Shown here in pieces: positions 1 through 57,447 of a stretch of DNA of 57,447 nucleotides (positions are counted from its first letter, which is position 1; the number at the start of each line of letters is the position of its first letter). This stretch comes from an uncultured delta proteobacterium (lineage in GTDB: Bacteria > Desulfobacterota > RBG-13-43-22): contig CAWDKY010000039.1 in the NCBI GenBank assembly GCA_963802945.1, positions 1 to 57,447 of the forward strand, written 5' to 3'. The position numbers and the translations under genes were made by a program. A model generated the notes under the pieces. The model had not been told where the DNA came from. It saw nothing but the letters and a program-made list of their open reading frames with translations, and did no database searches.

Positions 1-1041
1 ATGACCATCCTTGATTTTGGAGCAGGAACCTGCTGGCTTTCAAAAATTTTTAACCAGCTTCAGTGTATAACCATTTCTCTTGATACTTCCATGACTGCTT
101 TGAACTTGGGGGAAAAACTTTTTGATCTTCACCCAGTGTTTGGAGGATCTCTATCCCCTCCAAGATTTCTACTTTTTAATGGGTATCAAATTGAAATTGA
201 GGATGAATCAGTTGATAGAATAGTCTGTTTTGATACTTTTCATCATATCCCCAATCAAAGGCATGTTCTCGATGAGTTTTATAGAATCCTTAAAAAGGGT
301 GGATTAGTCGGTTTCAGTGAACCAGGACGAAATCATTCTTTTTCACCCGGTTGTCAAGCAAATATGAAAAAATACAATTTTCTGGAAAGAAATATTCAAA
401 TAGAAGATATTGAGAGAATGTCCAAGGAAGCCGGGTTTACAGATTTGAGAATCAAGCTTATTACTGAGGATCTTTCTCAATCCAATCTAAACCTGACTTT
501 AAACGAATACGATAAGCTTACATCCAGTGAAAAAATCCAAAATAGAATAATTAGCCAGATCAGCAACTGTATGCAAAATTCAACCGTATTTTATCTTTAC
601 AAGGGAGATTTTCTTCCGGACAGCAGAACATTCCAGGGACTGAGGCACACGATTGAAACAAAAGCAAACGATATCCATGTCAGAGCAGGAATAACTTTCT
701 CCTTTGAATTAAACATTAAAAATGTTGGTTCTTCGAGATGGTTACATTCTAATACTTATGATGTTGGGGTCGTTAAAATCGGATCTCATTTATATGATGG
801 TAATTTAAATCTGATTAAATTTGACTACGGACAAAGAGTACTTTTTGATCACGACATCCTCCCAGGTGAATCAATCTCCACTGAAGTTTCTTTTTCTATT
901 AAAACAGCAGGAAAGTATTTTATAGAAGTCGATCTACTTTCTGAGGGGGTGTGTTGGTTTGGCAATATAGACAGTAAAACAACTATATTGGGAATCGAGG
1001 TTACAGAAACGGAAACGTTTCAGGGAAAGGTTAATCTTTAG
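1..1041 (+). CDS. Class I SAM-dependent methyltransferase with C-terminal Ig-like domain (probably 5'-truncated by the window edge)
   Basis: ILDFGAGTCW motif I and VDRIVCFDTFHH; the C-terminal KNVGSSRW...IGSHL...DILPGES...DLLSEGVCWF segment resembles an NBR1-Ig-like domain. Confidence 0.85.
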   Translation: MTILDFGAGTCWLSKIFNQLQCITISLDTSMTALNLGEKLFDLHPVFGGSLSPPRFLLFNGYQIEIEDESVDRIVCFDTFHHIPNQRHVLDEFYRILKKGGLVGFSEPGRNHSFSPGCQANMKKYNFLERNIQIEDIERMSKEAGFTDLRIKLITEDLSQSNLNLTLNEYDKLTSSEKIQNRIISQISNCMQNSTVFYLYKGDFLPDSRTFQGLRHTIETKANDIHVRAGITFSFELNIKNVGSSRWLHSNTYDVGVVKIGSHLYDGNLNLIKFDYGQRVLFDHDILPGESISTEVSFSIKTAGKYFIEVDLLSEGVCWFGNIDSKTTILGIEVTETETFQGKVNL

Positions 1042-1049
1042 TAGACATT

Positions 1050-1283
1050 ATGGATGTGATATTAAAAAAGGAGCAAGATTTGTCAAATTTGACAAATGAG
1101 GAATATGTGAAAAAAGCCTTTCAACTTTTTCTTGGGAGGGAACCGGAAGAAAAAGCATTCACCGAATATTCAGCACAACTTGATCATGGACATTTAACGA
1201 GACAACGATTCATACTCGTCTTAGTCCAGTCAGAAGAATTTAATGCTAAAGCAACTGGAAGTTTACAAAACTTCTCTCAATGA
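1050..1283 (+). CDS. Small DUF4214-like protein
   Basis: NEEYVKKAFQLFLGREPE...LTRQRFILVLVQSEEF matches the DUF4214 pattern often seen in glycan loci. Confidence 0.7.
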   Translation: MDVILKKEQDLSNLTNEEYVKKAFQLFLGREPEEKAFTEYSAQLDHGHLTRQRFILVLVQSEEFNAKATGSLQNFSQ

Positions 1284-1500
1284 ATATAGGTAGTGGGCGC
1301 ATTCCCTGTAGTGTCGTAACTGCGCTTGTCGAAGTTTTGATGTGGGGTGCTTTAATAGAAAAATCCTTTTTAAGGAGCCCATCTTTTGATCGACTATTTT
1401 GCCTGGCCGGGCAAGAGAAGTTTAAAGAAAAATCACTTACCATAAGTATTGTTTTATGTTAACTACTAACAAATTTTAAACAATTTCAATAGGAGGGAAT

Positions 1501-1965
1501 ATGAACTCAATAAAAAAAGTAATAGTAGTATTGTTCGTTATTTTTTTTGGTTTAGCTATTCTGCCAGGGTGCAACCCAAAAAAGGAATCTACACCGAGTC
1601 TAAAGAATTTCTCCCAAGAGATAACAACCTCTGCTAAGTTGTCCGACTTAAAGGCTGGTGAAAAAGTTACAATTCCTGTCACGGTAAAAAATACTGGAAA
1701 TGAGACTTGGCCGGCAAAAGGAGAAAAACCAGTGGGTCTGTCCTACCATTGGTTGGACAGTGAAAGGAAAGAACTTGCTGAAGATGGTCGGGCCTATCTA
1801 ACAAAAGATTTGGCTCCAGGAGAATCTACTTTACTAAATCTTGAAATTATCGGTTTTCCAAAACCAGGAGAATATATAATACAGTTATGCATGGTACAGG
1901 AAACCGTCGCTTGGTTTGTGTGGAAGGGAGGTAAGCCCCTTGAAATGAAGATTTCTATTAAATAA
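1501..1965 (+). CDS. Lipoprotein with a stand-alone NBR1-Ig-like domain
   Basis: SD aggaggg; signal peptide ending LPGC (lipobox); VKNTGNETWP...VGLSYHW...DLAPGES...MVQETVAWF. Confidence 0.75.
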   Translation: MNSIKKVIVVLFVIFFGLAILPGCNPKKESTPSLKNFSQEITTSAKLSDLKAGEKVTIPVTVKNTGNETWPAKGEKPVGLSYHWLDSERKELAEDGRAYLTKDLAPGESTLLNLEIIGFPKPGEYIIQLCMVQETVAWFVWKGGKPLEMKISIK

Positions 1966-1968
1966 TTC

Positions 1969-3024
1969 GCCAGTTCATTAGTAAAATGCAATATTTGGGA
2001 AAGCAGAAAGGTTTATGCTATCCTAAATGTCTATGGCAAAATAATACAAATAGGTATCCCAAGCCGAACGTGAGCAGGTAGCTCTCCTTAACTGCACTGG
2101 GAGTAGAAAAGACTCGGGACAATAGGAGAAGCGATCAGGCGGGACAAAAGCACGATTTCCCGAGAACTCAAACAAAACTCCACTCCCGAATATAAATGCT
2201 ATACACCCTGCCGGACGCAGGCTCGATCCTATGATCGAAAGAATCAGCCCATACGCACCAGCGGCTCAAGAATGGCCTGATCGAGCCGTATGTTCGAAAA
2301 AAGATGGCCGTAGGTTAGTCGCCGGAGTTAATCGCCAGACAATTAAGGGTTGACAATCCTAGATATTCCATCAACCATGAGACCATCTACCTGTATATCT
2401 ATTATCCCCAGACCCATGATAAACTGGAGTTGATCAATGACTTACGCCGTGCCCACAAGAAACGGAGATCCAAAGGCTTCGGCAGAAAAGAGCGAAAAAC
2501 CAAGATTCCCAATAGACTTTCAATTGATGCCCGACCCAAACTCGTTGATCGTCGCCTTCACTACGATCAATGAGAGGGCGATAGCCTAGTCTCCCAGAAA
2601 AGTAAGGCGGCTTTAAACTCCTTGACCGAGAGAAAGATCCGACTCCTCCTGCTCTCCAAGTTTGATCGGAAGGGCGCTGCCGAAACCAGTAAGGCGACAT
2701 CTCAAAAAGCTTTCGGGAATTGGCAGAAGGACATTGATCCTGGACAATGGTACCGAGAACTCCAAGCATGAAGAGTTGACAGCCAGGCTCGGCATCAAAT
2801 GCTTTTTTGCCCATCCCTATTCAGCATGGGAGCGGGGTACCAATGAAAACATTAACGGCCTTATCCGTTGGTATTTGCCAAAGGGTACGGACTTCAGTAA
2901 AATTAACAAAGAACAAATTAAACAGATCGAATATCTGATGAACAGTCGCCCCAGGAAGTGCCTGGGATTTAAAACTCCTCTTGAAGTTGCAGCCTCAAGC
3001 GTTGCACTTCGAACTTGAATTCGG
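1969..3024 (+). mobile_element. Degenerate IS30-family element with transposase pseudogene
   Basis: Fragments in several frames: RDKSTISRELK (HTH), SINHETIY, EGDSLVS, LDNGTE, ERGTNENINGLIR, NSRPRKCLGFKTP, terminal VALRT. Imperfect terminal IRs at 1969-1992 and 3001-3024. Confidence 0.88.
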
Positions 3025-3293
3025 GGAGCTTTAAAATGGACGTTGCAATAAAAAGCTGGCGAATATTTCAAATCTTGGTTTTTAAAAAATTGACTTCTGA
3101 ACCATTATTTCAAAACTTTCTAACTATGCGCATGCGGAAGTATAACAACGTTTTTCCAGAAATGGTAGTCCGACATTGATAGCTTTGCAAGTCGGCATTA
3201 GGTCGCTTACGTCTGCATTGTTATAGAATTGGTGCGTCTTGGCGGCAATACGAAAAGCCGTAATTTCTTGGATTCACGGGTAAGGGTTATTTT

Positions 3294-4271
3294 ATGTCCA
3301 TACAACGCAAGCTTATTTCAATCGTTGCTCCTTTTTATAACGAGGTCGAAGGGGTTGAATACTTCTATCAAGCTATTTGCTCCATATTCAACCAAATTCT
3401 AGGCTTTGACTTCGAGGTGGTTTGCGTAGATGACGGTAGTCGTGACGACACGTTGAAGAAGTTGATAGAACTAGTTGACCGAGACCCGCGGTTCCATGTA
3501 ATCGAACTCTCAAGAAACTTCGGTAAGGAACCTGCACTTACGGCAGGTATCGATGTTGCTATGGGTGATGCGGTTATACCGATCGATGCGGACCTTCAGG
3601 ACCCACCAGAATTGATCCCGACTTTGATACAGGAATGGCAGCAAGGGGCAGAAGTTGTGCTTGCTTGCCGAACAGATAGAAGTTCGGATACATTCCTCAA
3701 ACGGAAAACGGCTAAGATGTTCTATCGGTTTCACAACAGACTCTCTCCCACCAAAATCCCTGAAAACGTCGGTGACTTCCGCCTCATGGATCGGGTCGTA
3801 GTCGAAGCCCTTAAGCAACTCCCAGAGCGGCAGCGTTTCATGAAAGGCTTATTTTCTTGGGTTGGTTTTAAAACAACAACAGTGAATTACACGCGAAATT
3901 CACGTGCAGCAGGTACAACCAAGTTTTCAGGTTTGAAGCTTTGGAACGTTGCGCTTGAAGGTATTACAAGCTTTAGCACTACACCGCTCAAGGTATGGAC
4001 CTACATTGGAAGCGCTGGCGCTCTTTTAACTTTTGCCTATGCCATGTTCATTATTCTGAGAACGTTAATACGCGGTGTAGATCTTCCTGGTTATGCGTCC
4101 TTATTGGTTGCTATTTTGTTTTTTGGAAGTCTTCAATTAGTCGGTATTGGCATTCTTGGTGAATATATGGGAAGGATTTACATGGAAACAAAGCAGCGAC
4201 CAGTTTACCTTATTCGTAAGCATTACAAGGCCGATATTTGCAAGCATCACGAAGCCAACAATGAATCCTGA
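3294..4271 (+). CDS. gtrB: GT2 bactoprenol glycosyltransferase, GtrB-like
   Basis: VDDGSRD, LSRNFGKE, IDADLQDPPE, GDFRLMDR, two C-terminal TM helices, GEYMGRIY.ETK.RP. Confidence 0.9.
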   Translation: MSIQRKLISIVAPFYNEVEGVEYFYQAICSIFNQILGFDFEVVCVDDGSRDDTLKKLIELVDRDPRFHVIELSRNFGKEPALTAGIDVAMGDAVIPIDADLQDPPELIPTLIQEWQQGAEVVLACRTDRSSDTFLKRKTAKMFYRFHNRLSPTKIPENVGDFRLMDRVVVEALKQLPERQRFMKGLFSWVGFKTTTVNYTRNSRAAGTTKFSGLKLWNVALEGITSFSTTPLKVWTYIGSAGALLTFAYAMFIILRTLIRGVDLPGYASLLVAILFFGSLQLVGIGILGEYMGRIYMETKQRPVYLIRKHYKADICKHHEANNES

Positions 4272-5001
4272 TGCATATCTGGAAATGGCGGATACCGAGG
4301 CTCGTCATTGGTGGTTCATTGGAAGAAGAGCCATAATGTCATATATCATCGGAGCCTTCGAGTTGCCACCCAGCGCAAGAATTCTCGAAATAGGTTCAGG
4401 CACAGGTGGAAATCTGGAAATGTTGTCTTCCTTTGGGCAGGTCAGCGCTCTGGAGATGGATGCGACAGCTCGTTCGATAGCTGAGAGAAAGACTGGTTTT
4501 CGTTTTGATATCCGACCCGGTTTCTGTCCAACAGACATCCCATTCATTGGCGAGAGATTTGACCTCATTTGCCTTTTTGATGTTTTGGAACACATTGCTG
4601 AGGACGTAGAAACACTCATCACAGTGAAAGGGCTCCTGTCCGATGGAGGGAGGGTTTTGATAACTGTACCCGCCTATCACTGGCTTTGGGGCGCTCATGA
4701 TAAATTTTTGCACCACAAGCGGCGCTATTCTGCAGCGGAGTTGCGTCAGAAAGTGTTGGCTTCCGGTTTTAAACCTTCCAAGCTCACATATTTTAATACC
4801 TTTTTTTTCCCACTAGTGGCTTTCGTGCGATTCAAGGATAGGTTGCTCGGTAACTCATCAGCAAGCGGCACCGGCATCCTGCCTGCACCCATCAACCAAC
4901 TTTTTGCCGGTCTTTTTGGATTAGAACGCTTCATAATCGGGAAATTTAACCTTCCATTCGGCGTCTCGTTGCTGTGTGTTCTTCAATCTGAGCACTCGTG
5001 A
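4261..5001 (+). CDS. Class I SAM-dependent methyltransferase (type often found next to gtrB)
   Basis: Likely start ATG 4261 overlapping the gtrB end; HWWF.GRR, ILEIGSGTG, FDVLEHI, HDKFLHHKRRY, LPFGVS. Confidence 0.88.
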   Translation: MNPDAYLEMADTEARHWWFIGRRAIMSYIIGAFELPPSARILEIGSGTGGNLEMLSSFGQVSALEMDATARSIAERKTGFRFDIRPGFCPTDIPFIGERFDLICLFDVLEHIAEDVETLITVKGLLSDGGRVLITVPAYHWLWGAHDKFLHHKRRYSAAELRQKVLASGFKPSKLTYFNTFFFPLVAFVRFKDRLLGNSSASGTGILPAPINQLFAGLFGLERFIIGKFNLPFGVSLLCVLQSEHS

Positions 5002-5003
5002 GA

Positions 5004-5375
5004 TGACGTCTACTCTGCTGATAGGACAAGCATGGCGCTTTGCAATCTCTAGGCTGCTTGTTCAGTTTATGTGCCCGTTGCAATCTATTTTTTTAATTTC
5101 GTGCTGCATGTTCCGTCCCTTGCTAATGGATTTGCGTTTGGAGTGGCAACGGTCTTTTCTTATATGATCAATACCTTCTGGAGCTTCTCTATCCTGCTGC
5201 GCAGAATAAATCTTCAACGTTTTGTTTTGATTACTTTAATTGGATGCTTTCTTGCTGTGGCAGTTTCTGAAACCGCTTAGTACTACGACTTGCACTATAT
5301 GATGGTATTAAATTAGTTGTTTGTACGGTTTCGCCAGTAACGTTTCTCCTTCATAGCTTTTGGACGGATCAATGA
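5004..5375 (+). pseudogene. gtrA: GtrA-family flippase, frameshifted with internal stops
   Basis: QAWRFAIS in one frame, ANGFAFGVATVFSYMINTFWSF in another, and a PVTFLLHSFWT tail near 5335-5370; stop at 5278. Confidence 0.75.
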
Positions 5376-5426
5376 AATTTATTTATGTTCATTTGTCATT
5401 GGAAACATTGACAGAGGTGTTACAGA

Positions 5427-7272
5427 ATGTTTGAACAGGCCAACTATTACCTTGGACTTACATCTATCAAGGTGCTAACAGTTTACTTTTTTTACATAAA
5501 CCTTGGCTTCTTGCTGTTTGGCTCTGTTGGGCTTTTTGCAGAGAAAGTTACAAAAATTAGGATTCCTACTGTAACAAAAATATTGGTCGGATATGTGTTT
5601 TATACTTCATTGGCATGGTGGCTATACAAATCCGGAAATTCAAAAATCATATTGCCAACATTTTTTCTGTTTGTGCTTTGTATTGTGGGTTATGCGCTTA
5701 TAAATATTAATCGAAAAAAGCTTGCGCTCAACAAAATATTTTCCCTATTCTTGGATTTTCAAAAAAGGCTTACTCCACTTTTTGTTATCGAGTTGGTTTT
5801 GATTTTGTTTTGGGCTGGATTTTTAAATGACAAGCCATACCATATTTTGGCTCATGGTAATAATGATGTATATTTTTGGGGTTTTATGTCTGATCATGTA
5901 ATGGGGGTATCCAATTTAGAGAGAATTGCAGGTGGGCGCGATTTTTTAAAAATTGTTATTGACTGTTTTGGCGTATATAGTTGGCTTGGACTCATGGGGC
6001 AGTTATCCATGAAAAGTCATTCTATAGAGGCGGTGATGTTGTTCCAGCTGTCATTGTCGGTATTATTGGCGTGGCTTATTTATGAGCTTTCTAAGGTTGT
6101 TGTTGGGGTTACTAGGCTTGCAGCATTTATTCCGGCATTTGTGTTTTCTTTTAATCCTTTATGGGTTTATATTTTTACTAATAATTTTTTATCCCAAATG
6201 ACGGCAACTTTTTGTTTTTTGAGTTCCATTTATGTTAGTGGTTTATCAGAAGGTTTGGCATCAAAAAAGAAAAACAATATACTTTCCGGTTATCTATTAT
6301 ATGTGTGTTTTGTGTTTTCTTATCCCGGTCTTTTGGTGCCATATATCGCATTCGTTTTGAGCTCGATAGTTGTATTCAATTATTTTTTATGTCGAGCGAG
6401 AGGATGTAGGCCTTGGAAAGAAATGGCGAAGACGATAACTGGTGTTACCGTTGGAATTTTACTCGGGGCATTGATTAATTACGATTTAACGTCTTATGCG
6501 ATAGGCCGTTTTTTTGTGCTCTCTAGTGTACGGGCCGGATGGCCGCTCTCATTTTTAGACCCTCGAAACTTAATTGGGCTGATTAGCTATTCCCTAGACC
6601 AAACGGTTTTTTCAAACTGGATCACATATTTGTTTTTGACTTCTTTGATTTGCTTTGTATTTATTTTGCGTAATTACGGGATTAAAGAGCGATCGCTCTA
6701 TAAAGCAAGATATGATTCATTATTGTTTTTATCGGTCATCGCATTAATTGGATATCTGGGGGTTTATTATATTACGGGGGACGGTTATCAACAATGGAAG
6801 TTTGCTTCTTACTTTCCCTTTCCACTATTACTTCTAGTCGGAGTTAATTACTTTGCTCCAAAAAGTTATGTTTAAGAAGGTATTTTTTTATCTGATTTTC
6901 TTATTTGTCATTGTTGGTGGCATTAAGCAACTAGTTCAACGAGAGAGATTATATGTGCCATCAAATGACTTTATTGCGCTGCAATCTTTGGATAATAAAA
7001 AATACGATTCGATAACTTTGGGATTGGAGCCTTACAGGGGTATTATGTTGGCGGTTAACTTTTTGGGTAACGTGAATTTGTATTCGATTGAAGATTCTTA
7101 TTTACCAAAAGTGGAATTCAGCCCAGAGCGAATAACGTCTAAAAATCCGTTGTTAACTACAGAAGATTCATGTCTTCGAAGTATGGCTATTGATTTCATA
7201 AAACTAACGAATAAATTGATTTTGATAACAAAGGTTCGGCAACTTGATAAAAACCAATCTTGTCTAAAATAA
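5427..7272 (+). CDS. Multi-TM membrane protein, GT-C/GtrC-like; probably one gene split near 6860 (ORFs 5427-6875 and 6853-7272)
   Basis: About 12 hydrophobic segments, GNNDVYFW loop, YQQWKF motif, overlapping downstream ORF with one TM plus a soluble domain; AT-rich. Confidence 0.6.
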
Positions 7273-7401
7273 GTTTTAAAAATAGCCCTTCGTCTTGAGT
7301 TATGGCAAAGAAATTTCGACCAAGAAATTGAATGAACTGGTATAACGTGTACAACTTCTTAGCATTAACTACGCCGCTTTTTTCTTGCTATTTTCTGCTT
7401 C

Positions 7402-7683
7402 GTGTCTTCCGCCCTGCTGGAAGATCAGAGAGCATTCTTATTTTCTTTTGCCTGTTCGCAGCCCATATGGATCATTAAGCGAGACAGATCGAGCCAGAAA
7501 ATCTTTTTGCGAAGTAACGGCGATGCACTAGTTATGTCTGTTCGGGTTATTGGTTTGCCACCAAGCGAGCTTGCCGAGATCAGCATTGAAACCGATGACA
7601 CGGCATCCTCCCTTGGGGACCGGGATACTCGAAGGTCAGCATGGATGGTATGTAACGTAAACATCAATCCGGTCTCTCCCTAA
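7402..7683 (+). other. Possible remnant of a C-terminal periplasmic domain of a glycosylation protein
   Basis: SSLGDRDTRRSAWMVCNVNI loosely resembles the DxRxLG-type tail; no convincing start. Confidence 0.25.
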
Positions 7684-7745
7684 TCATCTGCCTTGCATTC
7701 TTACAACCCCATAACAGTAAACTGATAAATCCGGTATAAGATACC

Positions 7746-9218
7746 ATGCTATTTACAACCCCGACGTTTCTTTTCTTATTCCTACCGATTTTTTTCCTGG
7801 CGTATTATCTGGCACCCAATCTAGGATGTTGGCGCAACCATATTGCTCTGCTTGCCAGTTTGATTTTTTTCTCTTGGGCGGAGCCTGTTTATGTATTTTT
7901 ATTAATAGTTTCAGTCTACATTGATTATCTAATATCAAATCTGATATCAACAAACTCGGCATCGTCGCTTTCGAAGAAGAAGCTCCTTCTCTGGATTGGT
8001 ATTTTTTTGAATGTTGCAGTCCTCATTGCATTTAAATATACATCATTTATCGTATCGGAGGTCCTCATACCACTTAAGTTGTATAGCAGTCAAATGGCGG
8101 ACGCGAACTTCCCTCTGTTGATGGGCATATCTTTTATCACATTTCATAGAATCAGCTACTTGGTTGACTGCTTCAAGGGAACTGCAGCTCCTTCGGAAAG
8201 TATTTATGACTATGCCTTGTATATCTTCTTGTTTCCTAAGCTCATTTCTGGTCCCACAATTCTGTACCACGATATCGACGATCAAATTCATCGGAGAATG
8301 TATGCAAACAGTGCATTCCTGGTCGGATCTTTCCGCTTTTGTATCGGTTTTTCGAAAAAGGTGCTGATAGCAGATCCGTTAGGGCTAGTCGCAAATCGGA
8401 TATTTGCACTGCCTTTGAATGAGTTATCAATTTGGTACGCATGGGCAGGTGCTTTTGCTTATACGCTACAAATTTACTTCGATTTTTCTGGTTACTCCGA
8501 TATAGCGATTGGTCTGGGTCGTATGATGGGATTTCGATTTCCGGAGAATTTTAATCGGCCATATACCTCATTGAGCATTACTGAGTTCTGGCGCCGCTGG
8601 CATATTACCCTATCCGGTTGGATGCGATTATATCTGTATATCCCCCTTGGCGGGAATAGGGTTTCAAAAACAAGAACTCTTGTTAATCTATGGATTGTTT
8701 TTCTCATTTCCGGCTTTTGGCATGGTGCAAATTGGACATTTGTTGTATGGGGTGCGTACCACGGGCTATTTTTGTGCATCGAAAAATATGCATCAGAAGT
8801 AGCGCCTGCAGCAAAAAAGTATCTTCCATCTTTTATCCGTTTCCCAGCGACCATGATAATTGTGCTATTTGGATGGGTAATTTTTAGATCCGCAACACTT
8901 TCTTATGCCATTAATTTTATGAAAGTGATGGTCGGTTTTTCGAAACCACAGTCATGTCTTCAGCCGTGGGGCTTGTTATTTGGAAATCGCGAGTTATTCT
9001 TATTAGTTATTGGTTCAATCATTGTTTTCTTTAAGGTTCCCGGCAAACATCTCAGGCTCCCCGCCTGGTTCTCAAGTGCATGGAGCGAGTCAATGACGAT
9101 TGGCGGAGGACGTGTTCAAATTTTTACGACTTTCCTCGCAACAATTGTACTGTTCTTGTACTCTGTCATGGCAATGCTTAGTTCAGAATATGTACCATTT
9201 CTTTATTTTAGGTTTTAG
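7746..9218 (+). CDS. MBOAT O-acyltransferase, AlgI/PatA/DltB-like
   Basis: GISFITF, QIYFDFSGYSDIAIG, ENFNRPY, EFWRRWHITLS, SGFWHGANWTF, terminal PFLYFRF. Confidence 0.93.
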   Translation: MLFTTPTFLFLFLPIFFLAYYLAPNLGCWRNHIALLASLIFFSWAEPVYVFLLIVSVYIDYLISNLISTNSASSLSKKKLLLWIGIFLNVAVLIAFKYTSFIVSEVLIPLKLYSSQMADANFPLLMGISFITFHRISYLVDCFKGTAAPSESIYDYALYIFLFPKLISGPTILYHDIDDQIHRRMYANSAFLVGSFRFCIGFSKKVLIADPLGLVANRIFALPLNELSIWYAWAGAFAYTLQIYFDFSGYSDIAIGLGRMMGFRFPENFNRPYTSLSITEFWRRWHITLSGWMRLYLYIPLGGNRVSKTRTLVNLWIVFLISGFWHGANWTFVVWGAYHGLFLCIEKYASEVAPAAKKYLPSFIRFPATMIIVLFGWVIFRSATLSYAINFMKVMVGFSKPQSCLQPWGLLFGNRELFLLVIGSIIVFFKVPGKHLRLPAWFSSAWSESMTIGGGRVQIFTTFLATIVLFLYSVMAMLSSEYVPFLYFRF

Positions 9219-9221
9219 TCC

Positions 9222-10439
9222 ATGGGGAAAAAACAGGATTTATTATATATAGTGCTTTCCGGGTTATTTATTTTATTACTTCTACTTCCTTCTCTACAGT
9301 ATTTTTTTCGGCTAATCCCGGAAGGAAATCTTTACGGATATGTTGAAAAAAAAACGACCAAGCCGGGCAGCATTGTGCACGGCTGGTTCGATAAGAGGCT
9401 GCAGCGATGGTGGGAAGAAACATTTGATAATAATATAGGGTTCAAGACTTTTTGTGTTAGAATCTTCAATGAGATAAATTTTCGGCTCTTTTCTGAGGCA
9501 CCGCAAATTCGATTGTATTCAACAAAAGCCCACGGGTTGTATAGTCGAATGTCGATTGAAAGTTTGAATTATGAGTTCACCAACCACGAAATGCTATCGA
9601 AGCAATATGTTGAATTTGCTCACAAGCTTATTGAGCTTCAAGGATTACTAGAAAAAAATGGCAAACATTTCGAGGTTGTTATTAGTAGTAGCAAAGCCTA
9701 TGTACACCCAGATGGATTGGGTAAGCGATTTCTTATAAATACCGATAGCAATATCTTTTCAAAAATTTCAAGCCTTGGGAATGAACTTAAAAAACTTAAA
9801 GTTAACGTTATTGACTCTGGACCGCTTCTTCGCCAACTTTATATGCATGAATTAATTGAGACTCATCCTTATTCGGGTGTCCATTGGAATTATTATGCAG
9901 GATGCATCGTGGCGCGTGATCTACTCAATGATGCAAAAAAATTATTGAAGAATACTCCTATCTTAAATTGTGGCAGTCCTGTTTATAAAGAATCGACAAT
10001 GGTTGATGTAGATGGTCTACTGCTTCTCAATGTCCTCAGTGATGTCAACATCCTTCGCCCGAGTCCCTATCCATCTCCGACTATTGAGTCTTTTGGTGGT
10101 TACAAGCCGAAAATTTTGATAATCGGAGATAGTTTTATGGGTCAGATGGTATTTTCGCTTATGGAATCAGTCGCCTATTCACGGCTCGTCACCAGTAATT
10201 ACTTTAGCACACGTGAAGTTCACTATCAACCGATTGACTCGCCATGTGAAAAATCTGAGTCGCTCTCAAAACAACATATTCAGGCCTCAGTAATTAATGA
10301 TGCTTTAAATAGTGATCTGATTGTTTTACAGATGGTTGATTATAACGTATCGAGATTTGGTTATGGTTTCGTCGACTCTCTCTTAAAGTATTTGAAGCTC
10401 TCCCCCAGGTTACAGCGGAATTTAAAAAATCAATCATAA
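9222..10439 (+). CDS. AlgJ/AlgX-like SGNH O-acetyltransferase partner
   Basis: N-terminal TM anchor, GVHWNYYAG, IIGDSF; immediately follows the MBOAT gene. Confidence 0.75.
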   Translation: MGKKQDLLYIVLSGLFILLLLLPSLQYFFRLIPEGNLYGYVEKKTTKPGSIVHGWFDKRLQRWWEETFDNNIGFKTFCVRIFNEINFRLFSEAPQIRLYSTKAHGLYSRMSIESLNYEFTNHEMLSKQYVEFAHKLIELQGLLEKNGKHFEVVISSSKAYVHPDGLGKRFLINTDSNIFSKISSLGNELKKLKVNVIDSGPLLRQLYMHELIETHPYSGVHWNYYAGCIVARDLLNDAKKLLKNTPILNCGSPVYKESTMVDVDGLLLLNVLSDVNILRPSPYPSPTIESFGGYKPKILIIGDSFMGQMVFSLMESVAYSRLVTSNYFSTREVHYQPIDSPCEKSESLSKQHIQASVINDALNSDLIVLQMVDYNVSRFGYGFVDSLLKYLKLSPRLQRNLKNQS

Positions 10440-10480
10440 AATCATATGGCACTATGGGTATTTTTTAAAGGAATACTTAA

Positions 10481-11659
10481 ATGAGAATCGGGGTAAATTG
10501 TTTTTCGCTACTGGCCAACATAGGGGGAATGAACCAGTATTTTATAAATCTTTTTAATGAAGTCCTGGATCATGGTTCTGAGAACGAATATATTTTTTTC
10601 TACTCCGAACAAAATATCGACGAACTCAGGAAATTAAAAAATACAAGTTGGGAGAAAAATGGGGTCTTATTAAAAAGCCAAGAAGATATTTTAAACCATC
10701 TTAACCGAATGGATCTTTATTTCTGCCCTTTAGGGGCGCTGTGGCCGAGGCCTTTGCCTTTACCAACGGTTGTTACCATCCCGGACATTCAGGAAGTTTT
10801 TTATCCCCATTTTTTTACCGAACTGGAACTTTATTACAGAGCTTACCATTACCGCGGCTCGACTCAAATTGCCGACCGGGTAATCACTATATCCCGTTTC
10901 TCCAAGGAGACCATCGTCAAGCAACATCGAATTCCCACCAAAAAGGTTATCGTGGCCTACCCCTATATAGACCCAATTTTTTTTAGCGCTAAAGGACAAC
11001 GGGCTGAAAATAATAGAACGGTCCCATTTTCTGAATTCATCTTATACCCGGCCAATCAATGGCTCCATAAAAATCATGACGGACTTCTTAAGGCCATTCA
11101 ATTGCTTAAAAAAAGAAGGGTTATGATTAACGCTATATTGACCGGTCACGAAATGACACAGGGGTATCCTTTAAAAAATAAAATAAATGAATATGGGTTA
11201 TCGGAACAGGTTTTTATGGTAGGATATATTTCGAAAGAAGAACTGGCCGGCCTTTATGCCAGAGCCAGAATGATGATTTTCCCTTCTTTCTTTGAAGGAT
11301 TTGGAATCCCTCTTTTAGAAGCCATGGCCGCTGGTTGTCCGATAGCCGCTTCCCGGACCACATCTCTCCCGGAAATCGGAGGAGAGGCCGTGGAATACTT
11401 TGATCCTCATCAATCGGAAGATATAGCCCGGGCAATAGAGTATTTATGGAATAATCCGGAAAGACGGAGGGAATTGGTTCAAAAAGGATTTAACAGGATA
11501 GAACGGTTTTCCGTTTCAACTTTTATCCAAAATCATCTGAAAGCCTTTGAAGAGGCCGTCCAATCATTTTCTATTCGCCGTTATTATTGGAATCGATACT
11601 GGGCACATCCTTATCATCGTTTCTGTATTAAATGGAAATATCGTGAAATATTAAGGTGA
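10481..11659 (+). CDS. GT4 glycosyltransferase
   Basis: VVTIPDIQ, YPANQWLHKNH, FPSFFEGFGIPLLEAMAAGCP. Confidence 0.93.
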   Translation: MRIGVNCFSLLANIGGMNQYFINLFNEVLDHGSENEYIFFYSEQNIDELRKLKNTSWEKNGVLLKSQEDILNHLNRMDLYFCPLGALWPRPLPLPTVVTIPDIQEVFYPHFFTELELYYRAYHYRGSTQIADRVITISRFSKETIVKQHRIPTKKVIVAYPYIDPIFFSAKGQRAENNRTVPFSEFILYPANQWLHKNHDGLLKAIQLLKKRRVMINAILTGHEMTQGYPLKNKINEYGLSEQVFMVGYISKEELAGLYARARMMIFPSFFEGFGIPLLEAMAAGCPIAASRTTSLPEIGGEAVEYFDPHQSEDIARAIEYLWNNPERRRELVQKGFNRIERFSVSTFIQNHLKAFEEAVQSFSIRRYYWNRYWAHPYHRFCIKWKYREILR

Positions 11660-12139
11660 TAAAAATGAATAGTCACAAAGACCAACTCCTCCCGTCACCT
11701 ACGGGTCTCTTCGTTCTTAATGGCCGCCAGAGCTACCTGGTGAAAGTCAGGATTTGACTATACAAGCATCGTCAAGTGTGATGATGACTTCTTCCTGAAA
11801 TGTCGATTTTGAATTTTGACTCTTTATACTAGATTACAAACGGTAATCAATTTGCACAGTCCAGATAAAAAGCAATTTCTTATCAATGGTTCTCTCGGCG
11901 ACCCTTGCGCCTTTGGGGTGAACAGTAACTATCTTTCCAGATAACTGAATTTTTACCTTTCTTCGTCATTTGTGAAGTTAACATTTCTTTTCTTGTTGAA
12001 TCAGGTTTCCGGGCTTAATTGCCGGTTGAAATGATAGCTGAACAGATCGTCTTTTTTTGAATAAATAAGTATCCCGATTTTTTGCTATTATAATAAGCTT
12101 ATTTTATTGAATAAGCGAGATAAATAGTTAAGAGAAAAC

Positions 12140-12421
12140 TTGACCCCTTTATTAATGCCTGACCTCATTGATCTTCACCAGGAGAGTTTTTCCATGAAAA
12201 GGGAAGAGCTGGCTTCAATGAATATTGCCTCTCTACTCGACAAGAAACAACGCACCAGAGCGCAGAAAGCCATAGAAGACCTTAAGCAGACAGGCACTCA
12301 AAGACCGTTGACTGAATATAAATTAAGATTCAAAAACGGTAAAGAGATCCATATAGAAACTAAACTGGGTGTTAATAACCAAAAGATCAATCTTAGAACC
12401 TACCTAATGGCCCTCCGTTAG
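12140..12421 (+). pseudogene. Probable PAS-domain fragment
   Basis: REELASMNIASLL...EYKLRFKNGKEIHIET resembles a PAS core plus PAC; no complete architecture. Confidence 0.4.
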
Positions 12422-12833
12422 TACCTGAAATAAGCCAGTATTTTGCCTGTAAATTTTTAGTGTTGTAAATGGTTAATTTTTGTGATATAAAACTTAAGGA
12501 GTAAGCACAAGTTGCTGATTGTTCCTACATACTATACTTAGCTTTTTGTAACAGAAGTGGAAAGGTGCCCGGCAGACCACAAAAAATCCATCTTAAAACA
12601 ACTTACCGATGGGTCATTCATTTGCCGAACAAAAGGGGGGCATCAAAAAATTCCGAGACGACGCCTCCAAAGAAGATCAGGTCTTGCTGGAGCTTTTTGT
12701 CATTAGGCCAACCTTTGAATTTTTAGAAGGCTACTGGAGCTAACTATGAAACGGCGGCCACAAGAATGTTTAGAAAATGCGGCTGCTCTCTCTGAAGAAC
12801 TGGTATAACTTCTAGGGCCAGGTCAGGAAAAAA

Positions 12834-13748
12834 GTGACGAAATTACCTTTAGTCACCATTATTACTCCAACATATAATTCAGAAAAAACAATTGAAACAT
12901 CTATCTTAAGTGTTGCCAATCAAAGATACATCAACAAAGAACACCTTATAATCGATGGTCAATCCAGTGATAACACGTTGGATATTATAAAAAAATATGC
13001 TGCCAAATATCCTCATATCAAATGGAAGTCTGAAAAAGATGACGGTATTTATGAGGCAATGAATAAAGGAATTGATTGGAGTAGCGGCGAATGGGTTTAT
13101 TTTCTGGGTGATGATGATATTTTTTATGATAACGATGTGTTAGTAAACATCTTAACTCCTGAGGTTTCCAATTTGGATGTCATATATGGTAATGTTCAAT
13201 GGGGCGAAACAGACCAAATATATGATGGGCCTTTTTCACAACTAAAATTGATGGAAAAAAACATTTGTCAACAAGCCATTTTTTTCAAAAAAAATGTTTT
13301 TACTCAATTAGGAGAATTTCAAACAGAGTATGATTCGTGGGCTGACTGGGTATTCAACATGAAATGGTTTAATAGTGAAAATATCCACTGGAAATATGTT
13401 AAAAATGTTATCGCAAAGTTTAACACAACAGGGCACTCTTGCCAAAAAGCGGATAAGGCTTTTTTAAAAAACAGAACAAATTTAATCCAGACTCATTTCC
13501 CGATTCATTATTTTGAACTAATTCAAAAAATAACAACCCTTGCTGAAGGCGATGGACAGATCGTCGGTCTTAACCAGGCATTAGCCGAGTGTGAGGCTCG
13601 AGTCCATGGACTTAAAGCTGAACTAACCAGAATTACATTGTCGCGTTCCTGGAAAATGACCAAGCCTCTTCGTTTTGCCGGCCGCATCCTGCGCGGAGAC
13701 TGGGCTGCCGTTCGAGCATCTATACACTCCCGCAGAAATGCTAAATAA
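12834..13748 (+). CDS. GT2 glycosyltransferase (WcaE-like) with coiled-coil/SxSWxxTxPLR tail
   Basis: IIDGQSSDNT, SEKDDGIYEAMNKGI, FLGDDD; tail SRSWKMTKPLR. Confidence 0.9.
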   Translation: MTKLPLVTIITPTYNSEKTIETSILSVANQRYINKEHLIIDGQSSDNTLDIIKKYAAKYPHIKWKSEKDDGIYEAMNKGIDWSSGEWVYFLGDDDIFYDNDVLVNILTPEVSNLDVIYGNVQWGETDQIYDGPFSQLKLMEKNICQQAIFFKKNVFTQLGEFQTEYDSWADWVFNMKWFNSENIHWKYVKNVIAKFNTTGHSCQKADKAFLKNRTNLIQTHFPIHYFELIQKITTLAEGDGQIVGLNQALAECEARVHGLKAELTRITLSRSWKMTKPLRFAGRILRGDWAAVRASIHSRRNAK

Positions 13749-14117
13749 AATTCATTTATCACTGAATAAGAAACATGTGGGAATTTAGCAACTAAATTCA
13801 AATAGCTCATTTTTAAAAAGTTGATTTTTTAAACCATTGAGATATCCTAGCGGTGCAACTACAACTGCAAGAAATGTAGCTATTCCAAGACTAATGTCAT
13901 TCTCTCACCTCTATCTAAGGCTTTCTCGAAAATCTTCTTGCTGCGCCTCGGTCCTTTGGCCAGGCTGCTAACCTAGCCTGATTTTCTTTGTTTCTCGGAT
14001 AATATTGATGCGGCCAGGAGCGAAGATGACGGCTTACCCCGTTATTAAATTAATTTAAGGATCAGAGACCAACATGAATGTAATAGGACCTTTGGAAATA
14101 GCGGTAAAGAAATCCTT

Positions 14118-15058
14118 ATGACCAAACAGAATAACAGTTGGGCCGTTGGCGCGGTTATCGTGATCTACCTCCCTGAGCAGGAAGTGCTGGGCCGTCTGCT
14201 GCGGGCACTGGTGGGGCAAGTCGCTTATATGGCTGTGGTTGATAACGGAGCCCTGGAAAGCACACGCTCTTTCCTGCAAGGCCTGGCAGCGGAATGGCCC
14301 TCACTGGAAATTTTCCCCCAAGGGCAGAATGTGGGAGTCGCCGCTGCCCACAATATAGGAATTGCCCGGATGCGAACCAGGGGATGTACGCATGTACTTC
14401 TGCTGGATCAGGACAGCATCCCGGCTCCGGATATGGTGGAAAAACTGTTGCACGCCTGTCTGAAACTGGAATCGGAAGGCAAACGGGTGGCGGCGGTGGG
14501 ACCCGGCTACCAGGATCCTCGTACCAACCACACCTCATTTTTTGTGCGTTTCGGCTGGCTGGGATTCAAGCACATCTATTGCGATCAACTGGATAAGGCT
14601 CCTATTCCCGTCGATTTTCTGATCTCCTCCGGCTCCCTGATACCCATAGCTACCTTAGACCAAGTGGGTGGAATGGATGAGCAGTTGTTCACCGATCATG
14701 TGGATACGGAATGGTTCCTTAGGGCGGCCTCGCGGGGTTATCGTGCCTATGGCCTTGGCGAGGCGAGAATGGAGCACAGCCTGGGTAAAGGCGCCGCCAT
14801 CCGCCTTTGGCTGGGCCGGTGGCGTTATATCGCCCTTCATAGCCCCTTGCGGCATTACTATATGTTTCGCAATAGTATTCTCCTTTACCGAAGGAACTAT
14901 GCTCCTTGGAAATGGATTTTTCCGATTTGATCCGACTTACTTTAATATTCTTTTTCTTTTTGGTGGTGTCTCGGGATCGCCTTGAGCAGGGTCGTATGAT
15001 GTTAAAGGGTTTATGGGATGGGGTTAGAGAAAAAACAAATCCGTCCCGATCAGTATAA
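14118..15058 (+). CDS. Rhamnosyltransferase-like GT2 (RfbF type), frameshifted near 14920
   Basis: NVGVAAAHNIG, LLDQDS, LISSGSLI, DHVDTEW, RHYYMFRN; the expected tail (MLKGLWDG) continues in another frame to about 15058. Confidence 0.85.
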
Positions 15059-15109
15059 CCGGCTGAGTTCGGCCTATAGAGAGCTACGATCAATGAGCGA
15101 GGCACCGCT

Positions 15110-15845
15110 ATCGGTAGTCAAAGGATTTAAAGATATTGTCGAATACTCATCCTCGGCCATCCATGCTGATCCAGCCAGCCGACCAGTAAACTCCAGGCTG
15201 GTAAACTGACTGCCCTGATCGGTATTGAAGTTCCCGGTTTGGAGACTCTAGGGCCTGGTTCAGAGACTCCAGGCAAAAGATCGTATCCAGGGTCGTCGAT
15301 ATTTCCCAAGCCAAAACATCGCGACTGTGCCAGTCCATGATGGCCACGAGTTAGACAAATCCGTGAAGCATACGGAGGTAGGTAATATCCGCACACCAAA
15401 CCTGATCGGGATAATCATAATCAAATTGTTCAATGATAAGGGTACTTCTTGTGGGCCTGGTTGGATCGGCTGAGCCGTGGCTTCGGATAAATGTCTTCCA
15501 GACCCCTTTGGCGTATTAATCGCATCCGCTTATGATTCACCCTCTGTCCCAGTAACCTTAACCAGGCGGTCATCAAGTCTACTCCATAAAATGGGGTCCG
15601 GGTAAACTATTCATCAATCAGGGTCATGAGCCACAGATGGTAGCTGTCATCCGTCTTCGACTCATAATAACACGAGGATCGAGATAGCTCCAACAGATCG
15701 CACTGTTTATCAATGGGAATTTGAGTATTTCCTGGATCGATCAATTTTCGTTTCTCTTCTACTGGAGCATTTGAGACTTTTTTTGAGCCAAACCCTCTCC
15801 ACTTTGAACTGACCGATATGCCGGTAAAGCTCAGAGACCAAATAG
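15110..15845 (-). mobile_element. IS3-family transposase remnant (end of orfA plus decayed orfB)
   Basis: LYRHIGQFKVERVWLKKK end of orfA with A7G slippery site near 15777-15784; QVWCADITY, AIMDWHSRDVLAW, SMDGRG in orfB; many lesions. Confidence 0.88.
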
Positions 15846-15998
15846 GTAGGAAGACCGATTATAAAATTCTTACTTGAATTAGAGGGCCTAGCCTTATTAC
15901 GGAAAAATAGTTAATACAAGAAGTGTCCCCCTGTTTTATAGCCTAGTAAAACAGGACGTTGTTCTCTTCGTTCAGTAATTTTCCCCGCTCCTATCCCT

Positions 15999-17786
15999 TT
16001 ATTTACCAAGCAGCAACAACAGCCAGGGCATAGCCTTGCCAGAGGTTTTAGAGCCTGTAAGCGTCTGATCGGCCAACAGATTGGCTCCATTGAAAGAACC
16101 CCATCCGGTAGCATTGTCATAACCCTTTTTGGCCGAATAATACAGGTTGTTGCTTCCGTCGGCGATGTCATGAAAATCCGTTTGATAATTTGCGCCTTTC
16201 CCAATCTGGTAAATCAAAGGATTGGCAAATCCCAACGTTGCCTTCCCATTAGCAGCGCGTAGCTGATTGACGCGCGCGGTGAAAGCCGCCCAGAGGGGAG
16301 CAGCACAGCTCGTGCCGCCATAAAGCCACCAGGCGCCTTCATAATAAACATAATAGGGACTATCTGCGACGGAAGCGTTGAGCGAAACATCCGGCACGTT
16401 CCGCATGGTAGCTGAGGCCGCGGTTCCAGTTCCTTGTTGCCAAGAGGGAATTGACCATACCCAGCTGACACCACCGCCACTGGCCCCGTAAGAGTCATTC
16501 CAGGTTGTTTCATGATTGTATGACCCGTCTGAGTTGACAAAAATCGTTGTCCCTCCCGCTCCAACCATATAAGGCTGAGAGGCAGGATCATCGACGCTGA
16601 GAGTAATACTATTGTCATAGGCGCCCGAGTCGCCCGAGGCCGCATAGATGGATTGCCCTTGTGCCGCCATTTGCTGGAAGATGGTATTCTCGCTGTTGAG
16701 AACCGTCGAGGAATTATCCCCTTCATCAAGCCCCCAGCTCGTGCTCATCTGTTTGGCCAGGTTATCTGTGGCCATTCTGTTATAAATGTCCACCGTCCCC
16801 GCATCCGTGTTCGGGCCTTCATAGACCATGATCTTGCTCGCACCCTGAGCCAGCGCCATCTGAAGTTCAATGTCAAGTGTCACTTCGTCCTCACCACAGT
16901 GGCCGCAAAGACAATAAGCGTAGGGGGGAGGACCACAGGTGGGACCGCCGTCAACCAGGACGTTTTGCAGCGTTATCGTTGGCAAACCAAAATAACTCGC
17001 ATAAGCGCTCACATCAGAGGAAGTGTACGAGGCGAGTTCGAATAAGCCAAGCGTTTGGCCGAACCCCTTGGCCGATACGCCGGTGAGGTTGTAAGCTTTT
17101 AGGATGTCGCTGGGTCTCAAATAGATACCGGTGCCTGTTCCTTTCGGCTGAGGCGATCTTGGTGAAAATCCCTCGGCAGAAACACGGCGGCTATGGGTAT
17201 GCCGGACGGCTGCATTGTCCAGACCAATCAGGCCGACAATAAGGGAAGCAATGGAACCGGGAACTTGAGGGTCATCGTCAGGGGCATAAAATATTCGGTT
17301 ATCCGGCCCTTGATAATTATTAAGATGCAACCCAAAGACAGATTCAATCACGGCTGCTGTGCCCGATACGTCCAGAAGGATACGGTTTGGATGAGTCCCG
17401 GTTATCTTAAGTCCCTGGCTTGTCGCATAGGCAGCGACGGTATCATAATCGCTCTGTGTAGGTCCAAATCTGTCGGTAAACTCCTGGGAGGTTAGATAGT
17501 GGCCATAAAGCGGATCAGTAGGATTGTAGATACGTTTCAGCAGTCCGTCCAACTCTGGCTGGTTGCGCAGCGGCAAAGAAAAAGCCAGGGAAATTTCGGT
17601 TTTGGAATCCAGCCTCTCTATCCACTTGGCCTTGGCTATAGCCTTTGCCGGGACATGACCGGGTAGCCTTACCATGGAAGGAACGGGACCCGATAAACAT
17701 GGCGTTGCCACCAGACCCAGGAGGATGATAAGAGCAAGTAAAAACACGCCTATTGGGTTGGAAAAATGAAGGGATGCCATCTTCAT
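15999..17786 (-). CDS. Secreted S53 (sedolisin/kumamolisin) protease with pro-domain
   Basis: Signal peptide; activation domain (YLTSQEFTDRFGP); EVTLDIE, ASGDSG, GGTSCAAP, Ca-binding DI..GSN...GYD..TGWGS; C-terminal KAMPWLLLLLGK. Confidence 0.95.
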   Translation of the reverse strand: MKMASLHFSNPIGVFLLALIILLGLVATPCLSGPVPSMVRLPGHVPAKAIAKAKWIERLDSKTEISLAFSLPLRNQPELDGLLKRIYNPTDPLYGHYLTSQEFTDRFGPTQSDYDTVAAYATSQGLKITGTHPNRILLDVSGTAAVIESVFGLHLNNYQGPDNRIFYAPDDDPQVPGSIASLIVGLIGLDNAAVRHTHSRRVSAEGFSPRSPQPKGTGTGIYLRPSDILKAYNLTGVSAKGFGQTLGLFELASYTSSDVSAYASYFGLPTITLQNVLVDGGPTCGPPPYAYCLCGHCGEDEVTLDIELQMALAQGASKIMVYEGPNTDAGTVDIYNRMATDNLAKQMSTSWGLDEGDNSSTVLNSENTIFQQMAAQGQSIYAASGDSGAYDNSITLSVDDPASQPYMVGAGGTTIFVNSDGSYNHETTWNDSYGASGGGVSWVWSIPSWQQGTGTAASATMRNVPDVSLNASVADSPYYVYYEGAWWLYGGTSCAAPLWAAFTARVNQLRAANGKATLGFANPLIYQIGKGANYQTDFHDIADGSNNLYYSAKKGYDNATGWGSFNGANLLADQTLTGSKTSGKAMPWLLLLLGK

Positions 17787-17889
17787 ATTTGATCTCCTTA
17801 AGCACTGGGTCTTGGACCCATGTAGTTGGACAGCCTAAACATGGGAATAAGGCCATGGTCTATCCCCACTTTTTGGGTGGTCTGGGCCA

Positions 17890-18085
17890 TGGTTTCTCAC
17901 TCCCGACCTGTTGATCTGTGACGAATTCACCTTAACCACGCTCACACCTAATACAGGTCGAGGACATCTATGAAATCATTACCAACACCTTATATAAGAT
18001 TGAGGTACTTCCCGCCTGAGCCGCATACTCCCACTCCGCTTCCGCGGGTAACCGGTTCTTACTGGTTCTTTCCTTCTGATGAGGA
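17890..18085 (-). pseudogene. Remnant of an FGE-sulfatase (SUMF1/EgtB/PvdO, CLec-fold) domain
   Basis: The minus strand reads QKERTSKNRLPAEAEWEYAAQAGST (core 18004-18054), then a frameshifted AW.KVNS...QVGSEKP; not in the ORF track. Confidence 0.8.
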
Positions 18086-18243
18086 CTTCAGGAAGGAAGT
18101 CGCCATTAAACTTGACAATGCCTGTAGCGTCAAATCCTGACTTTCCCACCTTAAGTGTCATCTAAATCTCCTGCTGCTGGTATTAGCTCTTAAGGATTTC
18201 TCAACCGCCGATCTTGATTAATTAATTGATTATAAAAAATAAA

Positions 18244-18561
18244 TCAATGGTAGGATATGGTGAGACTGACGGATACCGCTAAAATCAAGACATACTTTCC
18301 TAAGGACATTGCCGTCAGGGCAGTCGCCAAAAATTGATTCGCTTGGCCACTTGGGGCAACCATATATTGACCCGTAAAACTCCCATTAGTTGCTGTTAAA
18401 CAGATAAAGGCATTGCCCGCCCATGGACCGGCTGAAACTACGGTGGCATAATAAAGATTCTCAGAAGCCTGAGTTTCGGATTTTAAGGCAAAAAAAGTGA
18501 TCACCATCAACCCTACTAACATAAGGATAATAAATCTCTTTTTTGTGATTTTCATGGTCAA
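18244..18561 (-). CDS. Small secreted hypothetical protein
   Basis: SD aaggag, signal peptide ending TQA, about 70-residue mature part with NQFLATALTAMSLGKYV helix. Confidence 0.75.
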   Translation of the reverse strand: MTMKITKKRFIILMLVGLMVITFFALKSETQASENLYYATVVSAGPWAGNAFICLTATNGSFTGQYMVAPSGQANQFLATALTAMSLGKYVLILAVSVSLTISYH

Positions 18562-18766
18562 TCTCCTTTGATTGAGGTAGTTTCGTATTCAGCCCTAGCG
18601 GGTCTTATTATTTGGGGAGCAAAATAATACCGGGACAGTAATTTTTTTATATAATAATATAATCGGAAACGAATTGTATTTCAACGGGGAGGTAAACTTG
18701 ATTGATCCTTAGCTACCCACGGGCTTAAGCCCGAAGCCCTCACTGTTGATTCTGATAGTCATCGAG

Positions 18767-18815
18767 AGGAAAGGAAGAGGTCCGATCAGCAACGGATCGC
18801 TTCCTTTCCCTTTTT
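18767..18815. terminator. Hairpin downstream of the Tyr-rich gene (terminator or mRNA-stabilising stem)
   Basis: aggaaaggaag...cttcctttccc inverted repeat; the T-run is on the + strand only. Confidence 0.55.
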
Positions 18816-18834
18816 AGATCCCTAAACAAACTTA

Positions 18835-19755
18835 TTAATAACCTTCGTAGCAATAATAAGCGTCATCAGCGTCATTATAATACCAGGCATAATACCCATA
18901 AAGTTGAGCATAATAAGAATAGGTAGTGTCAACCCAGGTATAGAGTTCATAGGAAAGGCCATAGCCGCCCCAATATGTAAACCCCGCGGCGTGTGTTATA
19001 TAATAATAGCTATAATATTCATAGCTGCCACCATAATAGTAGGCATAATAAGAATATATATAGCCATAATAGGAATATAAATAACCATAATAGCTTAGCA
19101 AAAATGTGGGATAGGCATAAGGGTCACTGACCGTTAGGTAAGTATAGTATTGGTAGATATACCAATAATAAGCATAAAGGTAACTATAATACTGGTAATA
19201 ATAGGCATAGTAACAGTAGGTGGAATACTTTGGGCTCTGAATCCCGGCCTTACTCGAGGACGGCAACAGCGAGTCCTGAAAGAGTTTATTCTGGGAAGAG
19301 GTCAGGATTTTGGCCAGCCCTGTAGTCATGGCCTGGTTCCAGTTGGCCATTTGGGTCAAATTGGCATCATCTTTTTGAAAATTATGGCTACGTCTATTGC
19401 TTTTTTCGGCACTTAGATCACTTACATCGCCCAAGGTAATCTTAGGGGCCAGAGACTGGTTGGCGTTCAACAACCCTTTGATGCTGGTTTTTTGTTGGTC
19501 CGTTAGAGAATTAGCCAATTGTTTGGCCAACTCACTCTTGGTAGTGTCGTTTAGATTCATGGCCAGGCTGGCAGCCCCCGCTGGGACTGGCGGATTGTTA
19601 AAATCAAGATCCGCCGGGAAATTTTTAATCGTTAAGGCTCCCTCTTGACGAGTGGAATTCATATCTCCGGCATAGACGACGGCCACGGATATGACGAAAA
19701 AGATTGCGAGGAGTAAAACCCCACCAAGCATTCCTTTTTTCTTCAAATTTTTCAT
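18835..19755 (-). CDS. Secreted pre-pro-protein with an extremely tyrosine-rich C-terminal domain
   Basis: SD aaggag, Sec signal peptide (VYA|G), polar domain with two LTxxQ motifs, then 130 aa with about 55 Tyr by manual count. Confidence 0.85.
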   Translation of the reverse strand: MKNLKKKGMLGGVLLLAIFFVISVAVVYAGDMNSTRQEGALTIKNFPADLDFNNPPVPAGAASLAMNLNDTTKSELAKQLANSLTDQQKTSIKGLLNANQSLAPKITLGDVSDLSAEKSNRRSHNFQKDDANLTQMANWNQAMTTGLAKILTSSQNKLFQDSLLPSSSKAGIQSPKYSTYCYYAYYYQYYSYLYAYYWYIYQYYTYLTVSDPYAYPTFLLSYYGYLYSYYGYIYSYYAYYYGGSYEYYSYYYITHAAGFTYWGGYGLSYELYTWVDTTYSYYAQLYGYYAWYYNDADDAYYCYEGY

Positions 19756-19850
19756 CGTGTTTTCTCCTTTTCTAATTTGGTTTAGTTACAAATTTATAAA
19801 CTAAGCCACAACGTCTTAAAACATTTAATGTAGACTTCCATCACCTCCTC

Positions 19851-19878
19851 TTAGTATTGACATTTTAGTATTGACATT
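19851..19878. repeat. Perfect 14-bp tandem duplication ttagtattgacatt x2
   Basis: Read directly at 19851-19864 and 19865-19878. Confidence 0.9.
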
Positions 19879-20024
19879 AGATTTTAATAACCCCTATTAT
19901 AAATCCCCCTGCTCCTGGATCACTTCCCCTCCAAGGGCTGAGTTTCCAATTTCCCCGGTTAAAATATCAACATATCCGTTAGGATTTGTCAAGTAAAAAT
20001 AGACAGAAAGTGAAGTAAGAAAAT

Positions 20025-20270
20025 TCATTCATAAATCTCCTTGGATATGGCCGAGATTTGTGCCTCAGTTAATTCGGCAAAAATAGGAAGGGAAAGTATT
20101 TCTTTTGAAGCCTCCTCGGCCTGAGGGAAATCATCCTTTTTATAACCCAGGTCCTCATAAGCCTTCTGTAAAGGCCCGGTAATGGGATAGTGGATACCCG
20201 ATTGAATTCCTTTAGCCTGAAGCGGCTTTTGTAACTGATCACGTTTTAATGAGCGAATAGCATGAACTTT
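20025..20270 (-). pseudogene. C-terminal fragment of a DegT/DnrJ/EryC1/StrS sugar aminotransferase
   Basis: Minus strand reads RDQLQKPLQAKGIQSGIHYP...YEDLGYKKDDFPQAEEASKEILSLPIFAELT...stop; no start codon or N-terminal domain. Confidence 0.85.
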
Positions 20271-20284
20271 GAATCATTCGTTCG

Positions 20285-21016
20285 CTATTCCTCAGTCTTA
20301 GGTGAATTCGCAAAAACCCGCGGAGATGGTTGCTCTCGCTTATCATATTCGGCATCCGAGGATCGAATGTAGAGGAGGTGAATGTCTTCCAGGGAAGTTG
20401 GTCGGCCTTGCAAAAATTGGGATCGGGCCAGGATTCCAAGGACTGTCGGAGAGATTAGATGCAGATGGGGTTTGGGAAACAAAGCCATGGATCCGAGTTT
20501 TTCCTTAAAAAGATCCCGGTAAAGTTCAGCCCCATTACCCACCAAGAGAACGGGATCCTTAAATTCCCGAACCAAATTTTGGGGGTTTATATGTCTTGGT
20601 TCTCCAATCATTTTCACAATCCCCTCAGAACTCGATTTGAAAAAAGCACAAAAAACCTCTTTTTTGCGGGCATCAATCAAGGGGCAAATCAAATAAGGAC
20701 AATAGGGAAAAGAAGAGGCCAAGGCTTCCAGGCTTGAAACCCCCATAACCGGTTTCCCGGTGGCCAGGCCCAGGCCTTTTATGGTGGCCATCCCAATGCG
20801 CAGGCCGGTGAAACTTCCCGGACCAATGGATACCGCCCAAAGATCAATATCATTCAAGCCCCAATCGGCCTGTTCCAAAAGAAAAAAAATGGTCTTCCAT
20901 AACTGGTTGGCATGGGTTTTGGCCACCCGAATCTGGGCTTGAGCCCGCAACATCTCCTCTTCCAGGAGGGCAACTCCTCCGGTCTCAGTTGAGGTATCCA
21001 GGGCCAGTATTTTCAG
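20285..21016 (-). CDS. tsaB: tRNA t6A37 biosynthesis protein TsaB (apparent CTG start at 21016)
   Basis: KILALDTS lies upstream of the track ORF; GPGSFTGLRIG, DARKKEV, LYIR. Confidence 0.93.
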   Translation of the reverse strand: MKILALDTSTETGGVALLEEEMLRAQAQIRVAKTHANQLWKTIFFLLEQADWGLNDIDLWAVSIGPGSFTGLRIGMATIKGLGLATGKPVMGVSSLEALASSFPYCPYLICPLIDARKKEVFCAFFKSSSEGIVKMIGEPRHINPQNLVREFKDPVLLVGNGAELYRDLFKEKLGSMALFPKPHLHLISPTVLGILARSQFLQGRPTSLEDIHLLYIRSSDAEYDKREQPSPRVFANSPKTEE

Positions 21017-21167
21017 GTTCTTCTCCTTTTCAATCAGTTAAGATTTTTTAAGTTAGCTGAAATCTGAGGTTCCAAGGGATTGGTATAATGTCCAAGGTGT
21101 AAGGTTTAAGCTTTTCTCTTTGGGTCCTGAACCTTATACCTTGTACCGTATACCTTACACCTATTTC

Positions 21168-22313
21168 TTACTGAATAATGCGGACGATATCATTATAAAA
21201 TACAAATACCATGAGCAGGATTAGGATAAACATTCCCACCTGCTGGGCGATTTCCCGCTTTTTCAGGCTGATGGGTTTGCCGGTGATCCACTCAATCCCG
21301 AAAAAGACCAAATGCCCGCCGTCCAGAATCGGAATGGGAAGGAGATTCAATATCCCCAGATTGATGCTTAACAAGGCGGTAAAAAACAAAAGATTGGTCC
21401 ATCCTTCCTGGGCCTGCTGACCGGCCAGTTGGGCAATGAAAATCGGACCACCCAGGGTCTCCAAGGGCACCTTTCGTTGAATCAATTTCAGCAAACTGAT
21501 CACGGTCATTTTAGTAATTCCCCAGGTTTGGGCTATCCCCCCTTGAAAAGCCTCCAATAAATCCAACTCCTGGGTAAAAAACTTGCCGGAAGGCGTGACC
21601 CCAATCACCGTTTCCTGAACATCTTCCCCGAAAAGATTTTTAACCGTACTGCGAATTGGGGTAATATCGGCTGCATACGACTGCTCCCCTCGGACAAAGA
21701 CCACAGGAATGGGTTTCCCCGGATTGGCTCGAACGATCTCAGGGAGTTCTTTCCAGGTGGTGATAGGCCTCCCGGCCATTCGAATAATCTTATCTCCGGA
21801 TCGGAGTCCGGCATGATAGGCCGGATAATCGGGTTTGACTTCACCGATCTCGCTGGTCAGAATAACCTGGCCGACGAAAAAAAAGCCTAAGAAAAAAACC
21901 ACCAGGGCGAAAAAGAAATTAAATAAAGGGCCGCAAAAGACGATAACCATCCTTTTCCAAACAGCCTTGTCAGAAAAGGAGCGTTCTTTTTCTTCTTCAG
22001 AGACCTCATCATCCAAGCCTTCCCCCACCATTTTTACATATCCTCCCAAAGGCAAGGCGGAGATCCGGTAGTCCGTTTCTCCCACTTTGAGACCGACCAG
22101 GCGAGGCCCCAGGCCGAAAGAAAATCGTTCCACTTTAACGCCGAAAATTTTGGCCGCCCCGAAATGCCCTAGCTCGTGAAAAAAGATCAGCAATCCGAGG
22201 ACGATAATAAAGGGCACCAGTTTAAATAAAATTCCATAAAACCAAGGTTGGGCTTCGGCTGTTGCCAAAAAAAACGTGCTTAAACTTTGTAATTGCAAAA
22301 TGATTGTTTCCAT
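21168..22313 (-). CDS. rseP: RIP metalloprotease RseP
   Basis: HELGH, PLGGYVKM, PDZ domain, NLLPIPILDGGH. Confidence 0.96.
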   Translation of the reverse strand: METIILQLQSLSTFFLATAEAQPWFYGILFKLVPFIIVLGLLIFFHELGHFGAAKIFGVKVERFSFGLGPRLVGLKVGETDYRISALPLGGYVKMVGEGLDDEVSEEEKERSFSDKAVWKRMVIVFCGPLFNFFFALVVFFLGFFFVGQVILTSEIGEVKPDYPAYHAGLRSGDKIIRMAGRPITTWKELPEIVRANPGKPIPVVFVRGEQSYAADITPIRSTVKNLFGEDVQETVIGVTPSGKFFTQELDLLEAFQGGIAQTWGITKMTVISLLKLIQRKVPLETLGGPIFIAQLAGQQAQEGWTNLLFFTALLSINLGILNLLPIPILDGGHLVFFGIEWITGKPISLKKREIAQQVGMFILILLMVFVFYNDIVRIIQ

Positions 22314-22329
22314 GAAGTCTTCCTATTAA

Positions 22330-22485
22330 CAGGTTGCTGAAAAAGGCCCATCTATCCCGCCAACGGCGGGATTGCCCTCATCCCTCCCCGCCTTTCGGCG
22401 GGGCAGGCTATGCGACGTACTTCTATGTACGACTCATTCCTCGGAATTTCGGGCGCCTTGTATCTGAACCTTTTTGAGCAACCTG
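22330..22485. mobile_element. 156-bp MITE-like element
   Basis: 17-bp TIRs caggttgctgaaaaagg / cctttttgagcaacctg (16/17 match), TAA on both sides, internal GC hairpins. Confidence 0.75.
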
Positions 22486-22554
22486 TAAAAATGAGTTATT
22501 CCGCATCCTATTAATGGCTCATTCCTGCCTGAAGCGAGCGCTACCAAGCAAGAA

Positions 22555-22650
22555 AATGTCGAATATCGAATAATGAATATTGAATGTCGAAGTTACATAG
22601 AATCTAATCCATTCATGATTCGAAATTCGATGTTCGAAATTCAATATTCG
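22555..22650. repeat. Inverted heptamer arrays (TCGAATA / TTCGAAA type)
   Basis: tcgaata tcgaata atgaata ttgaatg ... ttcgaaa ttcgatg ttcgaaa ttcaata. Confidence 0.8.
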
Positions 22651-22760
22651 GGTTTTTGAACTAAAACCTCTTACCTTCTCTATGCGGACGCTACGAAACA
22701 TAAAAATTGTTTTCGACGAATCCCGCTATGCGGGACTAACCGACGAACGTTATTTTCGTT

Positions 22761-23927
22761 TCAAATCGGGCCATGTTCAGCAATCCAGGCCCCGGCTTGT
22801 TTTCTGGCCCAGGCATCTACGGCCAGAATTTCTTCCAGGCCGATCGGGGAAAAAGGCTGGTGTTTTCCCATAGTGTCTTCGATAACAGCAGGAATCCCCT
22901 GAAAGGGCAAGCCCCCGGCTAAAAAAGCGGAAACAGCCACCTCATTGGCGGCATTTAATACGGCCGGCATGCTCCCTCCCATCCTTCCACCTTCCAGGGC
23001 CAATCTCAGACAAGGGAATCTATCCAGATCCGGCTGGAAAAAAGTCAAACCGGACAGGCCGATCAAATCCAGGGAGGTCTGGTTCAGGGACAGGCGATTG
23101 GGATAGGCAAGGGCATAAGCTATGGGTATCATCATATCTGGATTTCCCATTTGAGCCAGGATAGAGCCGTCCTGATATTCCACCATGGAATGGACGATAC
23201 TCTGGGGATGGATATAGACCACCACTTGATCCAGGGAAACCCCGAACAACCATTGGGCTTCTATCACTTCCAGACCCTTATTCATCAAGGTGGCTGAATC
23301 AACGGAAACCTTTGGCCCCATCTTCCATTTGGGATGGTTCAAGGCCTCCCGGCCGGTAATCCGCCCCATGGCTTCTTGGGGTAGGTCCCGAAAGGGCCCT
23401 CCTGAAGCAGTCAGGATAATCCGTTTTAAAGCCTCTCTCTGCTGTCCCTGCAAAACTTGAAATATGGCACTGTGCTCGCTGTCGATCGGTAGAATGGTCA
23501 CCCCGTGTTTTCGGGCTTCTTCCATGATCAGGGCCCCGGCCATCACCAAAGGCTCTTTGTTGGCCAAGGCAATGGTCTTCCCGGCTTTAATGGCCGCCAG
23601 GGTAGGCCGTAATCCTATGGCCCCGACCATGGCCGAAATCACCAGGTCCGTTTCCTTCGAGGCGGCCACTTCTTCATGACCTTCGTCTCCCCAAAGGACC
23701 TTCAAAGGGAACCCGGGAAATTCGCCGCCGGTTAGGTCATCAGCCTCTTTCTTGGTAGCCACCGAGACCGATTGAGGTTTAAAATAAAGAATCTGCTCTT
23801 TCAGCAATCGTATGTTTTTCCCGGCCGACAGTCCAATAATTCGAAACTGATCTTCAAACTGCTGCACCAGCTTAAGAACCTGTACCCCTATAGAACCTGT
23901 ACTGCCTAAGACGGATAAATTTTTCAA
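22761..23927 (-). CDS. dxr: 1-deoxy-D-xylulose-5-phosphate reductoisomerase
   Basis: LGSTGSIG, LANKE, PIDSEHSAIFQ, HPKWKMG.K.SVDSATLMNKGLE. Confidence 0.97.
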   Translation of the reverse strand: MKNLSVLGSTGSIGVQVLKLVQQFEDQFRIIGLSAGKNIRLLKEQILYFKPQSVSVATKKEADDLTGGEFPGFPLKVLWGDEGHEEVAASKETDLVISAMVGAIGLRPTLAAIKAGKTIALANKEPLVMAGALIMEEARKHGVTILPIDSEHSAIFQVLQGQQREALKRIILTASGGPFRDLPQEAMGRITGREALNHPKWKMGPKVSVDSATLMNKGLEVIEAQWLFGVSLDQVVVYIHPQSIVHSMVEYQDGSILAQMGNPDMMIPIAYALAYPNRLSLNQTSLDLIGLSGLTFFQPDLDRFPCLRLALEGGRMGGSMPAVLNAANEVAVSAFLAGGLPFQGIPAVIEDTMGKHQPFSPIGLEEILAVDAWARKQAGAWIAEHGPI

Positions 23928-24013
23928 CGCTTCCTCTGTCCTTGATCTCTGGAATCTATTTTCTTTAGTTCGAAAATAAAAACCGAACTAAGCTTTTGAT
24001 TGGTCCGTTTACT

Positions 24014-24090
24014 GTCATGCCGGACTTGATCCGGCATCCAGGACTTTTGAAGATTAAACTAACCTGGATTCCGGCTTTCGCCGGAATGAC
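24014..24090. repeat. CGTC/dRS3-like palindromic REP dimer
   Basis: gtcatgccggacttgatccggcatcca...tggattccggctttcgccggaatgac. Confidence 0.85.
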
Positions 24091-24118
24091 ATTTTATTTC
24101 CTGGTAGGTGTCCACAAT

Positions 24119-24934
24119 CTAAAAAAATTTAATAAAAAAATAAACTATAGGCGCCGGCAGCAACAGGCTGTCCGCGCGGTCCAGAAAACCCCCATGCCCC
24201 GGGAAAAGGGAACCCGAGTCTTTCACCCGTGCGGTCCTTTTAAACATCGATTCTAATAAATCACCCACTTGGCTGACAATACCAATGATCAAGCCTAAGG
24301 CAGCCATCTGAAGCAACGAATATCGAGAGAAAAAAACCTGTTGAAAAACCCAGGCCATTAATAGATTGGCCGCCAATCCCCCCACAGATCCTTCTATGGT
24401 TTTTTGAGGGCTTATCGTGGGGGCCAGTTTGTGCCTGCCCAAACCTCTCCCGACATAATAAGCTCCTATATCCCCGGAATAATTCACGGCCAGTAAGAAA
24501 AAAATCCAGTAAAGTCCTTGGAGATTCATTCGGATCAAAATTAAAAACGGAAAAAAGAGGGGCAGATACCAAAGGGCAAAAACCTGTTTGCCCATCGATT
24601 CATAAAATCGAAACTGCTGCGAGAAGGAGGTTATCCACCGTATAGAACTGAAGATCGATCCTAGGATTAAGGCCATGAAAAGGCCTTCCAATCCTTTGAA
24701 ATAGGCCGCCCAGATGGTCAGCGTTCCTATCAACCAGTAAAACCAGACGTCAAAAACCGCAGGTTTTTCATACATCAGACGCAGGAATTCCCGATTCCCC
24801 AGAGAAAAGCTCGCCCAAACTATAAAGACGAAAAGTACAGGCCCCCCCCAATAGAGGCCGATAAAAAGAATAGGGATAATGAAGAGGGCGGTAAGAACTC
24901 GCTTACCATGATTAGTTGAGGGCATACGACTCAA
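24119..24934 (-). CDS. cdsA: Phosphatidate cytidylyltransferase
   Basis: DIGAYYVG, ISPQKTIEG, GDLLESMFKR...KDSG..FPGHGG.LDR.DS. Confidence 0.95.
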   Translation of the reverse strand: MSRMPSTNHGKRVLTALFIIPILFIGLYWGGPVLFVFIVWASFSLGNREFLRLMYEKPAVFDVWFYWLIGTLTIWAAYFKGLEGLFMALILGSIFSSIRWITSFSQQFRFYESMGKQVFALWYLPLFFPFLILIRMNLQGLYWIFFLLAVNYSGDIGAYYVGRGLGRHKLAPTISPQKTIEGSVGGLAANLLMAWVFQQVFFSRYSLLQMAALGLIIGIVSQVGDLLESMFKRTARVKDSGSLFPGHGGFLDRADSLLLPAPIVYFFIKFF

Positions 24935-24943
24935 AACAGCTCC

Positions 24944-25708
24944 TCAAGAACCTTTCCGGTGAGGCAAAGACCTTTTCCCGCGAATTTGGTCTCCAGTCAA
25001 ACCGAATCGTCTTTCCCTTTTATTGAATTCCTGGATGGCCGACAATAGGTGCTTTTTACGGAAATCAGGCCAAAGGATCGAGGTGACATAAATCTCGGTG
25101 TAGGCCATTTGATAGATCAAGAAATCACTGAGCCGGTACTCCCCGCTGGTTCGAATCAGCAAGTCAGGGTCCGGCAGACCAGAGGTATATAAAAATTGTT
25201 CAAAGGTCCTTTCTGAAATATCGTCCACAGAAAGGGTCTTATCCCGAATCGATTCGGCCATATTTCGAACGGCCCTAATGATTTCCTCTCGGCCGCTGTA
25301 ACTTAAGGCCACATTCAAGATCATCGCCTCGTTCTCCTTGGTCTGTTCGATGGCCTTTTTCAGCTGGGACAAAAGTTTCTCCGGCAACTTCTCAAGGTCC
25401 CCGATCACCCTTAACGCAATTCCGTTTTTTATCAGCTCCCCGATCTCGGATTTCAAATATCGGGAAAGCAACTGCATCAAGGCCTTGACCTCCCATTTGG
25501 GACGATTCCAATTATCCTTCGAAAAGGCATACAGGGTTAAAACCGATACACCTACTTCCCTGCAGGCCCTGACCACTTCCCGAACCGACTCCACACCTTG
25601 TCTGTGCCCGGCAACACGGGGCAGGGATCTCTGCTGAGCCCAACGGCCGTTTCCATCCATAATAATGGCAATATGCCTGGGTATTTTTTCCGGATTAATC
25701 GATTTCAT
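24944..25708 (-). CDS. uppS: Undecaprenyl diphosphate synthase
   Basis: PRHIAIIMDGNGRWA, PDPDLLIRTSGE.RLS, RERRFG. Confidence 0.97.
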   Translation of the reverse strand: MKSINPEKIPRHIAIIMDGNGRWAQQRSLPRVAGHRQGVESVREVVRACREVGVSVLTLYAFSKDNWNRPKWEVKALMQLLSRYLKSEIGELIKNGIALRVIGDLEKLPEKLLSQLKKAIEQTKENEAMILNVALSYSGREEIIRAVRNMAESIRDKTLSVDDISERTFEQFLYTSGLPDPDLLIRTSGEYRLSDFLIYQMAYTEIYVTSILWPDFRKKHLLSAIQEFNKRERRFGLTGDQIRGKRSLPHRKGS

Positions 25709-25778
25709 GATTCATAGGTATGAGGAAAGAGGAATGGTAATCCGCCTTCGGCGAAATGTCGGGCTTTTAACGATGCCT

Positions 25779-26336
25779 TTAAAAGGATAAAATCTCTTTT
25801 TCTTTCTCCTCGCTGATCCGATCCACTTTTTCTATATAGTCGTTGGTGATCTTTTGAACCTCTTCCTGTCCCTTGAAAAATGCGTCTTCGGAAATGGTCT
25901 TGTCTTTTTTCAAGGCTTTGAAAGATTCATTGGATTCCCGGCGGATATTTCGCAAGGTCACTCTGGATTCTTCAGCCATTTTCTTAATGACCTTCACCAA
26001 ATCCCGGCGTCTTTCCTCGGTCAAAGGGGGTATGTTGATGCGAATCATTTTCCCGTCGTTGATCGGGGTGAGTCCCAGTTCGGATTTAAGAACGGCCTTC
26101 TCAATATCACCGATCGCTTTATTATCCCAAGGTTGAATGGTAATCAACCGGCTCTCCGGAACAGCTACGGAAGCCACTTGATTTAAGGGAACCAGACTGC
26201 CGTAATATTGAACTCGAAGCCCGTCCAGAAGGGAAACCGATGCCCGTCCGGTACGGATGCGGCTCTGCTCTTTTTTCAGGGCTTCTATGGCCTTGTCCAT
26301 CTTTTCTCTGGTTTCTTTGTATACCTTCTCCACCAT
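25779..26336 (-). CDS. frr: Ribosome recycling factor
   Basis: IRTGRAS, PPLTEERR. Confidence 0.98.
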   Translation of the reverse strand: MVEKVYKETREKMDKAIEALKKEQSRIRTGRASVSLLDGLRVQYYGSLVPLNQVASVAVPESRLITIQPWDNKAIGDIEKAVLKSELGLTPINDGKMIRINIPPLTEERRRDLVKVIKKMAEESRVTLRNIRRESNESFKALKKDKTISEDAFFKGQEEVQKITNDYIEKVDRISEEKEKEILSF

Positions 26337-26339
26337 GGC

Positions 26340-27062
26340 TTACCCCTTTATCAAGGTCCCAATGCGGGTTCCAAGGATGATCTTTTTTAAATTCCCTTTG
26401 ATTTGGCCGTTAAAAACGATAATCGGGATTTTATTTTCTCTGGCCAAAGAAACGGCTGTAGCATCCATGGCCTGTAGGTGACTCCGCAGATATCGGGCAT
26501 AGCTTATCTCTTGATAGATTCTGGCCTCGGGATTCAATTTGGGATCGGCATCAAACACCCCATCCACCTGGGTAGCCTTTAAGATCACTTCCGTTCCCAG
26601 TTCTGCGGCCCTCAAGGCCGCAGCGGTATCCGTGGTAAAAAAGGGATTACCGGTTCCGGCCGCCAGTAACAGGACCGTTCCCTTTTCCATTGACGCCTTG
26701 GCCGAAGAAGGGACATAGGCCTCGGTCAGGACTGGAACCGGCAAGGCCGATAATACCTGGGCCGAAACTTTTTCGTTTTTCAAGGCCTCCTTGATAGCCA
26801 CGGCATTGAACAGGGTGGCCAGCATCCCCAGATAATCCGCCTGAATCCGATCCATCCCCAGGGTGTTGGCCGCTACTCCTCGAAAAATATTTCCTCCCCC
26901 GACCATTATACCGAGTCGGACCCCCAGTGTTACGATCTCTTTGATTTCCCGGGCCGTCTTTTGAACGACCTGGACATCGATGCCAAATCCTTTGTCTCCG
27001 GCCAGGGCTTCACCGCTGAGTTTCAATAGGATTCTTTTATATTTACTTTTGATTCCGGCCAT
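26340..27062 (-). CDS. pyrH: UMP kinase
   Basis: RILLKLSGEAL, GGGNIFRG, GTGNPFFTTDTAAALRA. Confidence 0.98.
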   Translation of the reverse strand: MAGIKSKYKRILLKLSGEALAGDKGFGIDVQVVQKTAREIKEIVTLGVRLGIMVGGGNIFRGVAANTLGMDRIQADYLGMLATLFNAVAIKEALKNEKVSAQVLSALPVPVLTEAYVPSSAKASMEKGTVLLLAAGTGNPFFTTDTAAALRAAELGTEVILKATQVDGVFDADPKLNPEARIYQEISYARYLRSHLQAMDATAVSLARENKIPIIVFNGQIKGNLKKIILGTRIGTLIKG

Positions 27063-27209
27063 AGATTAGATACCCGCCTCTTTAATCTTAAAAGAACATA
27101 TTTCAACATTTTGCTCTTGGAGTAATGGAGCATTGGAGTAATGAATTTTTTTATCCACCACTCCAGTCTTCCATTACTCCATTATTCCATTCCGCGAAGT
27201 TTATATTTT

Positions 27210-27806
27210 TTATTCTTCCCCCAACTGGTAGCGGGTAAAGCGCCGTATGGTGATACTCTCCCCGATTTGAGCGATCTTTTCATTCAGTAAATCGGCAATG
27301 GAGATATCCGGGTTCTTGACATAAGGCTGTTCCATCAAACAGCATTCCTTCAAATATTTTTCCACTTTACCTTCTACGATCTTCTCCATGACCTTTTCCG
27401 GTTTTCCAGATTCTTTGGCCTGAGCCCAATAGATCTCTTTCTCTTTTTCCAGAAGTTCAGAGGGCATCTCTTCCCTGCGAACACAAACCGGATTGGCCGC
27501 AGCGATATGCATGGCCAGGTTGTGGACCAGCTCTCCAAATTGTTCGGTTCGGCCGACGAAATCGGTTTCGCAGTTGACCTCCACCATGACGCCTATTTTC
27601 CCTCCGGCATGAATATAGGAACCGATCTGCCCTTGGGAAGTGGTCCGTCCGGCCCTTTTCTGGGCGGTGGCCAGGCCTTTTTTACGCAAATAGGCAACGG
27701 CCTTTTCCATATCCCCATCGGCCGCTTTTAAGGCCTCTTTGCAATCCATCATTCCGGCCTGGGTCTTATCCCGGAGGGCCTTGACTAACTCCGATGTAAT
27801 ATTCAA
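27210..27806 (-). CDS. tsf: Elongation factor Ts, short form of about 198 aa (TTG start)
   Basis: SD ggaggt 8 nt before TTG at 27806; VKALRDKTQAGMMDCKEAL, EVNCETDFV. Confidence 0.95.
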   Translation of the reverse strand: MNITSELVKALRDKTQAGMMDCKEALKAADGDMEKAVAYLRKKGLATAQKRAGRTTSQGQIGSYIHAGGKIGVMVEVNCETDFVGRTEQFGELVHNLAMHIAAANPVCVRREEMPSELLEKEKEIYWAQAKESGKPEKVMEKIVEGKVEKYLKECCLMEQPYVKNPDISIADLLNEKIAQIGESITIRRFTRYQLGEE

Positions 27807-28659
27807 CTTTCCATACCTCCTTCGGTTGGCATTTCTTCTAACTTTCGAACGATAATCACTTCCGGACCTCCCGGACTTGCGGGACTTCTGCCCTCTTTCT
27901 CTTGCCAATCGGCCTTTCCGACTATAGTTTCCTCGATTCGGCCTTCCTTGTCCAAATCCGCCTGACCGTCTCTTCTCTTTTGGCCACACCTTCTATGCAG
28001 GCATCAGCTATCTTAGAGGTAATCAAGCGAATGGCCCGAATGGCATCATCATTGCCGGGGATGATATAATCAACCTCATCCGGGTCGCAGTTGGTATCCA
28101 CAACCGATACCAGGGGGATTCCCAATTTCCTGGCCTCCAGGATGGCTATCGCTTCCTTTCGGGGGTCAATGACAAAGACGGCCTTGGGTAGTGTAGTCAT
28201 CTCCTTTATTCCACCCAGATTACGCAGTAGCTTGACGTACTCCCGATCCATGTTGATGATCTCTTTCTTAGGAAATCTTTGGATAGTCCCGTCGGCCTTG
28301 ATCCCTTCCAAATATTTCAAACGTTCGATTCCCAGCCGAATGGTCACAAAATTGGTCATGGTCCCGCCCAGCCAGCGATGATTGACATAAAACATCCCGC
28401 AGCGCTCAGCCTCTTCTTTTATTGCCTCCTGGGCCTGTTTCTTGGTGCCGACAAAGAGAACCGATCCTCCCTGGGCTACGGCATCCACCACAAAATCATA
28501 GGCAGTTTTAAAGAGACTGACAGTTTTTTGCAGGTCAATAATATAAATCCCGTTTCTGGCCCCATAAATATAGGGCTTCATTTTGGGATTCCAACGTTTG
28601 GTTTGGTGGCCGAAATGAACTCCGGCCTCCAATAACTGCTTCATTGAAACATAAGACAT
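27803..28659 (-). CDS. rpsB: 30S ribosomal protein S2 (probable indel near 27965 displaces the acidic tail)
   Basis: [22 protein letters not shown]; acidic tail QADLDKEG...GPEVIIV...MES in the neighbouring frame ends overlapping the tsf start. Confidence 0.95.
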
Positions 28660-28661
28660 AT

Positions 28662-28793
28662 TATCCTCCTTTTGGGTTATTCCGCCGCTTTTTCAATAAG
28701 TTGCCATCGTTTATTCAAGATGCACCCAAAGGTCGAAAAAGCGTGAGAATTTATTAAATATTTTATTATAATTGAAAAGGAGTTATTGGGCAA
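28662..28793 (-). promoter_or_regulatory. rpsB sigma70 promoter and structured S2 (t44-like) leader
   Basis: TTGCCC-17-TATAAT (28793 to 28765); leader tcacgc...tttgggtgc...ataacccaaa with GGGT/ACCC pairing typical of rpsB leaders. Confidence 0.65.
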
Positions 28794-28802
28794 GTAAAAA
28801 CT

Positions 28803-29321
28803 TTATCTTATCGATTTTCTTTCCAAATTCAACAACTTCTCTTTTAACGGCAGCCCGCTGCCATAGCCGACTAATTCTCCCCGGGCTCCTATGACCCGAT
28901 GACAGGGGACCACAATCGGTATTGGATTGTTATGATTGGCCTGACCCACAGCCCGGCTGGCCCTGGGACTTCCAACAGCTTGAGCTATTTCCCCATAACT
29001 ACGTGTTTCTCCATAGGGAATGACCTTCAAGGCCTCCCAGACCTGGAGTTGAAAGGGAGTTCCTTCCATGTCCAAGAGGACCTTAAAAGCAATCTTTTGT
29101 CCGGCCAGGTATTGATCCATTTGGCGGAACAAATCCTTAAAAGGGTCTGGGTTCTGGGTGAGAAAGTTGGGCTGGAAACGAGAAATGACCTTTTCAAAGA
29201 AAGATTCAACCGGATGAGCCGGCAAAGAAAGATGGCATAAACCTTTCTCTGAAGCCGCCACATAAATCCGGCCTAAAAGGGGAAACTCCTTGCTGTCATA
29301 ATAGATGGTTTTTCTTTTCAT
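28803..29321 (-). CDS. ogt: Methylated-DNA--protein-cysteine methyltransferase
   Basis: GTPFQ.QVW, IPYGET.SY, RAVG, VPCHRVI. Confidence 0.95.
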   Translation of the reverse strand: MKRKTIYYDSKEFPLLGRIYVAASEKGLCHLSLPAHPVESFFEKVISRFQPNFLTQNPDPFKDLFRQMDQYLAGQKIAFKVLLDMEGTPFQLQVWEALKVIPYGETRSYGEIAQAVGSPRASRAVGQANHNNPIPIVVPCHRVIGARGELVGYGSGLPLKEKLLNLERKSIR

Positions 29322-29373
29322 TTCATCTCCTTTACCCTGACAATAGGGTCCAAGTAACTTCCCGGCTTAAGGT

Positions 29374-30360
29374 CTAAGGTGTAAGGTCTATGGTTTTCCT
29401 TAAACCTTGAACCTTAGGCCTTGAACCCTTCTCATTCAACTCATCTTTCCGCCAAGCCCCCTGAAAACCGCCGGTTTCTCTAAACCGGTCTCGAATCATC
29501 TTTAAAGTCTCTTGTTTTTTCAAGGTCCAAAGCGGAGCGGCAAGTTTTGCGGGATCCGGGTCGCCAGTTAAACGCTGAATAATCCAATGACGCGGGCAAC
29601 GTTCTAAAAACCGGCAGACCCAATCTACATATTCGTCCTGGAGAATGGGACGATATCTCCCCTGCTGATACCAGGTTTCCAATAAAGTCCCGCGGTTGAT
29701 ATAAAGGGAATGAATTTTCAACCCCTGGATATCCAATTCCGCCAAACGGTCGGCTGTGAAAAGGCAGTCTTCCAATCCCTCCCCCGGCAGACCCAGGATG
29801 ACATGAACGCAAATATTGATTTTTCGTTTTCGCGTTTCTTCCACAGCCCAGATAAAATCTTCAATGGTGTGGCCCCGATTGATCATTGCCAAAGTCCGGG
29901 GATGAAACGATTGTAAACCGTATTCGATCCAAACCAAGTGGGAATTTTGGAAACCGGCCAATAAATCCAATATCTCGGAATTAATGCAATCCGGTCGGGT
30001 CCCCACTGCCAACCCGACCACGTCGTCAATGGATAAGGCCTCTTGATAAAAAAATTTTAATTTTTCCACCGGGGCATAGGTATTGGAAAAAGACTGAAAA
30101 TAAGCGATGAATTTTTCTGCCCTATAGCGTCTTTTCAACTGGCTTATTCCCTGATGGATTTGGTTGCTTATTGAAGGGATCTGTGCATAGGCCCCAGTTC
30201 CGGAACCCCGGTCGTCACAATAAATGCACCCGCCAGTCCCTTTGGTCCCATCCCGGTTCGGACAGGTCAAACCGGCATCTAAAGAAATCTTTTGAACCCG
30301 GCAGCCGAAAAGTTTGGTTAAATAAGCTCCATATTGATTGTAAAGTTGCGGTCCTGACAT
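29374..30360 (-). CDS. TIGR01212/YhcC-family radical SAM protein
   Basis: TCPNRDGTKGTGGCIYC, GTRPDC, INRGH, HVILGLPGE. Confidence 0.92.
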   Translation of the reverse strand: MSGPQLYNQYGAYLTKLFGCRVQKISLDAGLTCPNRDGTKGTGGCIYCDDRGSGTGAYAQIPSISNQIHQGISQLKRRYRAEKFIAYFQSFSNTYAPVEKLKFFYQEALSIDDVVGLAVGTRPDCINSEILDLLAGFQNSHLVWIEYGLQSFHPRTLAMINRGHTIEDFIWAVEETRKRKINICVHVILGLPGEGLEDCLFTADRLAELDIQGLKIHSLYINRGTLLETWYQQGRYRPILQDEYVDWVCRFLERCPRHWIIQRLTGDPDPAKLAAPLWTLKKQETLKMIRDRFRETGGFQGAWRKDELNEKGSRPKVQGLRKTIDLTP

Positions 30361-30373
30361 AACGCCTTAAAAA

Positions 30374-30463
30374 AGGATTCAAGGAGTCTGGGGGTCAAGG
30401 ACCGCAGAGCGGAGTGGAAGGCCTGGAAGTTAAAACCCTTGAATCCTCGAATCCTGGAATCCT
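30374..30463. repeat. Dispersed hairpin repeat (related inverted copy at 38289-38525)
   Basis: aggattcaagg...ggggtcaaggaccgcagagcggagtggaaggc matches the reverse complement of about 38475-38525. Confidence 0.8.
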
Positions 30464-30472
30464 ATCTTCGTT

Positions 30473-31630
30473 CTATAGAGATTGTGACGCACTTAGTTCA
30501 GCTAAAAAGGATTCAATCCCGCCTTCTTCGGGACGTTGGGTCCGCACTTCTTTAATCAGTTCTTCGACCCTTCTTCTTAAAAGCATATTTTTCAAGTCTT
30601 CGACCGAACGGTAGGCCCCACCCCGACGGCCAAAGCGATAGACCAGGCGGTCTTCTTCCGAGAGATGAAGATAGGCATCCAGGCCAGCCAGCATTTTGCC
30701 TTTATCTTGTGGAAGGGTCCCGTTGATATCTTCCAGGAGGTTCATCATGTGATCGGAAGTAATCGTGCTTCCGATCCCTTCCAGATGATCAATCATCAGT
30801 CTGATCTCCTCCACCATTTCGTCATCGGTCAAGGGAATGAATGTTCCATCGGCCACCATTTCAGCAAGAGGAATCCCCTGAGGGATCCGTAAAGACCGCA
30901 GGCGGATATAATCCGGATTCATAGCATTCAAAACACGGGCCGTTTCCAGGGCATTTTCTTTGGAAAGGCCCTTCCCTCCCAAGCCGGGCATCCAATACTC
31001 GGAAACCGTCATCCCCGCTTCTTTGGCCTTTGTTCCGGCCTCAATGTGTTCGGTCGCGGTTACCCCTTTGTTCGTCAGTTTCAAGACCGCATCCGAACCG
31101 CTTTCCATTCCGATATGAATGCGATCCAACCCGGCCTTTCTGATGGCCGTCAGCTCCTCAAAGGTTTTCCGGCTGACGGTCTTGGCCCGGGCATAGGAAG
31201 TGATCCGGGTGATTTGGGGAAGCTCCTGATGAAGATAATTCAAAACCTCCACCAGGTCTTCACTGGGAAGGATTAAATTATTGCCGTCCTGTAGGAAAAC
31301 GGTGTATTCCCCATAGTACATCCAGGCAGCCACATTCTTATAGGCATGGGAAAGGTTCTGTTGACGAACTACCCGGGATACCACGACATCATCCATCCGT
31401 CCGCTGCTGCCCAATCGCCAGGAAAGCTCTTTCAACTCTTTGATAATCTTGGTGATGGTTTGAATATCTTCTTTGATTTCCTTGACACTTCGGCGCGAAA
31501 ACTGGGTGCCTTTATACACCCCGCAGAACAAACATTTATTCCAGGGACAATTCCGGGTTAACCGTATCAACAGACTCCTGGCCTCACTGGGAGGACGGAT
31601 CGGCCCTTGTTCAAAATCTAATTTTTCCAT
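30473..31630 (-). CDS. Radical SAM protein, function unknown
   Basis: GPIRPPSEA.SL, CPWNKCLFC, FLQDGN, HIGMESGSD, SDH. Confidence 0.9.
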   Translation of the reverse strand: MEKLDFEQGPIRPPSEARSLLIRLTRNCPWNKCLFCGVYKGTQFSRRSVKEIKEDIQTITKIIKELKELSWRLGSSGRMDDVVVSRVVRQQNLSHAYKNVAAWMYYGEYTVFLQDGNNLILPSEDLVEVLNYLHQELPQITRITSYARAKTVSRKTFEELTAIRKAGLDRIHIGMESGSDAVLKLTNKGVTATEHIEAGTKAKEAGMTVSEYWMPGLGGKGLSKENALETARVLNAMNPDYIRLRSLRIPQGIPLAEMVADGTFIPLTDDEMVEEIRLMIDHLEGIGSTITSDHMMNLLEDINGTLPQDKGKMLAGLDAYLHLSEEDRLVYRFGRRGGAYRSVEDLKNMLLRRRVEELIKEVRTQRPEEGGIESFLAELSASQSL

Positions 31631-31781
31631 AACCTTGCTCCAACAACCTATTTTCTAGTTTTATAATAAACATTATAAGGCCCTTTGACAATCCCTCTTT
31701 TTTCGACTTGAAGTTTTAAAATAGTCATCAGGTTATCGGATAAATGCTCGATATTTTTAAAATGAAAGTTCGACAGCTTTA

Positions 31782-31911
31782 ATGAACTCGTAAAAAGTCG
31801 CTGAAAGCCTATTTTCGTCATTCCGGCGAAAGCCGGAATCCAGTATTGTTAAGTAGTTAAAAATTTCTGGCCCCCGGTTTTCATCAGGGTAACGACTTGT
31901 TACGAATCCAT
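31782..31911. repeat. REP dimer enclosed in 18-bp imperfect TIRs (MITE-like)
   Basis: atgaactcgtaaaaagtc...gacttgttacgaatccat around gtcattccggcgaaagccggaatcc. Confidence 0.7.
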
Positions 31912-32027
31912 CAAATTTGACAGGTAAGTAAAAAATTATTTTCGGCTTACAGGGATATAGAAGTCTGCTTTCATCGAGATCAACAAATTTAACTCCTTTA
32001 TTTTATCCGGATAAGCGATAAAATCGT

Positions 32028-33338
32028 CTAGGGGGTAAAAAATTGATCGGACGCTTTTTGGTCAGTCCTTGGCAGTTGAGGCGGTCGCATCACCAAGGCC
32101 AGGACAATGCCGGTTACCACAAAAGCGACGGCGATTGAAAAAGGCATGAAATAACTTCCCGTGGTATCATAGAGGAATCCGGCCAGGGTCGGACTGCCGG
32201 CGCTGGCCAGCGTGACCACCGGCGCCGTCCATCCGACAATCCTGGGAAAATGGGTGCGTCCGAAGTAAGCACCGAAGAGGTTGGGCATCAGGACGATCAT
32301 GCCACCGAAACCGATTCCCGTGAGTATGGAATAAAGGTGAACGAAGAAAATCTCTCGGGCACGCATCAGGCAAATAACCCCGATTCCCATACAGACCAGG
32401 AAGAAAACGGCCAAATGCCGGCCTTCGAACCTCAGGCCGAGAAGGCCGCAAGCCAGTCTGCCGAGGATGCTCATGCCGAGCATAAGGCCCAAAGCCGTAG
32501 CCGACACCAGAGGGGAGAAGTTCAAGTCTTGAAGATAGGCGACCTGATGGGTAGTCAACATATTACTTACGAACAGGATGATCGAAAATAAGGCTGTAAT
32601 CATCCATAAAGCCGGGGTTCGCATGGCCTCTTTGACCGTCCATTCCTTCGGTGTCTGATAGACCGGTTTTCGATGGTCCGGATGATCTAAAGAAGTTTGG
32701 TCAATGAGATCAGGAATGGCATCCGGGTGCCGGCCGATACCTTCAGGCCGGTTTCGGATGAGGATTCCGCCGAGAATAACGGGCAATAGGAGGTGGAGAC
32801 CGGCGAGGATGACCCAGGCCCAAGGCCATCCCAAACTGGAAATCAACTGGCTTATCAGCGGCGGAAAAATAAAACCGCCGATACCGCCGGAAGCCAGGAA
32901 GAGACCCATGGCCATTGACCTTCGTCGGATGAACCAATTATTGATCACCGTGGTGAGGGGGATAAATTCCCCAAAGGCAATACCCAACCCTCCCAGGACA
33001 CCGAAAAAAAGATAGACCTGCCAGATTGCATGGACCTGAGACATACCGAACAGACCCAAGGCGGCGATGATATTGAAACTGATAATATTTTTTCTTGGAC
33101 CGAATCGGGCAACGGTCATACCGGCCACTGGCCCCAACAGACCGCCGATAAGGAAGTAGAGGACATAAGGACCAGACAAGACGGAACGACTCCAATGAAA
33201 GGTTTGACTCACCGACGGGAGGAATACACCATAGGCATAGGTGATATCCCCGCATAAACCGGCATAGGCCGCCATGACGCCGATCAGGCTCATCCATCCG
33301 TAAAAATGCCGTGGTTTCAATCCGGTCTTTATGTTCAT
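32028..33338 (-). CDS. MFS transporter (OFA/monocarboxylate-like)
   Basis: 12 TM pattern, ARFGPR, WFIRRRSMAMG, YFGRTHF, YDTTGSY. Confidence 0.9.
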   Translation of the reverse strand: MNIKTGLKPRHFYGWMSLIGVMAAYAGLCGDITYAYGVFLPSVSQTFHWSRSVLSGPYVLYFLIGGLLGPVAGMTVARFGPRKNIISFNIIAALGLFGMSQVHAIWQVYLFFGVLGGLGIAFGEFIPLTTVINNWFIRRRSMAMGLFLASGGIGGFIFPPLISQLISSLGWPWAWVILAGLHLLLPVILGGILIRNRPEGIGRHPDAIPDLIDQTSLDHPDHRKPVYQTPKEWTVKEAMRTPALWMITALFSIILFVSNMLTTHQVAYLQDLNFSPLVSATALGLMLGMSILGRLACGLLGLRFEGRHLAVFFLVCMGIGVICLMRAREIFFVHLYSILTGIGFGGMIVLMPNLFGAYFGRTHFPRIVGWTAPVVTLASAGSPTLAGFLYDTTGSYFMPFSIAVAFVVTGIVLALVMRPPQLPRTDQKASDQFFTP

Positions 33339-33468
33339 CTTTGATCCCCTAAATCTTGGACGACAATAATATGAATCCGATGAAAAATAAGGAAGAGATT
33401 ATCATCATAAGAAAATAAAGAAAAAGGTGACAATATTCAATAACCTTATTTTTTTATAATATTTTTTA

Positions 33469-33520
33469 TTGACACACAATATATTGTGTAGTATATATTC
33501 TTATATACTATATGAAGGTA
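33469..33520 (+). promoter_or_regulatory. sigma70 promoter overlapped by a perfect 16-bp palindrome (NrdR-box-like), with a weak second box 31 bp away
   Basis: TTGACA 33469, TATATA 33492; ACACAATATATTGTGT 33474-33489; atactatatgaaggta 33505-33520. Confidence 0.65.
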
Positions 33521-33564
33521 ATTGAAGGAGTTTTGCTTAAAAACACTTAACTTCAAAAGACTCG

Positions 33565-34407
33565 ATGATCAGAGAGATTGATGTCAAAGCCATAACCGAG
33601 GCCGTCAAAGCCTTGTGTGTTGAAGCCAATGAAAATCTGGGCGATGATGTACTGATGTGTCTTCGGAAGGCCCTGGAAACCGAAGCATCTCCTGTCGGTA
33701 AGGAGATATTGGAACAGCTGATCGAAAACGCCGATATTGCACGAACAGAGCATATACCGATCTGTCAGGATACCGGGTTGGCCGTCATTTTCTTGGAAAT
33801 CGGGCAGGATATTCATTTGACCGGAGGAGACTTAAAAGAGGCAGTTAATTTGGGAGTCCGCCAAGGGTATGGAGATGGATATCTTCGCAAATCCTCCTGT
33901 CATCCTTTTACCCGGGCCAACACCGGAGATAACACCCCGGCCGTGATCTATATCGATGTTGTGCCGGGAGACCGGCTCAAAATAAGGGTAGTCCCCAAAG
34001 GCGGCGGGAGTGAAAACATGAGCCGTATATTCATGCTCCCTCCATCGGCGGGCATAGCCGGTGTAAAAGAGAAAATTGTGGAAACCGTTAAAGAAGCCGG
34101 CCCGAATCCCTGCCCCCCCACCATTATAGGTGTGGGTATTGGAGGGACATTTGAACAGGCCGCCTTGCAGGCCAAAAAGGCCCTGCTTCGTCCCCTCGGG
34201 ACCCCCAATCCCGATCCGGAACTCGATCGACTTGAGATGGATCTCCTTGGTTTAATCAATAAACTCGGGATTGGCCCCCAGGGATTGGGCGGTAGAACAA
34301 CCTCTTTAGGCGTTCATGTCCGGTTGCTGCCCTGCCACATCGCCAGTCTTCCTGTGGCAGTTAATGTGCAATGTCATGCCAGCAGGCATAAGGAAGTAAC
34401 TTTATAA
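33565..34407 (+). CDS. Fe-S fumarate hydratase (class I) subunit alpha, TtdA family
   Basis: PICQDTG, PKGGGSEN, NPCPP, GIGPQGLGG, PCHIASLPV, QCHA.RH. Confidence 0.93.
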   Translation: MIREIDVKAITEAVKALCVEANENLGDDVLMCLRKALETEASPVGKEILEQLIENADIARTEHIPICQDTGLAVIFLEIGQDIHLTGGDLKEAVNLGVRQGYGDGYLRKSSCHPFTRANTGDNTPAVIYIDVVPGDRLKIRVVPKGGGSENMSRIFMLPPSAGIAGVKEKIVETVKEAGPNPCPPTIIGVGIGGTFEQAALQAKKALLRPLGTPNPDPELDRLEMDLLGLINKLGIGPQGLGGRTTSLGVHVRLLPCHIASLPVAVNVQCHASRHKEVTL

Positions 34408-34490
34408 AAGGACGTTCGGCGTTAAGCGTTCGGCGAGAAAAAATCAACAATCAACAACAAACTGTTGGGTTGCACCACAAGGATTAATAC

Positions 34491-35048
34491 ATGCCTAAAA
34501 CGGTTTCTTTAACAATCCCTCTTACCGATAAAATAGTTTCTTCCCTGGAAATCGGCGACAAGGTCTTAATTAGCGGCGTTATTTATTCAGCCCGGGATGC
34601 GGCTCATAAACGGCTCATCGACCTTTTAGATACAGGAAAACCTCTTCCCTTTGATATTCGGGGACAGATCATTTATTATGTAGGTCCATCTCCGGCTAAA
34701 CCGGGCCGAGCCATCGGGGCCGCCGGTCCGACTACCAGTTACCGGATGGACCCTTACGCACCCCGCTTGATAGAACTGGGTTTGAAGGGTATGATCGGCA
34801 AAGGCAAACGGGATGCGGCAGTCAAAGAGGCCATGATCAAGTATAAGGCGGTTTATCTGGGGGCCACCGGCGGGGCCGGGGCTTTGATTTCCAGGGCCAT
34901 CAAGGCCGCCGAGGTCATTGCCTACGAAGAATTAGGGCCTGAAGCCATTCGCCGACTGGTGGTGGAAAATTTCCCGGCTGTGGTTATCAACGATACCGCT
35001 GGAGGGGATCTGTATGAAGAAGGGATTAAACAATACCAAATATCTTAA
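34491..35048 (+). CDS. Fe-S fumarate hydratase subunit beta, TtdB family
   Basis: ARDAAHKR, GPTTSYRMD, GMIGKG. Confidence 0.93.
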   Translation: MPKTVSLTIPLTDKIVSSLEIGDKVLISGVIYSARDAAHKRLIDLLDTGKPLPFDIRGQIIYYVGPSPAKPGRAIGAAGPTTSYRMDPYAPRLIELGLKGMIGKGKRDAAVKEAMIKYKAVYLGATGGAGALISRAIKAAEVIAYEELGPEAIRRLVVENFPAVVINDTAGGDLYEEGIKQYQIS

Positions 35049-35061
35049 TGGAGGAAAGCGG

Positions 35062-35505
35062 ATGAACTTGAAGAAAAGTTTCGGAACTGTAGTAGGGATT
35101 TTGGCAGTTTCCTTGTTCCTTTTTCAAGGATGCAACTCTCCGACAGGCAGTAGCGGATCCGGTTCGATTCCCAGGGTCCTGGTAATCCCGGCTGCACCTT
35201 CCCTGCAGGCCTCTCAATATAATAATAATGTTTATACTTGGAGCAGTACCTACATTACAGTCATTGTCAGAGATAATAACGGCAACCTTGTGCCTGCCGG
35301 CACTCCTGTGAGCATCACTTGTGGAGCTGGCTATTTGGGGGATGGCGATCCTATTGCTAATGGTCTTGGATCCTCCATTACTGTCACCACTGATTCAACC
35401 GGCCAGGTTCAGGTGAAATACACGGCAGGTTTTACGACCGGGACAGCCACTATCTCGGCTTATTCCCAGGGCAATTCCGGGAAGGCATCCATAACAATTG
35501 TGTAA
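35062..35505 (+). CDS. Lipoprotein with bacterial Ig-like (Big_1/invasin D3) domain
   Basis: SD ggagg before ATG 35062; lipobox FQGC; VRDNNGNLVPAGTPV, TTDSTGQV.V.YTAG..TGTATISA. Confidence 0.8.
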   Translation: MNLKKSFGTVVGILAVSLFLFQGCNSPTGSSGSGSIPRVLVIPAAPSLQASQYNNNVYTWSSTYITVIVRDNNGNLVPAGTPVSITCGAGYLGDGDPIANGLGSSITVTTDSTGQVQVKYTAGFTTGTATISAYSQGNSGKASITIV

Positions 35506-35591
35506 AAAACCACCGACAATTGATTCATAAACCCTAAAAATCTTTTTCCTCTTACCCTGAACTTCAAATTTTAAAGTTTAAATTTTGAAAA

Positions 35592-38255
35592 TTATCCGGC
35601 CTTCATCAATTCCTTAATCCTTTCCAGATGGCTCTCCAGCTTTTCGGTCTTTTTCTCTAAGGAGTAGATCTTTTCCTTTTCCTTGTCCACAACCTCCTGA
35701 GGCGCCTTCTGCAAAAAATCTTCGTTGGTCAATTTCTTTTCGATCTGGGTCCATTCTTTTCTCAGTTTGGCCAGTTCCTTTTCCAGCCGTTTTTCCTCTT
35801 CATCAAATTGAAGGATCCCTTTCAAAGGAATAAAAATTTCCGTCCCCTCAAAGATCCCGGAAGCCGATGAAGGCGGATTTTTATCATTATTCAAAAAGGT
35901 GATTTCCGAACCCTTGGCCAATATTAAAAAATTATGTTGATGGGCTTCAACCAAGGTCCTGTTGACAGGTGTTGAGACCCGCAGACAGATTTCGACATTT
36001 ATTGAAGGGGATATATTCATTTCTCCTCTGATGTTACGGACCTCAGAAATCAGGCCCTTGATGGTTTCTATCTCCCTCTCGGCCCCGGCATCTCGCACAA
36101 AATCCTCAGTCTTCGGGAAAGGTTCCTTTAAAATGCTTATCCCCCTCCCGGGAAGGGATTGATAGATCTTTTCACTGATAAAAGGCATAAAAGGATGGAT
36201 TAATTTCAGGATGGCCAAAAGGACCCGATAGAGGGTTTTGCAGGTAATTTCTTTGTCCCGGCTTTCTCCTTCCTTATATAAAACGGGTTTAATGAATTCC
36301 AGATACCAGTCACAGAATTCATGCCAGATGAAATGGTACAATTCATGGGCCGATTCATTGAAACGATATTCCGTTATCCCCTGTTCGACGGTTTCAATGA
36401 CCTGGTGCATCCGGCTGATGATCCAGCGGTTAATGGCATCTTGGGGTTGTTCCAGTCCTTGGTCCGCGAACTTAAGGTCTTCAAAATGGGAAAGGCTGAA
36501 ACGGGCGGCATTCCAGATCTTATTCACAAAATGGCGGTAGCCTTCAATCCGCTCTTCGGAAAGCTTGATATCCCTTCCCTGGGCCGCCAGGGCCGAGAGG
36601 GTAAAGCGAAAGGAATCTGTGCCGTACTTATCCATGATCAACAAAGGATCAATGACGTTTCCTTTGGACTTGCTCATCTTTTGGCCCTCGGCATCCCGCA
36701 CTAGGGCATGGATATAAACCTGACGAAAAGGGACCTTACCCATAAAATGAAGGCCCATCATCATCATCCGGGCCACCCAGAAGAAAAGGATATCAAAACC
36801 GGTGACCATTACCGACGTGGGATAATAAACTTGAAGCTCACGGGTTTCCCGGGGCCAGCCCAGGGTGGAAAAAGGCCAGAGGGCCGAGCTGAACCAGGTG
36901 TCCAGGACATCGGTTTCCTGTCGAATCTGCGTTGATTTGCAGTTAGGGCAGGAGGGGGGGGGTTTAACGGAAACAGTAATCTCCCCGCAGTCATCACAAT
37001 ACCAGGCCGGAATTTGATGCCCCCACCAGATCTGTCTGGAAATACACCAATCCCGGATGTTGTTCATCCATTCAAAATAGGTCTTTTCCCAGTTCCGCGG
37101 GAAAATCCGGGTTTGCCCGTTTTCCACAGCCTGTATAGCCTTTTCCGCCAAAGGGGCCACCCGAACGAACCACTGCTTGGACAGATAAGGCTCGATCATG
37201 GTTTTACATCGATAACAATGGCCGATATTATGGACGTATTTTTCTGTTTTTTCCAGGAGCCCCAGGGCCTCCAGATCTTCAAGCACCTTTTGGCGGCAGG
37301 CCTTGCGGTCCATACCCTGATACACGCCGGCCTCTTCATTCATACGAGCCTCCGGATCCATGACTTTAAGAACGGACAATCCATGGCGGCGGCCGATTTC
37401 AAAGTCATTGACATCGTGAGCCGGGGTGATCTTCAAGGCCCCGGTCCCAAAACTCTTATCCACATAGGAGTCGGCAATTATAGGGATTCTTCTTTGGGTC
37501 AGGGGCAGATGCACCTCCTGACCAGCCAGACCCTGATAACGTTCATCCTCCGGATTGACGGCCACACCCGTATCCCCGAGCATGGTCTCCGGCCGGGTGG
37601 TGGCCACAATAATGGCCCCTTGACTGTTGACCAGAGGATATCGAATATAAAAGAGGCTGCCCTCATGGGCTTCATGCTCCACTTCCAGATCGGAAAGGGC
37701 GGTCCGGCAGCGCGGACACCAGTTGACAATATAGTCCCCCCGGTAAATCAAACCCTCCTGGAAAAGCCGGACAAAAACCTCCTTGACGGCGATGGACAGC
37801 CCCTCGTCCATGGTAAAGCGTTCCCGGCTCCAGTCACAAGCCGCTCCGAGGCGCTTTAATTGATTGATGATAATCCCCCCGAATTTTTCCCGCCATTCCC
37901 AGACCTTTTCCACAAATTTTTCCCGGCCCAGTTGATGGCGGTCCAGGCCTTCCTGGGCCAGCATCCGTTCGACCACATTCTGGGTGGCAATTCCGGCATG
38001 GTCGGTCCCCGGGACCCAGAGGGCATTGTAGCCTTTCATTTTATAATAGCGCCACAGGATATCCTGGAGGGTGGTGTTCAGGGCATGACCCATGTGGAGT
38101 GTCCCGGTGACATTGGGCGGGGGAATGACCATGGAAAAAGGAGGGCCTTCCGCCTCCACGTCGGCCTGAAAAAGTTTTTGATCGATCCAAAACCGGTATA
38201 AATCCTCTTCGATCTGAGCCGGTTCATATCCTTTAGCTAACTGAGGAATCTTCAT
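35592..38255 (-). CDS. valS: Valine--tRNA ligase
   Basis: PPPNVTGTLHMGH, DWCISRQIWWGH, KMSKS, C-terminal coiled coil. Confidence 0.98.
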   Translation of the reverse strand: MKIPQLAKGYEPAQIEEDLYRFWIDQKLFQADVEAEGPPFSMVIPPPNVTGTLHMGHALNTTLQDILWRYYKMKGYNALWVPGTDHAGIATQNVVERMLAQEGLDRHQLGREKFVEKVWEWREKFGGIIINQLKRLGAACDWSRERFTMDEGLSIAVKEVFVRLFQEGLIYRGDYIVNWCPRCRTALSDLEVEHEAHEGSLFYIRYPLVNSQGAIIVATTRPETMLGDTGVAVNPEDERYQGLAGQEVHLPLTQRRIPIIADSYVDKSFGTGALKITPAHDVNDFEIGRRHGLSVLKVMDPEARMNEEAGVYQGMDRKACRQKVLEDLEALGLLEKTEKYVHNIGHCYRCKTMIEPYLSKQWFVRVAPLAEKAIQAVENGQTRIFPRNWEKTYFEWMNNIRDWCISRQIWWGHQIPAWYCDDCGEITVSVKPPPSCPNCKSTQIRQETDVLDTWFSSALWPFSTLGWPRETRELQVYYPTSVMVTGFDILFFWVARMMMMGLHFMGKVPFRQVYIHALVRDAEGQKMSKSKGNVIDPLLIMDKYGTDSFRFTLSALAAQGRDIKLSEERIEGYRHFVNKIWNAARFSLSHFEDLKFADQGLEQPQDAINRWIISRMHQVIETVEQGITEYRFNESAHELYHFIWHEFCDWYLEFIKPVLYKEGESRDKEITCKTLYRVLLAILKLIHPFMPFISEKIYQSLPGRGISILKEPFPKTEDFVRDAGAEREIETIKGLISEVRNIRGEMNISPSINVEICLRVSTPVNRTLVEAHQHNFLILAKGSEITFLNNDKNPPSSASGIFEGTEIFIPLKGILQFDEEEKRLEKELAKLRKEWTQIEKKLTNEDFLQKAPQEVVDKEKEKIYSLEKKTEKLESHLERIKELMKAG

Positions 38256-38288
38256 TTAATTGCTCCATATATCACAAAATTGGGCTCA

Positions 38289-38525
38289 AGGATTCCAGAA
38301 TTCGTAGGGTCTAGTGTAGTGTAACAGCATCACTTTTCAGTCTCGTCATTCCGGACTTGATCCGGAATCCAGTCTTTTCAACCTGGATTCCCACTTTCGC
38401 GGGAGTAACGGCACTTGGACTATTGTAAACCTTTTATTAAGGCACTAATCTAGAGTTACGTTTTATCAATTTCAATGCCTTTCACTACGCCCTGCGGTCC
38501 CTGACCCCTTGCCGCCTTGAATCCT
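38289..38525. repeat. Hairpin repeat interrupted by a REP-containing insert (REP dimer at 38344-38410)
   Basis: Arms match the 30374-30463 repeat; the middle holds cgtcattccggacttgatccggaatccag...ctggattcccactttcgcgggagtaacg. Confidence 0.7.
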
Positions 38526-38644
38526 CATAATATTTTCGTGTTCGTAGCTCCTGCCTCACACAACCCTGATTGATTTCTATATAAAAGAAAAGGGGATTAA
38601 ATGACTTAACCCCCTTAATGGTTTGCCTTCGATTATCAAAATGT

Positions 38645-38932
38645 TTACGATCGTTTTAGGCCTTCTATCTCCCGGGCGATCGCTTTTTCAACTTCCTGAG
38701 TCAGGACTTCATGAATCATTTTTTGGATGTTTTCATCTATCATCGACCGAAGGAGCCTTTCCACTTCTTTTTGGACCAATGGCTCCAGATCTTTAGTTTC
38801 AATTTTTGCCGGAGATTCCACCTGTGGCCTTGAAACCGGGGCTGGCTGGAGTTCCCTCATCCGTTCCGGAGCGGGTTCGGCAATGACATCCACCAAATCA
38901 ATAATTTTTTCTTCAAATTTTTCCATGGGCAT
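38645..38932 (-). CDS. Hypothetical protein (acidic N-terminus, helical C-terminus)
   Basis: IIDLVDV motif, Pro-rich linker, amphipathic helix ending AIAREIEGLK; TTGACA-18-TATGAT upstream. Confidence 0.7.
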   Translation of the reverse strand: MPMEKFEEKIIDLVDVIAEPAPERMRELQPAPVSRPQVESPAKIETKDLEPLVQKEVERLLRSMIDENIQKMIHEVLTQEVEKAIAREIEGLKRS

Positions 38933-39506
38933 AACCTTATAAAGGATTAACGAACTTTATGATCCTTTTCAGATGATTTTTCAGGATCATATATCATGCT
39001 AAATCATTATGTCAATACGTTTATACGACTGGTGGAAAGACCCCTGGCATAGGGCTTTCGTTGCAAAAAAAAGCAGCCCAAGGCTTGAGAAGAGAGACCA
39101 TATGGTTTGACCCATTCGTTTCACCAATCGTATAGTTTTAAAGCATTTTATCTGAGAAACTTGCGCCGCACCTCTTCATTTTTAAAGGGGATAGCTTTCA
39201 TTTTTTCCAAGGCTCTAATCTGAGGTATCAGGGAGGTGGTAGCCATCATGACCTTACCCGTTCCTCTGGTATTCAGGTAATGGATATCTCTTGAGGATAA
39301 TGGCCGGGAATAAAAGCGGAAGTCATGTAGTATAAGTTCCGCCACTTAGGCATCATTGAGTTTGCTATTTCTATCAATATATTATTAAGCCTACCCTGGG
39401 TTCCAGACCCTTAAAAAATCAGGGCCAACTTTTCATTAATTTCTCGCTTTATCTTTGCCTCAAAATCCAGTATAAATAAAGGTAATCACACCAGAGGAGG
39501 TTAATT

Positions 39507-40592
39507 ATGTCCAGAGACGTGCACATTTTCAACGCCGGCCCAGCGGTATTACCGGAGCCGGTACTCGAGTCAACGAGCAAGGCCATACTCAATTTCGCGG
39601 GAACGGGTATGTCCATAATGGAGGTGAGTCACCGGGACAAAAAGTTCGAAGAACTTCTTAACGACACCATAGCCGGCCTGCGTCGGGTCATGGGGATACC
39701 GGACAATTACAAGGTCCTGTTCCTGCAGGGTGGTGCCAGTCTTCAGTTTTCCATGGTACCCATTAACCTTTTAATGGGGGAAAAGACAGCGGATTATATC
39801 GATACCGGCAATTGGTCGAACAATGCCATCAAACAGGCCAGAAAGGTCGGTGCGGTGAATATCGCCGCCACCACTAAGGAGGCCAAATACACGCGTCTGC
39901 CGAAAGCCTCTGAGATCAAACTTACTCCCGGGGCCTGCTACTGCCACATCACCTCGAACAATACCATCGAAGGAACGCAGTGGCACACCTTCCCGGATAC
40001 CCAGGGCGTACCGCTCATCGCCGATATGTCATCCGACATTCTTTCCAAGCGCATCAACGTTTCCGGTTTCGGCCTCATCTATGCTGGTGCCCAGAAAAAC
40101 ATGGGACCGGCAGGCGTGACCGCGGTGATTATCCGTGAAGACCTCATCGGCCAAGCACCGGAAAATACCCCAACCATGCTCGATTATAAGACCTTTGCGG
40201 ATAACAACTCTCTGTTCAACACCTGTCCGGTAACAGCCATCTTCGTGGTGCATGAGGTGGTGAAATGGATCGAGGGCCTGGGTGGAGTGGTTGCTCTCGA
40301 GAAACTCAACGAACAGAAAGCCGGCTTCATCTACGATATCCTCGATAAGAGTTCATTCTACAAGGGTACCGTGGAAAAGGCTTCTCGCTCCAATATGAAT
40401 ATCCCCTACAGACTTCCTAATGAAGACCTGGAGAAAGAGTTCCTGGCCGAGGCCTCCAAGCTTAAGTTGCTCGGACTCAAAGGCCATCGCTCTGTGGGCG
40501 GTATTCGGGCCTCCCTGTATAACGCCTTGCCTGCCGAGGGAGCTCAAAAACTGGCCGAATTTATGATCAACTTCGAAAAGAAACACGGTTAA
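39507..40592 (+). CDS. serC: Phosphoserine aminotransferase
   Basis: FNAGPAVLP, FLQGGASLQF, ADMSSD, YAGAQKNMGPAG, KGHRSVGGIRAS.YNA. Confidence 0.97.
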   Translation: MSRDVHIFNAGPAVLPEPVLESTSKAILNFAGTGMSIMEVSHRDKKFEELLNDTIAGLRRVMGIPDNYKVLFLQGGASLQFSMVPINLLMGEKTADYIDTGNWSNNAIKQARKVGAVNIAATTKEAKYTRLPKASEIKLTPGACYCHITSNNTIEGTQWHTFPDTQGVPLIADMSSDILSKRINVSGFGLIYAGAQKNMGPAGVTAVIIREDLIGQAPENTPTMLDYKTFADNNSLFNTCPVTAIFVVHEVVKWIEGLGGVVALEKLNEQKAGFIYDILDKSSFYKGTVEKASRSNMNIPYRLPNEDLEKEFLAEASKLKLLGLKGHRSVGGIRASLYNALPAEGAQKLAEFMINFEKKHG

Positions 40593-40625
40593 TCAGAAAA
40601 GAAGAAAGATCCATGGTCTCCCCTT

Positions 40626-41714
40626 CTATAACAGAAATGGGAGGCCATGGCGGACCCTATTCAATGCCTTACAACACGGCCCAGGGTTTGTGGGGAGAAA
40701 TATTTTTTCATACAGATTCAAGGCATAGCGGTCGGTCATACCGGCAATAAAGTCCGTCACCTTCTGCGGGTCCGCTTTGGGAGGGTTTTCCGACACCCCC
40801 AAATAAGTATCTAGGAGTCCGGGATCGGAAAGAAAAATCTGATATAATTCCATGATGACCTTTCTGGCCTTGATAAAATCTTCATGAACCCGGCCCAGAT
40901 CATAGACCCGTTCATAAAGAAATTCCCTCAATTTTACCATGGCCTGTAAGACCTCATCCCCTATTAAAAGCCCAGAGGAAGGGTCTTTCAGGCTGTTCAC
41001 AACCAGGTCCCGGACCATGGTATCGATACGTTTTGAACTTCGATCCCCCAAGACCCTCAAACAAAAAGACGGGATGTCCGGTGTTGAAATTACCCCTCCC
41101 CTAAGTGCATCATCAATATCATGACTGATATAGGCAATAATATCTGCCACCCGAACCACCTGTCCTTCCAGGGTCATGGCCTTTTCAGAAGGGTCCTGGG
41201 ATAGGATATCCCCTTTTCCTTTGGAATGTTTTTCAATCCCGTCTCTGACTTCCAGGGTCAGGTTCAGTCCTTTTCCACCTTTCTCTAAATGATCCACCAC
41301 CCGAAGACTCTGTTGGTTATGGTCAAATCCACCAGGAACAATTTGATCCAAGACTTCTTCTCCGGCATGCCCGAAAGGGGTATGACCTAAATCGTGTCCC
41401 AAGGCTACAGCTTCGGTAAGATCTTCATTCAACCCCAGTGCCCGGGCTACCGTCCTGGCAATTTGAGAAACCTCCAAAGTATGGGTCAGCCGGGTTCGGT
41501 AGTGATCACCGGTGGGAGACAAGAATACCTGGGTCTTGTGTTTCAGCCGGCGAAAGGCCTTGGAATGGATGATCCGGTCTCTGTCCCTTTGAAAGGAAGT
41601 TCGGATTGAACATTCCTCTTCGGGTATTGGTCTCCCCCGGCTCTCTGAACTTAAGGCCGCCCAGGGAGATAAGACCTGCTTTTCCTTTTTTTCAATGGTT
41701 TCTCTGATGGTCAT
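40626..41714 (-). CDS. dgt: Deoxyguanosinetriphosphate triphosphohydrolase-like HD protein (probable indel near 40690; PKPWAVL-stop lies in another frame)
   Basis: [55 protein letters not shown]. Confidence 0.93.
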
Positions 41715-41863
41715 CGAGCTCACAAAACACGGCAATTGAAATGGTATTCGAAAAAAAATGAATTAACGTTCAACTTTTAAACAAAATTTCCAAAAAAATC
41801 AAATCCATTTCTTAATCTGTTATTTTTATTTACAAATCCTTTAACCTTGGTTAGTATTTTATT

Positions 41864-42943
41864 GTGCGAATCATCAGCCATTACATATCCAAAGAATTCT
41901 TAAAAATAACCTTGCTCTGCCTGGGGATCTTTATCTTTATCTTCCTTTTGGTGGACGTCATGGGAAAGCTGAATGATTTCAATGAGGCCGGGGTGAGCCC
42001 AACCATCATCATCCGCTATTTTATCTATACACTGCCCTTTATCATTAAGCAAATGCTCCCGGTGGCTGTTCTTATGGGCACACAGCTGGTTTTCGGTTTT
42101 TTATCCAAAAGCAATCAAATCATCGCCTTTAAGTCCAGCGGGATCAATATGATCCGTTTGTCTTTTCCGATTATTTTGCTTTCCGCTGCTTCCACCATTT
42201 TCCTTTTGATCCTCGGGGAAATACTGGTGCCTTTCGCCCAGGCCCGTGCCCAGGAAATCTGGAATTATCAGGTCAAAAAAATAGAGCCCCGGGCAGTTCT
42301 GCTTCAGGAAAAGATTTGGTACAAAGGGGATCAAGCTATTTATACTTTTCAAAACTTTAATTTTAAGGAGCAAACAGCGGAAGGAGCATCACTCTATTTC
42401 TTTGATTCCAAATTTATTCTCCAGTCCCGTTTGGATGCTGAAAACGTGATTTGCAAAAACGGAGTCTGGATTTTTAAAAACGGACTTTTCCAATCCTTTC
42501 GGTCGGACGGCTCTTATTTCAGTGAGCCTTTCAGCGAAAAAGCCTTCTTTCTTCCAGAATCCCCGGAAGATTTCCGCTACCAGGAAAAAACCAGTGAGGA
42601 AATGACCTATCCGGAGCTTAAGACCAACATCCAGAAGATTCAACGGGAAGGGTATGATGCCACCAAGTATATTGTAGAAAAATATACTCGTTTGTCCTTC
42701 CCGGTTGTCTGTCTGATCATGGCCATTTTTGGAATTTCTTTGGCCTTGCGCAAAGAAAAAGGCATCGGGATCGCTCAAGGCATTGCCGGAAGTTTGTTCG
42801 TGGCCTTCATTTACTGGATCTTTTTTGGATTTTCCAGATCCCTGGGACTTAACGGGATATTTCCTCCCCTTTGGGCCGCCTGGTCCGCCAATATACTGTT
42901 CTTATTTATGGGAGGCTATCTGCTCCTCAATATCAAGCAATGA
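41864..42943 (+). CDS. lptG: LPS export ABC permease, LptG/LptF family
   Basis: 3 TM + jellyroll + 3 TM layout; NQIIAFKSSGI, PPLWAAWSAN. Confidence 0.85.
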   Translation: MRIISHYISKEFLKITLLCLGIFIFIFLLVDVMGKLNDFNEAGVSPTIIIRYFIYTLPFIIKQMLPVAVLMGTQLVFGFLSKSNQIIAFKSSGINMIRLSFPIILLSAASTIFLLILGEILVPFAQARAQEIWNYQVKKIEPRAVLLQEKIWYKGDQAIYTFQNFNFKEQTAEGASLYFFDSKFILQSRLDAENVICKNGVWIFKNGLFQSFRSDGSYFSEPFSEKAFFLPESPEDFRYQEKTSEEMTYPELKTNIQKIQREGYDATKYIVEKYTRLSFPVVCLIMAIFGISLALRKEKGIGIAQGIAGSLFVAFIYWIFFGFSRSLGLNGIFPPLWAAWSANILFLFMGGYLLLNIKQ

Positions 42944-44744
42944 AAAAGGTTAGTTTTTCCAGTCTCCTTACAAAATCCTTGCCGGCTGTCTATGCCTTAG
43001 CCTTACTATTGACCTTGATAATCTGTTTTACCTATTACTCCACCTTAAAAAAAATAAATCAGGTCATTACCCGGCAATTTAATGATCAGCAGCTTGTCCT
43101 GGCCAGAAAGATTTCCGACCACGTTCAAAACCAGATATCCCATTTGGAAACCTCTTTATTGGAACTGAAGAAGATATTGGAATTGGAAGGACTTCCCGCC
43201 GTCACCAAACTCCAAAATATACTTTTTCAACACCCGGACCTGGTGTCCGGTGATGTCTTGGCCATTCTCATCCTGGATGAAAAGGGAAAGATGGTTCAAA
43301 AAATTCCGGGTAAGGACTGGGATCCCACGGCGATCCCTCTGCCTGTTTCACAACCCCATAGTTTTTTTCTGGAACGTTCAGTGGTTCAAAACCAAGTCTG
43401 GATTGGAAACACCTCCTTTGAAGAAGGAAGATGGACCCTGCCTCTGGGGGTTTCTTTGCAACCAAGGAGTCCTGGAGAAAAACGGATCAAAGGGACCGTT
43501 TTTTTTCTTATTGATGCCGTCCGTATCGCCCAGAAAGCCACTCAGGGGGTGATTTCCGGAACCAGTGGCTATGCCTGGATCATAAATCCCCAAGGTATCC
43601 TTCTGGACCATCCTGAACATACTTTTATCGGTAAAACCATTTTTTGGGTGTTGCAGACCACCAGTCCCCATTTATCTGTCAAGAAAATCGATGATCTGGT
43701 ACGGAACGAATTCCTTAAAAAAAAGAAGGCACTTCCACCTATGTCCTTGGCTGGCATCGTTCACGAAAAACCCCCACTGAAAAATTAGTCGCCTACACGC
43801 CCATCCCTTTTTATAAAACACCGGATCGAAATCTTAGTTCTCAATCGATCCCGGCCTCTGAATTCTGGTCGGTGGCCCTCGTGGTCCCTATTGAAGAAGT
43901 CTCCGGATTGGTTCGAAGTCTTAATTTTCAACAAGCCCTTCTCATAGGTATCTGCCTACTCTGTATTATTATCGTAACCGGGCTTTGGATATTCATGGCC
44001 TACCGCTGGTCCGAATATTTAAAAATCGAGGTGGATAATAAGACCGATGAACTCCAAAAATCTCAGGAAAAGCTGATCCAGTCCGAACGATTAGCAGCTG
44101 TGGGCTCTATGGCCAGCCATATTTCTCATGAGATAAAAAATCCCTTGATCGCCATCGGCGGGCTGGCCGGGCAGCTCAAACGATCTCCGGTTCAAGGTGA
44201 AAAAGAAAAAGATAAACTGGATTTAATCACCACTGAGATTAGTCGTCTGGAAAAAATCTTAGTTGAGGTGCGGGACTTTACACGCCCCACTACCCCCCAC
44301 AAAATAAAATCCCAGATCAACCACCTGGTAACGGATCTAATTCAACTTTTTAATCCAATGTTTGCCGGGCGGCAGATTAAAGTCAAAACAGATTTATCTC
44401 CTGACCTGCCGGAATTTCTCTTTGACCCGGAACAAATCAAACAGGTCCTCCTCAATTTGACCAAGAATGCGGTCGAAGCCATGCCGGAAGGAGGAACATT
44501 ATCCCTTCATACGGAAAGGGACCAAAATTCAGTTCTGATCCGGATCTCCGATACCGGAAAGGGCATGGATAGCAAGATCAAAGAACAATTGTTTCAGCCT
44601 TTTGTAACCAACAAAAAGAAAGGCACCGGCCTCGGCCTGGCGGTTTCTTATAAGCTGGTCCAGGACCATAATGGAGACATCCGGGTCGATTCTTCGGAAC
44701 AGGGGACAACGATGACGGTAGTATTGCCTTTGGAGGCAGCCTGA
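42940..44744 (+). CDS. Cache-domain sensor histidine kinase, split by a frameshift in an A8 run (43717-43724)
   Basis: TM-dCache-TM; SHEIKNPL, QVLLNLTKNA, DTGKG, GTGLGL; adding one A restores EGTSTY..GWH...EKLVAYTP. Confidence 0.88.
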
Positions 44745-44774
44745 GGTAGGATACACCAGGGACGAGAAACATCT

Positions 44775-46721
44775 ATGAAAATGAATCTCTTCGACAAAAT
44801 TATTAAACAGCATCTCTGGAATAAACAAAAGGGAACCAGCGAATCTATCCCTCTAAAAGTGGACCAGGTCCTGACCCAGGATGCCACCGGCACCCTGGTC
44901 TATCTGCAGTTCGAAGCCATCGGACAATCCAGGATCAAAGTCCCTTTGGCGGTTTCTTATGTGGATCATAACACCTTGCAGGCCGATTCCCGCAACCCGG
45001 ACGATCATCGCTATCTTCAAACTGCGGCCGCCCGCTATAGGGCCTATTTCTCCCCAGCGGGAAACGGCATCTGCCATCAAATCCACTTGGAACGGTTTGC
45101 CAAACCCGGCCAAATCTTGCTGGGTTCAGATAGTCACACCCCAACCGCAGGCGGCTTGGGCATGTTGGCTATGGGATGTGGGGGCTTGGATATAGCTGCG
45201 GCCATGGCCGGATTTCCCTATCACTTGTTGAGACCGAAAGTGAGACGGGTTTGGTTGACCGGCCGATTAAAACGCCCCTGGGTTACGGCCACGGATGTGG
45301 CCTTGGAAATGCTACGACATCTGACTGTGCGCGGGGGAGTGGGCTGGGTCAACGAGTTCAATGGTCCGGGGTTATCCGATCTTTCAGTAACCGAACGGGC
45401 CACGATTTGCAATCTGGGTGCCGAACTGGGAGCTACCTCTTCCCTTTTTCCCAGCGATGGGATCACCCGTTCTTTTCTTAAATCGCAAAATCGCTTAAGA
45501 GATTGGCGAGAGCTTCTTCCAGATCCGGACGCCGTCTATGATGAAAACATGCAAATAGCCCTCGAAAAACTGGAACCCCTGGCGGCCAAACCCTTCAGCC
45601 CGGACCATGTGGTGCCGTTGAAAAAATTGACCGGATTAAAAGTGGATCAGGTTTGTATCGGCAGTTGTTCGAATTCCTCCTATGCCGTCTTGAAATCCGT
45701 GGCCGTCATCCTTTCGGGTAAAACCATCCATCCGCACACCAGTCTCTTGATCAACCCCGGTTCCAGACAGGTACTGCACTCCCTGGCAGTTCAGGGGGAT
45801 TTGTTTTCTCTGATCGCTTCCGGTGCGCGTATTCTCGAATGCGCCTGCGGTCCCTGTATAGGCATGGGCGGCGCTCCTCCCGAAGAAGGGATCTCTTTCC
45901 GAACTTTTAACCGCAATTTCAAAGGCCGGAGTGGAACCTTATCAGCCCGAGTCTTTTTATGCAATCCATTGGCAGCGGCCTTGATCGCCCTAAAAGGGGA
46001 AGTGATTGATCCTATGTGCCAAAAAATCCCTATACCAAAAATAATCAATCCTCCTCAAACTTCCTGGCCAGCTCATTTGATCCTGCCGCCGTCCAAAAAC
46101 CCTGGCCAAGTAAAGATCATCCGCGGTCCTAACATCAAGCCTATTCCCTCAAAAAAGCCCATATCCGATACCTTTCAGGCCCGGGTTTTAATCAAAACAG
46201 GGGATCACATTTCCACCGATGATATCCTGCCGGGAGGTTCTGAGGTTTTACCGTTTCGGTCCAATATCCCGGCTATTTCCCGATATACCTTTTCCCGCCT
46301 AGATCCTCATTTTGCCGAAAGGGCCATGGAGGCCAAGGGCGGGGTAATCGTTGGAGGAGAAAACTACGGCCAGGGATCGTCCAGGGAACATGCGGTCCTG
46401 GCCCCGATGCACCTTGGGATTCAAGCCGTAATAGCCAAATCCTTCGCCCGTATTCATCTGAGCAATTTGATTAATTATGGTATCGTACCATTGGTTTTTA
46501 CCAATCCGGACGATTATGACAGCCTAGACCAAAACGATTGGCTTAAATTTAAAAAGCTGAAACAGGCCATTCGGAAGAGACAGGACATCAAGGTCGTCAA
46601 TCAGACCAAACATAAAAGGACTGCCCTCAAGGCCCTGGTTCCAACGGATAAGATAGAAATGCTATTAGCCGGAGGACTGCTGCCCTATATTAAAAAAACA
46701 ATAAAAAAACCCGGGAAATAA
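44775..46721 (+). CDS. Aconitate hydratase (short single-chain type)
   Basis: TQDATG, GNGICHQ, GSDSHT, IGSCSNS, CGPCIG, NRNF.GR, NYGQGSSREHA. Confidence 0.92.
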   Translation: MKMNLFDKIIKQHLWNKQKGTSESIPLKVDQVLTQDATGTLVYLQFEAIGQSRIKVPLAVSYVDHNTLQADSRNPDDHRYLQTAAARYRAYFSPAGNGICHQIHLERFAKPGQILLGSDSHTPTAGGLGMLAMGCGGLDIAAAMAGFPYHLLRPKVRRVWLTGRLKRPWVTATDVALEMLRHLTVRGGVGWVNEFNGPGLSDLSVTERATICNLGAELGATSSLFPSDGITRSFLKSQNRLRDWRELLPDPDAVYDENMQIALEKLEPLAAKPFSPDHVVPLKKLTGLKVDQVCIGSCSNSSYAVLKSVAVILSGKTIHPHTSLLINPGSRQVLHSLAVQGDLFSLIASGARILECACGPCIGMGGAPPEEGISFRTFNRNFKGRSGTLSARVFLCNPLAAALIALKGEVIDPMCQKIPIPKIINPPQTSWPAHLILPPSKNPGQVKIIRGPNIKPIPSKKPISDTFQARVLIKTGDHISTDDILPGGSEVLPFRSNIPAISRYTFSRLDPHFAERAMEAKGGVIVGGENYGQGSSREHAVLAPMHLGIQAVIAKSFARIHLSNLINYGIVPLVFTNPDDYDSLDQNDWLKFKKLKQAIRKRQDIKVVNQTKHKRTALKALVPTDKIEMLLAGGLLPYIKKTIKKPGK

Positions 46722-46814
46722 GCTCATGCGTCCTGACCAGTACTTGGATTGACGGACCGTGTCCAGACAACTCTTCTTACGACTTACACCTACAACTATT
46801 CCATATTAATAACA

Positions 46815-47030
46815 CTAAAAATTGAGGATTACGGATGGAAATATGGGAGAAATGGTTGGACTACCACGGCTTAACGGCCTCGACCCAGAGCTTAAGATTA
46901 GAGAAAAAAAGATGGGCAGGTCCCGCTCGACCATGAGCTTGGATGGGCTCAAGGCCTCCCAGAAATAGAGGATGACTAATCCGATGAACCCTATTAAAAA
47001 AAAGGCACCGATTCCGTGTTCTTTTTTCAT
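46815..47030 (-). pseudogene. Truncated N-terminus of a YfhO-like membrane glycosylation protein
   Basis: TM helix then ERDLPIFF.NLKLW (frameshifted), breaking off after about 60 codons; lies directly behind a pilin gene. Confidence 0.45.
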
Positions 47031-47068
47031 AAAAAAAGGGCCGCAAGAAGAGGGTACGGCCCTTTTAG
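47031..47068. terminator. Bidirectional intrinsic terminator after the pilin gene
   Basis: aaaaaaagggccg...cggcccttttag. Confidence 0.7.
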
Positions 47069-47084
47069 ATACTCCTAAAATAAG

Positions 47085-47434
47085 TTAGGGGGTATGGGTG
47101 GAAACCTGATTCAGGTTGGTAAATGCCCAGGTATAGATTGTGCTGCTGATGGTCGCTACAAAACCGGTCGCATTTGCCACCGCCCCGCCGGTATCAGACA
47201 TATAGGTAAGCACGACGGTCGGATTGAGGCCCGAGGTGGCGGTTCCGTTAACTACGTAATCGGCATAGGCAATACCGGAAGCTGCCTTGAGGCCACCGGT
47301 CATCCCGTTGGCCGCAGCTGCCGCGGCCTTAGCAGTCATGTTGACGTACCTTGGAATAGCTACGGCGGCCAAGATACCGATACAATGACGATAATCAATT
47401 CGATCATGGTAAAACCTTTTTGGTTTTTAGTGAT
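47085..47434 (-). pseudogene. Type IV (MshA-like) prepilin with a 4-nt deletion in helix 1 and no canonical start
   Basis: NQKG|FTMIELIIVI then a shift to IGILAAVAIPRYVNM; SD aggagg is followed by ATC instead of ATG. Confidence 0.85.
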
Positions 47435-47785
47435 GTTATCTCCTCCTCTCGCCTAACATGCCAATGAATAATTTTTGATGCCAATTTCTTATGCTTTATA
47501 ATACCTTCTCTCTTAAGAAACAGGGTCTTTTTGTTCTATTGACACTCCGTTGGTAAGAGGTTACCAAAAAAAAACTTTTAACTTACTTTAGATTTTATAC
47601 GGCTAACATATTTTTTTGTATATATACCACTATCGGTAAAAAATAAATCTTTAGTCCCGGTAGTGGGTCAGTTTGAACTCTTGTGTTTTTTCAAAAAGGG
47701 AAATTTGAAGAGGAAGTAATCTACTCCCTCCGAAAAAGCCTATCAAGAAGCAAGTGTTCAGTGAGGAAAAACCAATTAAAAAAAC

Positions 47786-48242
47786 TTATAATTCAAGGCC
47801 TGACCCTAATTTCCCCTCTTGTATTGACCTTTAATAATCACAATGATACATTAAACTCTTGAGAAAATAAAACATTTCAGGAGGAGACCCATGGCAAAAT
47901 CAATGGATACCAGAAAAGAAACAAAAAAGAAACCGGCTAAAACAGCCAAAGAAAAAAAGAAAGCCAAGCAGGAAAAGAAAAAAGGGAAGTAGTTAGGACC
48001 AGGGCAAGAAAAAAAATCCAGGAAGTGAGTTGAGCGAACCTGCGGGTTGCAGCGTAAACGAATCTATAAGGGAAGGATTGGGGCCAGGTCTTGCAAAATT
48101 ACTTTTTAATTACCCCTGCCATTTTTATCACCTTACTGCCGGTAAGATAAATACCTCCAAAATGTTCCACAATCTCTTTTGGATCATACCGTTGTGGAAA
48201 TATCCCTAAAAAAATTATAATTCAAGACCTGGCCCTAATTTC
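47786..48242. repeat. 28-bp direct repeats (47786-47813, 48215-48242) plus an inverted copy (48077-48096)
   Basis: ttataattcaaggcctgaccctaatttc vs ttataattcaagacctggccctaatttc (26/28). Confidence 0.8.
47891..47992 (+). CDS. 33-aa lysine-rich small protein (below the ORF-track cut-off)
   Basis: TTGACC-17-TACATT promoter (47824-47852), SD ggaggag, MAKSMDTRKETKKKPAKTAKEKKKAKQEKKKGK. Confidence 0.8.
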   Translation: MAKSMDTRKETKKKPAKTAKEKKKAKQEKKKGK

Positions 48243-48257
48243 ATCCTTATTTTCGTG

Positions 48258-49808
48258 TTAAATGATCCCGTCCCAGGCCTTCCGTTCAACCTTGCCGGGG
48301 TCATTTTCCATGATACACTCGTTGTTGAAGAGCATGGTGGAGCGCTCCTGCGTGGTATATTTCGGCCACTTAGGAATCCCCTTATGTTTGGGATTGCCGG
48401 TGCGGGCAAAGGCCGCCCAGGCCTTGCTCATATTGGCTGCCAACTTAAAGCGTTCCGGGGAATGGCCTACCAACCTGATGGATGCATCAACATTGTTGAA
48501 TACATAGGGGATCTCAAAGGTATGCGAGGACTTGAGCCTGCCGCGGGAGACCAGGCTTTCCCAGGTAAACAGGTACATATAGACCGGGGCTTTACCGCCG
48601 GCTTGTTTTCGCTCTGCCAGCCGGATGGAGCCGATCCGTGTCTGGTCGCTGGTGATGGCGATCAAGAGGTCGGCAGGAGTGGCTTTGGGCATGCTCCTAC
48701 GATAGGTGACGATAAGGTCTTCCAATCTATCCTTCAGTATCTGTTTATTCGTCCATCTCCTGGCTCTCTTAAGAATGGTACTACGCATGGATTCTTCATC
48801 ATACTCTTTGATTTGTCCCGTGGCTAAATCAAAGGACAGGAAAAGGGTCATTTCATCCTTGTTGGTGCCGACGATCAGGGGCACCCGGGACCCCGCTGGT
48901 GCGGCCACGGGATCAAAGGGATGGACAGGGATATTTATACCGTCCAATACCGGGGTGGTCTGGTCTCCACCCGGTAGGTTCCCTCCCCTGGTGTAATGCA
49001 GCCAGGCATTATTGAGGACATCGGTGCGGAATTTATGGAGATCATCGATCCGTTCCGGGCTGACACGGACCAGGTCGAGAAACCCCTTGGCATTTCTGGT
49101 CGCCTCTTCCAGGGTCAACACCGTCAGGCAAGGGCCGCTCTGGACCACTGCCCGGTGAAACAGCCCCTTAGCTGCGGGCATAGCCATCAGAACGCTTACC
49201 TTGGATCCTCCTCCGGACTCGCCGAAAATCATGACCTTGCCGGGGTCGCCGCCGAACAGGGCAATATGGTCGCGCACCCATTCAAGGGCGGCCACAAGGT
49301 CAAGTATCCCGGCGTTTCCTGAACCGGCATACCGTTCACCGCACAACTCCCCGAGATGGAGATAGCCGAAGACACCGAGACGATGATTCACTGAGACGAC
49401 GACCACATCGTACGTTTCGGCCAGGGAAGCACCCTCATAATAGGGAAGTTCATTACCGGATCCGGTGATGAATCCGCCGCCGTGAAACCAAACCATCATC
49501 GGCCGTTTCCCATTGTCGTTCAGGCCGCGAGTCCATACGTTCAGGACCAGGCAATCCTCTCCCATGGAGTCAATACCGCCGCCCCCATGAAAATCCGGCC
49601 GTATCAGACCATATGAAGGCTGCCAGCAGGCCTGTCCATAGCGGACGGTTTCCTTCACCCCGGACCAGGGTGGCGGAGGGGTGGGCGGCATAAAACGATT
49701 CGGCCCGTCTGTCGGCCCTCCGTAAGGTATGCCTTTAAAGGAATAGACGCCGTTTTGGGTTGTTCCTCGCACCTTCCCATAGGCGGTTTCCACGGTTGCT
49801 TTTTTCAT
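48258..49808 (-). CDS. Type B carboxylesterase/lipase
   Basis: EDCLVLNVWT, WFHGGGF, FGGDP..V.IFGESGGG, catalytic E (NKDE) and H (SHTFEI). Confidence 0.95.
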   Translation of the reverse strand: MKKATVETAYGKVRGTTQNGVYSFKGIPYGGPTDGPNRFMPPTPPPPWSGVKETVRYGQACWQPSYGLIRPDFHGGGGIDSMGEDCLVLNVWTRGLNDNGKRPMMVWFHGGGFITGSGNELPYYEGASLAETYDVVVVSVNHRLGVFGYLHLGELCGERYAGSGNAGILDLVAALEWVRDHIALFGGDPGKVMIFGESGGGSKVSVLMAMPAAKGLFHRAVVQSGPCLTVLTLEEATRNAKGFLDLVRVSPERIDDLHKFRTDVLNNAWLHYTRGGNLPGGDQTTPVLDGINIPVHPFDPVAAPAGSRVPLIVGTNKDEMTLFLSFDLATGQIKEYDEESMRSTILKRARRWTNKQILKDRLEDLIVTYRRSMPKATPADLLIAITSDQTRIGSIRLAERKQAGGKAPVYMYLFTWESLVSRGRLKSSHTFEIPYVFNNVDASIRLVGHSPERFKLAANMSKAWAAFARTGNPKHKGIPKWPKYTTQERSTMLFNNECIMENDPGKVERKAWDGII

Positions 49809-49841
49809 AACTAAATCCTCCTGTCTTTTTAAGCCGTATTT

Positions 49842-50363
49842 TCATAGAGATCCATCCAATTGATCAGCCACCGATTCCTTGCAGGCCCGGCAGCGCTGCG
49901 CTCCCCTGAAAAGAGGTTTCCCGCAAGAGGGACAGTGGTAGCGTTCGCATTCCAAGCGAGCCCATTCTATACTGCCCTGTTCATCCCCATATTCGGCCAC
50001 TTTAGCCCGCCAGATTGGGACCGTTCTTTTCATTACTCTCCGGCCGGTGGCAAATCCAAACTGCTCTATCAAAGGACATGGCCATTGCTGACATTGATGA
50101 CAGGAATAGTACCCTTTTGATTTTAGGCAATTCCTTATTCCGCAGGTCCGGCAAAACCCATAGAGTGTCTTTGGTGGATCAGGCTGCATACATCCTAAAC
50201 AGGCTGTTTCTTCCGGTTTGGTCCCATAGAGGTTTCCTATGACAGCCCGGAATTTTTCATTGCCGTCCCTGGTTGCCAAGTAAACACCGCAAGTACCACA
50301 GTACAATCCGCAGGGAGCCATTAATGCTTTGTTTTTGATTTCTTCTTCCTTCCATCCTTCCAT
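49842..50363 (-). CDS. Cys-rich DUF3795-like protein
   Basis: APCGLYCGTC, CLGC, CGIRNC, CHQC..WPC, C-terminal zinc ribbon. Confidence 0.8.
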   Translation of the reverse strand: MEGWKEEEIKNKALMAPCGLYCGTCGVYLATRDGNEKFRAVIGNLYGTKPEETACLGCMQPDPPKTLYGFCRTCGIRNCLKSKGYYSCHQCQQWPCPLIEQFGFATGRRVMKRTVPIWRAKVAEYGDEQGSIEWARLECERYHCPSCGKPLFRGAQRCRACKESVADQLDGSL

Positions 50364-50574
50364 TTTTTACTCCTTATGTTAAAATAGTTAATTTATAACT
50401 AACTAAAATATTTTATAAAAGACAAAATTTCTCTTGGTGAATAAACCCAATAAACATCAAGTCTCCATTGGCTGGGTTTTTATGAAGCGGCCTTGGCCCT
50501 CTTTTTCTCCTTGACCCTTCCTTTTACTTGTCTTATACTCTTTCCATCCAAAAGCAAGGTCTTATCAATCAATT

Positions 50575-51550
50575 ATGAAATCGAAAACCTTTCCGCACCT
50601 GCCCTTAAAAGAACTCAAGACCTATTCCCTGAAAGATCGAAAGAGCAAGGTCAGCCTGGAAGATTTTGCCCGGCCTTGGTCCCCTGGAAATTCCTTTGAT
50701 GCCTTCTTAGAAACCTTGCCTAATGTACTTGCGGCCAAGGATTTTCGATCAGCCGTCTCGAAAATATTGGCTGCCAAAAAAGCCGACAAAACCATTCATT
50801 GGGCTATGGGCGCCCATGTGATTAAAGCCGGCCTGAATCCCATCCTGATCGGTCTTATGAAACAGGGATTTATTTCGGCCCTGTCTCTTAACGGCGCGGG
50901 GATCATCCACGATACCGAAGTGGCCATGATCGGCCAAACTTCCGAAGATGTGGACCGGGAACTGGGTAAAGGGACCTTCGGCATGTCGCGCGAAACGGCC
51001 CAATTTTTAAACCGATCCATCAAAAAAGGGGCCAAAAAAGGATTGGGACTTGGTGGGGCCGTTGGAGACTCTTTGCTTAAATCCAAATTCCCTTTTTTAT
51101 CCCAAAGCCTTCTGGCCACGGCCCGTCAACTGGACATCCCGGTAACCGTTCATGTGGCTATCGGCACGGACATCATTCACATTCATCCTTCCATGGATGC
51201 CAAGGCCACCGGCCAGACCACTTATCGTGATTTCCAAACCTTCTGTTCCGTTGTTCGTTCCTTGGAGAAGGGGGTGTTCCTTAATATCGGTTCTGCCGTT
51301 ATCCTGCCGGAGGTCTTTCTAAAGGCCGTTACCCTGGTTCGAAACTTAGGGTATCCTTTAAGGCGTTTTACGACTGTTAATCTGGATTTTATCCGTCATT
51401 ACCGTCCGGCAACCAATGTGGTCCATCGCCCTACCCTGGAAGGGGGACAAGGGTATTATCTGATCGGTCACCATGAAATCTATGGTTCCCTTGCTGGCTG
51501 CGGCTTTGGTGGAGGGCTGGAAGAAACCAAATCTCGGGAAAACAACTTGA
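50575..51550 (+). CDS. Conserved protein with deoxyhypusine-synthase-like fold (1-nt insertion near 51481)
   Basis: MGAHVIK.GL, NGAGIIHD.E, GTDIIH, GSAVILPEVFLKA; removing one T gives GHHEIMVPLLAAAL ending at 51550. Confidence 0.7.
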
Positions 51551-51681
51551 AAAACCGGCCCATAATGATTATCATATACTACAAAAATAACGTTCGGCCT
51601 TCATCGAAAAATATTTTCAAGATTCGTTGTTGCCCCAGGGATAAGGGGGATTAAATAGAAAAAAGACTTAAGGAGATTTTA

Positions 51682-51900
51682 ATGCCTATTTTTGAATATA
51701 CCTGCCTGGACTGTGGAAATGATTTTGAGACCATTGTCTTTAAATCCACTGAAACCGTTTGCTGCCCTCAATGCAAGCAAGAGAACCTTGAAAAAAAGAT
51801 GTCCAAGTTTGCTTTTAAAGGAACGGATCGTTTTGTAGGAACCGGTGATTCTTCCGGATGTGGAAGCTGTTCGTCTCATAACTGTTCCACTTGCCATTAG
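51682..51900 (+). CDS. FmdB-family zinc ribbon protein
   Basis: MPIFEYTCLDCG..FE, CPQC, tail CGSCSSHNCSTC. Confidence 0.9.
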   Translation: MPIFEYTCLDCGNDFETIVFKSTETVCCPQCKQENLEKKMSKFAFKGTDRFVGTGDSSGCGSCSSHNCSTCH

Positions 51901-51913
51901 ACAGGGCAAAAAA

Positions 51914-52182
51914 GTGACGAGTGAAGAGTGACGAGTTATACGCAACGACACAAATCTTTTTCTGTCAATCCCATTGTCAACGATGTCATACCGGACTTGA
52001 TCCGGTATCCAGAAACCTTTAATAACTGGATTCCGGCTGGAGCTTATCCCATACTTGATGGGGGACCGGAATGACGATATTTGGAATTAATTTTGCCTTT
52101 GTAAATAAAGAGAATAACGAAACAAGTCATATTACAGATCTCTTCACTTTTTTACCATCTCTTGTCTCCCGTCACTCGACAC
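51914..52182. repeat. GTGACGA heptamer arms flanking a REP dimer (51985-52075)
   Basis: gtgacga gtgaaga gtgacga ... gtcataccggacttgatccggtatcc ... ccggaatgac ... ccgtcactcgacac. Confidence 0.75.
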
Positions 52183-52198
52183 CCATCTCTTCATATAT

Positions 52199-53146
52199 AT
52201 GCCGATAAAAAAAATAAAGATCGGAACCCGGGGGAGTCCTTTAGCCTTACGACAATCACTCTGGGTCAAAGAGGCCCTGTCCGGTCATTATCCCCATCTT
52301 GAATTCGAAGTAATAGTCATCAAAACCACCGGAGATAAAATCCAGGATGTTCCTTTGGCGGCCATCGGCGGCAAGGGGCTTTTTGTCAAAGAAATCGAAG
52401 AGGCTTTGCTGGAGAAACGGATCGACTTGGCGGTCCACAGCCTGAAGGATATGCCCGGGGAACTGCCACAAGGCTTGAAGATTGGGGCCGTCCCGATTCG
52501 GGAAGACCCGAGGGATGTCTTGATCTCCCGGGATCGGATGCTGTTAAAACATATTCCCGGTCAGAAAAAAATCGGGACCAGCAGTCTGAGACGCAAGGCC
52601 CAATTGTTACACTGCCGGCCGGATCTTCAAATCGTACCCCTGCGCGGGAACCTGGATACGCGCCTGAAAAAGATGGAATCCGAAGGGCTGGCCGGAATTA
52701 TTCTGGCTGCGGCCGGCATTCATCGGATGGGTCTTAAAGACCAGATCAGTGAGTATTTAGACTTTGAGATCAGCCTTCCGGCTGTCGGCCAGGGGGCATT
52801 GGTTCTGGAAATCCGGGAAGCAGATCCCCGGATTCAAGAACTGGTGAATATCATCCACCATGAAACTACCGCCCTTTGCACTCAAACAGAAAGGGGTTTT
52901 CTCAACCGGCTCCAGGGCGGGTGTCAGATTCCCATAGCCGGCCATGCCTGGATTCAGGGAGAGCGTATTATTTTAAAAGGACTCATCGCCGGACTGGATG
53001 GCAGGAAGGTCATCAAAGATCAACTGGAAGGTCCTCTTTCTGATCCGCTGGGTCTGGGAATCCGCCTAGCTGAAACGCTCCTTAAGGCCGGGGGTCAGGA
53101 AATCCTGGAAGGCGTTTTGGGAAAAAAGCTTAAGGATGGAGTTTAA
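52199..53146 (+). CDS. hemC: Hydroxymethylbilane synthase
   Basis: IGTRGSPLAL.Q, GKGLFVKEIE, VHSLKD, GTSSLRR, RGNLDTRL, GGCQIPI. Confidence 0.98.
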   Translation: MPIKKIKIGTRGSPLALRQSLWVKEALSGHYPHLEFEVIVIKTTGDKIQDVPLAAIGGKGLFVKEIEEALLEKRIDLAVHSLKDMPGELPQGLKIGAVPIREDPRDVLISRDRMLLKHIPGQKKIGTSSLRRKAQLLHCRPDLQIVPLRGNLDTRLKKMESEGLAGIILAAAGIHRMGLKDQISEYLDFEISLPAVGQGALVLEIREADPRIQELVNIIHHETTALCTQTERGFLNRLQGGCQIPIAGHAWIQGERIILKGLIAGLDGRKVIKDQLEGPLSDPLGLGIRLAETLLKAGGQEILEGVLGKKLKDGV

Positions 53147-53152
53147 TAATCC

Positions 53153-54703
53153 ATGAAGGGAAAAGTTTTTTTAGTCGGAGCCGGCCCGGGGGATCCGGGT
53201 TTGATTACCTTAAAAGGCCTTCGACTTCTCCAACAGGCCGAGGTGGTCGTTTATGATTTTTTAGCCAGTCCTGAACTATTAAAACACATACCTAAAGAAG
53301 CGGAGATCATTTATGTCGGGAAACAGGGAGGAGACCATACTCTGCCCCAAAATGAAATCAATCAATTGATCATCAAAAAGGCCTTACTCGGCAAAAGGGT
53401 TGTCCGCCTGAAAGGGGGAGACCCTTTTATTTTCGGCCGTGGTGGAGAAGAGGCCGAGGAGCTGATAAAGGCCGACATTCCCTTTGAAGTAGTTCCCGGG
53501 GTCACTTCGGCCATCGCCGTTCCTGCCTATGCTGGAATTCCCTTAACCCATCGCCGCTATAATGCCGGTGTGGCCTTTTTCACCGGCCACGAAGATCCAA
53601 CAAAAGAGGGACAGGCCCTGGATTGGGCCAAGTTGTCCACCGGCGTGGAGACATTGGTTTTTCTGATGGGGGCTAAAAATCTTTCGGCCATCGTCGAAAA
53701 ACTTATCCGCAACGGGCGTCCGGCAGAAACCCCGACGGCCCTCATTCAATGGGGGACAATCCCCAGGCAAAAAACCGTTACCGGCCCCTTGAATACTATT
53801 GTCCAAAAGGCCAATGAAGCGGCCTTAGGTTCTCCGGCCATCTTGGTTGTCGGTAAAATTGTAGAATTGAGGGAAAAGCTAAATTGGTTTGAAAAACGCC
53901 CTCTATTGGGAAAAATAGTTGCCGTCACCAGAACCCGAGAACAAGCCAGTGAACTGGTTAATCAACTCACAGATCTCGGTGCCGAATGCCTGGAATTTCC
54001 CACCATTCGTATTGTCCCTCCTGCTGACTGGTCGGAATTGGATCAGGCCATCCTGCGTATAGATGAATATAACTGGATTATTTTTACCAGCCCTAATGGG
54101 GTGCGTTTTTTCTTTCAGCGGATAAAAATGCTCAATCTTGATCTTCGGATCTTGAAAGTAATTAAAATCGGTGTCATAGGGCCAGCCACGGCCCGAGTTT
54201 TGGCCGAATACCATCTTCGGCCTGACCTGATGCCGAAAAAATATCAGGCCGAGTATTTACTGGAAGCCCTGTCTGAACTCCAATTGACCAAACAAAAAAT
54301 CTTGATTCCCCGGGCAAAACAGGCCAGGGATGTCCTGCCGGAAGGTCTAAAGCAAAAGGGGGCCGAGGTCACCGTGGTTTCTGCTTATCAAACTTTACCG
54401 GCCTCGGAAGGGAAAGAACAATTGGAAAAAAAATTGTCTCAGGGAGCAATCGACTGTCTGACCTTTACCAGTTCCTCCACGGTGGAAAATTTTCTGACCC
54501 AGTTCCCCGGGCAGGAAATCCAACCTTTAATTCAAAAGGTCACCGTAGCCTGCATCGGCCCCATCACGGCCCAAACAGCTAGGAATAAAGGGCTTCCTGT
54601 CCATATCGTGGCCGAAGAATATACCATCCCGGGCCTTGTGCGGGCGATTGAGAAATATTATAGAGGGCAGAATTCAGAATCCAAAATTCAGGAGTCAGAA
54701 TAA
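53153..54703 (+). CDS. cobA: Fused uroporphyrinogen-III C-methyltransferase / uroporphyrinogen-III synthase
   Basis: [28 protein letters not shown], then a HemD domain ([30 protein letters not shown]). Confidence 0.95.
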
Positions 54704-54720
54704 AAATACCTAATCCATTT

Positions 54721-54986
54721 CAAAATTCAAAAGGCAAAATTCAAAATGGAAAAAGGGGGGAAGCCCCAACTCATTTTTCTCAAGTTTGTAAAAAGTCGTC
54801 ACTCCGGCGGAAGCTGGAGTCAAGGTAAGTATGATTGCTTTAAAACACTGGATTCCGGCTTCTGCCGGAATGACGTTATTTGAGTTTCGGTAACTTCTTG
54901 CCAGTTCATTTTTTTATTTTTCATTTAATTGTTATTAAAAAAAATTTTAGGACTTTAAATTATTTTGAAATTTGCCTTTTGAATTC
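54721..54986. repeat. CAAAATT heptamer arms flanking a REP dimer (54797-54875)
   Basis: caaaatt caaaagg caaaatt caaaat ... cgtcactccggcggaagctggagtc ... ggattccggcttctgccggaatgacg ... ttttgaaatttgccttttgaatt. Confidence 0.75.
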
Positions 54987-55000
54987 TAAAGGAGTTTATC

Positions 55001-55966
55001 GTGCCTCACATTTTTATTTCTGATTTAAAACCAGGAGACAAGATCAATCAATTTTTTTTAATCAAACGGAAAGAACGGCGGCGAACTCGTACTGGGAAGG
55101 ATTATCTGGATATTTCGTTGGCCGACCGGACCGGAACCATGGCGGCCAAGGTCTGGAGTGAAGCATTGGATCAATTCGACCCTTTGTTTGCCGAAGGGCA
55201 ATTCGCCGGTATTGCCGGCCATGTGGAAAGCTATCAGGATGAACTTCAGTTGAACATCGAACGTATCCGAGGAATCCAGCATTGGTCTTCCGAGCAACTC
55301 AATCAGGCCGGTTTTAATCCTGACTTATTGATTCCCGCCACCTCGTTGGACATACCATCCCTTTGGGATAGTTTGCTGACCTGGGTCAAAGAAGAAATCC
55401 ATCACCCTGCTTTGCAGGCCTTGACCCTTTCCCTTCTCCAAAACAATGAAGAAGGATGGAAGCAGTGGCCGGCTTCTAAAATATATCACCATGCCTATAA
55501 AGGGGGGCTTCTGGAGCACACCTTTCGTCTGGTTCAATTGGCCCGAGAGATGGTCAAGCTCTATCCGGAATTGAATCAGGACCTAGTTTTAGCCGGGGCG
55601 GTCCTTCATGATATCGGCAAACTCAAGGAACTGGAAGGGTATCTTTCCGAACATAATACCTATGAAGGGCAATTATTGGGTCATCTGGCCCAGGGATGGG
55701 AAATGATCCGGGAGGCGGCGCAAGAGATCTCCTGGGATGATCCCAGGATTTTGACTCAGTTGGAACATATCATTCTTGCTCATCACGGCCAATTGGAGTT
55801 CGGCTCACCAGTCCTTCCCCAGACCAGGGAGGCCTTGATGGTTCATATGCTGGATGATCTGGAAGGAAAAATAAAGATGATGACGGATCATATAGAACAG
55901 GATCGGGGGGAAGAGGCCTTCACCGATTGGCACCGGGTGTTAAAAAGAAAGATTCTTAAAAAGTAA
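55001..55966 (+). CDS. yhaM: YhaM-family OB-fold/HD 3'-5' exoribonuclease
   Basis: N-terminal OB fold (LADRTG), HHAYKGGLLEHT, LHDIGK, AHHGQLEFGSP. Confidence 0.88.
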   Translation: MPHIFISDLKPGDKINQFFLIKRKERRRTRTGKDYLDISLADRTGTMAAKVWSEALDQFDPLFAEGQFAGIAGHVESYQDELQLNIERIRGIQHWSSEQLNQAGFNPDLLIPATSLDIPSLWDSLLTWVKEEIHHPALQALTLSLLQNNEEGWKQWPASKIYHHAYKGGLLEHTFRLVQLAREMVKLYPELNQDLVLAGAVLHDIGKLKELEGYLSEHNTYEGQLLGHLAQGWEMIREAAQEISWDDPRILTQLEHIILAHHGQLEFGSPVLPQTREALMVHMLDDLEGKIKMMTDHIEQDRGEEAFTDWHRVLKRKILKK

Positions 55967-55971
55967 AACGG

Positions 55972-56620
55972 TTAATCTTGAGACCGATAGCTTCTATATA
56001 AATCCTGCTGCACGTCCTCATTATCAGGATCGATATCTTTCAGTTCTTCCAGCAAGGGCCTGGCCTGGGAAAATTGCCTCCTCCACAAATAATCCTTTCC
56101 CTCTTTTTCCAGAAAAACCTTCTTCTGAATCAGGGCCCTGGCTTTAAAATCATCAATAACAGTTTGCAACTTATTTTTCAGGTTCGGTTCCAAAGGAAGA
56201 AACTCCATCTTCCTTTGAGTCTCCTCATAAAAGCTGTTGATAAAAGACGGCCTTCCGTTTTCCGTGATCTCTTTTAAAAAGGAATCATCGGCTTTATCCT
56301 GCTTTGAAATGATTTCTTTGACCTTTTGGCGGAAGAGTAAATCCACCGGCGGGTCAAGTAGTTTTCCATAAGTGGCCTGGGAATCCCAATGCTTGTTCCA
56401 TCGTTCCAGGAGCCGGGCCTTTTTGATCATCAATACCGGATCAAGGGGGTCTTCCACCTTCAGCAGACCATCAATGGTTTTCACCGCCGGTCCATATTCT
56501 TTTTCCTGGCTGTAAATCTCAATCAACCGGCGAGAGATCATCTGGTTCCGAGGAAATCTTTTTTGCAGATCTTCCATCATCTCCTGAATTGGTTCGACTT
56601 TTTCATTTCCTAACAGGACA
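55972..56620 (-). CDS. C-terminal part of a TPR-like protein (5' end lost at the junction)
   Basis: Helical repeats (LMIKKARLLER, ARPLLEELKDIDPDNED); the frame stays open upstream of 56580 into the rnr-derived sequence. Confidence 0.55.
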
Positions 56621-57447
56621 TAAACATCTCGATTATCGTATGGGGGTAGCTCGTATCGGCTGGCTGGCCGTCGATTACCCTGCCCGATTCGTCTAAGACA
56701 AGCTCTATCTCCGGCAAATCGAGGTGCAGCATACCGTTTTTGTCGCGTCGTTTTTCGATAATCCGCGCGAGCGTATCCATATCCTTTAACAGCGGCGCGA
56801 CTTCCGGCTTGATGTCTTCGTATGGCCTTTCAGGAACCTGTCAACCTGCAGATAGGTCAGTCGCTGCGTCGAGCGGATGACGCCGTTGCTGTATCGGCGG
56901 GCCAGGATATTACCCTGGTAATCATAAGTTATATATGCGCTTTTAACAAACCTCGGCTGGTCGGGCTGCAAGCTGCAGACGCCGTTACTCAGCATTTCAG
57001 GCAGCATCGGTATAACTCTTCCCGGCAGATATACACTGTTACCCCGGTCCTTTGCCTCGGTATCGAGGGCGAATCGGGCGGCACAAACAAACTACGTCGG
57101 CGATGTGAACGCCCAAAAGCCAGTTACCTTCCTCGTCTTTCTCCAAACTAATCGCGTCGTCGAAATCCTTCGCGTCCGGCGGGTCAATCGTAACAATAAT
57201 TTTGCCGCTTATATCCTCCCTGCCCTCGATGTCCGGCGGGGTCAAATTTTTTCGCCGCCTGATGCGCCCTAAACGAGGGACCGTTGCCGCTAAATTCAAT
57301 AAGGCATAATGATACTGGTGGATTATCGAGTTTATTTCGCTTTCGTACCCGCCCGGCCTCGCCCAGCACCTCGACTATCACCCCGCGGGCAAAATACTTC
57401 TGCGAGGGATACGAAATTATCTCGACGACGACCTTGTCTTTCTCTTT
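56620..57447 (-). pseudogene. rnr: Ribonuclease R internal fragment with several frameshifts, truncated
   Basis: VTIDPPDAKDFDDAISL, LGVHIADV, MLPEMLSNGVCSL, RLTY, LHLDLPE, HTIIEMFM distributed over different frames. Confidence 0.9.

What the first reader, a model, noticed from the sequence alone, without database searches (positions are those of the whole stretch)
15999..19995. Candidate new extracellular system: Tyr-rich pre-pro-protein, small secreted protein and sedolisin protease
Seen: three co-oriented genes, all with Sec-type signal peptides, lie between an IS3 remnant and a DegT remnant at the edge of the core tsaB-rpsB cluster. The Tyr-rich protein has a linker ending QSPK just before its Tyr domain. 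The protease has a similar SPRSPQPK at its presumed pro/mature junction. Known: S53 proteases self-process in that linker. Inference: the protease may release the Tyr domain, which then assembles or cross-links as a matrix, coat, adhesive or redox material, with the small protein as an accessory. I know of no described system like this. Co-location by chance is possible, as the genes are 270-460 bp apart with a pseudogene between two of them.
Basis: partly seen in the sequence, partly recalled or inferred. Interest (0 to 1): 0.85.

Follow-up and report, generated by a model that had tools for sequence, protein, structure and literature searches.

The report
Tyrosine-rich secreted protein beside protease
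One of three neighbouring genes encodes an odd secreted protein, a chaperone-like part joined to a helical bundle made almost half of tyrosine, that belongs to a rare undescribed family, but nothing found here ties it firmly to the protease and the small protein next to it.

Summary
The sequence facts hold. There are three intact minus-strand genes: a Tyr-rich protein (18835-19755), a small protein (18244-18555) and an S53 sedolisin (15999-17786). They lie among IS3, FGE and DegT fragments beside tsaB.

The three-gene system is not supported:
- Neither of the 2 related genome loci I could fetch has a sedolisin or small-protein relative.
- The small protein has one weak homologue in 5.8 billion proteins.
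- The SPK site is not conserved.
- The gaps of 279 and 457 bp hold a hairpin, promoter-like sites and a pseudogene fragment.

The sedolisin is an ordinary, catalytically intact member of a very large clade.

The interesting part is the Tyr-rich protein. It has a signal peptide, then a Spy/CpxP-like LTXXQ domain, then a 126-residue domain that is 42% Tyr and bounded by two near-invariant cysteines. The model predicts this domain with confidence as a helical bundle. It matches nothing in Pfam, NCBIfam or the PDB folds.

The two domains are found together, in that order, in 37 of the 41 family proteins; the other four are fragments or weak matches. Six of the 41, apparently Chloroflexi-type long forms, also carry papain-like or caspase peptidase domains. 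That gives the processing idea a hint of independent support.

My best reading is a self-chaperoned, sticky anchoring or assembly module. This function is inferred.

The parts
18835..19755 (-). Gene for the Tyr-rich secreted protein (306 aa, P0001); stop codon at 18835-18837
   Evidence: ORF. 18 clusters in 5.8 G proteins and 33 representatives in 1.84 G. No Pfam or NCBIfam family.
19666..19755 (-). Signal peptide, residues 1-30 (MKNLKKKG..VVYA|GD)
   Evidence: Judged by eye. The AF2 model has a helix at 7-27. N-termini are alike in the relatives.
19258..19554 (-). Spy/CpxP-like LTXXQ domain, residues 68-166 (LTDQQ at 84-88, LTSSQ at 151-155)
   Evidence: The profile of A2 hits Spy 3oeo at E 2.5e-5 and CpxP 3itf at 4.1e-4, and both LTXXQ motifs align. 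Q88, L151 and Q155 are invariant. Helices at 72-162.
19216..19257 (-). Inter-domain linker, residues 167-180, holding QSPK (173-176)
   Evidence: pLDDT is about 70-81. The linker is not conserved: P[KR] is present in 4 of 44 family linkers.
18838..19215 (-). Tyr-rich domain, residues 181-306. 54 of the 129 residues 178-306 are Tyr, there is no Lys or Arg, and it is bounded by C181 and C302
   Evidence: Composition. C181 is present in 42 of 44 aligned domains and C302 in 40 of 44. AF2 helices at 180-208, 214-241, 244-275, 278-293 and 296-304, with pLDDT mostly above 90. Leave-out profile score 109.9 bits against a shuffle maximum of -9.5.
18768..18809 (-). Hairpin 25 nt after the Tyr gene stop; a possible terminator or stabiliser without a clear U tract
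   Evidence: Inverted repeat I2. Fold energy -27.6 kcal/mol, z -2.28.
19963..19992 (-). Promoter-like site upstream of the Tyr gene (TTGACA, 18 nt, GATATT)
   Evidence: This is a consensus match only.
19851..19878 (.). Perfect tandem 14-nt repeat, 96-123 nt upstream of the Tyr gene start
   Evidence: Family D9. Function unknown.
18244..18555 (-). Gene for the small secreted protein (103 aa from the ATG at 18555; P0019)
   Evidence: One homologue, P0020, at 41% identity, E 2.4e-3. The AF2 model is of low confidence (pLDDT 62.8), with a strand-strand-strand-helix-strand order after the signal peptide.
18656..18684 (-). Promoter-like site upstream of the small gene
   Evidence: This is a consensus match only.
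17971..18087 (-). FGE-sulfatase gene fragment (pseudogene remnant) between the small gene and the sedolisin gene
   Evidence: Pfam PF03781, E 6.5e-5, 22 residues matched.
15999..17786 (-). Sedolisin (S53) gene, 595 aa. Prodomain at residues 55-191, linker SPRSPQPK at 208-215, catalytic domain at about 224-572
   Evidence: Pro-kuma_activ, E 2.5e-27. Pro-kumamolisin 1t1e, E 1.5e-57. E301, D305, D386 and S493 align with E78, D82, D164 and S278 of kumamolisin-As.
15077..15606 (-). IS3-type transposase remnants in several frames
   Evidence: HTH_21 at 2.2e-4, rve at 3.2e-3 and 0.18. Stops and frame changes are visible.
20028..20273 (-). DegT/DnrJ/EryC1 aminotransferase C-terminal fragment
   Evidence: PF01041, E 2.7e-12, profile positions 286-358 of 360.

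Best explanation
The three genes are independent neighbours in a decayed, mosaic stretch between a polysaccharide-synthesis island and the tsaB-rpsB core. They are not a dedicated system.

The sedolisin is an ordinary secreted S53 endopeptidase of a very large clade. The small protein is a near-orphan of unknown role.

The Tyr-rich protein is the unusual item. It belongs to a rare, undescribed family whose unit is a fixed pair of domains:
- a Spy/CpxP-type LTXXQ helical domain;
- about 15 residues later, a roughly 125-residue helical bundle that is about 42% Tyr, has no basic residues, and is probably stapled by a disulfide between its first and last helices (C181-C302).

Shown here: the domain pairing, the conservation, the predicted helices and the fused forms.

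Inferred mechanism: after Sec export, the Spy-like domain acts as a built-in chaperone or cap for the very sticky aromatic bundle. The bundle then serves as an anchoring or self-associating module at the cell surface, binding envelope glycan, the membrane interface or other copies of itself. In the long forms this module carries lectin-like and peptidase domains in tandem. Here it stands alone.

Proteolytic removal of the Spy-like part is possible, but it is not needed for this reading.
For: Family and fold
- The domain pair occurs in the order Spy-like then Tyr in 37 of 41 family proteins. The other four are fragments or weak matches. Eight proteins have two complete modules.
- The Spy/CpxP relation rests.
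- AF2 gives pLDDT 82.5 and pTM 0.79 for the whole protein, and above 90 for the Tyr domain.
- Conservation is position-specific: C181 in 42 of 44 domains and C302 in 40 of 44, and the leave-out profile scores 109.9 bits against a shuffle maximum of -9.5.
- Small residues form one helical stripe in three of the four long helices, while aromatics lie all round. Random placements reached the observed stripe in 27, 7 and 30 of 2000 trials. Much of the Tyr should therefore be exposed.
- No Pfam, NCBIfam, PHROGs or PADLOC family matches. No fold match at E <= 0.001 in the PDB or BFVD.
- Variable partner domains suit a carrier or anchor module: 3keto-disac_hyd lectin-like in 3, a MAM-like domain weakly in 1, C70/C39-like in 5 and caspase in 1.
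- Glycan genes flank the module gene here and in L001 (MTase, PMT_2, GT4, Wzt_C-like).

Independence of the neighbours
- Neither of the 2 fetched loci has a sedolisin or small-protein relative.
- The small protein has 1 weak homologue.
- Codon-usage scores differ: Tyr gene 0.078, close to the core genes at 0.07-0.15; sedolisin -0.016; small gene -0.042.
- Separate ribosome-binding sites, promoter-like sites, a hairpin and a pseudogene fragment lie between the genes.
Against: - The function is inferred from composition and architecture alone. No binding partner, localisation or oligomer state was tested.
- The self-association job could not be run.
- The fusion of 6 of 41 family proteins to peptidases is what the processing hypothesis would predict. 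It also fits the Pro-Lys site of this copy and the likely specificity of the neighbouring sedolisin.
- Both the sedolisin linker and the Tyr-protein linker carry lineage-specific Pro-Lys sites: P[KR] in 5 of 119 sedolisin relatives and in 4 of 44 module linkers. This is a coincidence that I cannot dismiss.
- Only 2 outside loci could be examined.
- The AF2 model rests on 21 sequences of biased composition.
- The glycan-gene association is seen in 2 of 3 loci.
Confidence: 0.45

Rival explanations
1. The sedolisin activates itself in its SPR/QPK linker. It then cuts the Tyr-rich protein after Pro175-Lys176 and frees the Tyr bundle from its Spy-like pro-part. The bundle then assembles or is cross-linked into a matrix or coat. 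The small protein is an accessory.
For: - Kumamolisin-As prefers Pro at P2 and a basic residue at P1 (PMC5935664, passages).
- D169, D179, N102, D104 and G130 of kumamolisin-As are kept in this enzyme (alignment).
- The only 2 P[KRH] sites in the 595-aa sedolisin lie in its own pro/mature linker. One of the 2 sites in the Tyr protein lies in the inter-domain linker.
- P[KRH] is about two-fold depleted in the 120 sedolisins: 0.18 observed against 0.35 expected per 100 aa.
- 6 of 41 family proteins are fused to peptidases.
Against: - No synteny in either of the 2 loci.
- The small protein is a near-orphan.
- The closest relatives P0002-P0004 have no P[KR] in the linker; overall it is present in 4 of 44 linkers.
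- None of the best 120 sedolisin relatives sits on a contig of the same length as any Tyr-family contig. This check is heuristic.
- The genes are 279 and 457 bp apart, with their own signals and a pseudogene fragment between two of them, and they differ in codon usage.
- Characterised kumamolisins are acid enzymes (PMC5935664, passage), and no acidic setting is evident here.
- None of the ORFs scanned matches an oxidase, tyrosinase or peroxidase family.
Confidence: 0.13
2. A periplasmic stress protein of the Spy/CpxP/ZraP kind. The LTXXQ domain is the working part, as a chaperone or regulator. The Tyr bundle is an appendage that senses or soaks up oxidants, metals or polyphenols. The protein stays in the periplasm.
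For: - Profile match to Spy and CpxP over both LTXXQ motifs.
- Sub-threshold Pfam LTXXQ hits in 7 relatives and a Metal_resist hit in 1.
- A conserved His255 (30 of 44) and Asp211 (32 of 43) could bind a metal.
Against: - The Tyr domain is the better-conserved and larger part, and it is never missing from complete members.
- Tandem modules fused to lectin-like and peptidase domains do not look like small stress chaperones.
- The two genome loci are from Chloroflexi MAGs. From general knowledge, many Chloroflexi lack a classical periplasm.
- No two-component or stress regulon genes lie next to the gene.
Confidence: 0.15
3. A protoxin. The Tyr bundle is a membrane-interface-active effector, kept inert by the Spy-like part and released by a peptidase. 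That peptidase is fused in the long forms and acts in trans here.
For: - The Tyr helices have very favourable interfacial partitioning sums, -17.6 and -14.9 kcal/mol for helices 1 and 2. The scale values were recalled.
- The domain has no basic residues.
- Caspase and papain-like domains act as releasing peptidases or toxins in secreted polymorphic toxins (PMC3482391, passages).
Against: - No immunity-like gene, no toxin family hit and no PADLOC hit.
- The partner domains include lectin-like modules placed between two Tyr modules, which is not the polymorphic-toxin layout.
- The module is internal and N-terminal, not a variable C-terminal tip.
Confidence: 0.08
4. An artefact. The Tyr-rich frame is a chance open frame in low-complexity DNA, or the antisense of a real gene.
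For: The opposite strand also has open frames, Ile-rich ones. The DNA is internally repetitive (family D1).
Against: A signal peptide, a ribosome-binding site, 40 homologous clusters with position-specific conservation, and a leave-out profile score of 109.9 bits that 0 of 500 shuffles came near.
Confidence: 0.02

Closest known systems
Spy / CpxP / ZraP periplasmic LTXXQ proteins (Pfam PF07813)
   Same: Two LTXXQ motifs at the ends of a helical hairpin; exported; the profile matches Spy (E 2.5e-5) and CpxP (E 4.1e-4) across both motifs.
   Different: Here the domain is never free. It is always followed by the Tyr-rich bundle, and sometimes the pair is in tandem. It stays below Pfam's gathering score. 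Chaperone activity and the cradle dimer are untested.
Kumamolisin / kumamolisin-As (sedolisins, MEROPS S53)
   Same: For the protease gene: a Pro-kuma_activ prodomain, a Ser-Glu-Asp triad with an oxyanion Asp, and retained acidic S1 residues.
   Different: Most of the closest relatives are about 750 aa and carry C-terminal PF16656/PF00041 domains, which this copy lacks (the domain names are recalled as FN3-like). Its pro/mature linker (SPRSPQPKGTGTGIYLRP) departs from the clade consensus SP[YLF]QIGTGPGGGLTP.
Tyr-rich, cross-linked structural proteins such as Bacillus spore-coat proteins (PMC7944565, listing and abstract only)
   Same: Very high Tyr content in an extracytoplasmic protein.
   Different: No sequence relation was found with any Pfam family. 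Here the Tyr domain is a conserved, predicted helical fold rather than a low-complexity tail. No oxidase or peroxidase family matched any scanned ORF.
Secreted multi-domain proteins with releasing peptidases (polymorphic toxin systems, PMC3482391, passages)
   Same: The long family members end in a papain-like (C70/C39-like) domain or contain a caspase domain.
   Different: No recognised toxin tip or immunity gene. Lectin-like domains sit between two modules. The window's protein has no peptidase domain at all.
Intramolecular chaperone pro-domains (subtilisin and sedolisin prodomains; general knowledge)
   Same: A covalently attached helper domain precedes a domain that is hard to fold or keep soluble.
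   Different: In this family no cleavage site is conserved. The helper is of the Spy/CpxP type, which is known as a free chaperone.

Membership tests
Spy/CpxP LTXXQ family (PF07813) | Two LTXXQ motifs about 60-70 residues apart | tested here: met
   LTDQQ at 84-88 and LTSSQ at 151-155. Q88, L151 and Q155 are invariant in 21 sequences. Both align with the two motifs of Spy.
Spy/CpxP LTXXQ family (PF07813) | Score above Pfam's gathering cut-off (24.3 bits) | tested here: not met
   No hit for the window's protein at E <= 0.01. Seven relatives reach 17-20 bits.
Spy/CpxP LTXXQ family (PF07813) | Sequence-profile match to solved Spy/CpxP chains | tested here: met
   Spy 3oeo at E 2.5e-5 and CpxP 3itf at E 4.1e-4, over profile positions 78-157.
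Spy/CpxP LTXXQ family (PF07813) | Helical-hairpin cradle fold | tested here: inconclusive
   Helices are predicted at 72-162. The top Foldseek PDB hit is Spy 6bie, but at E 2.8.
Spy/CpxP LTXXQ family (PF07813) | Free-standing small periplasmic protein with chaperone or regulator activity | tested here: not met
   The domain is always fused to the Tyr domain. Activity cannot be tested here.
Sedolisin (S53) | Pro-kumamolisin activation domain | tested here: met
   PF09286, E 2.5e-27, residues 55-191.
Sedolisin (S53) | Ser-Glu-Asp triad and oxyanion Asp | tested here: met
   E301, D305, D386 and S493 align with E78, D82, D164 and S278 of kumamolisin-As.
Sedolisin (S53) | Catalytic domain similar to solved sedolisins | tested here: met
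   1t1e at E 1.5e-57, kumamolisin-As at 7.8e-46, sedolisin at about 1e-27 and TPP1 at 6.6e-24.
Sedolisin (S53) | Acidic pH optimum and autocatalytic activation | not testable with these tools
   Needs enzyme assays.
Dedicated gene system (conserved cluster or operon) | The same neighbours in other genomes | tested here: not met
   Neither of the 2 loci has a sedolisin or a small-protein relative. The small protein has 1 weak homologue.
Dedicated gene system (conserved cluster or operon) | Co-transcription | tested here: inconclusive
   Same strand, but gaps of 279 and 457 bp, promoter-like sites before two genes, a hairpin after the Tyr gene and a pseudogene fragment. There are no RNA data.
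Dedicated gene system (conserved cluster or operon) | Conserved cleavage motif in the substrate family | tested here: not met
   P[KR] occurs in the 28 residues before the conserved Cys in 4 of 44 modules. The commonest motif there is P-[QE]-[ST]-Q-x-D-C.
Dityrosine-cross-linked Tyr-rich structural proteins | A partner oxidase, peroxidase or tyrosinase, or homology to known coat proteins | tested here: not met
   No such Pfam family among the ORFs scanned, and no Pfam family for the protein itself. Cross-links themselves cannot be tested here.
Polymorphic toxin | Variable C-terminal toxin tip with an adjacent immunity gene | tested here: not met
   The window's protein ends with the Tyr domain. 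There is no toxin or PADLOC hit. The long forms end in peptidase or lectin-like domains.
OB-fold B-subunit-like small secreted proteins (for the small protein) | Fold or family match | tested here: inconclusive
   Language-model leads only, at 0.82-0.86: DUF5992 and toxin B-subunit clusters. The model is of low confidence at pLDDT 62.8. No Foldseek hit at E <= 0.001. No Pfam hit.

The most novel reading that the evidence does not exclude
The Spy-like plus Tyr-bundle unit is a new kind of secreted building block. A tethered chaperone domain keeps an aromatic-coated helical rod soluble until a peptidase removes it. That peptidase is the fused papain-like or caspase domain in the Chloroflexi-type long forms, and a recruited sedolisin with a matching Pro-Lys site here. 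The freed Tyr rods then stack or are cross-linked into an extracellular aromatic material: an adhesive, a coat or a redox-active layer.
Probability: 0.12. Interest if true: 0.85.

Novelty: new variant of a known kind. Interest (0 to 1): 0.5.

Why it matters
If the family behaves as proposed, it would be the first case of a Spy/CpxP-type chaperone domain permanently tethered to its own client. The client would be a natural folded domain built almost half of tyrosine, with no counterpart among solved folds.

That is of interest for three fields: protein folding (how a 42% Tyr bundle folds and stays soluble), cell-surface biology of Chloroflexi and some diderm anaerobes, and materials (adhesive or cross-linkable Tyr surfaces).

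The three-gene system itself would matter only if cleavage by the sedolisin were shown. As it stands, it is a neighbourhood and not a system.

Tried and rejected
Searches that found nothing
- Pfam, NCBIfam, PHROGs and PADLOC on the three proteins gave only the sedolisin prodomain. NCBIfam on 16 relatives gave nothing for the module.
- The ESM Atlas gave no usable hit for the Tyr protein and only weak leads for the small protein.
- Foldseek of the Tyr model against the PDB and BFVD, and of the small-protein model against the PDB, gave 0 hits at E <= 0.001.
- tblastn of the Tyr and small proteins against 72,556 plasmids found no match.
- Rfam and tRNA scans of the window found nothing.
- A frameshift as the cause of the odd sedolisin linker was rejected: the other frames do not encode the consensus.

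Steps that failed or were limited
- The genome scan with the 21-sequence alignment failed for lack of a conserved stretch. It was repeated with a 9-sequence alignment.
I therefore could not check whether the 1,119,855-base contig that also carries an identical Tyr protein has the sedolisin and the small gene.
- Complex prediction with three copies of the Tyr domain was never accepted: queue full or no answer. Self-association was not tested.

Literature
- Searches for 'tyrosine-rich' with 'LTXXQ' found 0 papers.
- 'tyrosine-rich' with Spy/CpxP/periplasmic gave 15 listed papers, none containing 'tyrosine-rich'.
- Chloroflexi, secreted and helical-bundle terms found nothing relevant among the 12 listed.
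- Three short motif strings gave 2 unrelated papers.
- Sedolisin with Geobacter gave none with 'Geobacter' among the 8 listed.
- I therefore found no description of this family in the held library. Subscription journals are not covered.

Full report
**1. What is there**

The finding covers three minus-strand ORFs: 18835..19755 (306 aa), 18244..18561 and 15999..17786 (595 aa). The second most likely starts at the ATG at 18555 and gives 103 aa, the form stored as P0019. Each has a GGAG-type ribosome-binding site 8 nt upstream (read).

- Upstream, at 1-15000 on the + strand, lie glycosyltransferase, MBOAT and methyltransferase genes.
- IS3-type transposase pieces follow in several frames: HTH_21 at 15433-15606 and rve at 15150-15350.
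- A 22-residue FGE-sulfatase fragment sits between the small gene and the sedolisin gene, at 17971-18087 (E 6.5e-5).
- A DegT C-terminal fragment lies at 20028-20273 (E 2.7e-12).
- Then come tsaB, rseP, dxr, cdsA, uppS, frr, pyrH, tsf and rpsB.

The window has no tRNA and no Rfam match. LptF/G indicates a diderm. The organism was not identified.

**2. The protease**

It is an intact sedolisin:
- Pro-kuma_activ prodomain, E 2.5e-27.
- Pro-kumamolisin 1t1e, E 1.5e-57.
- E301, D305, D386 and S493 align with the Glu78-Asp82-Ser278 triad and the oxyanion Asp164 of kumamolisin-As.

It belongs to a very large clade. 6759 of the 8000 scored candidates have E <= 1e-30. The best 120 are 54-73% identical. 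The few named ones are mostly Geomonas, Geobacter and Desulfuromonadaceae.

Most relatives are about 750 aa and have C-terminal PF16656/PF00041 domains (accessions; I recall these as FN3-like). The window's copy ends soon after the catalytic domain, and no remnant of those domains lies downstream. Shorter relatives of 532-585 aa also exist.

Its pro/mature linker is unusual. It reads SPRSPQPKGTGTGIYLRP, where the clade has SP[YLF]QIGTGPGGGLTP. P[KR] occurs in the aligned segment in 5 of 119 relatives. This is not a frameshift.

**3. The small protein**

It has a signal peptide and about 73 mature residues. In 5.8 billion proteins it has only itself and one weak relative, P0020 (41% identity, E 2.4e-3). 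It has no Pfam, NCBIfam, PHROGs or PADLOC family.

The model is of low confidence (pLDDT 62.8), with a strand-strand-strand-helix-strand order. The language-model leads (DUF5992 and toxin B-subunit clusters, 0.82-0.86) and the Foldseek rows (none at E <= 0.001) are only compatible with a small OB-like fold. I draw no function from this.

**4. The Tyr-rich protein**

No Pfam or NCBIfam family matches it. The family is rare: 18 clusters in 5.8 G proteins and 33 representatives in 1.84 G, giving 41 distinct proteins.

The alignments show, in order:
- a signal peptide;
- a variable stretch;
- two invariant LTXXQ motifs (LTDQQ at 84-88, LTSSQ at 151-155);
- a proline-containing linker;
- a Tyr-rich domain bounded by two cysteines.

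A profile of 21 members matches Spy (E 2.5e-5) and CpxP (E 4.1e-4) across both motifs. Pfam's LTXXQ model gives only sub-threshold hits in 7 relatives.

The Tyr domain has 54 Tyr in the 129 residues 178-306, and no Lys or Arg. Its homology is position-specific and not merely compositional:
- In 44 aligned domain instances, C181 is kept in 42 and C302 in 40. Many single Tyr positions are kept in more than 75%.
- Against a profile built from 40 instances without P0001-P0004, the window's domain scores 109.9 bits. 500 shuffles average -30.8 bits, with a maximum of -9.5.

AlphaFold2 with 21 sequences gives pLDDT 82.5 and pTM 0.79. It predicts helices at 180-208, 214-241, 244-275, 278-293 and 296-304, mostly above 90.

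Small residues (A/G/S) fall on one face of helices 1, 2 and 4. Random placements reached the observed value in 27, 7 and 30 of 2000 trials. Aromatics lie all round the helices. This suggests tight helix packing through a small-residue stripe, with much of the Tyr exposed.

The two cysteines sit at the start of the first helix and the end of the last. A disulfide staple between them is my inference.

No solved or viral fold matches at E <= 0.001.

**5. Family architecture**

HMMs of the two parts map them in the order Spy-like then Tyr in 37 of 41 proteins. The rest are fragments or weak matches. Eight proteins carry two complete modules.

All 41 were scanned with Pfam:
- 5 end in a papain-like Peptidase_C70/C39_2 domain: P0021, P0023, P0027, P0028 and P0033.
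- 1 has a caspase domain: P0026.
- 3 have a 3keto-disac_hyd lectin-like domain.
- 1 has a weak MAM-like domain.

In a FastTree of 42 modules (midpoint root; I did not examine support values), the window's module groups with P0002-P0004 and lies next to the tandem long forms. First and second modules of the long forms cluster separately.

**6. Neighbourhoods**

2 were confirmed, both in Chloroflexi MAGs:
- L001: a 795-aa two-module protein with a lectin-like domain.
- L002: a 1057-aa two-module protein with a lectin-like domain and a C70 peptidase.

Neither locus has a sedolisin or a small-protein relative (Pfam on 14 ORFs; tblastn). L001 has a methyltransferase, a PMT_2 protein, a GT4 and a Wzt_C-like gene nearby. 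This echoes the glycan genes in the window.

The closest relatives lie on short metagenome contigs, which I could not fetch. As a heuristic, none of the best 120 sedolisin relatives has a longest-contig length equal to that of any Tyr-family cluster.

**7. The cleavage idea**

Kumamolisin-As prefers Pro at P2 and His/Arg/Lys at P1 (PMC5935664, passages). The residues named there (N102, D104, G130, D169, D179) are kept in this enzyme, by the alignment.

In favour:
- The sedolisin has only two P[KRH] sites, and both are in its own linker.
- The Tyr protein has two, at APK 104-105 and SPK 175-176.

Against:
- Two sites in 306 aa is what the background rate of 0.60 per 100 aa predicts.
- P[KR] occurs in only 4 of 44 family linkers, and in none of P0002-P0004.
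- The commonest motif before the Cys, P-[QE]-[ST]-Q-x-D-C, looks more like a helix cap than a cleavage site. This is my inference.

It remains a curious coincidence that both this sedolisin and this Tyr protein have lineage-specific Pro-Lys sites in exposed linkers. I rate that as weak evidence.

**8. Transcription and composition**

- There are promoter-like sites before the Tyr gene (19992..19963) and the small gene (18684..18656). In all, 14 sites were found against 9.4 expected.
- A hairpin follows the Tyr gene (-27.6 kcal/mol, z -2.28).
- Codon-usage score against 12 core genes: Tyr gene 0.078, within the core range of 0.07-0.15; sedolisin -0.016; small gene -0.042.

These points favour separate units and perhaps separate origins. 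They do not exclude read-through.

**9. Verdict**

The system is not supported.

- The sedolisin is ordinary.
- The small protein is a near-orphan.
- The Tyr-rich protein is a member of a rare, undescribed family: a Spy/CpxP-type domain tethered to a novel Cys-bounded Tyr bundle.

My best mechanism, a built-in chaperone or cap plus a sticky anchoring or assembly bundle, is inferred. The peptidase fusions keep a processing model alive at about one chance in eight.

Self-association could not be tested, because complex prediction was never accepted. The sister contig could not be inspected.

I found no description of the family in the held literature. Subscription journals are not covered.

Noticed in passing
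window 19851-19878: Perfect tandem 14-nt repeat (2 copies), 96-123 nt upstream of the Tyr-rich gene. It overlaps a strong + strand promoter-like site at 19871..19900 (11 of 12 matches). It may be a regulator site or an antisense promoter.
   Followed up: no
window 15999-16070 (sedolisin C-terminus): The sedolisin ends in ..GSKTSGKAMPWLLLLLGK instead of the FN3-like C-terminal domains of most close relatives. No remnant of those domains lies downstream, next to the IS3 pieces. It may be a truncation or a natural short form.
   Followed up: partly
window 17142-17165 (sedolisin residues 208-215): The pro/mature linker departs from the clade consensus SP[YLF]QIGTGPGGGLTP and gains two Pro-basic sites. 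P[KRH] is about two-fold depleted across the 120 sedolisins (0.18 observed against 0.35 expected per 100 aa), as if they avoid self-cleavage.
   Followed up: partly
window 14118-14930: A GT2 ORF with GC 0.549 among neighbours at 0.36-0.41. It ends just before the IS3 remnants and is probably a separately acquired or truncated gene.
   Followed up: no
window 1-13748: A polysaccharide-synthesis island (GT2, GT4, MBOAT, methyltransferases and two large ORFs without a Pfam hit) with low GC3 (0.31-0.44) against 0.49-0.59 in the core genes. It is probably a horizontally acquired surface-glycan locus.
   Followed up: partly
window 35014-35505: A 163-aa ORF with a sub-threshold Invasin_D3 (Ig-like) match (28.4 bits against a cut-off of 33). 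It overlaps the end of the fumarase beta-subunit gene.
   Followed up: no
L002 5424-6311: Directly after the two-module plus C70 peptidase gene, with its start overlapping that gene's stop, lies a 295-aa ORF with an N-terminal hydrophobic segment and a C-terminal membrane anchor ending in KKRSAR. It has no Pfam hit and may be a partner of the long form.
   Followed up: partly
table (P0001): An identical Tyr-rich protein is recorded on a second contig of 1,119,855 bases. The sedolisin and small-protein clusters list only the 57,447-base contig. This could mean the neighbours differ in a sister assembly, or only that the bookkeeping is incomplete.
   Followed up: partly
window 27210-27989 / 27922-28659: The listed tsf ORF (GTG start) overlaps the end of rpsB by 68 nt. 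The true tsf start is probably further downstream.
   Followed up: no

Follow-up and report, generated by a model that had tools for sequence, protein, structure and literature searches.

We found that an open reading frame on the reverse strand of the window (the whole 57,447-nucleotide stretch of DNA that was analyzed) encodes a member of what is, on the sequence evidence, a conserved but rare secreted bacterial family, whose C-terminal tyrosine-rich domain is of a type without a described family so far as we searched. The protein, P0001, comprises 306 amino acids, and translation of positions 18838-19227 (-) yielded 130 residues (residues 177 to 306, i.e., the C-terminal half), including exactly 55 tyrosines (42.3%), 8 aspartates or glutamates, 2 cysteines, and neither lysine nor arginine. 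This agrees with the initial annotation of the stretch, which had put the tyrosine content at about 42% and the Lys/Arg content at zero; the heptads that it quoted, the turns SDP, GGS, and VDTT, and the YCYY and YYCY ends were all found on translation. The features of the gene and its product are as follows, (-) denoting the reverse strand.

18835..19755 (-): whole open reading frame P0001, 306 amino acids plus stop; signal peptide, Spy/CpxP-like domain, and Tyr-rich bundle; 33 relatives at E ≤ 1e-3
19764..19769 (-): Shine-Dalgarno sequence AAGGAG, 8 nt 5' of the ATG, read from the sequence
19666..19755 (-): N-terminal signal peptide (residues 1-30: KKK, a hydrophobic core, and VYA followed by G), from the sequence; AF2 helix 9-33
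19546..19611 (-): conserved pre-motif D-L/F-x-N-x-P-V-P ... A-M-x-L, residues 49-70, from the family alignment; residues 53 and 68-69 contact the partner chain in the predicted dimer
19270..19542 (-): Spy/CpxP-type helical domain, residues 72-162, from invariant L84, Q88, L151, and Q155 and family-profile matches
19492-19506 (-): LTxxQ motif 1, residues 84-88
19291-19305 (-): LTxxQ motif 2, residues 151-155
19219..19269 (-): linker, residues 163-179, opening with a conserved LLPxP (P167 in at least 90%); candidate processing site
18838..19218 (-): Tyr-rich bundle of four helices with a short fifth one (residues 180-306), AF2 pLDDT 90-96, conserved register
19213..19215 (-): Cys181 codon at the start of the bundle, 38/38 modules
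18850..18852 (-): codon of Cys302, within the short final helix, 35/38 modules
19075..19128 (-): helix-2 share of the interface in the predicted dimer (residues 210-227, among them D211-P212 and L219-L220), from the dimer model
18934..18993 (-): helix-3 share of the predicted dimer interface, residues 255-274, from the dimer model; the least Tyr-rich, motif-bearing stretch
18767..18810 (-): strong hairpin 25 nt 3' of the stop codon, by folding energy, without a U-tract on this strand

The occurrence of 55 tyrosines within 130 residues is far beyond chance: among the 5,796 open frames of at least 130 amino acids in the six frames of the protein's own 4.37-Mb genome, the next richest 130-residue window contained 18. 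In agreement with the initial annotation, the stretch is no DNA microsatellite, since Tandem Repeats Finder returned only one short repeat per half of the open reading frame: the Tyr-rich region has a 21-nt x 2.4 repeat at 19044-19093, corresponding to the YYGYLYS/YYGYIYS pair, and the N-terminal half has a 9-nt x 2.1 repeat at 19410-19428. Tyrosine is written mostly TAT in the whole open reading frame (47 TAT, 9 TAC) and mostly TAC in GC-rich relatives (94 TAC versus 40 TAT and 50 TAC versus 12 TAT). The codons thus swap with GC content while the tyrosine stays, indicating that selection acts on the protein, in line with the initial proposal. In a periodicity analysis, the power of the tyrosine signal lay at 2.35 and about 3.5 residues, both of them harmonics of a period of 7 residues. 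The 92-nt stretch containing the hairpin had a folding energy of -27.6 kcal/mol (z -2.2).

The family consists of about 40 metagenomic relatives with 47 Tyr modules altogether, all in the same register; a search of 1.84 billion representatives returned 33 relatives at E ≤ 1e-3, and a word-indexed search returned 17. The heptad register, which the initial annotation had allowed might be kept by no homologue, was conserved column by column over 38 aligned modules: the Tyr columns were 80 to 97% tyrosine, while the Ala/Gly/Ser columns flanked by them (184, 188, 191, 195, 202, 205, and so on), which form a stripe spaced by 3 to 4 residues, were 0% tyrosine, in keeping with the small residues previously assigned to one face. 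Compared with composition-preserving shuffles, alignments of the Tyr domain had a median z of 13, and the real alignment score stayed out of reach of all 100 shuffles in 36 of 37 modules. Across the family, the domain is 30 to 59% tyrosine, is free of Lys and Arg, and has a pI of about 4.1 to 5.3, with the exception of P0011 at 6.7. The cysteines noted near the two ends of the domain also proved to be conserved (Cys181 in 38 and Cys302 in 35 of 38 modules), as were, within helix 3, H255 (26/38), G263 (26/38), and W274 (27/38).

A profile search with a 9-row alignment recovered two loci in genome contigs, both from Chloroflexi MAGs, and two in metagenome contigs, the loci being 26 to 37% identical to one another. 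When the best candidates of each genome were scored, no full-length relative was found in 13 other genomes of the same genus, in 400 further genomes from the phylum to which G041 belongs, or in 150 genomes of the order of G042; N-domain-sized matches of 20 to 29 bits occurred in 5 of 40 related genomes searched, 2 of them of the same genus. Pfam gave no family for P0001 at E ≤ 0.01, NCBIfam gave nothing relevant for five family members, the ESM Atlas gave no usable match for residues 170 to 306, and literature queries (motif strings and tyrosine-rich combined with Spy, CpxP, LTXXQ, or Chloroflexi) returned unrelated work and no paper describing the Tyr domain. The match to a characterized family that would have spoken against the initial annotation was found for the Tyr domain neither in Pfam, NCBIfam, and the literature nor among the PDB folds.

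The N-terminal half of P0001 is, by alignment and profile comparison, a Spy/CpxP-type LTxxQ domain. Residues L84, Q88, L151, and Q155 were invariant in all 18 aligned members, and the family profile matched Spy (3oeo, E 9.1e-5; 3o39, E 1.6e-4) and CpxP (3itf, E 8.8e-3) in the PDB. Weak matches to PF07813 were obtained for 12 of 18 members (best E 9.8e-4), the best score being 22.7 bits (P0042) against a gathering cutoff of 24.3 bits, and 4 of 18 N-domains weakly matched Metal_resist (PF13801). In the full-length AF2 model, this half forms helices 72-83, 86-98, 108-123, 126-150, and 153-162, for which Foldseek gave weak rows only, namely, Spy 6bie_A (TM 0.43 of target, E 2.4) and 3o39_A. Like Spy, CpxP, and ZraP (PF07813), P0001 has a signal peptide and a domain of about 90 residues, predicted to be all-helical, whose two LTxxQ motifs follow each other in the order and at the spacing seen in those proteins. 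Known members of that family, however, are small, stand-alone proteins that dimerize into a cradle, whereas the P0001-type domain always precedes a Tyr-rich bundle; so far as we searched, this is the first fused architecture found for the Spy/CpxP family. The two domains appear nearly always together: 43 of 47 Tyr modules had at least two L[TSND]xxQ motifs within the 140 amino acids upstream, and a search of proteins of 30 to 167 amino acids turned up no Tyr domain standing alone. A signal-like N terminus was seen in 33 of 43 family proteins, and the remaining ones look truncated.

The initial annotation had suggested predicting the structure of both monomer and oligomer, and this gave a confident four-helix bundle and a homodimer that passed its controls, both resting on a shallow 31-row alignment of a repetitive sequence. 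AF2 modeled P0001 with a mean pLDDT of 82.9 and a pTM of 0.80, the Tyr domain reaching 90 to 96. The helices of this domain (180-208, 214-241, 244-275, 278-293, and 296-304) break exactly at the turns named earlier, consistent with the helical bundle then proposed, and the domain is predicted to be an up-down four-helix bundle. With the whole model as the query, Foldseek found nothing in the PDB at E ≤ 1e-3, and a wide VIA-align search found only generic helical bundles, including talin R4 (Z 9.6, 128 aligned residues, rmsd 2.9), ROP (Z 9.0), the pectin methylesterase inhibitor (PMEI) and invertase inhibitor (Z 8.8 and 7.9, 2 to 3% identity), claudin and TARP membrane bundles (Z 7.7 to 8.2), and the copper storage proteins Csp1 and Csp3 (Z 7.3 and 7.0). 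Because Z values under about 13 for helical bundles denote a common arrangement only, these matches show no kinship. The generic up-down bundles (talin rod R4, ROP, PMEI, and Csp1) have the same topology and size (Z 9.6 to 7.3 over 108 to 128 residues, rmsd 2.3 to 2.9) but are only 3 to 6% identical, and none has a tyrosine-dominated composition. PMEI contains four cysteines in two disulfides, compared with two cysteines in P0001, and neither PMEI nor invertase inhibitors were matched by P0001 in Pfam; the cysteine-lined core of the Csp proteins is absent from the Tyr bundle, whose only two cysteines lie at its ends. As to models of this kind, repetitive sequences may draw inflated AF2 confidence as idealized helices.

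The homodimer had a complex score of 0.60, compared with 0.33 for the best of three controls; among proteins of solved structure, 20 of 30 same-chain pairs and 1 of 23 single chains attained the mark used for this score. Three runs shared at least 87% of contacts, with a partner pLDDT of at least 82. The predicted interface comprises residues 210-227 and 255-274 (in helix 3, H255, G258, F259, W262, G263, L267, and W274), together with residues 53 and 68-69, so that the two chains of a P0001 homodimer are predicted to meet, with two-fold symmetry, at a conserved non-Tyr patch formed by helices 2 and 3. The predicted dimer bypasses the LTxxQ helices and uses the Tyr domain, unlike the antiparallel cradle dimers of Spy and CpxP, which use the LTxxQ domain. 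Two Tyr modules were present in 9 of the 12 multidomain relatives scanned; first and second modules formed separate clades in the tree (support for the second-module clade, 92/92), indicating that their pairing is old, and we infer that two-module relatives may be pseudo-dimers within one chain. A fiber, the other form initially considered, is not indicated, since the models show a closed bundle that pairs.

Judging from the topology, a Cys181-Cys302 disulfide probably staples the ends of the bundle. The host genome contains DSBA-family genes, and a search of it found neither DsbB nor VKOR, which makes the disulfide uncertain in this host. About 5 in 7 positions of the bundle helices are taken by tyrosine or another large hydrophobic residue, whereas the core of a bundle buries about 2 to 3 of 7, so that by this geometry a large share of the tyrosines, some twenty or more per domain, would lie on the surface.

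The host genome, which is 100% complete by markers, encodes Omp85/BamA, and the host is thus a diderm; the signal peptide and the host Omp85 together suggest that P0001 is exported to the periplasm. The same genome lacked hits for multicopper oxidase (Cu-oxidase_3, 0, with the control positive in 6 of 14 genomes), DyP peroxidase (Dyp_perox_N, 0, with 4 of 14), and haem-copper oxidase (none, with 9 of 14), suggesting an anaerobe without the usual cross-linking chemistry. Oxidative cross-linking of the Tyr domain, raised by the initial annotation, thus finds little support here.

Two features of the neighborhood bear on the gene:

15999..17786 (-): secreted S53 (sedolisin/kumamolisin-type) peptidase, 1 kb downstream on the same strand; Pro-kuma_activ E 2.5e-27
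20028..20273 (-): DegT/DnrJ/EryC1 aminotransferase remnant, the last ~73 profile positions (286-358 of 360), E 2.7e-12

The aminotransferase remnant just upstream marks a rearranged slot. Orthologues of the S53 peptidase are present in two same-genus genomes without the Tyr gene, and in one of these two, G005, the slot between S53 and tsaB is occupied by a different gene; the adjacency seen here may therefore be an accident of insertion. Peptidases nevertheless recur with the family. A cysteine peptidase domain was found in 7 of the 12 multidomain relatives scanned (5 Peptidase_C70/C39_2 and 2 caspase C14) and a LamG-like lectin domain in 3 of the 12, while two distant single-module loci, whose Tyr proteins are 31% identical, each have an S8 subtilase as divergent neighbor, the two subtilases being homologous (31% identity over 347 amino acids). 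No peptidase was seen in the context of L009. Surface-glycan clusters lie beside three loci, at 1-15 kb in the window and at L019 and L009. A 105-amino-acid secreted open reading frame between the Tyr gene and the S53 gene was considered and set aside as not part of the system, as it belongs to a genus-restricted multicopy family that is also found elsewhere. The structural interpretation in the initial annotation stood, but it had overlooked that the protein is a two-domain secreted one with a Spy/CpxP-like half, as well as the peptidase link and the predicted dimer.

Tyrosine together with small residues is a minimal composition sufficient for synthetic protein-binding sites. We tentatively favor, as the leading reading though one of less than even confidence, an extracytoplasmic, disulfide-stapled, Tyr-coated binding or holding module that would work with secreted hydrolases. 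The Sec-exported protein would constitute one obligate two-domain module, in which the LLPxP linker connects the Spy/CpxP-type LTxxQ helical domain to the up-down four-helix bundle of 127 residues that follows it; each bundle helix would carry the Ala/Gly/Ser stripe spaced by 3 to 4 residues and tyrosine at nearly all other positions, within an acidic domain free of Lys and Arg. Two bundles would pair by the non-Tyr patch of helices 2 and 3, as a homodimer here and as a pseudo-dimer in two-module relatives, and the sticky, non-covalent Tyr surface, backed by the chaperone-type domain, would catch proteins or matrix polymers in the envelope. The module may serve secreted hydrolases as a targeting or adaptor unit, being fused to them in relatives and encoded by a neighboring gene here. 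The term "binding module" accounts for the fusions but is not specific.

The same peptidase link could instead reflect processing of an envelope or sheath precursor, an alternative that we consider unlikely, though it competes best with the one just described. The Spy-like domain would keep the bundle soluble during export, a peptidase would cut the LLPxP linker, and the bundles would self-assemble, perhaps to be cross-linked later. A link that recurs with four peptidase families fits processing, for which the catalytic class is irrelevant, and the linker is conserved (P167 in at least 90%), with surface-polysaccharide clusters close by. Precedents are provided by Eimeria GAM56 and GAM82, which, according to PMC3770453, are degraded, probably by subtilisins, to Tyr-rich peptides thought to be dityrosine linked in the oocyst wall, and by the synthetic peptide YYACAYY, which PMC6382316 describes as forming disulfide-bonded helical dimers with tyrosines towards the solvent that assemble into sheets. 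However, none of the three oxidases and peroxidases named above was found in the host genome, the models show a closed bundle and a discrete two-fold dimer rather than an open-ended polymer, and spending one peptidase per two modules would make a wasteful polyprotein.

Four-helix-bundle enzyme inhibitors are a known type, and CpxP acts with the protease DegP. P0001 might be a peptidase regulator that acts either as an inhibitor, in trans or by fusion, or as an intramolecular chaperone in the manner of a prodomain, and its tyrosine could mimic the preferred P1 residue of subtilases and sedolisins; this we regard as distinctly improbable. The module lies N-terminal to or beside a peptidase in 7 of 12 fused forms and at three loci, CpxP is titled a periplasmic adaptor protein in PDB entry 3itf, and the PMEI and invertase inhibitor bundles are among the best structural matches, but at their Z values (8.8 and 7.9, under about 13) and 2 to 3% identity they reflect a common arrangement only. 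One type of inhibitor is unlikely to act on serine clan SB, papain-like, and caspase-like enzymes together. Furthermore, in many fused forms the first module is about 500 residues away from the peptidase, with the lectin-like domain between them, and the fused forms P0020, P0022, and P0027 have no peptidase domain at all.

A more speculative reading, which we hold to be a long shot, makes the family a "polyphenol protein" of natural origin, in which a folded, dimeric scaffold of helices would be covered on the outside by an unbroken lattice of about a hundred tyrosine rings, a surface that would have evolved for a function of its own. Restrained by its built-in Spy-type chaperone domain, this surface might relay radicals or proton-coupled electrons, or might capture molecules universally, in the envelopes of Chloroflexi and anaerobic sediment bacteria. 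If true, it would represent a new class of protein material without a characterized counterpart, prefiguring designed Tyr-rich peptide assemblies.

Redox or radical handling as such, in which the dense tyrosine array would either be sacrificed as an antioxidant or relay proton-coupled electrons within the envelope, is more doubtful again. A dimer would hold about 110 phenol groups, proton conduction by Tyr-rich peptide films is described in PMC7677316 and PMC9044548, and Spy/CpxP relatives belong to envelope stress responses (PMC8144458). Against this, the protein has no evident haem, metal, or quinone site, no redox partner genes were present in the five contexts examined, oxidation of tyrosine needs strong oxidants, which are unlikely in an organism without terminal oxidases, and the peptidase and lectin fusions would be left unexplained.

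We consider it very improbable that the domain binds metals or minerals through phenolate and carboxylate ligands, in a layout like that of the Cys-lined copper-storage bundles. The domain is acidic and Lys/Arg free family-wide, 4 of 18 N-domains weakly match Metal_resist, and Csp1 and Csp3 are among the structural matches (Z 7.3 and 7.0), but these matches are generic, tyrosine, with its high pKa, is a poor ligand at neutral pH save for hard trivalent ions, the single conserved histidine (H255, 26/38) lies inside the predicted dimer interface, and no metal-transport genes are nearby. Least credible of all is a membrane-embedded four-helix anchor for extracytoplasmic domains, since, despite the absence of Lys and Arg, charges mostly in loops, whole-residue octanol free energies for the best 19-residue windows of helices 1 and 2 (-11.5 and -9.3) that compare with that of the signal peptide (-9.9), the claudin and TARP matches (Z 7.7 to 8.2), and an even helix number that would leave all other domains outside, the Kyte-Doolittle means are negative (-0.05 to -0.58), the helices are 28 to 32 residues long, there are no positive-inside residues, Asp or Asn occurs in helix columns of many relatives (column 223, D 10/38 and N 7/38), and E246, H255, and E270 fall within helix 3.

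Among known Tyr-rich systems, the Bacillus spore-coat proteins CotC, CotU, and CotG are also Lys-rich, short, and cross-linked in an aerobic spore former. The Tyr domain of P0001, in contrast, lacks Lys and Arg, keeps a conserved heptad register, and has a Spy-like partner domain. What the two have in common is that they are bacterial, extracytoplasmic, and very rich in tyrosine (PMC7944565). Eimeria GAM56 and GAM82 are likewise Tyr-rich, secreted, and tied genetically or functionally to subtilisin-type proteases; they differ in being eukaryotic, in depending on oxidative dityrosine chemistry, in having no demonstrated sequence relation to P0001, and in that their Tyr-rich parts are not known to be helical bundles (PMC3770453). 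The designed YYACAYY combines the same Tyr, Ala, and Cys residues, is helical when disulfide bonded, exposes its phenols to the solvent, and assembles by its Tyr faces, but consists of synthetic 7-mers with an intermolecular disulfide (PMC6382316). The domain of P0001 is instead a natural one of 127 residues that includes loops and a conserved interface of non-Tyr residues and whose staple is probably intramolecular.

A folded domain with 40 to 50% tyrosine in a conserved register is undescribed so far as our searches show. Proteins usually use tyrosine sparingly, and sequences of this sort are as a rule set aside as low complexity. A selected composition, a chaperone-type partner domain, and recurrent peptidases and lectin-like domains together point to an unrecognized accessory module of extracellular hydrolases or envelope stress proteins. 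The Tyr domain may offer a natural template for Tyr-based biomaterials, and the dimeric Tyr-coated bundle, if confirmed, would be of interest to protein designers and envelope biologists. A sequencing-run search with positions 18600-20000 matched no RNA run and three DNA runs, all from one freshwater-sediment study (word shares, 0.15, 0.06, and 0.00). The predicted molar extinction of the Tyr domain at 280 nm is about 104,000 per 16.5 kDa.

The tyrosine-rich stretch proved to be the C-terminal part of a 306-aa protein (the Tyr protein) whose gene carries the following features:

18838-19227, reverse strand: Tyr-rich stretch, part of the 306-codon ORF 18835-19755
8 nt before the ATG of this ORF, reverse strand: AAGGAG box, read from the sequence
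19044-19093, inside the Tyr-rich region: tandem repeat, 21 nt x 2.4, 89% match (Tandem Repeats Finder)
19410-19428, N-terminal half of the ORF: tandem repeat, 9 nt x 2.1 (Tandem Repeats Finder)

In the translation of 18838-19227, 55 of 130 residues are tyrosine (42.3%), none is Lys or Arg, eight are Asp or Glu and two are Cys, and every heptad and turn quoted in the initial annotation was found. The 4.37-Mb genome of the organism itself has 5,796 open frames of at least 130 aa, and the richest 130-residue window in any other frame held 18 tyrosines; the stretch is confirmed as real and far outside chance. The protein begins with a classical signal peptide sequence (three lysines and a hydrophobic core, with VYA and next a G after it), and a stable hairpin lies 3' of the stop codon. 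Since Tandem Repeats Finder detected just the two short repeats, the ORF is not a DNA microsatellite, as had been proposed. The repeat at 19044-19093 corresponds to the neighboring heptads YYGYLYS and YYGYIYS within helix 2; this 21-nt duplication is a recent one-heptad expansion and illustrates how helix growth can proceed in whole-heptad steps.

A word-indexed search recovered 17 relatives, exhaustively scanning 1.84 billion representatives with HMMER gave 33 at E ≤ 1e-3 (10 of them ≤ 1e-30), and two further ones came from a profile search aimed at longer proteins. Every named member is annotated as "hypothetical protein," save one automatically labeled "family 16 glycoside hydrolase," and the only taxon names seen on relatives were Chloroflexia or Chloroflexi MAGs. 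The family is rare and patchy in the genomes searched, with no full-length match in 13 other same-genus genomes, in 400 other genomes from the phylum of one Chloroflexia carrier, or in 150 genomes from the order of the other carrier.

We excised and aligned 38 full-size Tyr modules. Cys181 was conserved in all 38 and Cys302 in 35; tyrosine columns such as 187, 196, 197, 199, 204, and 286 were each 92 to 97% Tyr, while columns 184, 188, 191, 195, 202, and 205 were of the Ala/Gly/Ser type (Tyr ≤3%, and zero in four of the six), a type that recurs at equivalent places in the other helices. Conserved non-Tyr landmarks were D211 (28 modules), P212 (27), H255 (26), G263 (26), A268 (33), and W274 (27). 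When the window's Tyr domain was aligned locally with the 37 other modules, the scores exceeded those of composition-preserving shuffles (median z of 13), and for 36 of the 37 the real score was matched by none of 100 shuffles. This column-specific pattern of tyrosines and small residues indicates that the heptad register is conserved among homologues. GC-rich relatives encode the same tyrosines mainly by TAC (94 TAC/40 TAT and 50 TAC/12 TAT), whereas the window gene uses 47 TAT and 9 TAC, in line with the 68% TAT share genome-wide. Since codon choice differs while the tyrosines are kept, selection acts on the protein, in agreement with the initial annotation.

The N-terminal half contains two LTxxQ motifs within residues 72 to 162, and L84, Q88, L151, and Q155 were invariant in a first alignment of 18 sequences. 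A 31-member family profile matched structures of the periplasmic chaperone Spy (3oeo, E 9.1e-5; 3o39, E 1.6e-4) and of CpxP (3itf, E 8.8e-3), with both LTxxQ motifs aligned in the Spy and CpxP matches, and PF07813 matches, all below threshold, were obtained for 12 of 18 members. This half is a member, or a borderline case, of the known Spy/CpxP family. For 43 of 47 Tyr modules, the 140 residues upstream contain two or more L[TSND]xxQ motifs. Proteins of 30 to 167 aa yielded no stand-alone Tyr domain, and the only short matches from the HMMER scan appear to be truncated. The LTxxQ and Tyr domains are coupled. The Tyr domain itself matched no Pfam or NCBIfam model, no specific solved fold (Foldseek and an exhaustive structural scan), and no description in the main texts of the literature searched; an already characterized family was thus not encountered. 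We classify the Tyr protein as a Spy/CpxP-type envelope protein carrying an undescribed tyrosine-bundle domain, and that domain has no described counterpart.

AlphaFold2, given a shallow 31-row alignment of repetitive sequence, predicted the whole protein with a mean pLDDT of 82.9 and a pTM of 0.80. The predicted Tyr-domain helices span residues 180-208, 214-241, 244-275, 278-293, and 296-304 (block pLDDT of 89 to 96), and their breaks coincide with the conserved turns S-D-P, N-S/A-T, and G-x-S/T, which look like helix N-caps. Together with the Ala/Gly/Ser columns, this supports the helical bundle with a small-residue face that had been envisaged. Foldseek returned no match at E ≤ 1e-3, and in the exhaustive scan residues ~176 to 306 matched generic up-down four-helix bundles alone, at 3 to 6% identity: talin R4 (Z 9.6, 128 aligned, rmsd 2.9), single-chain ROP (Z 9.0), pectin methylesterase inhibitor (Z 8.8), and copper-storage Csp1 (Z 7.3), all generic likenesses with scores below the level marking kinship between helical bundles. 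Tyr or large hydrophobic residues occupy about 5 of 7 positions, while the core of a bundle can bury only about 2 to 3 of 7; on this geometric argument, many tyrosines would have to be exposed on the surface. The domain is acidic throughout the family (pI ~4.1 to 5.3), with P0011 (6.7) the sole exception.

An even number of long helices would place the first and last Cys at the same end of the bundle, a topology compatible with a disulfide staple. A Cys is likewise found at either end of the two-helix short forms P0016, P0017, and P0037. The host has Omp85, and thus is diderm, and DSBA-family genes, while DsbB and VKOR were not found in a search of its genome. Outside the window, a DSBA-family match (G000:C17:46022-46594, reverse strand; E 3.3e-29) has one in-frame TGA and could represent either a thiol-disulfide oxidoreductase with selenocysteine or a broken gene.

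Prediction of residues 43 to 306 as two copies scored 0.60, versus 0.33 for the best of three controls; this mark was attained by 20 of 30 proteins whose solved structures are pairs of one chain, and by 1 of 23 with single-chain structures. Three dimer runs shared at least 87% of contacts, with a partner pLDDT of at least 82. The predicted interface is two-fold symmetric and involves residues 210-227 (helix 2) and 255-274 (helix 3), precisely the patch of the domain that bears motifs and is poorest in Tyr. Two Tyr modules occur in 9 of 12 multi-domain relatives scanned. In a maximum-likelihood module tree the second modules form one clade (92/92) nested with first modules in a larger clade, and therefore derive from a single old duplication, kept since, as would be expected of a protein that works as paired bundles.

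Pfam scans of the 12 multi-domain relatives revealed papain-like Peptidase_C70/C39_2 domains in five (P0019, P0021, P0025, P0026, and P0031), caspase C14 domains in two (P0024 and P0042), a LamG-like 3-keto-disaccharide-hydrolase domain in three (P0021, P0022, and P0025), a MAM-like match below threshold in one (P0023), and no extra domain in three (P0020, P0027, and P0043). We compared the DNA context in seven stretches, two of them halves of one gene. At both L010 and L011 the divergent neighbor of the Tyr gene is an S8 subtilase; the subtilases are homologous from the N terminus (31% over 347 aa) and the Tyr proteins are only 31% identical, and since both partners have diverged, the gene pair is old. 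L008 encodes a fused C70 form. Near the LamG form at L009 lie genes for a methyltransferase, a PMT_2-type glycosyltransferase, and a GT4, and the two-module form split across two contig ends (L019) adjoins a GT4, a family-4 priming transferase, Wzy_C, and an InhA-like MAM protein.

In the window, the Tyr gene sits between a surface-polysaccharide cluster (1-15 kb) and a housekeeping tsaB-rseP-dxr-cdsA-uppS run, with a gene remnant directly upstream, between it and tsaB:

1-14930, forward strand: surface-polysaccharide cluster (methyltransferases, three GT2, one GT4, MBOAT acyltransferase)
20028-20273, reverse strand: DegT/DnrJ/EryC1 aminotransferase remnant (82-codon open stretch; last ~73 profile positions, E 2.7e-12)

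Two large ORFs of the cluster (5427-6875 and 9222-10439) had no Pfam match. A sedolisin-type S53 peptidase is encoded 1 kb downstream on the same strand as the Tyr gene. Its orthologues (75 to 77%) occur in two same-genus genomes lacking the Tyr gene, and in one of these the S53-to-tsaB slot is filled by an unrelated 483-aa secreted protein. These findings, with the DegT remnant, indicate that the Tyr gene was inserted in a variable slot, and the remnant suggests that the slot was rearranged on its arrival. The S53 adjacency is therefore weaker evidence than the S8 pairs.

As the most economical reading, we tentatively propose that the module is a non-covalent binding or holding unit. This reading would account for its recurrent fusion or adjacency to lectin-like domains and to secreted hydrolases whose catalytic types are unrelated, and for the envelope-glycan neighborhoods. 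The exported protein joins a chaperone-type domain to an acidic, Lys/Arg-free bundle that is probably disulfide-stapled and Tyr-coated and is predicted to pair. Tyrosine plus small residues is the simplest composition known to suffice for good binding sites, and this surface could be the binding face, backed by the Spy/CpxP-type domain. The module might act as a free periplasmic adaptor or holdase, or else serve multi-domain peptidases as their targeting module.

The main rival, which we consider unlikely, is that the peptidases cut at the conserved LLPxP linker between the two domains and the freed bundles assemble into wall or sheath material, for which precedents are the Eimeria oocyst wall (PMC3770453) and designed YYACAYY helical dimers assembling through exposed Tyr (PMC6382316). 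Oxidative dityrosine chemistry has little support in this host, since searches of its genome (rated 100% complete), with working controls, turned up neither a multicopper oxidase nor a DyP peroxidase nor a haem-copper oxidase. Four further readings were judged less likely than both the binding and the wall-material ones. That the module is a peptidase inhibitor or prodomain is improbable, as one inhibitor would have to serve four peptidase families. A redox relay is very improbable, with neither a cofactor site nor a redox partner gene evident, and metal binding slightly more so, given the generic structural matches and the absence of metal-handling genes nearby. Least probable of all is a membrane anchor, in view of the negative hydropathy and the Asp/Asn inside helices of many relatives.

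A second S53 copy outside the window (G000:C30:211370-213107, forward strand), 93 to 94% identical, is split between two reading frames (residues 1-441 and 441-581). It could reflect a paralogue with a frameshift, variation between strains, or misassembly, and the genome has a contamination rating of 6.7%. The S53 orthologue of sister genome G008 (L029:5949-8885, forward strand) has 978 aa, versus 595 aa in the window, and, unlike the window copy, carries C-terminal FG-GAP/VCBS repeats and a weak TcdB_toxin_midN-type match. The window S53 protein ends in MPWLLLLLGK (15999-16031, reverse strand); this or MPWLLLLLED ends two more genome frames (G000:C57 near 9410 and G000:C30 near 213893), and the unrelated secreted protein in the sister genome's syntenic slot (L028:6290-7741, reverse strand) terminates in LPWLLLLD. 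Such endings may be a short lineage-specific C-terminal sorting or anchoring tag. Between the Tyr and S53 genes lies a 105-aa signal-peptide ORF (18244-18561, reverse strand) matching no Pfam or NCBIfam model. Its family is multicopy, with members in 4 of the 13 other same-genus genomes and in none of the 27 more distant relatives that were searched, and fragments of one copy adjoin the MPWLLLLLGK frame on contig C57.
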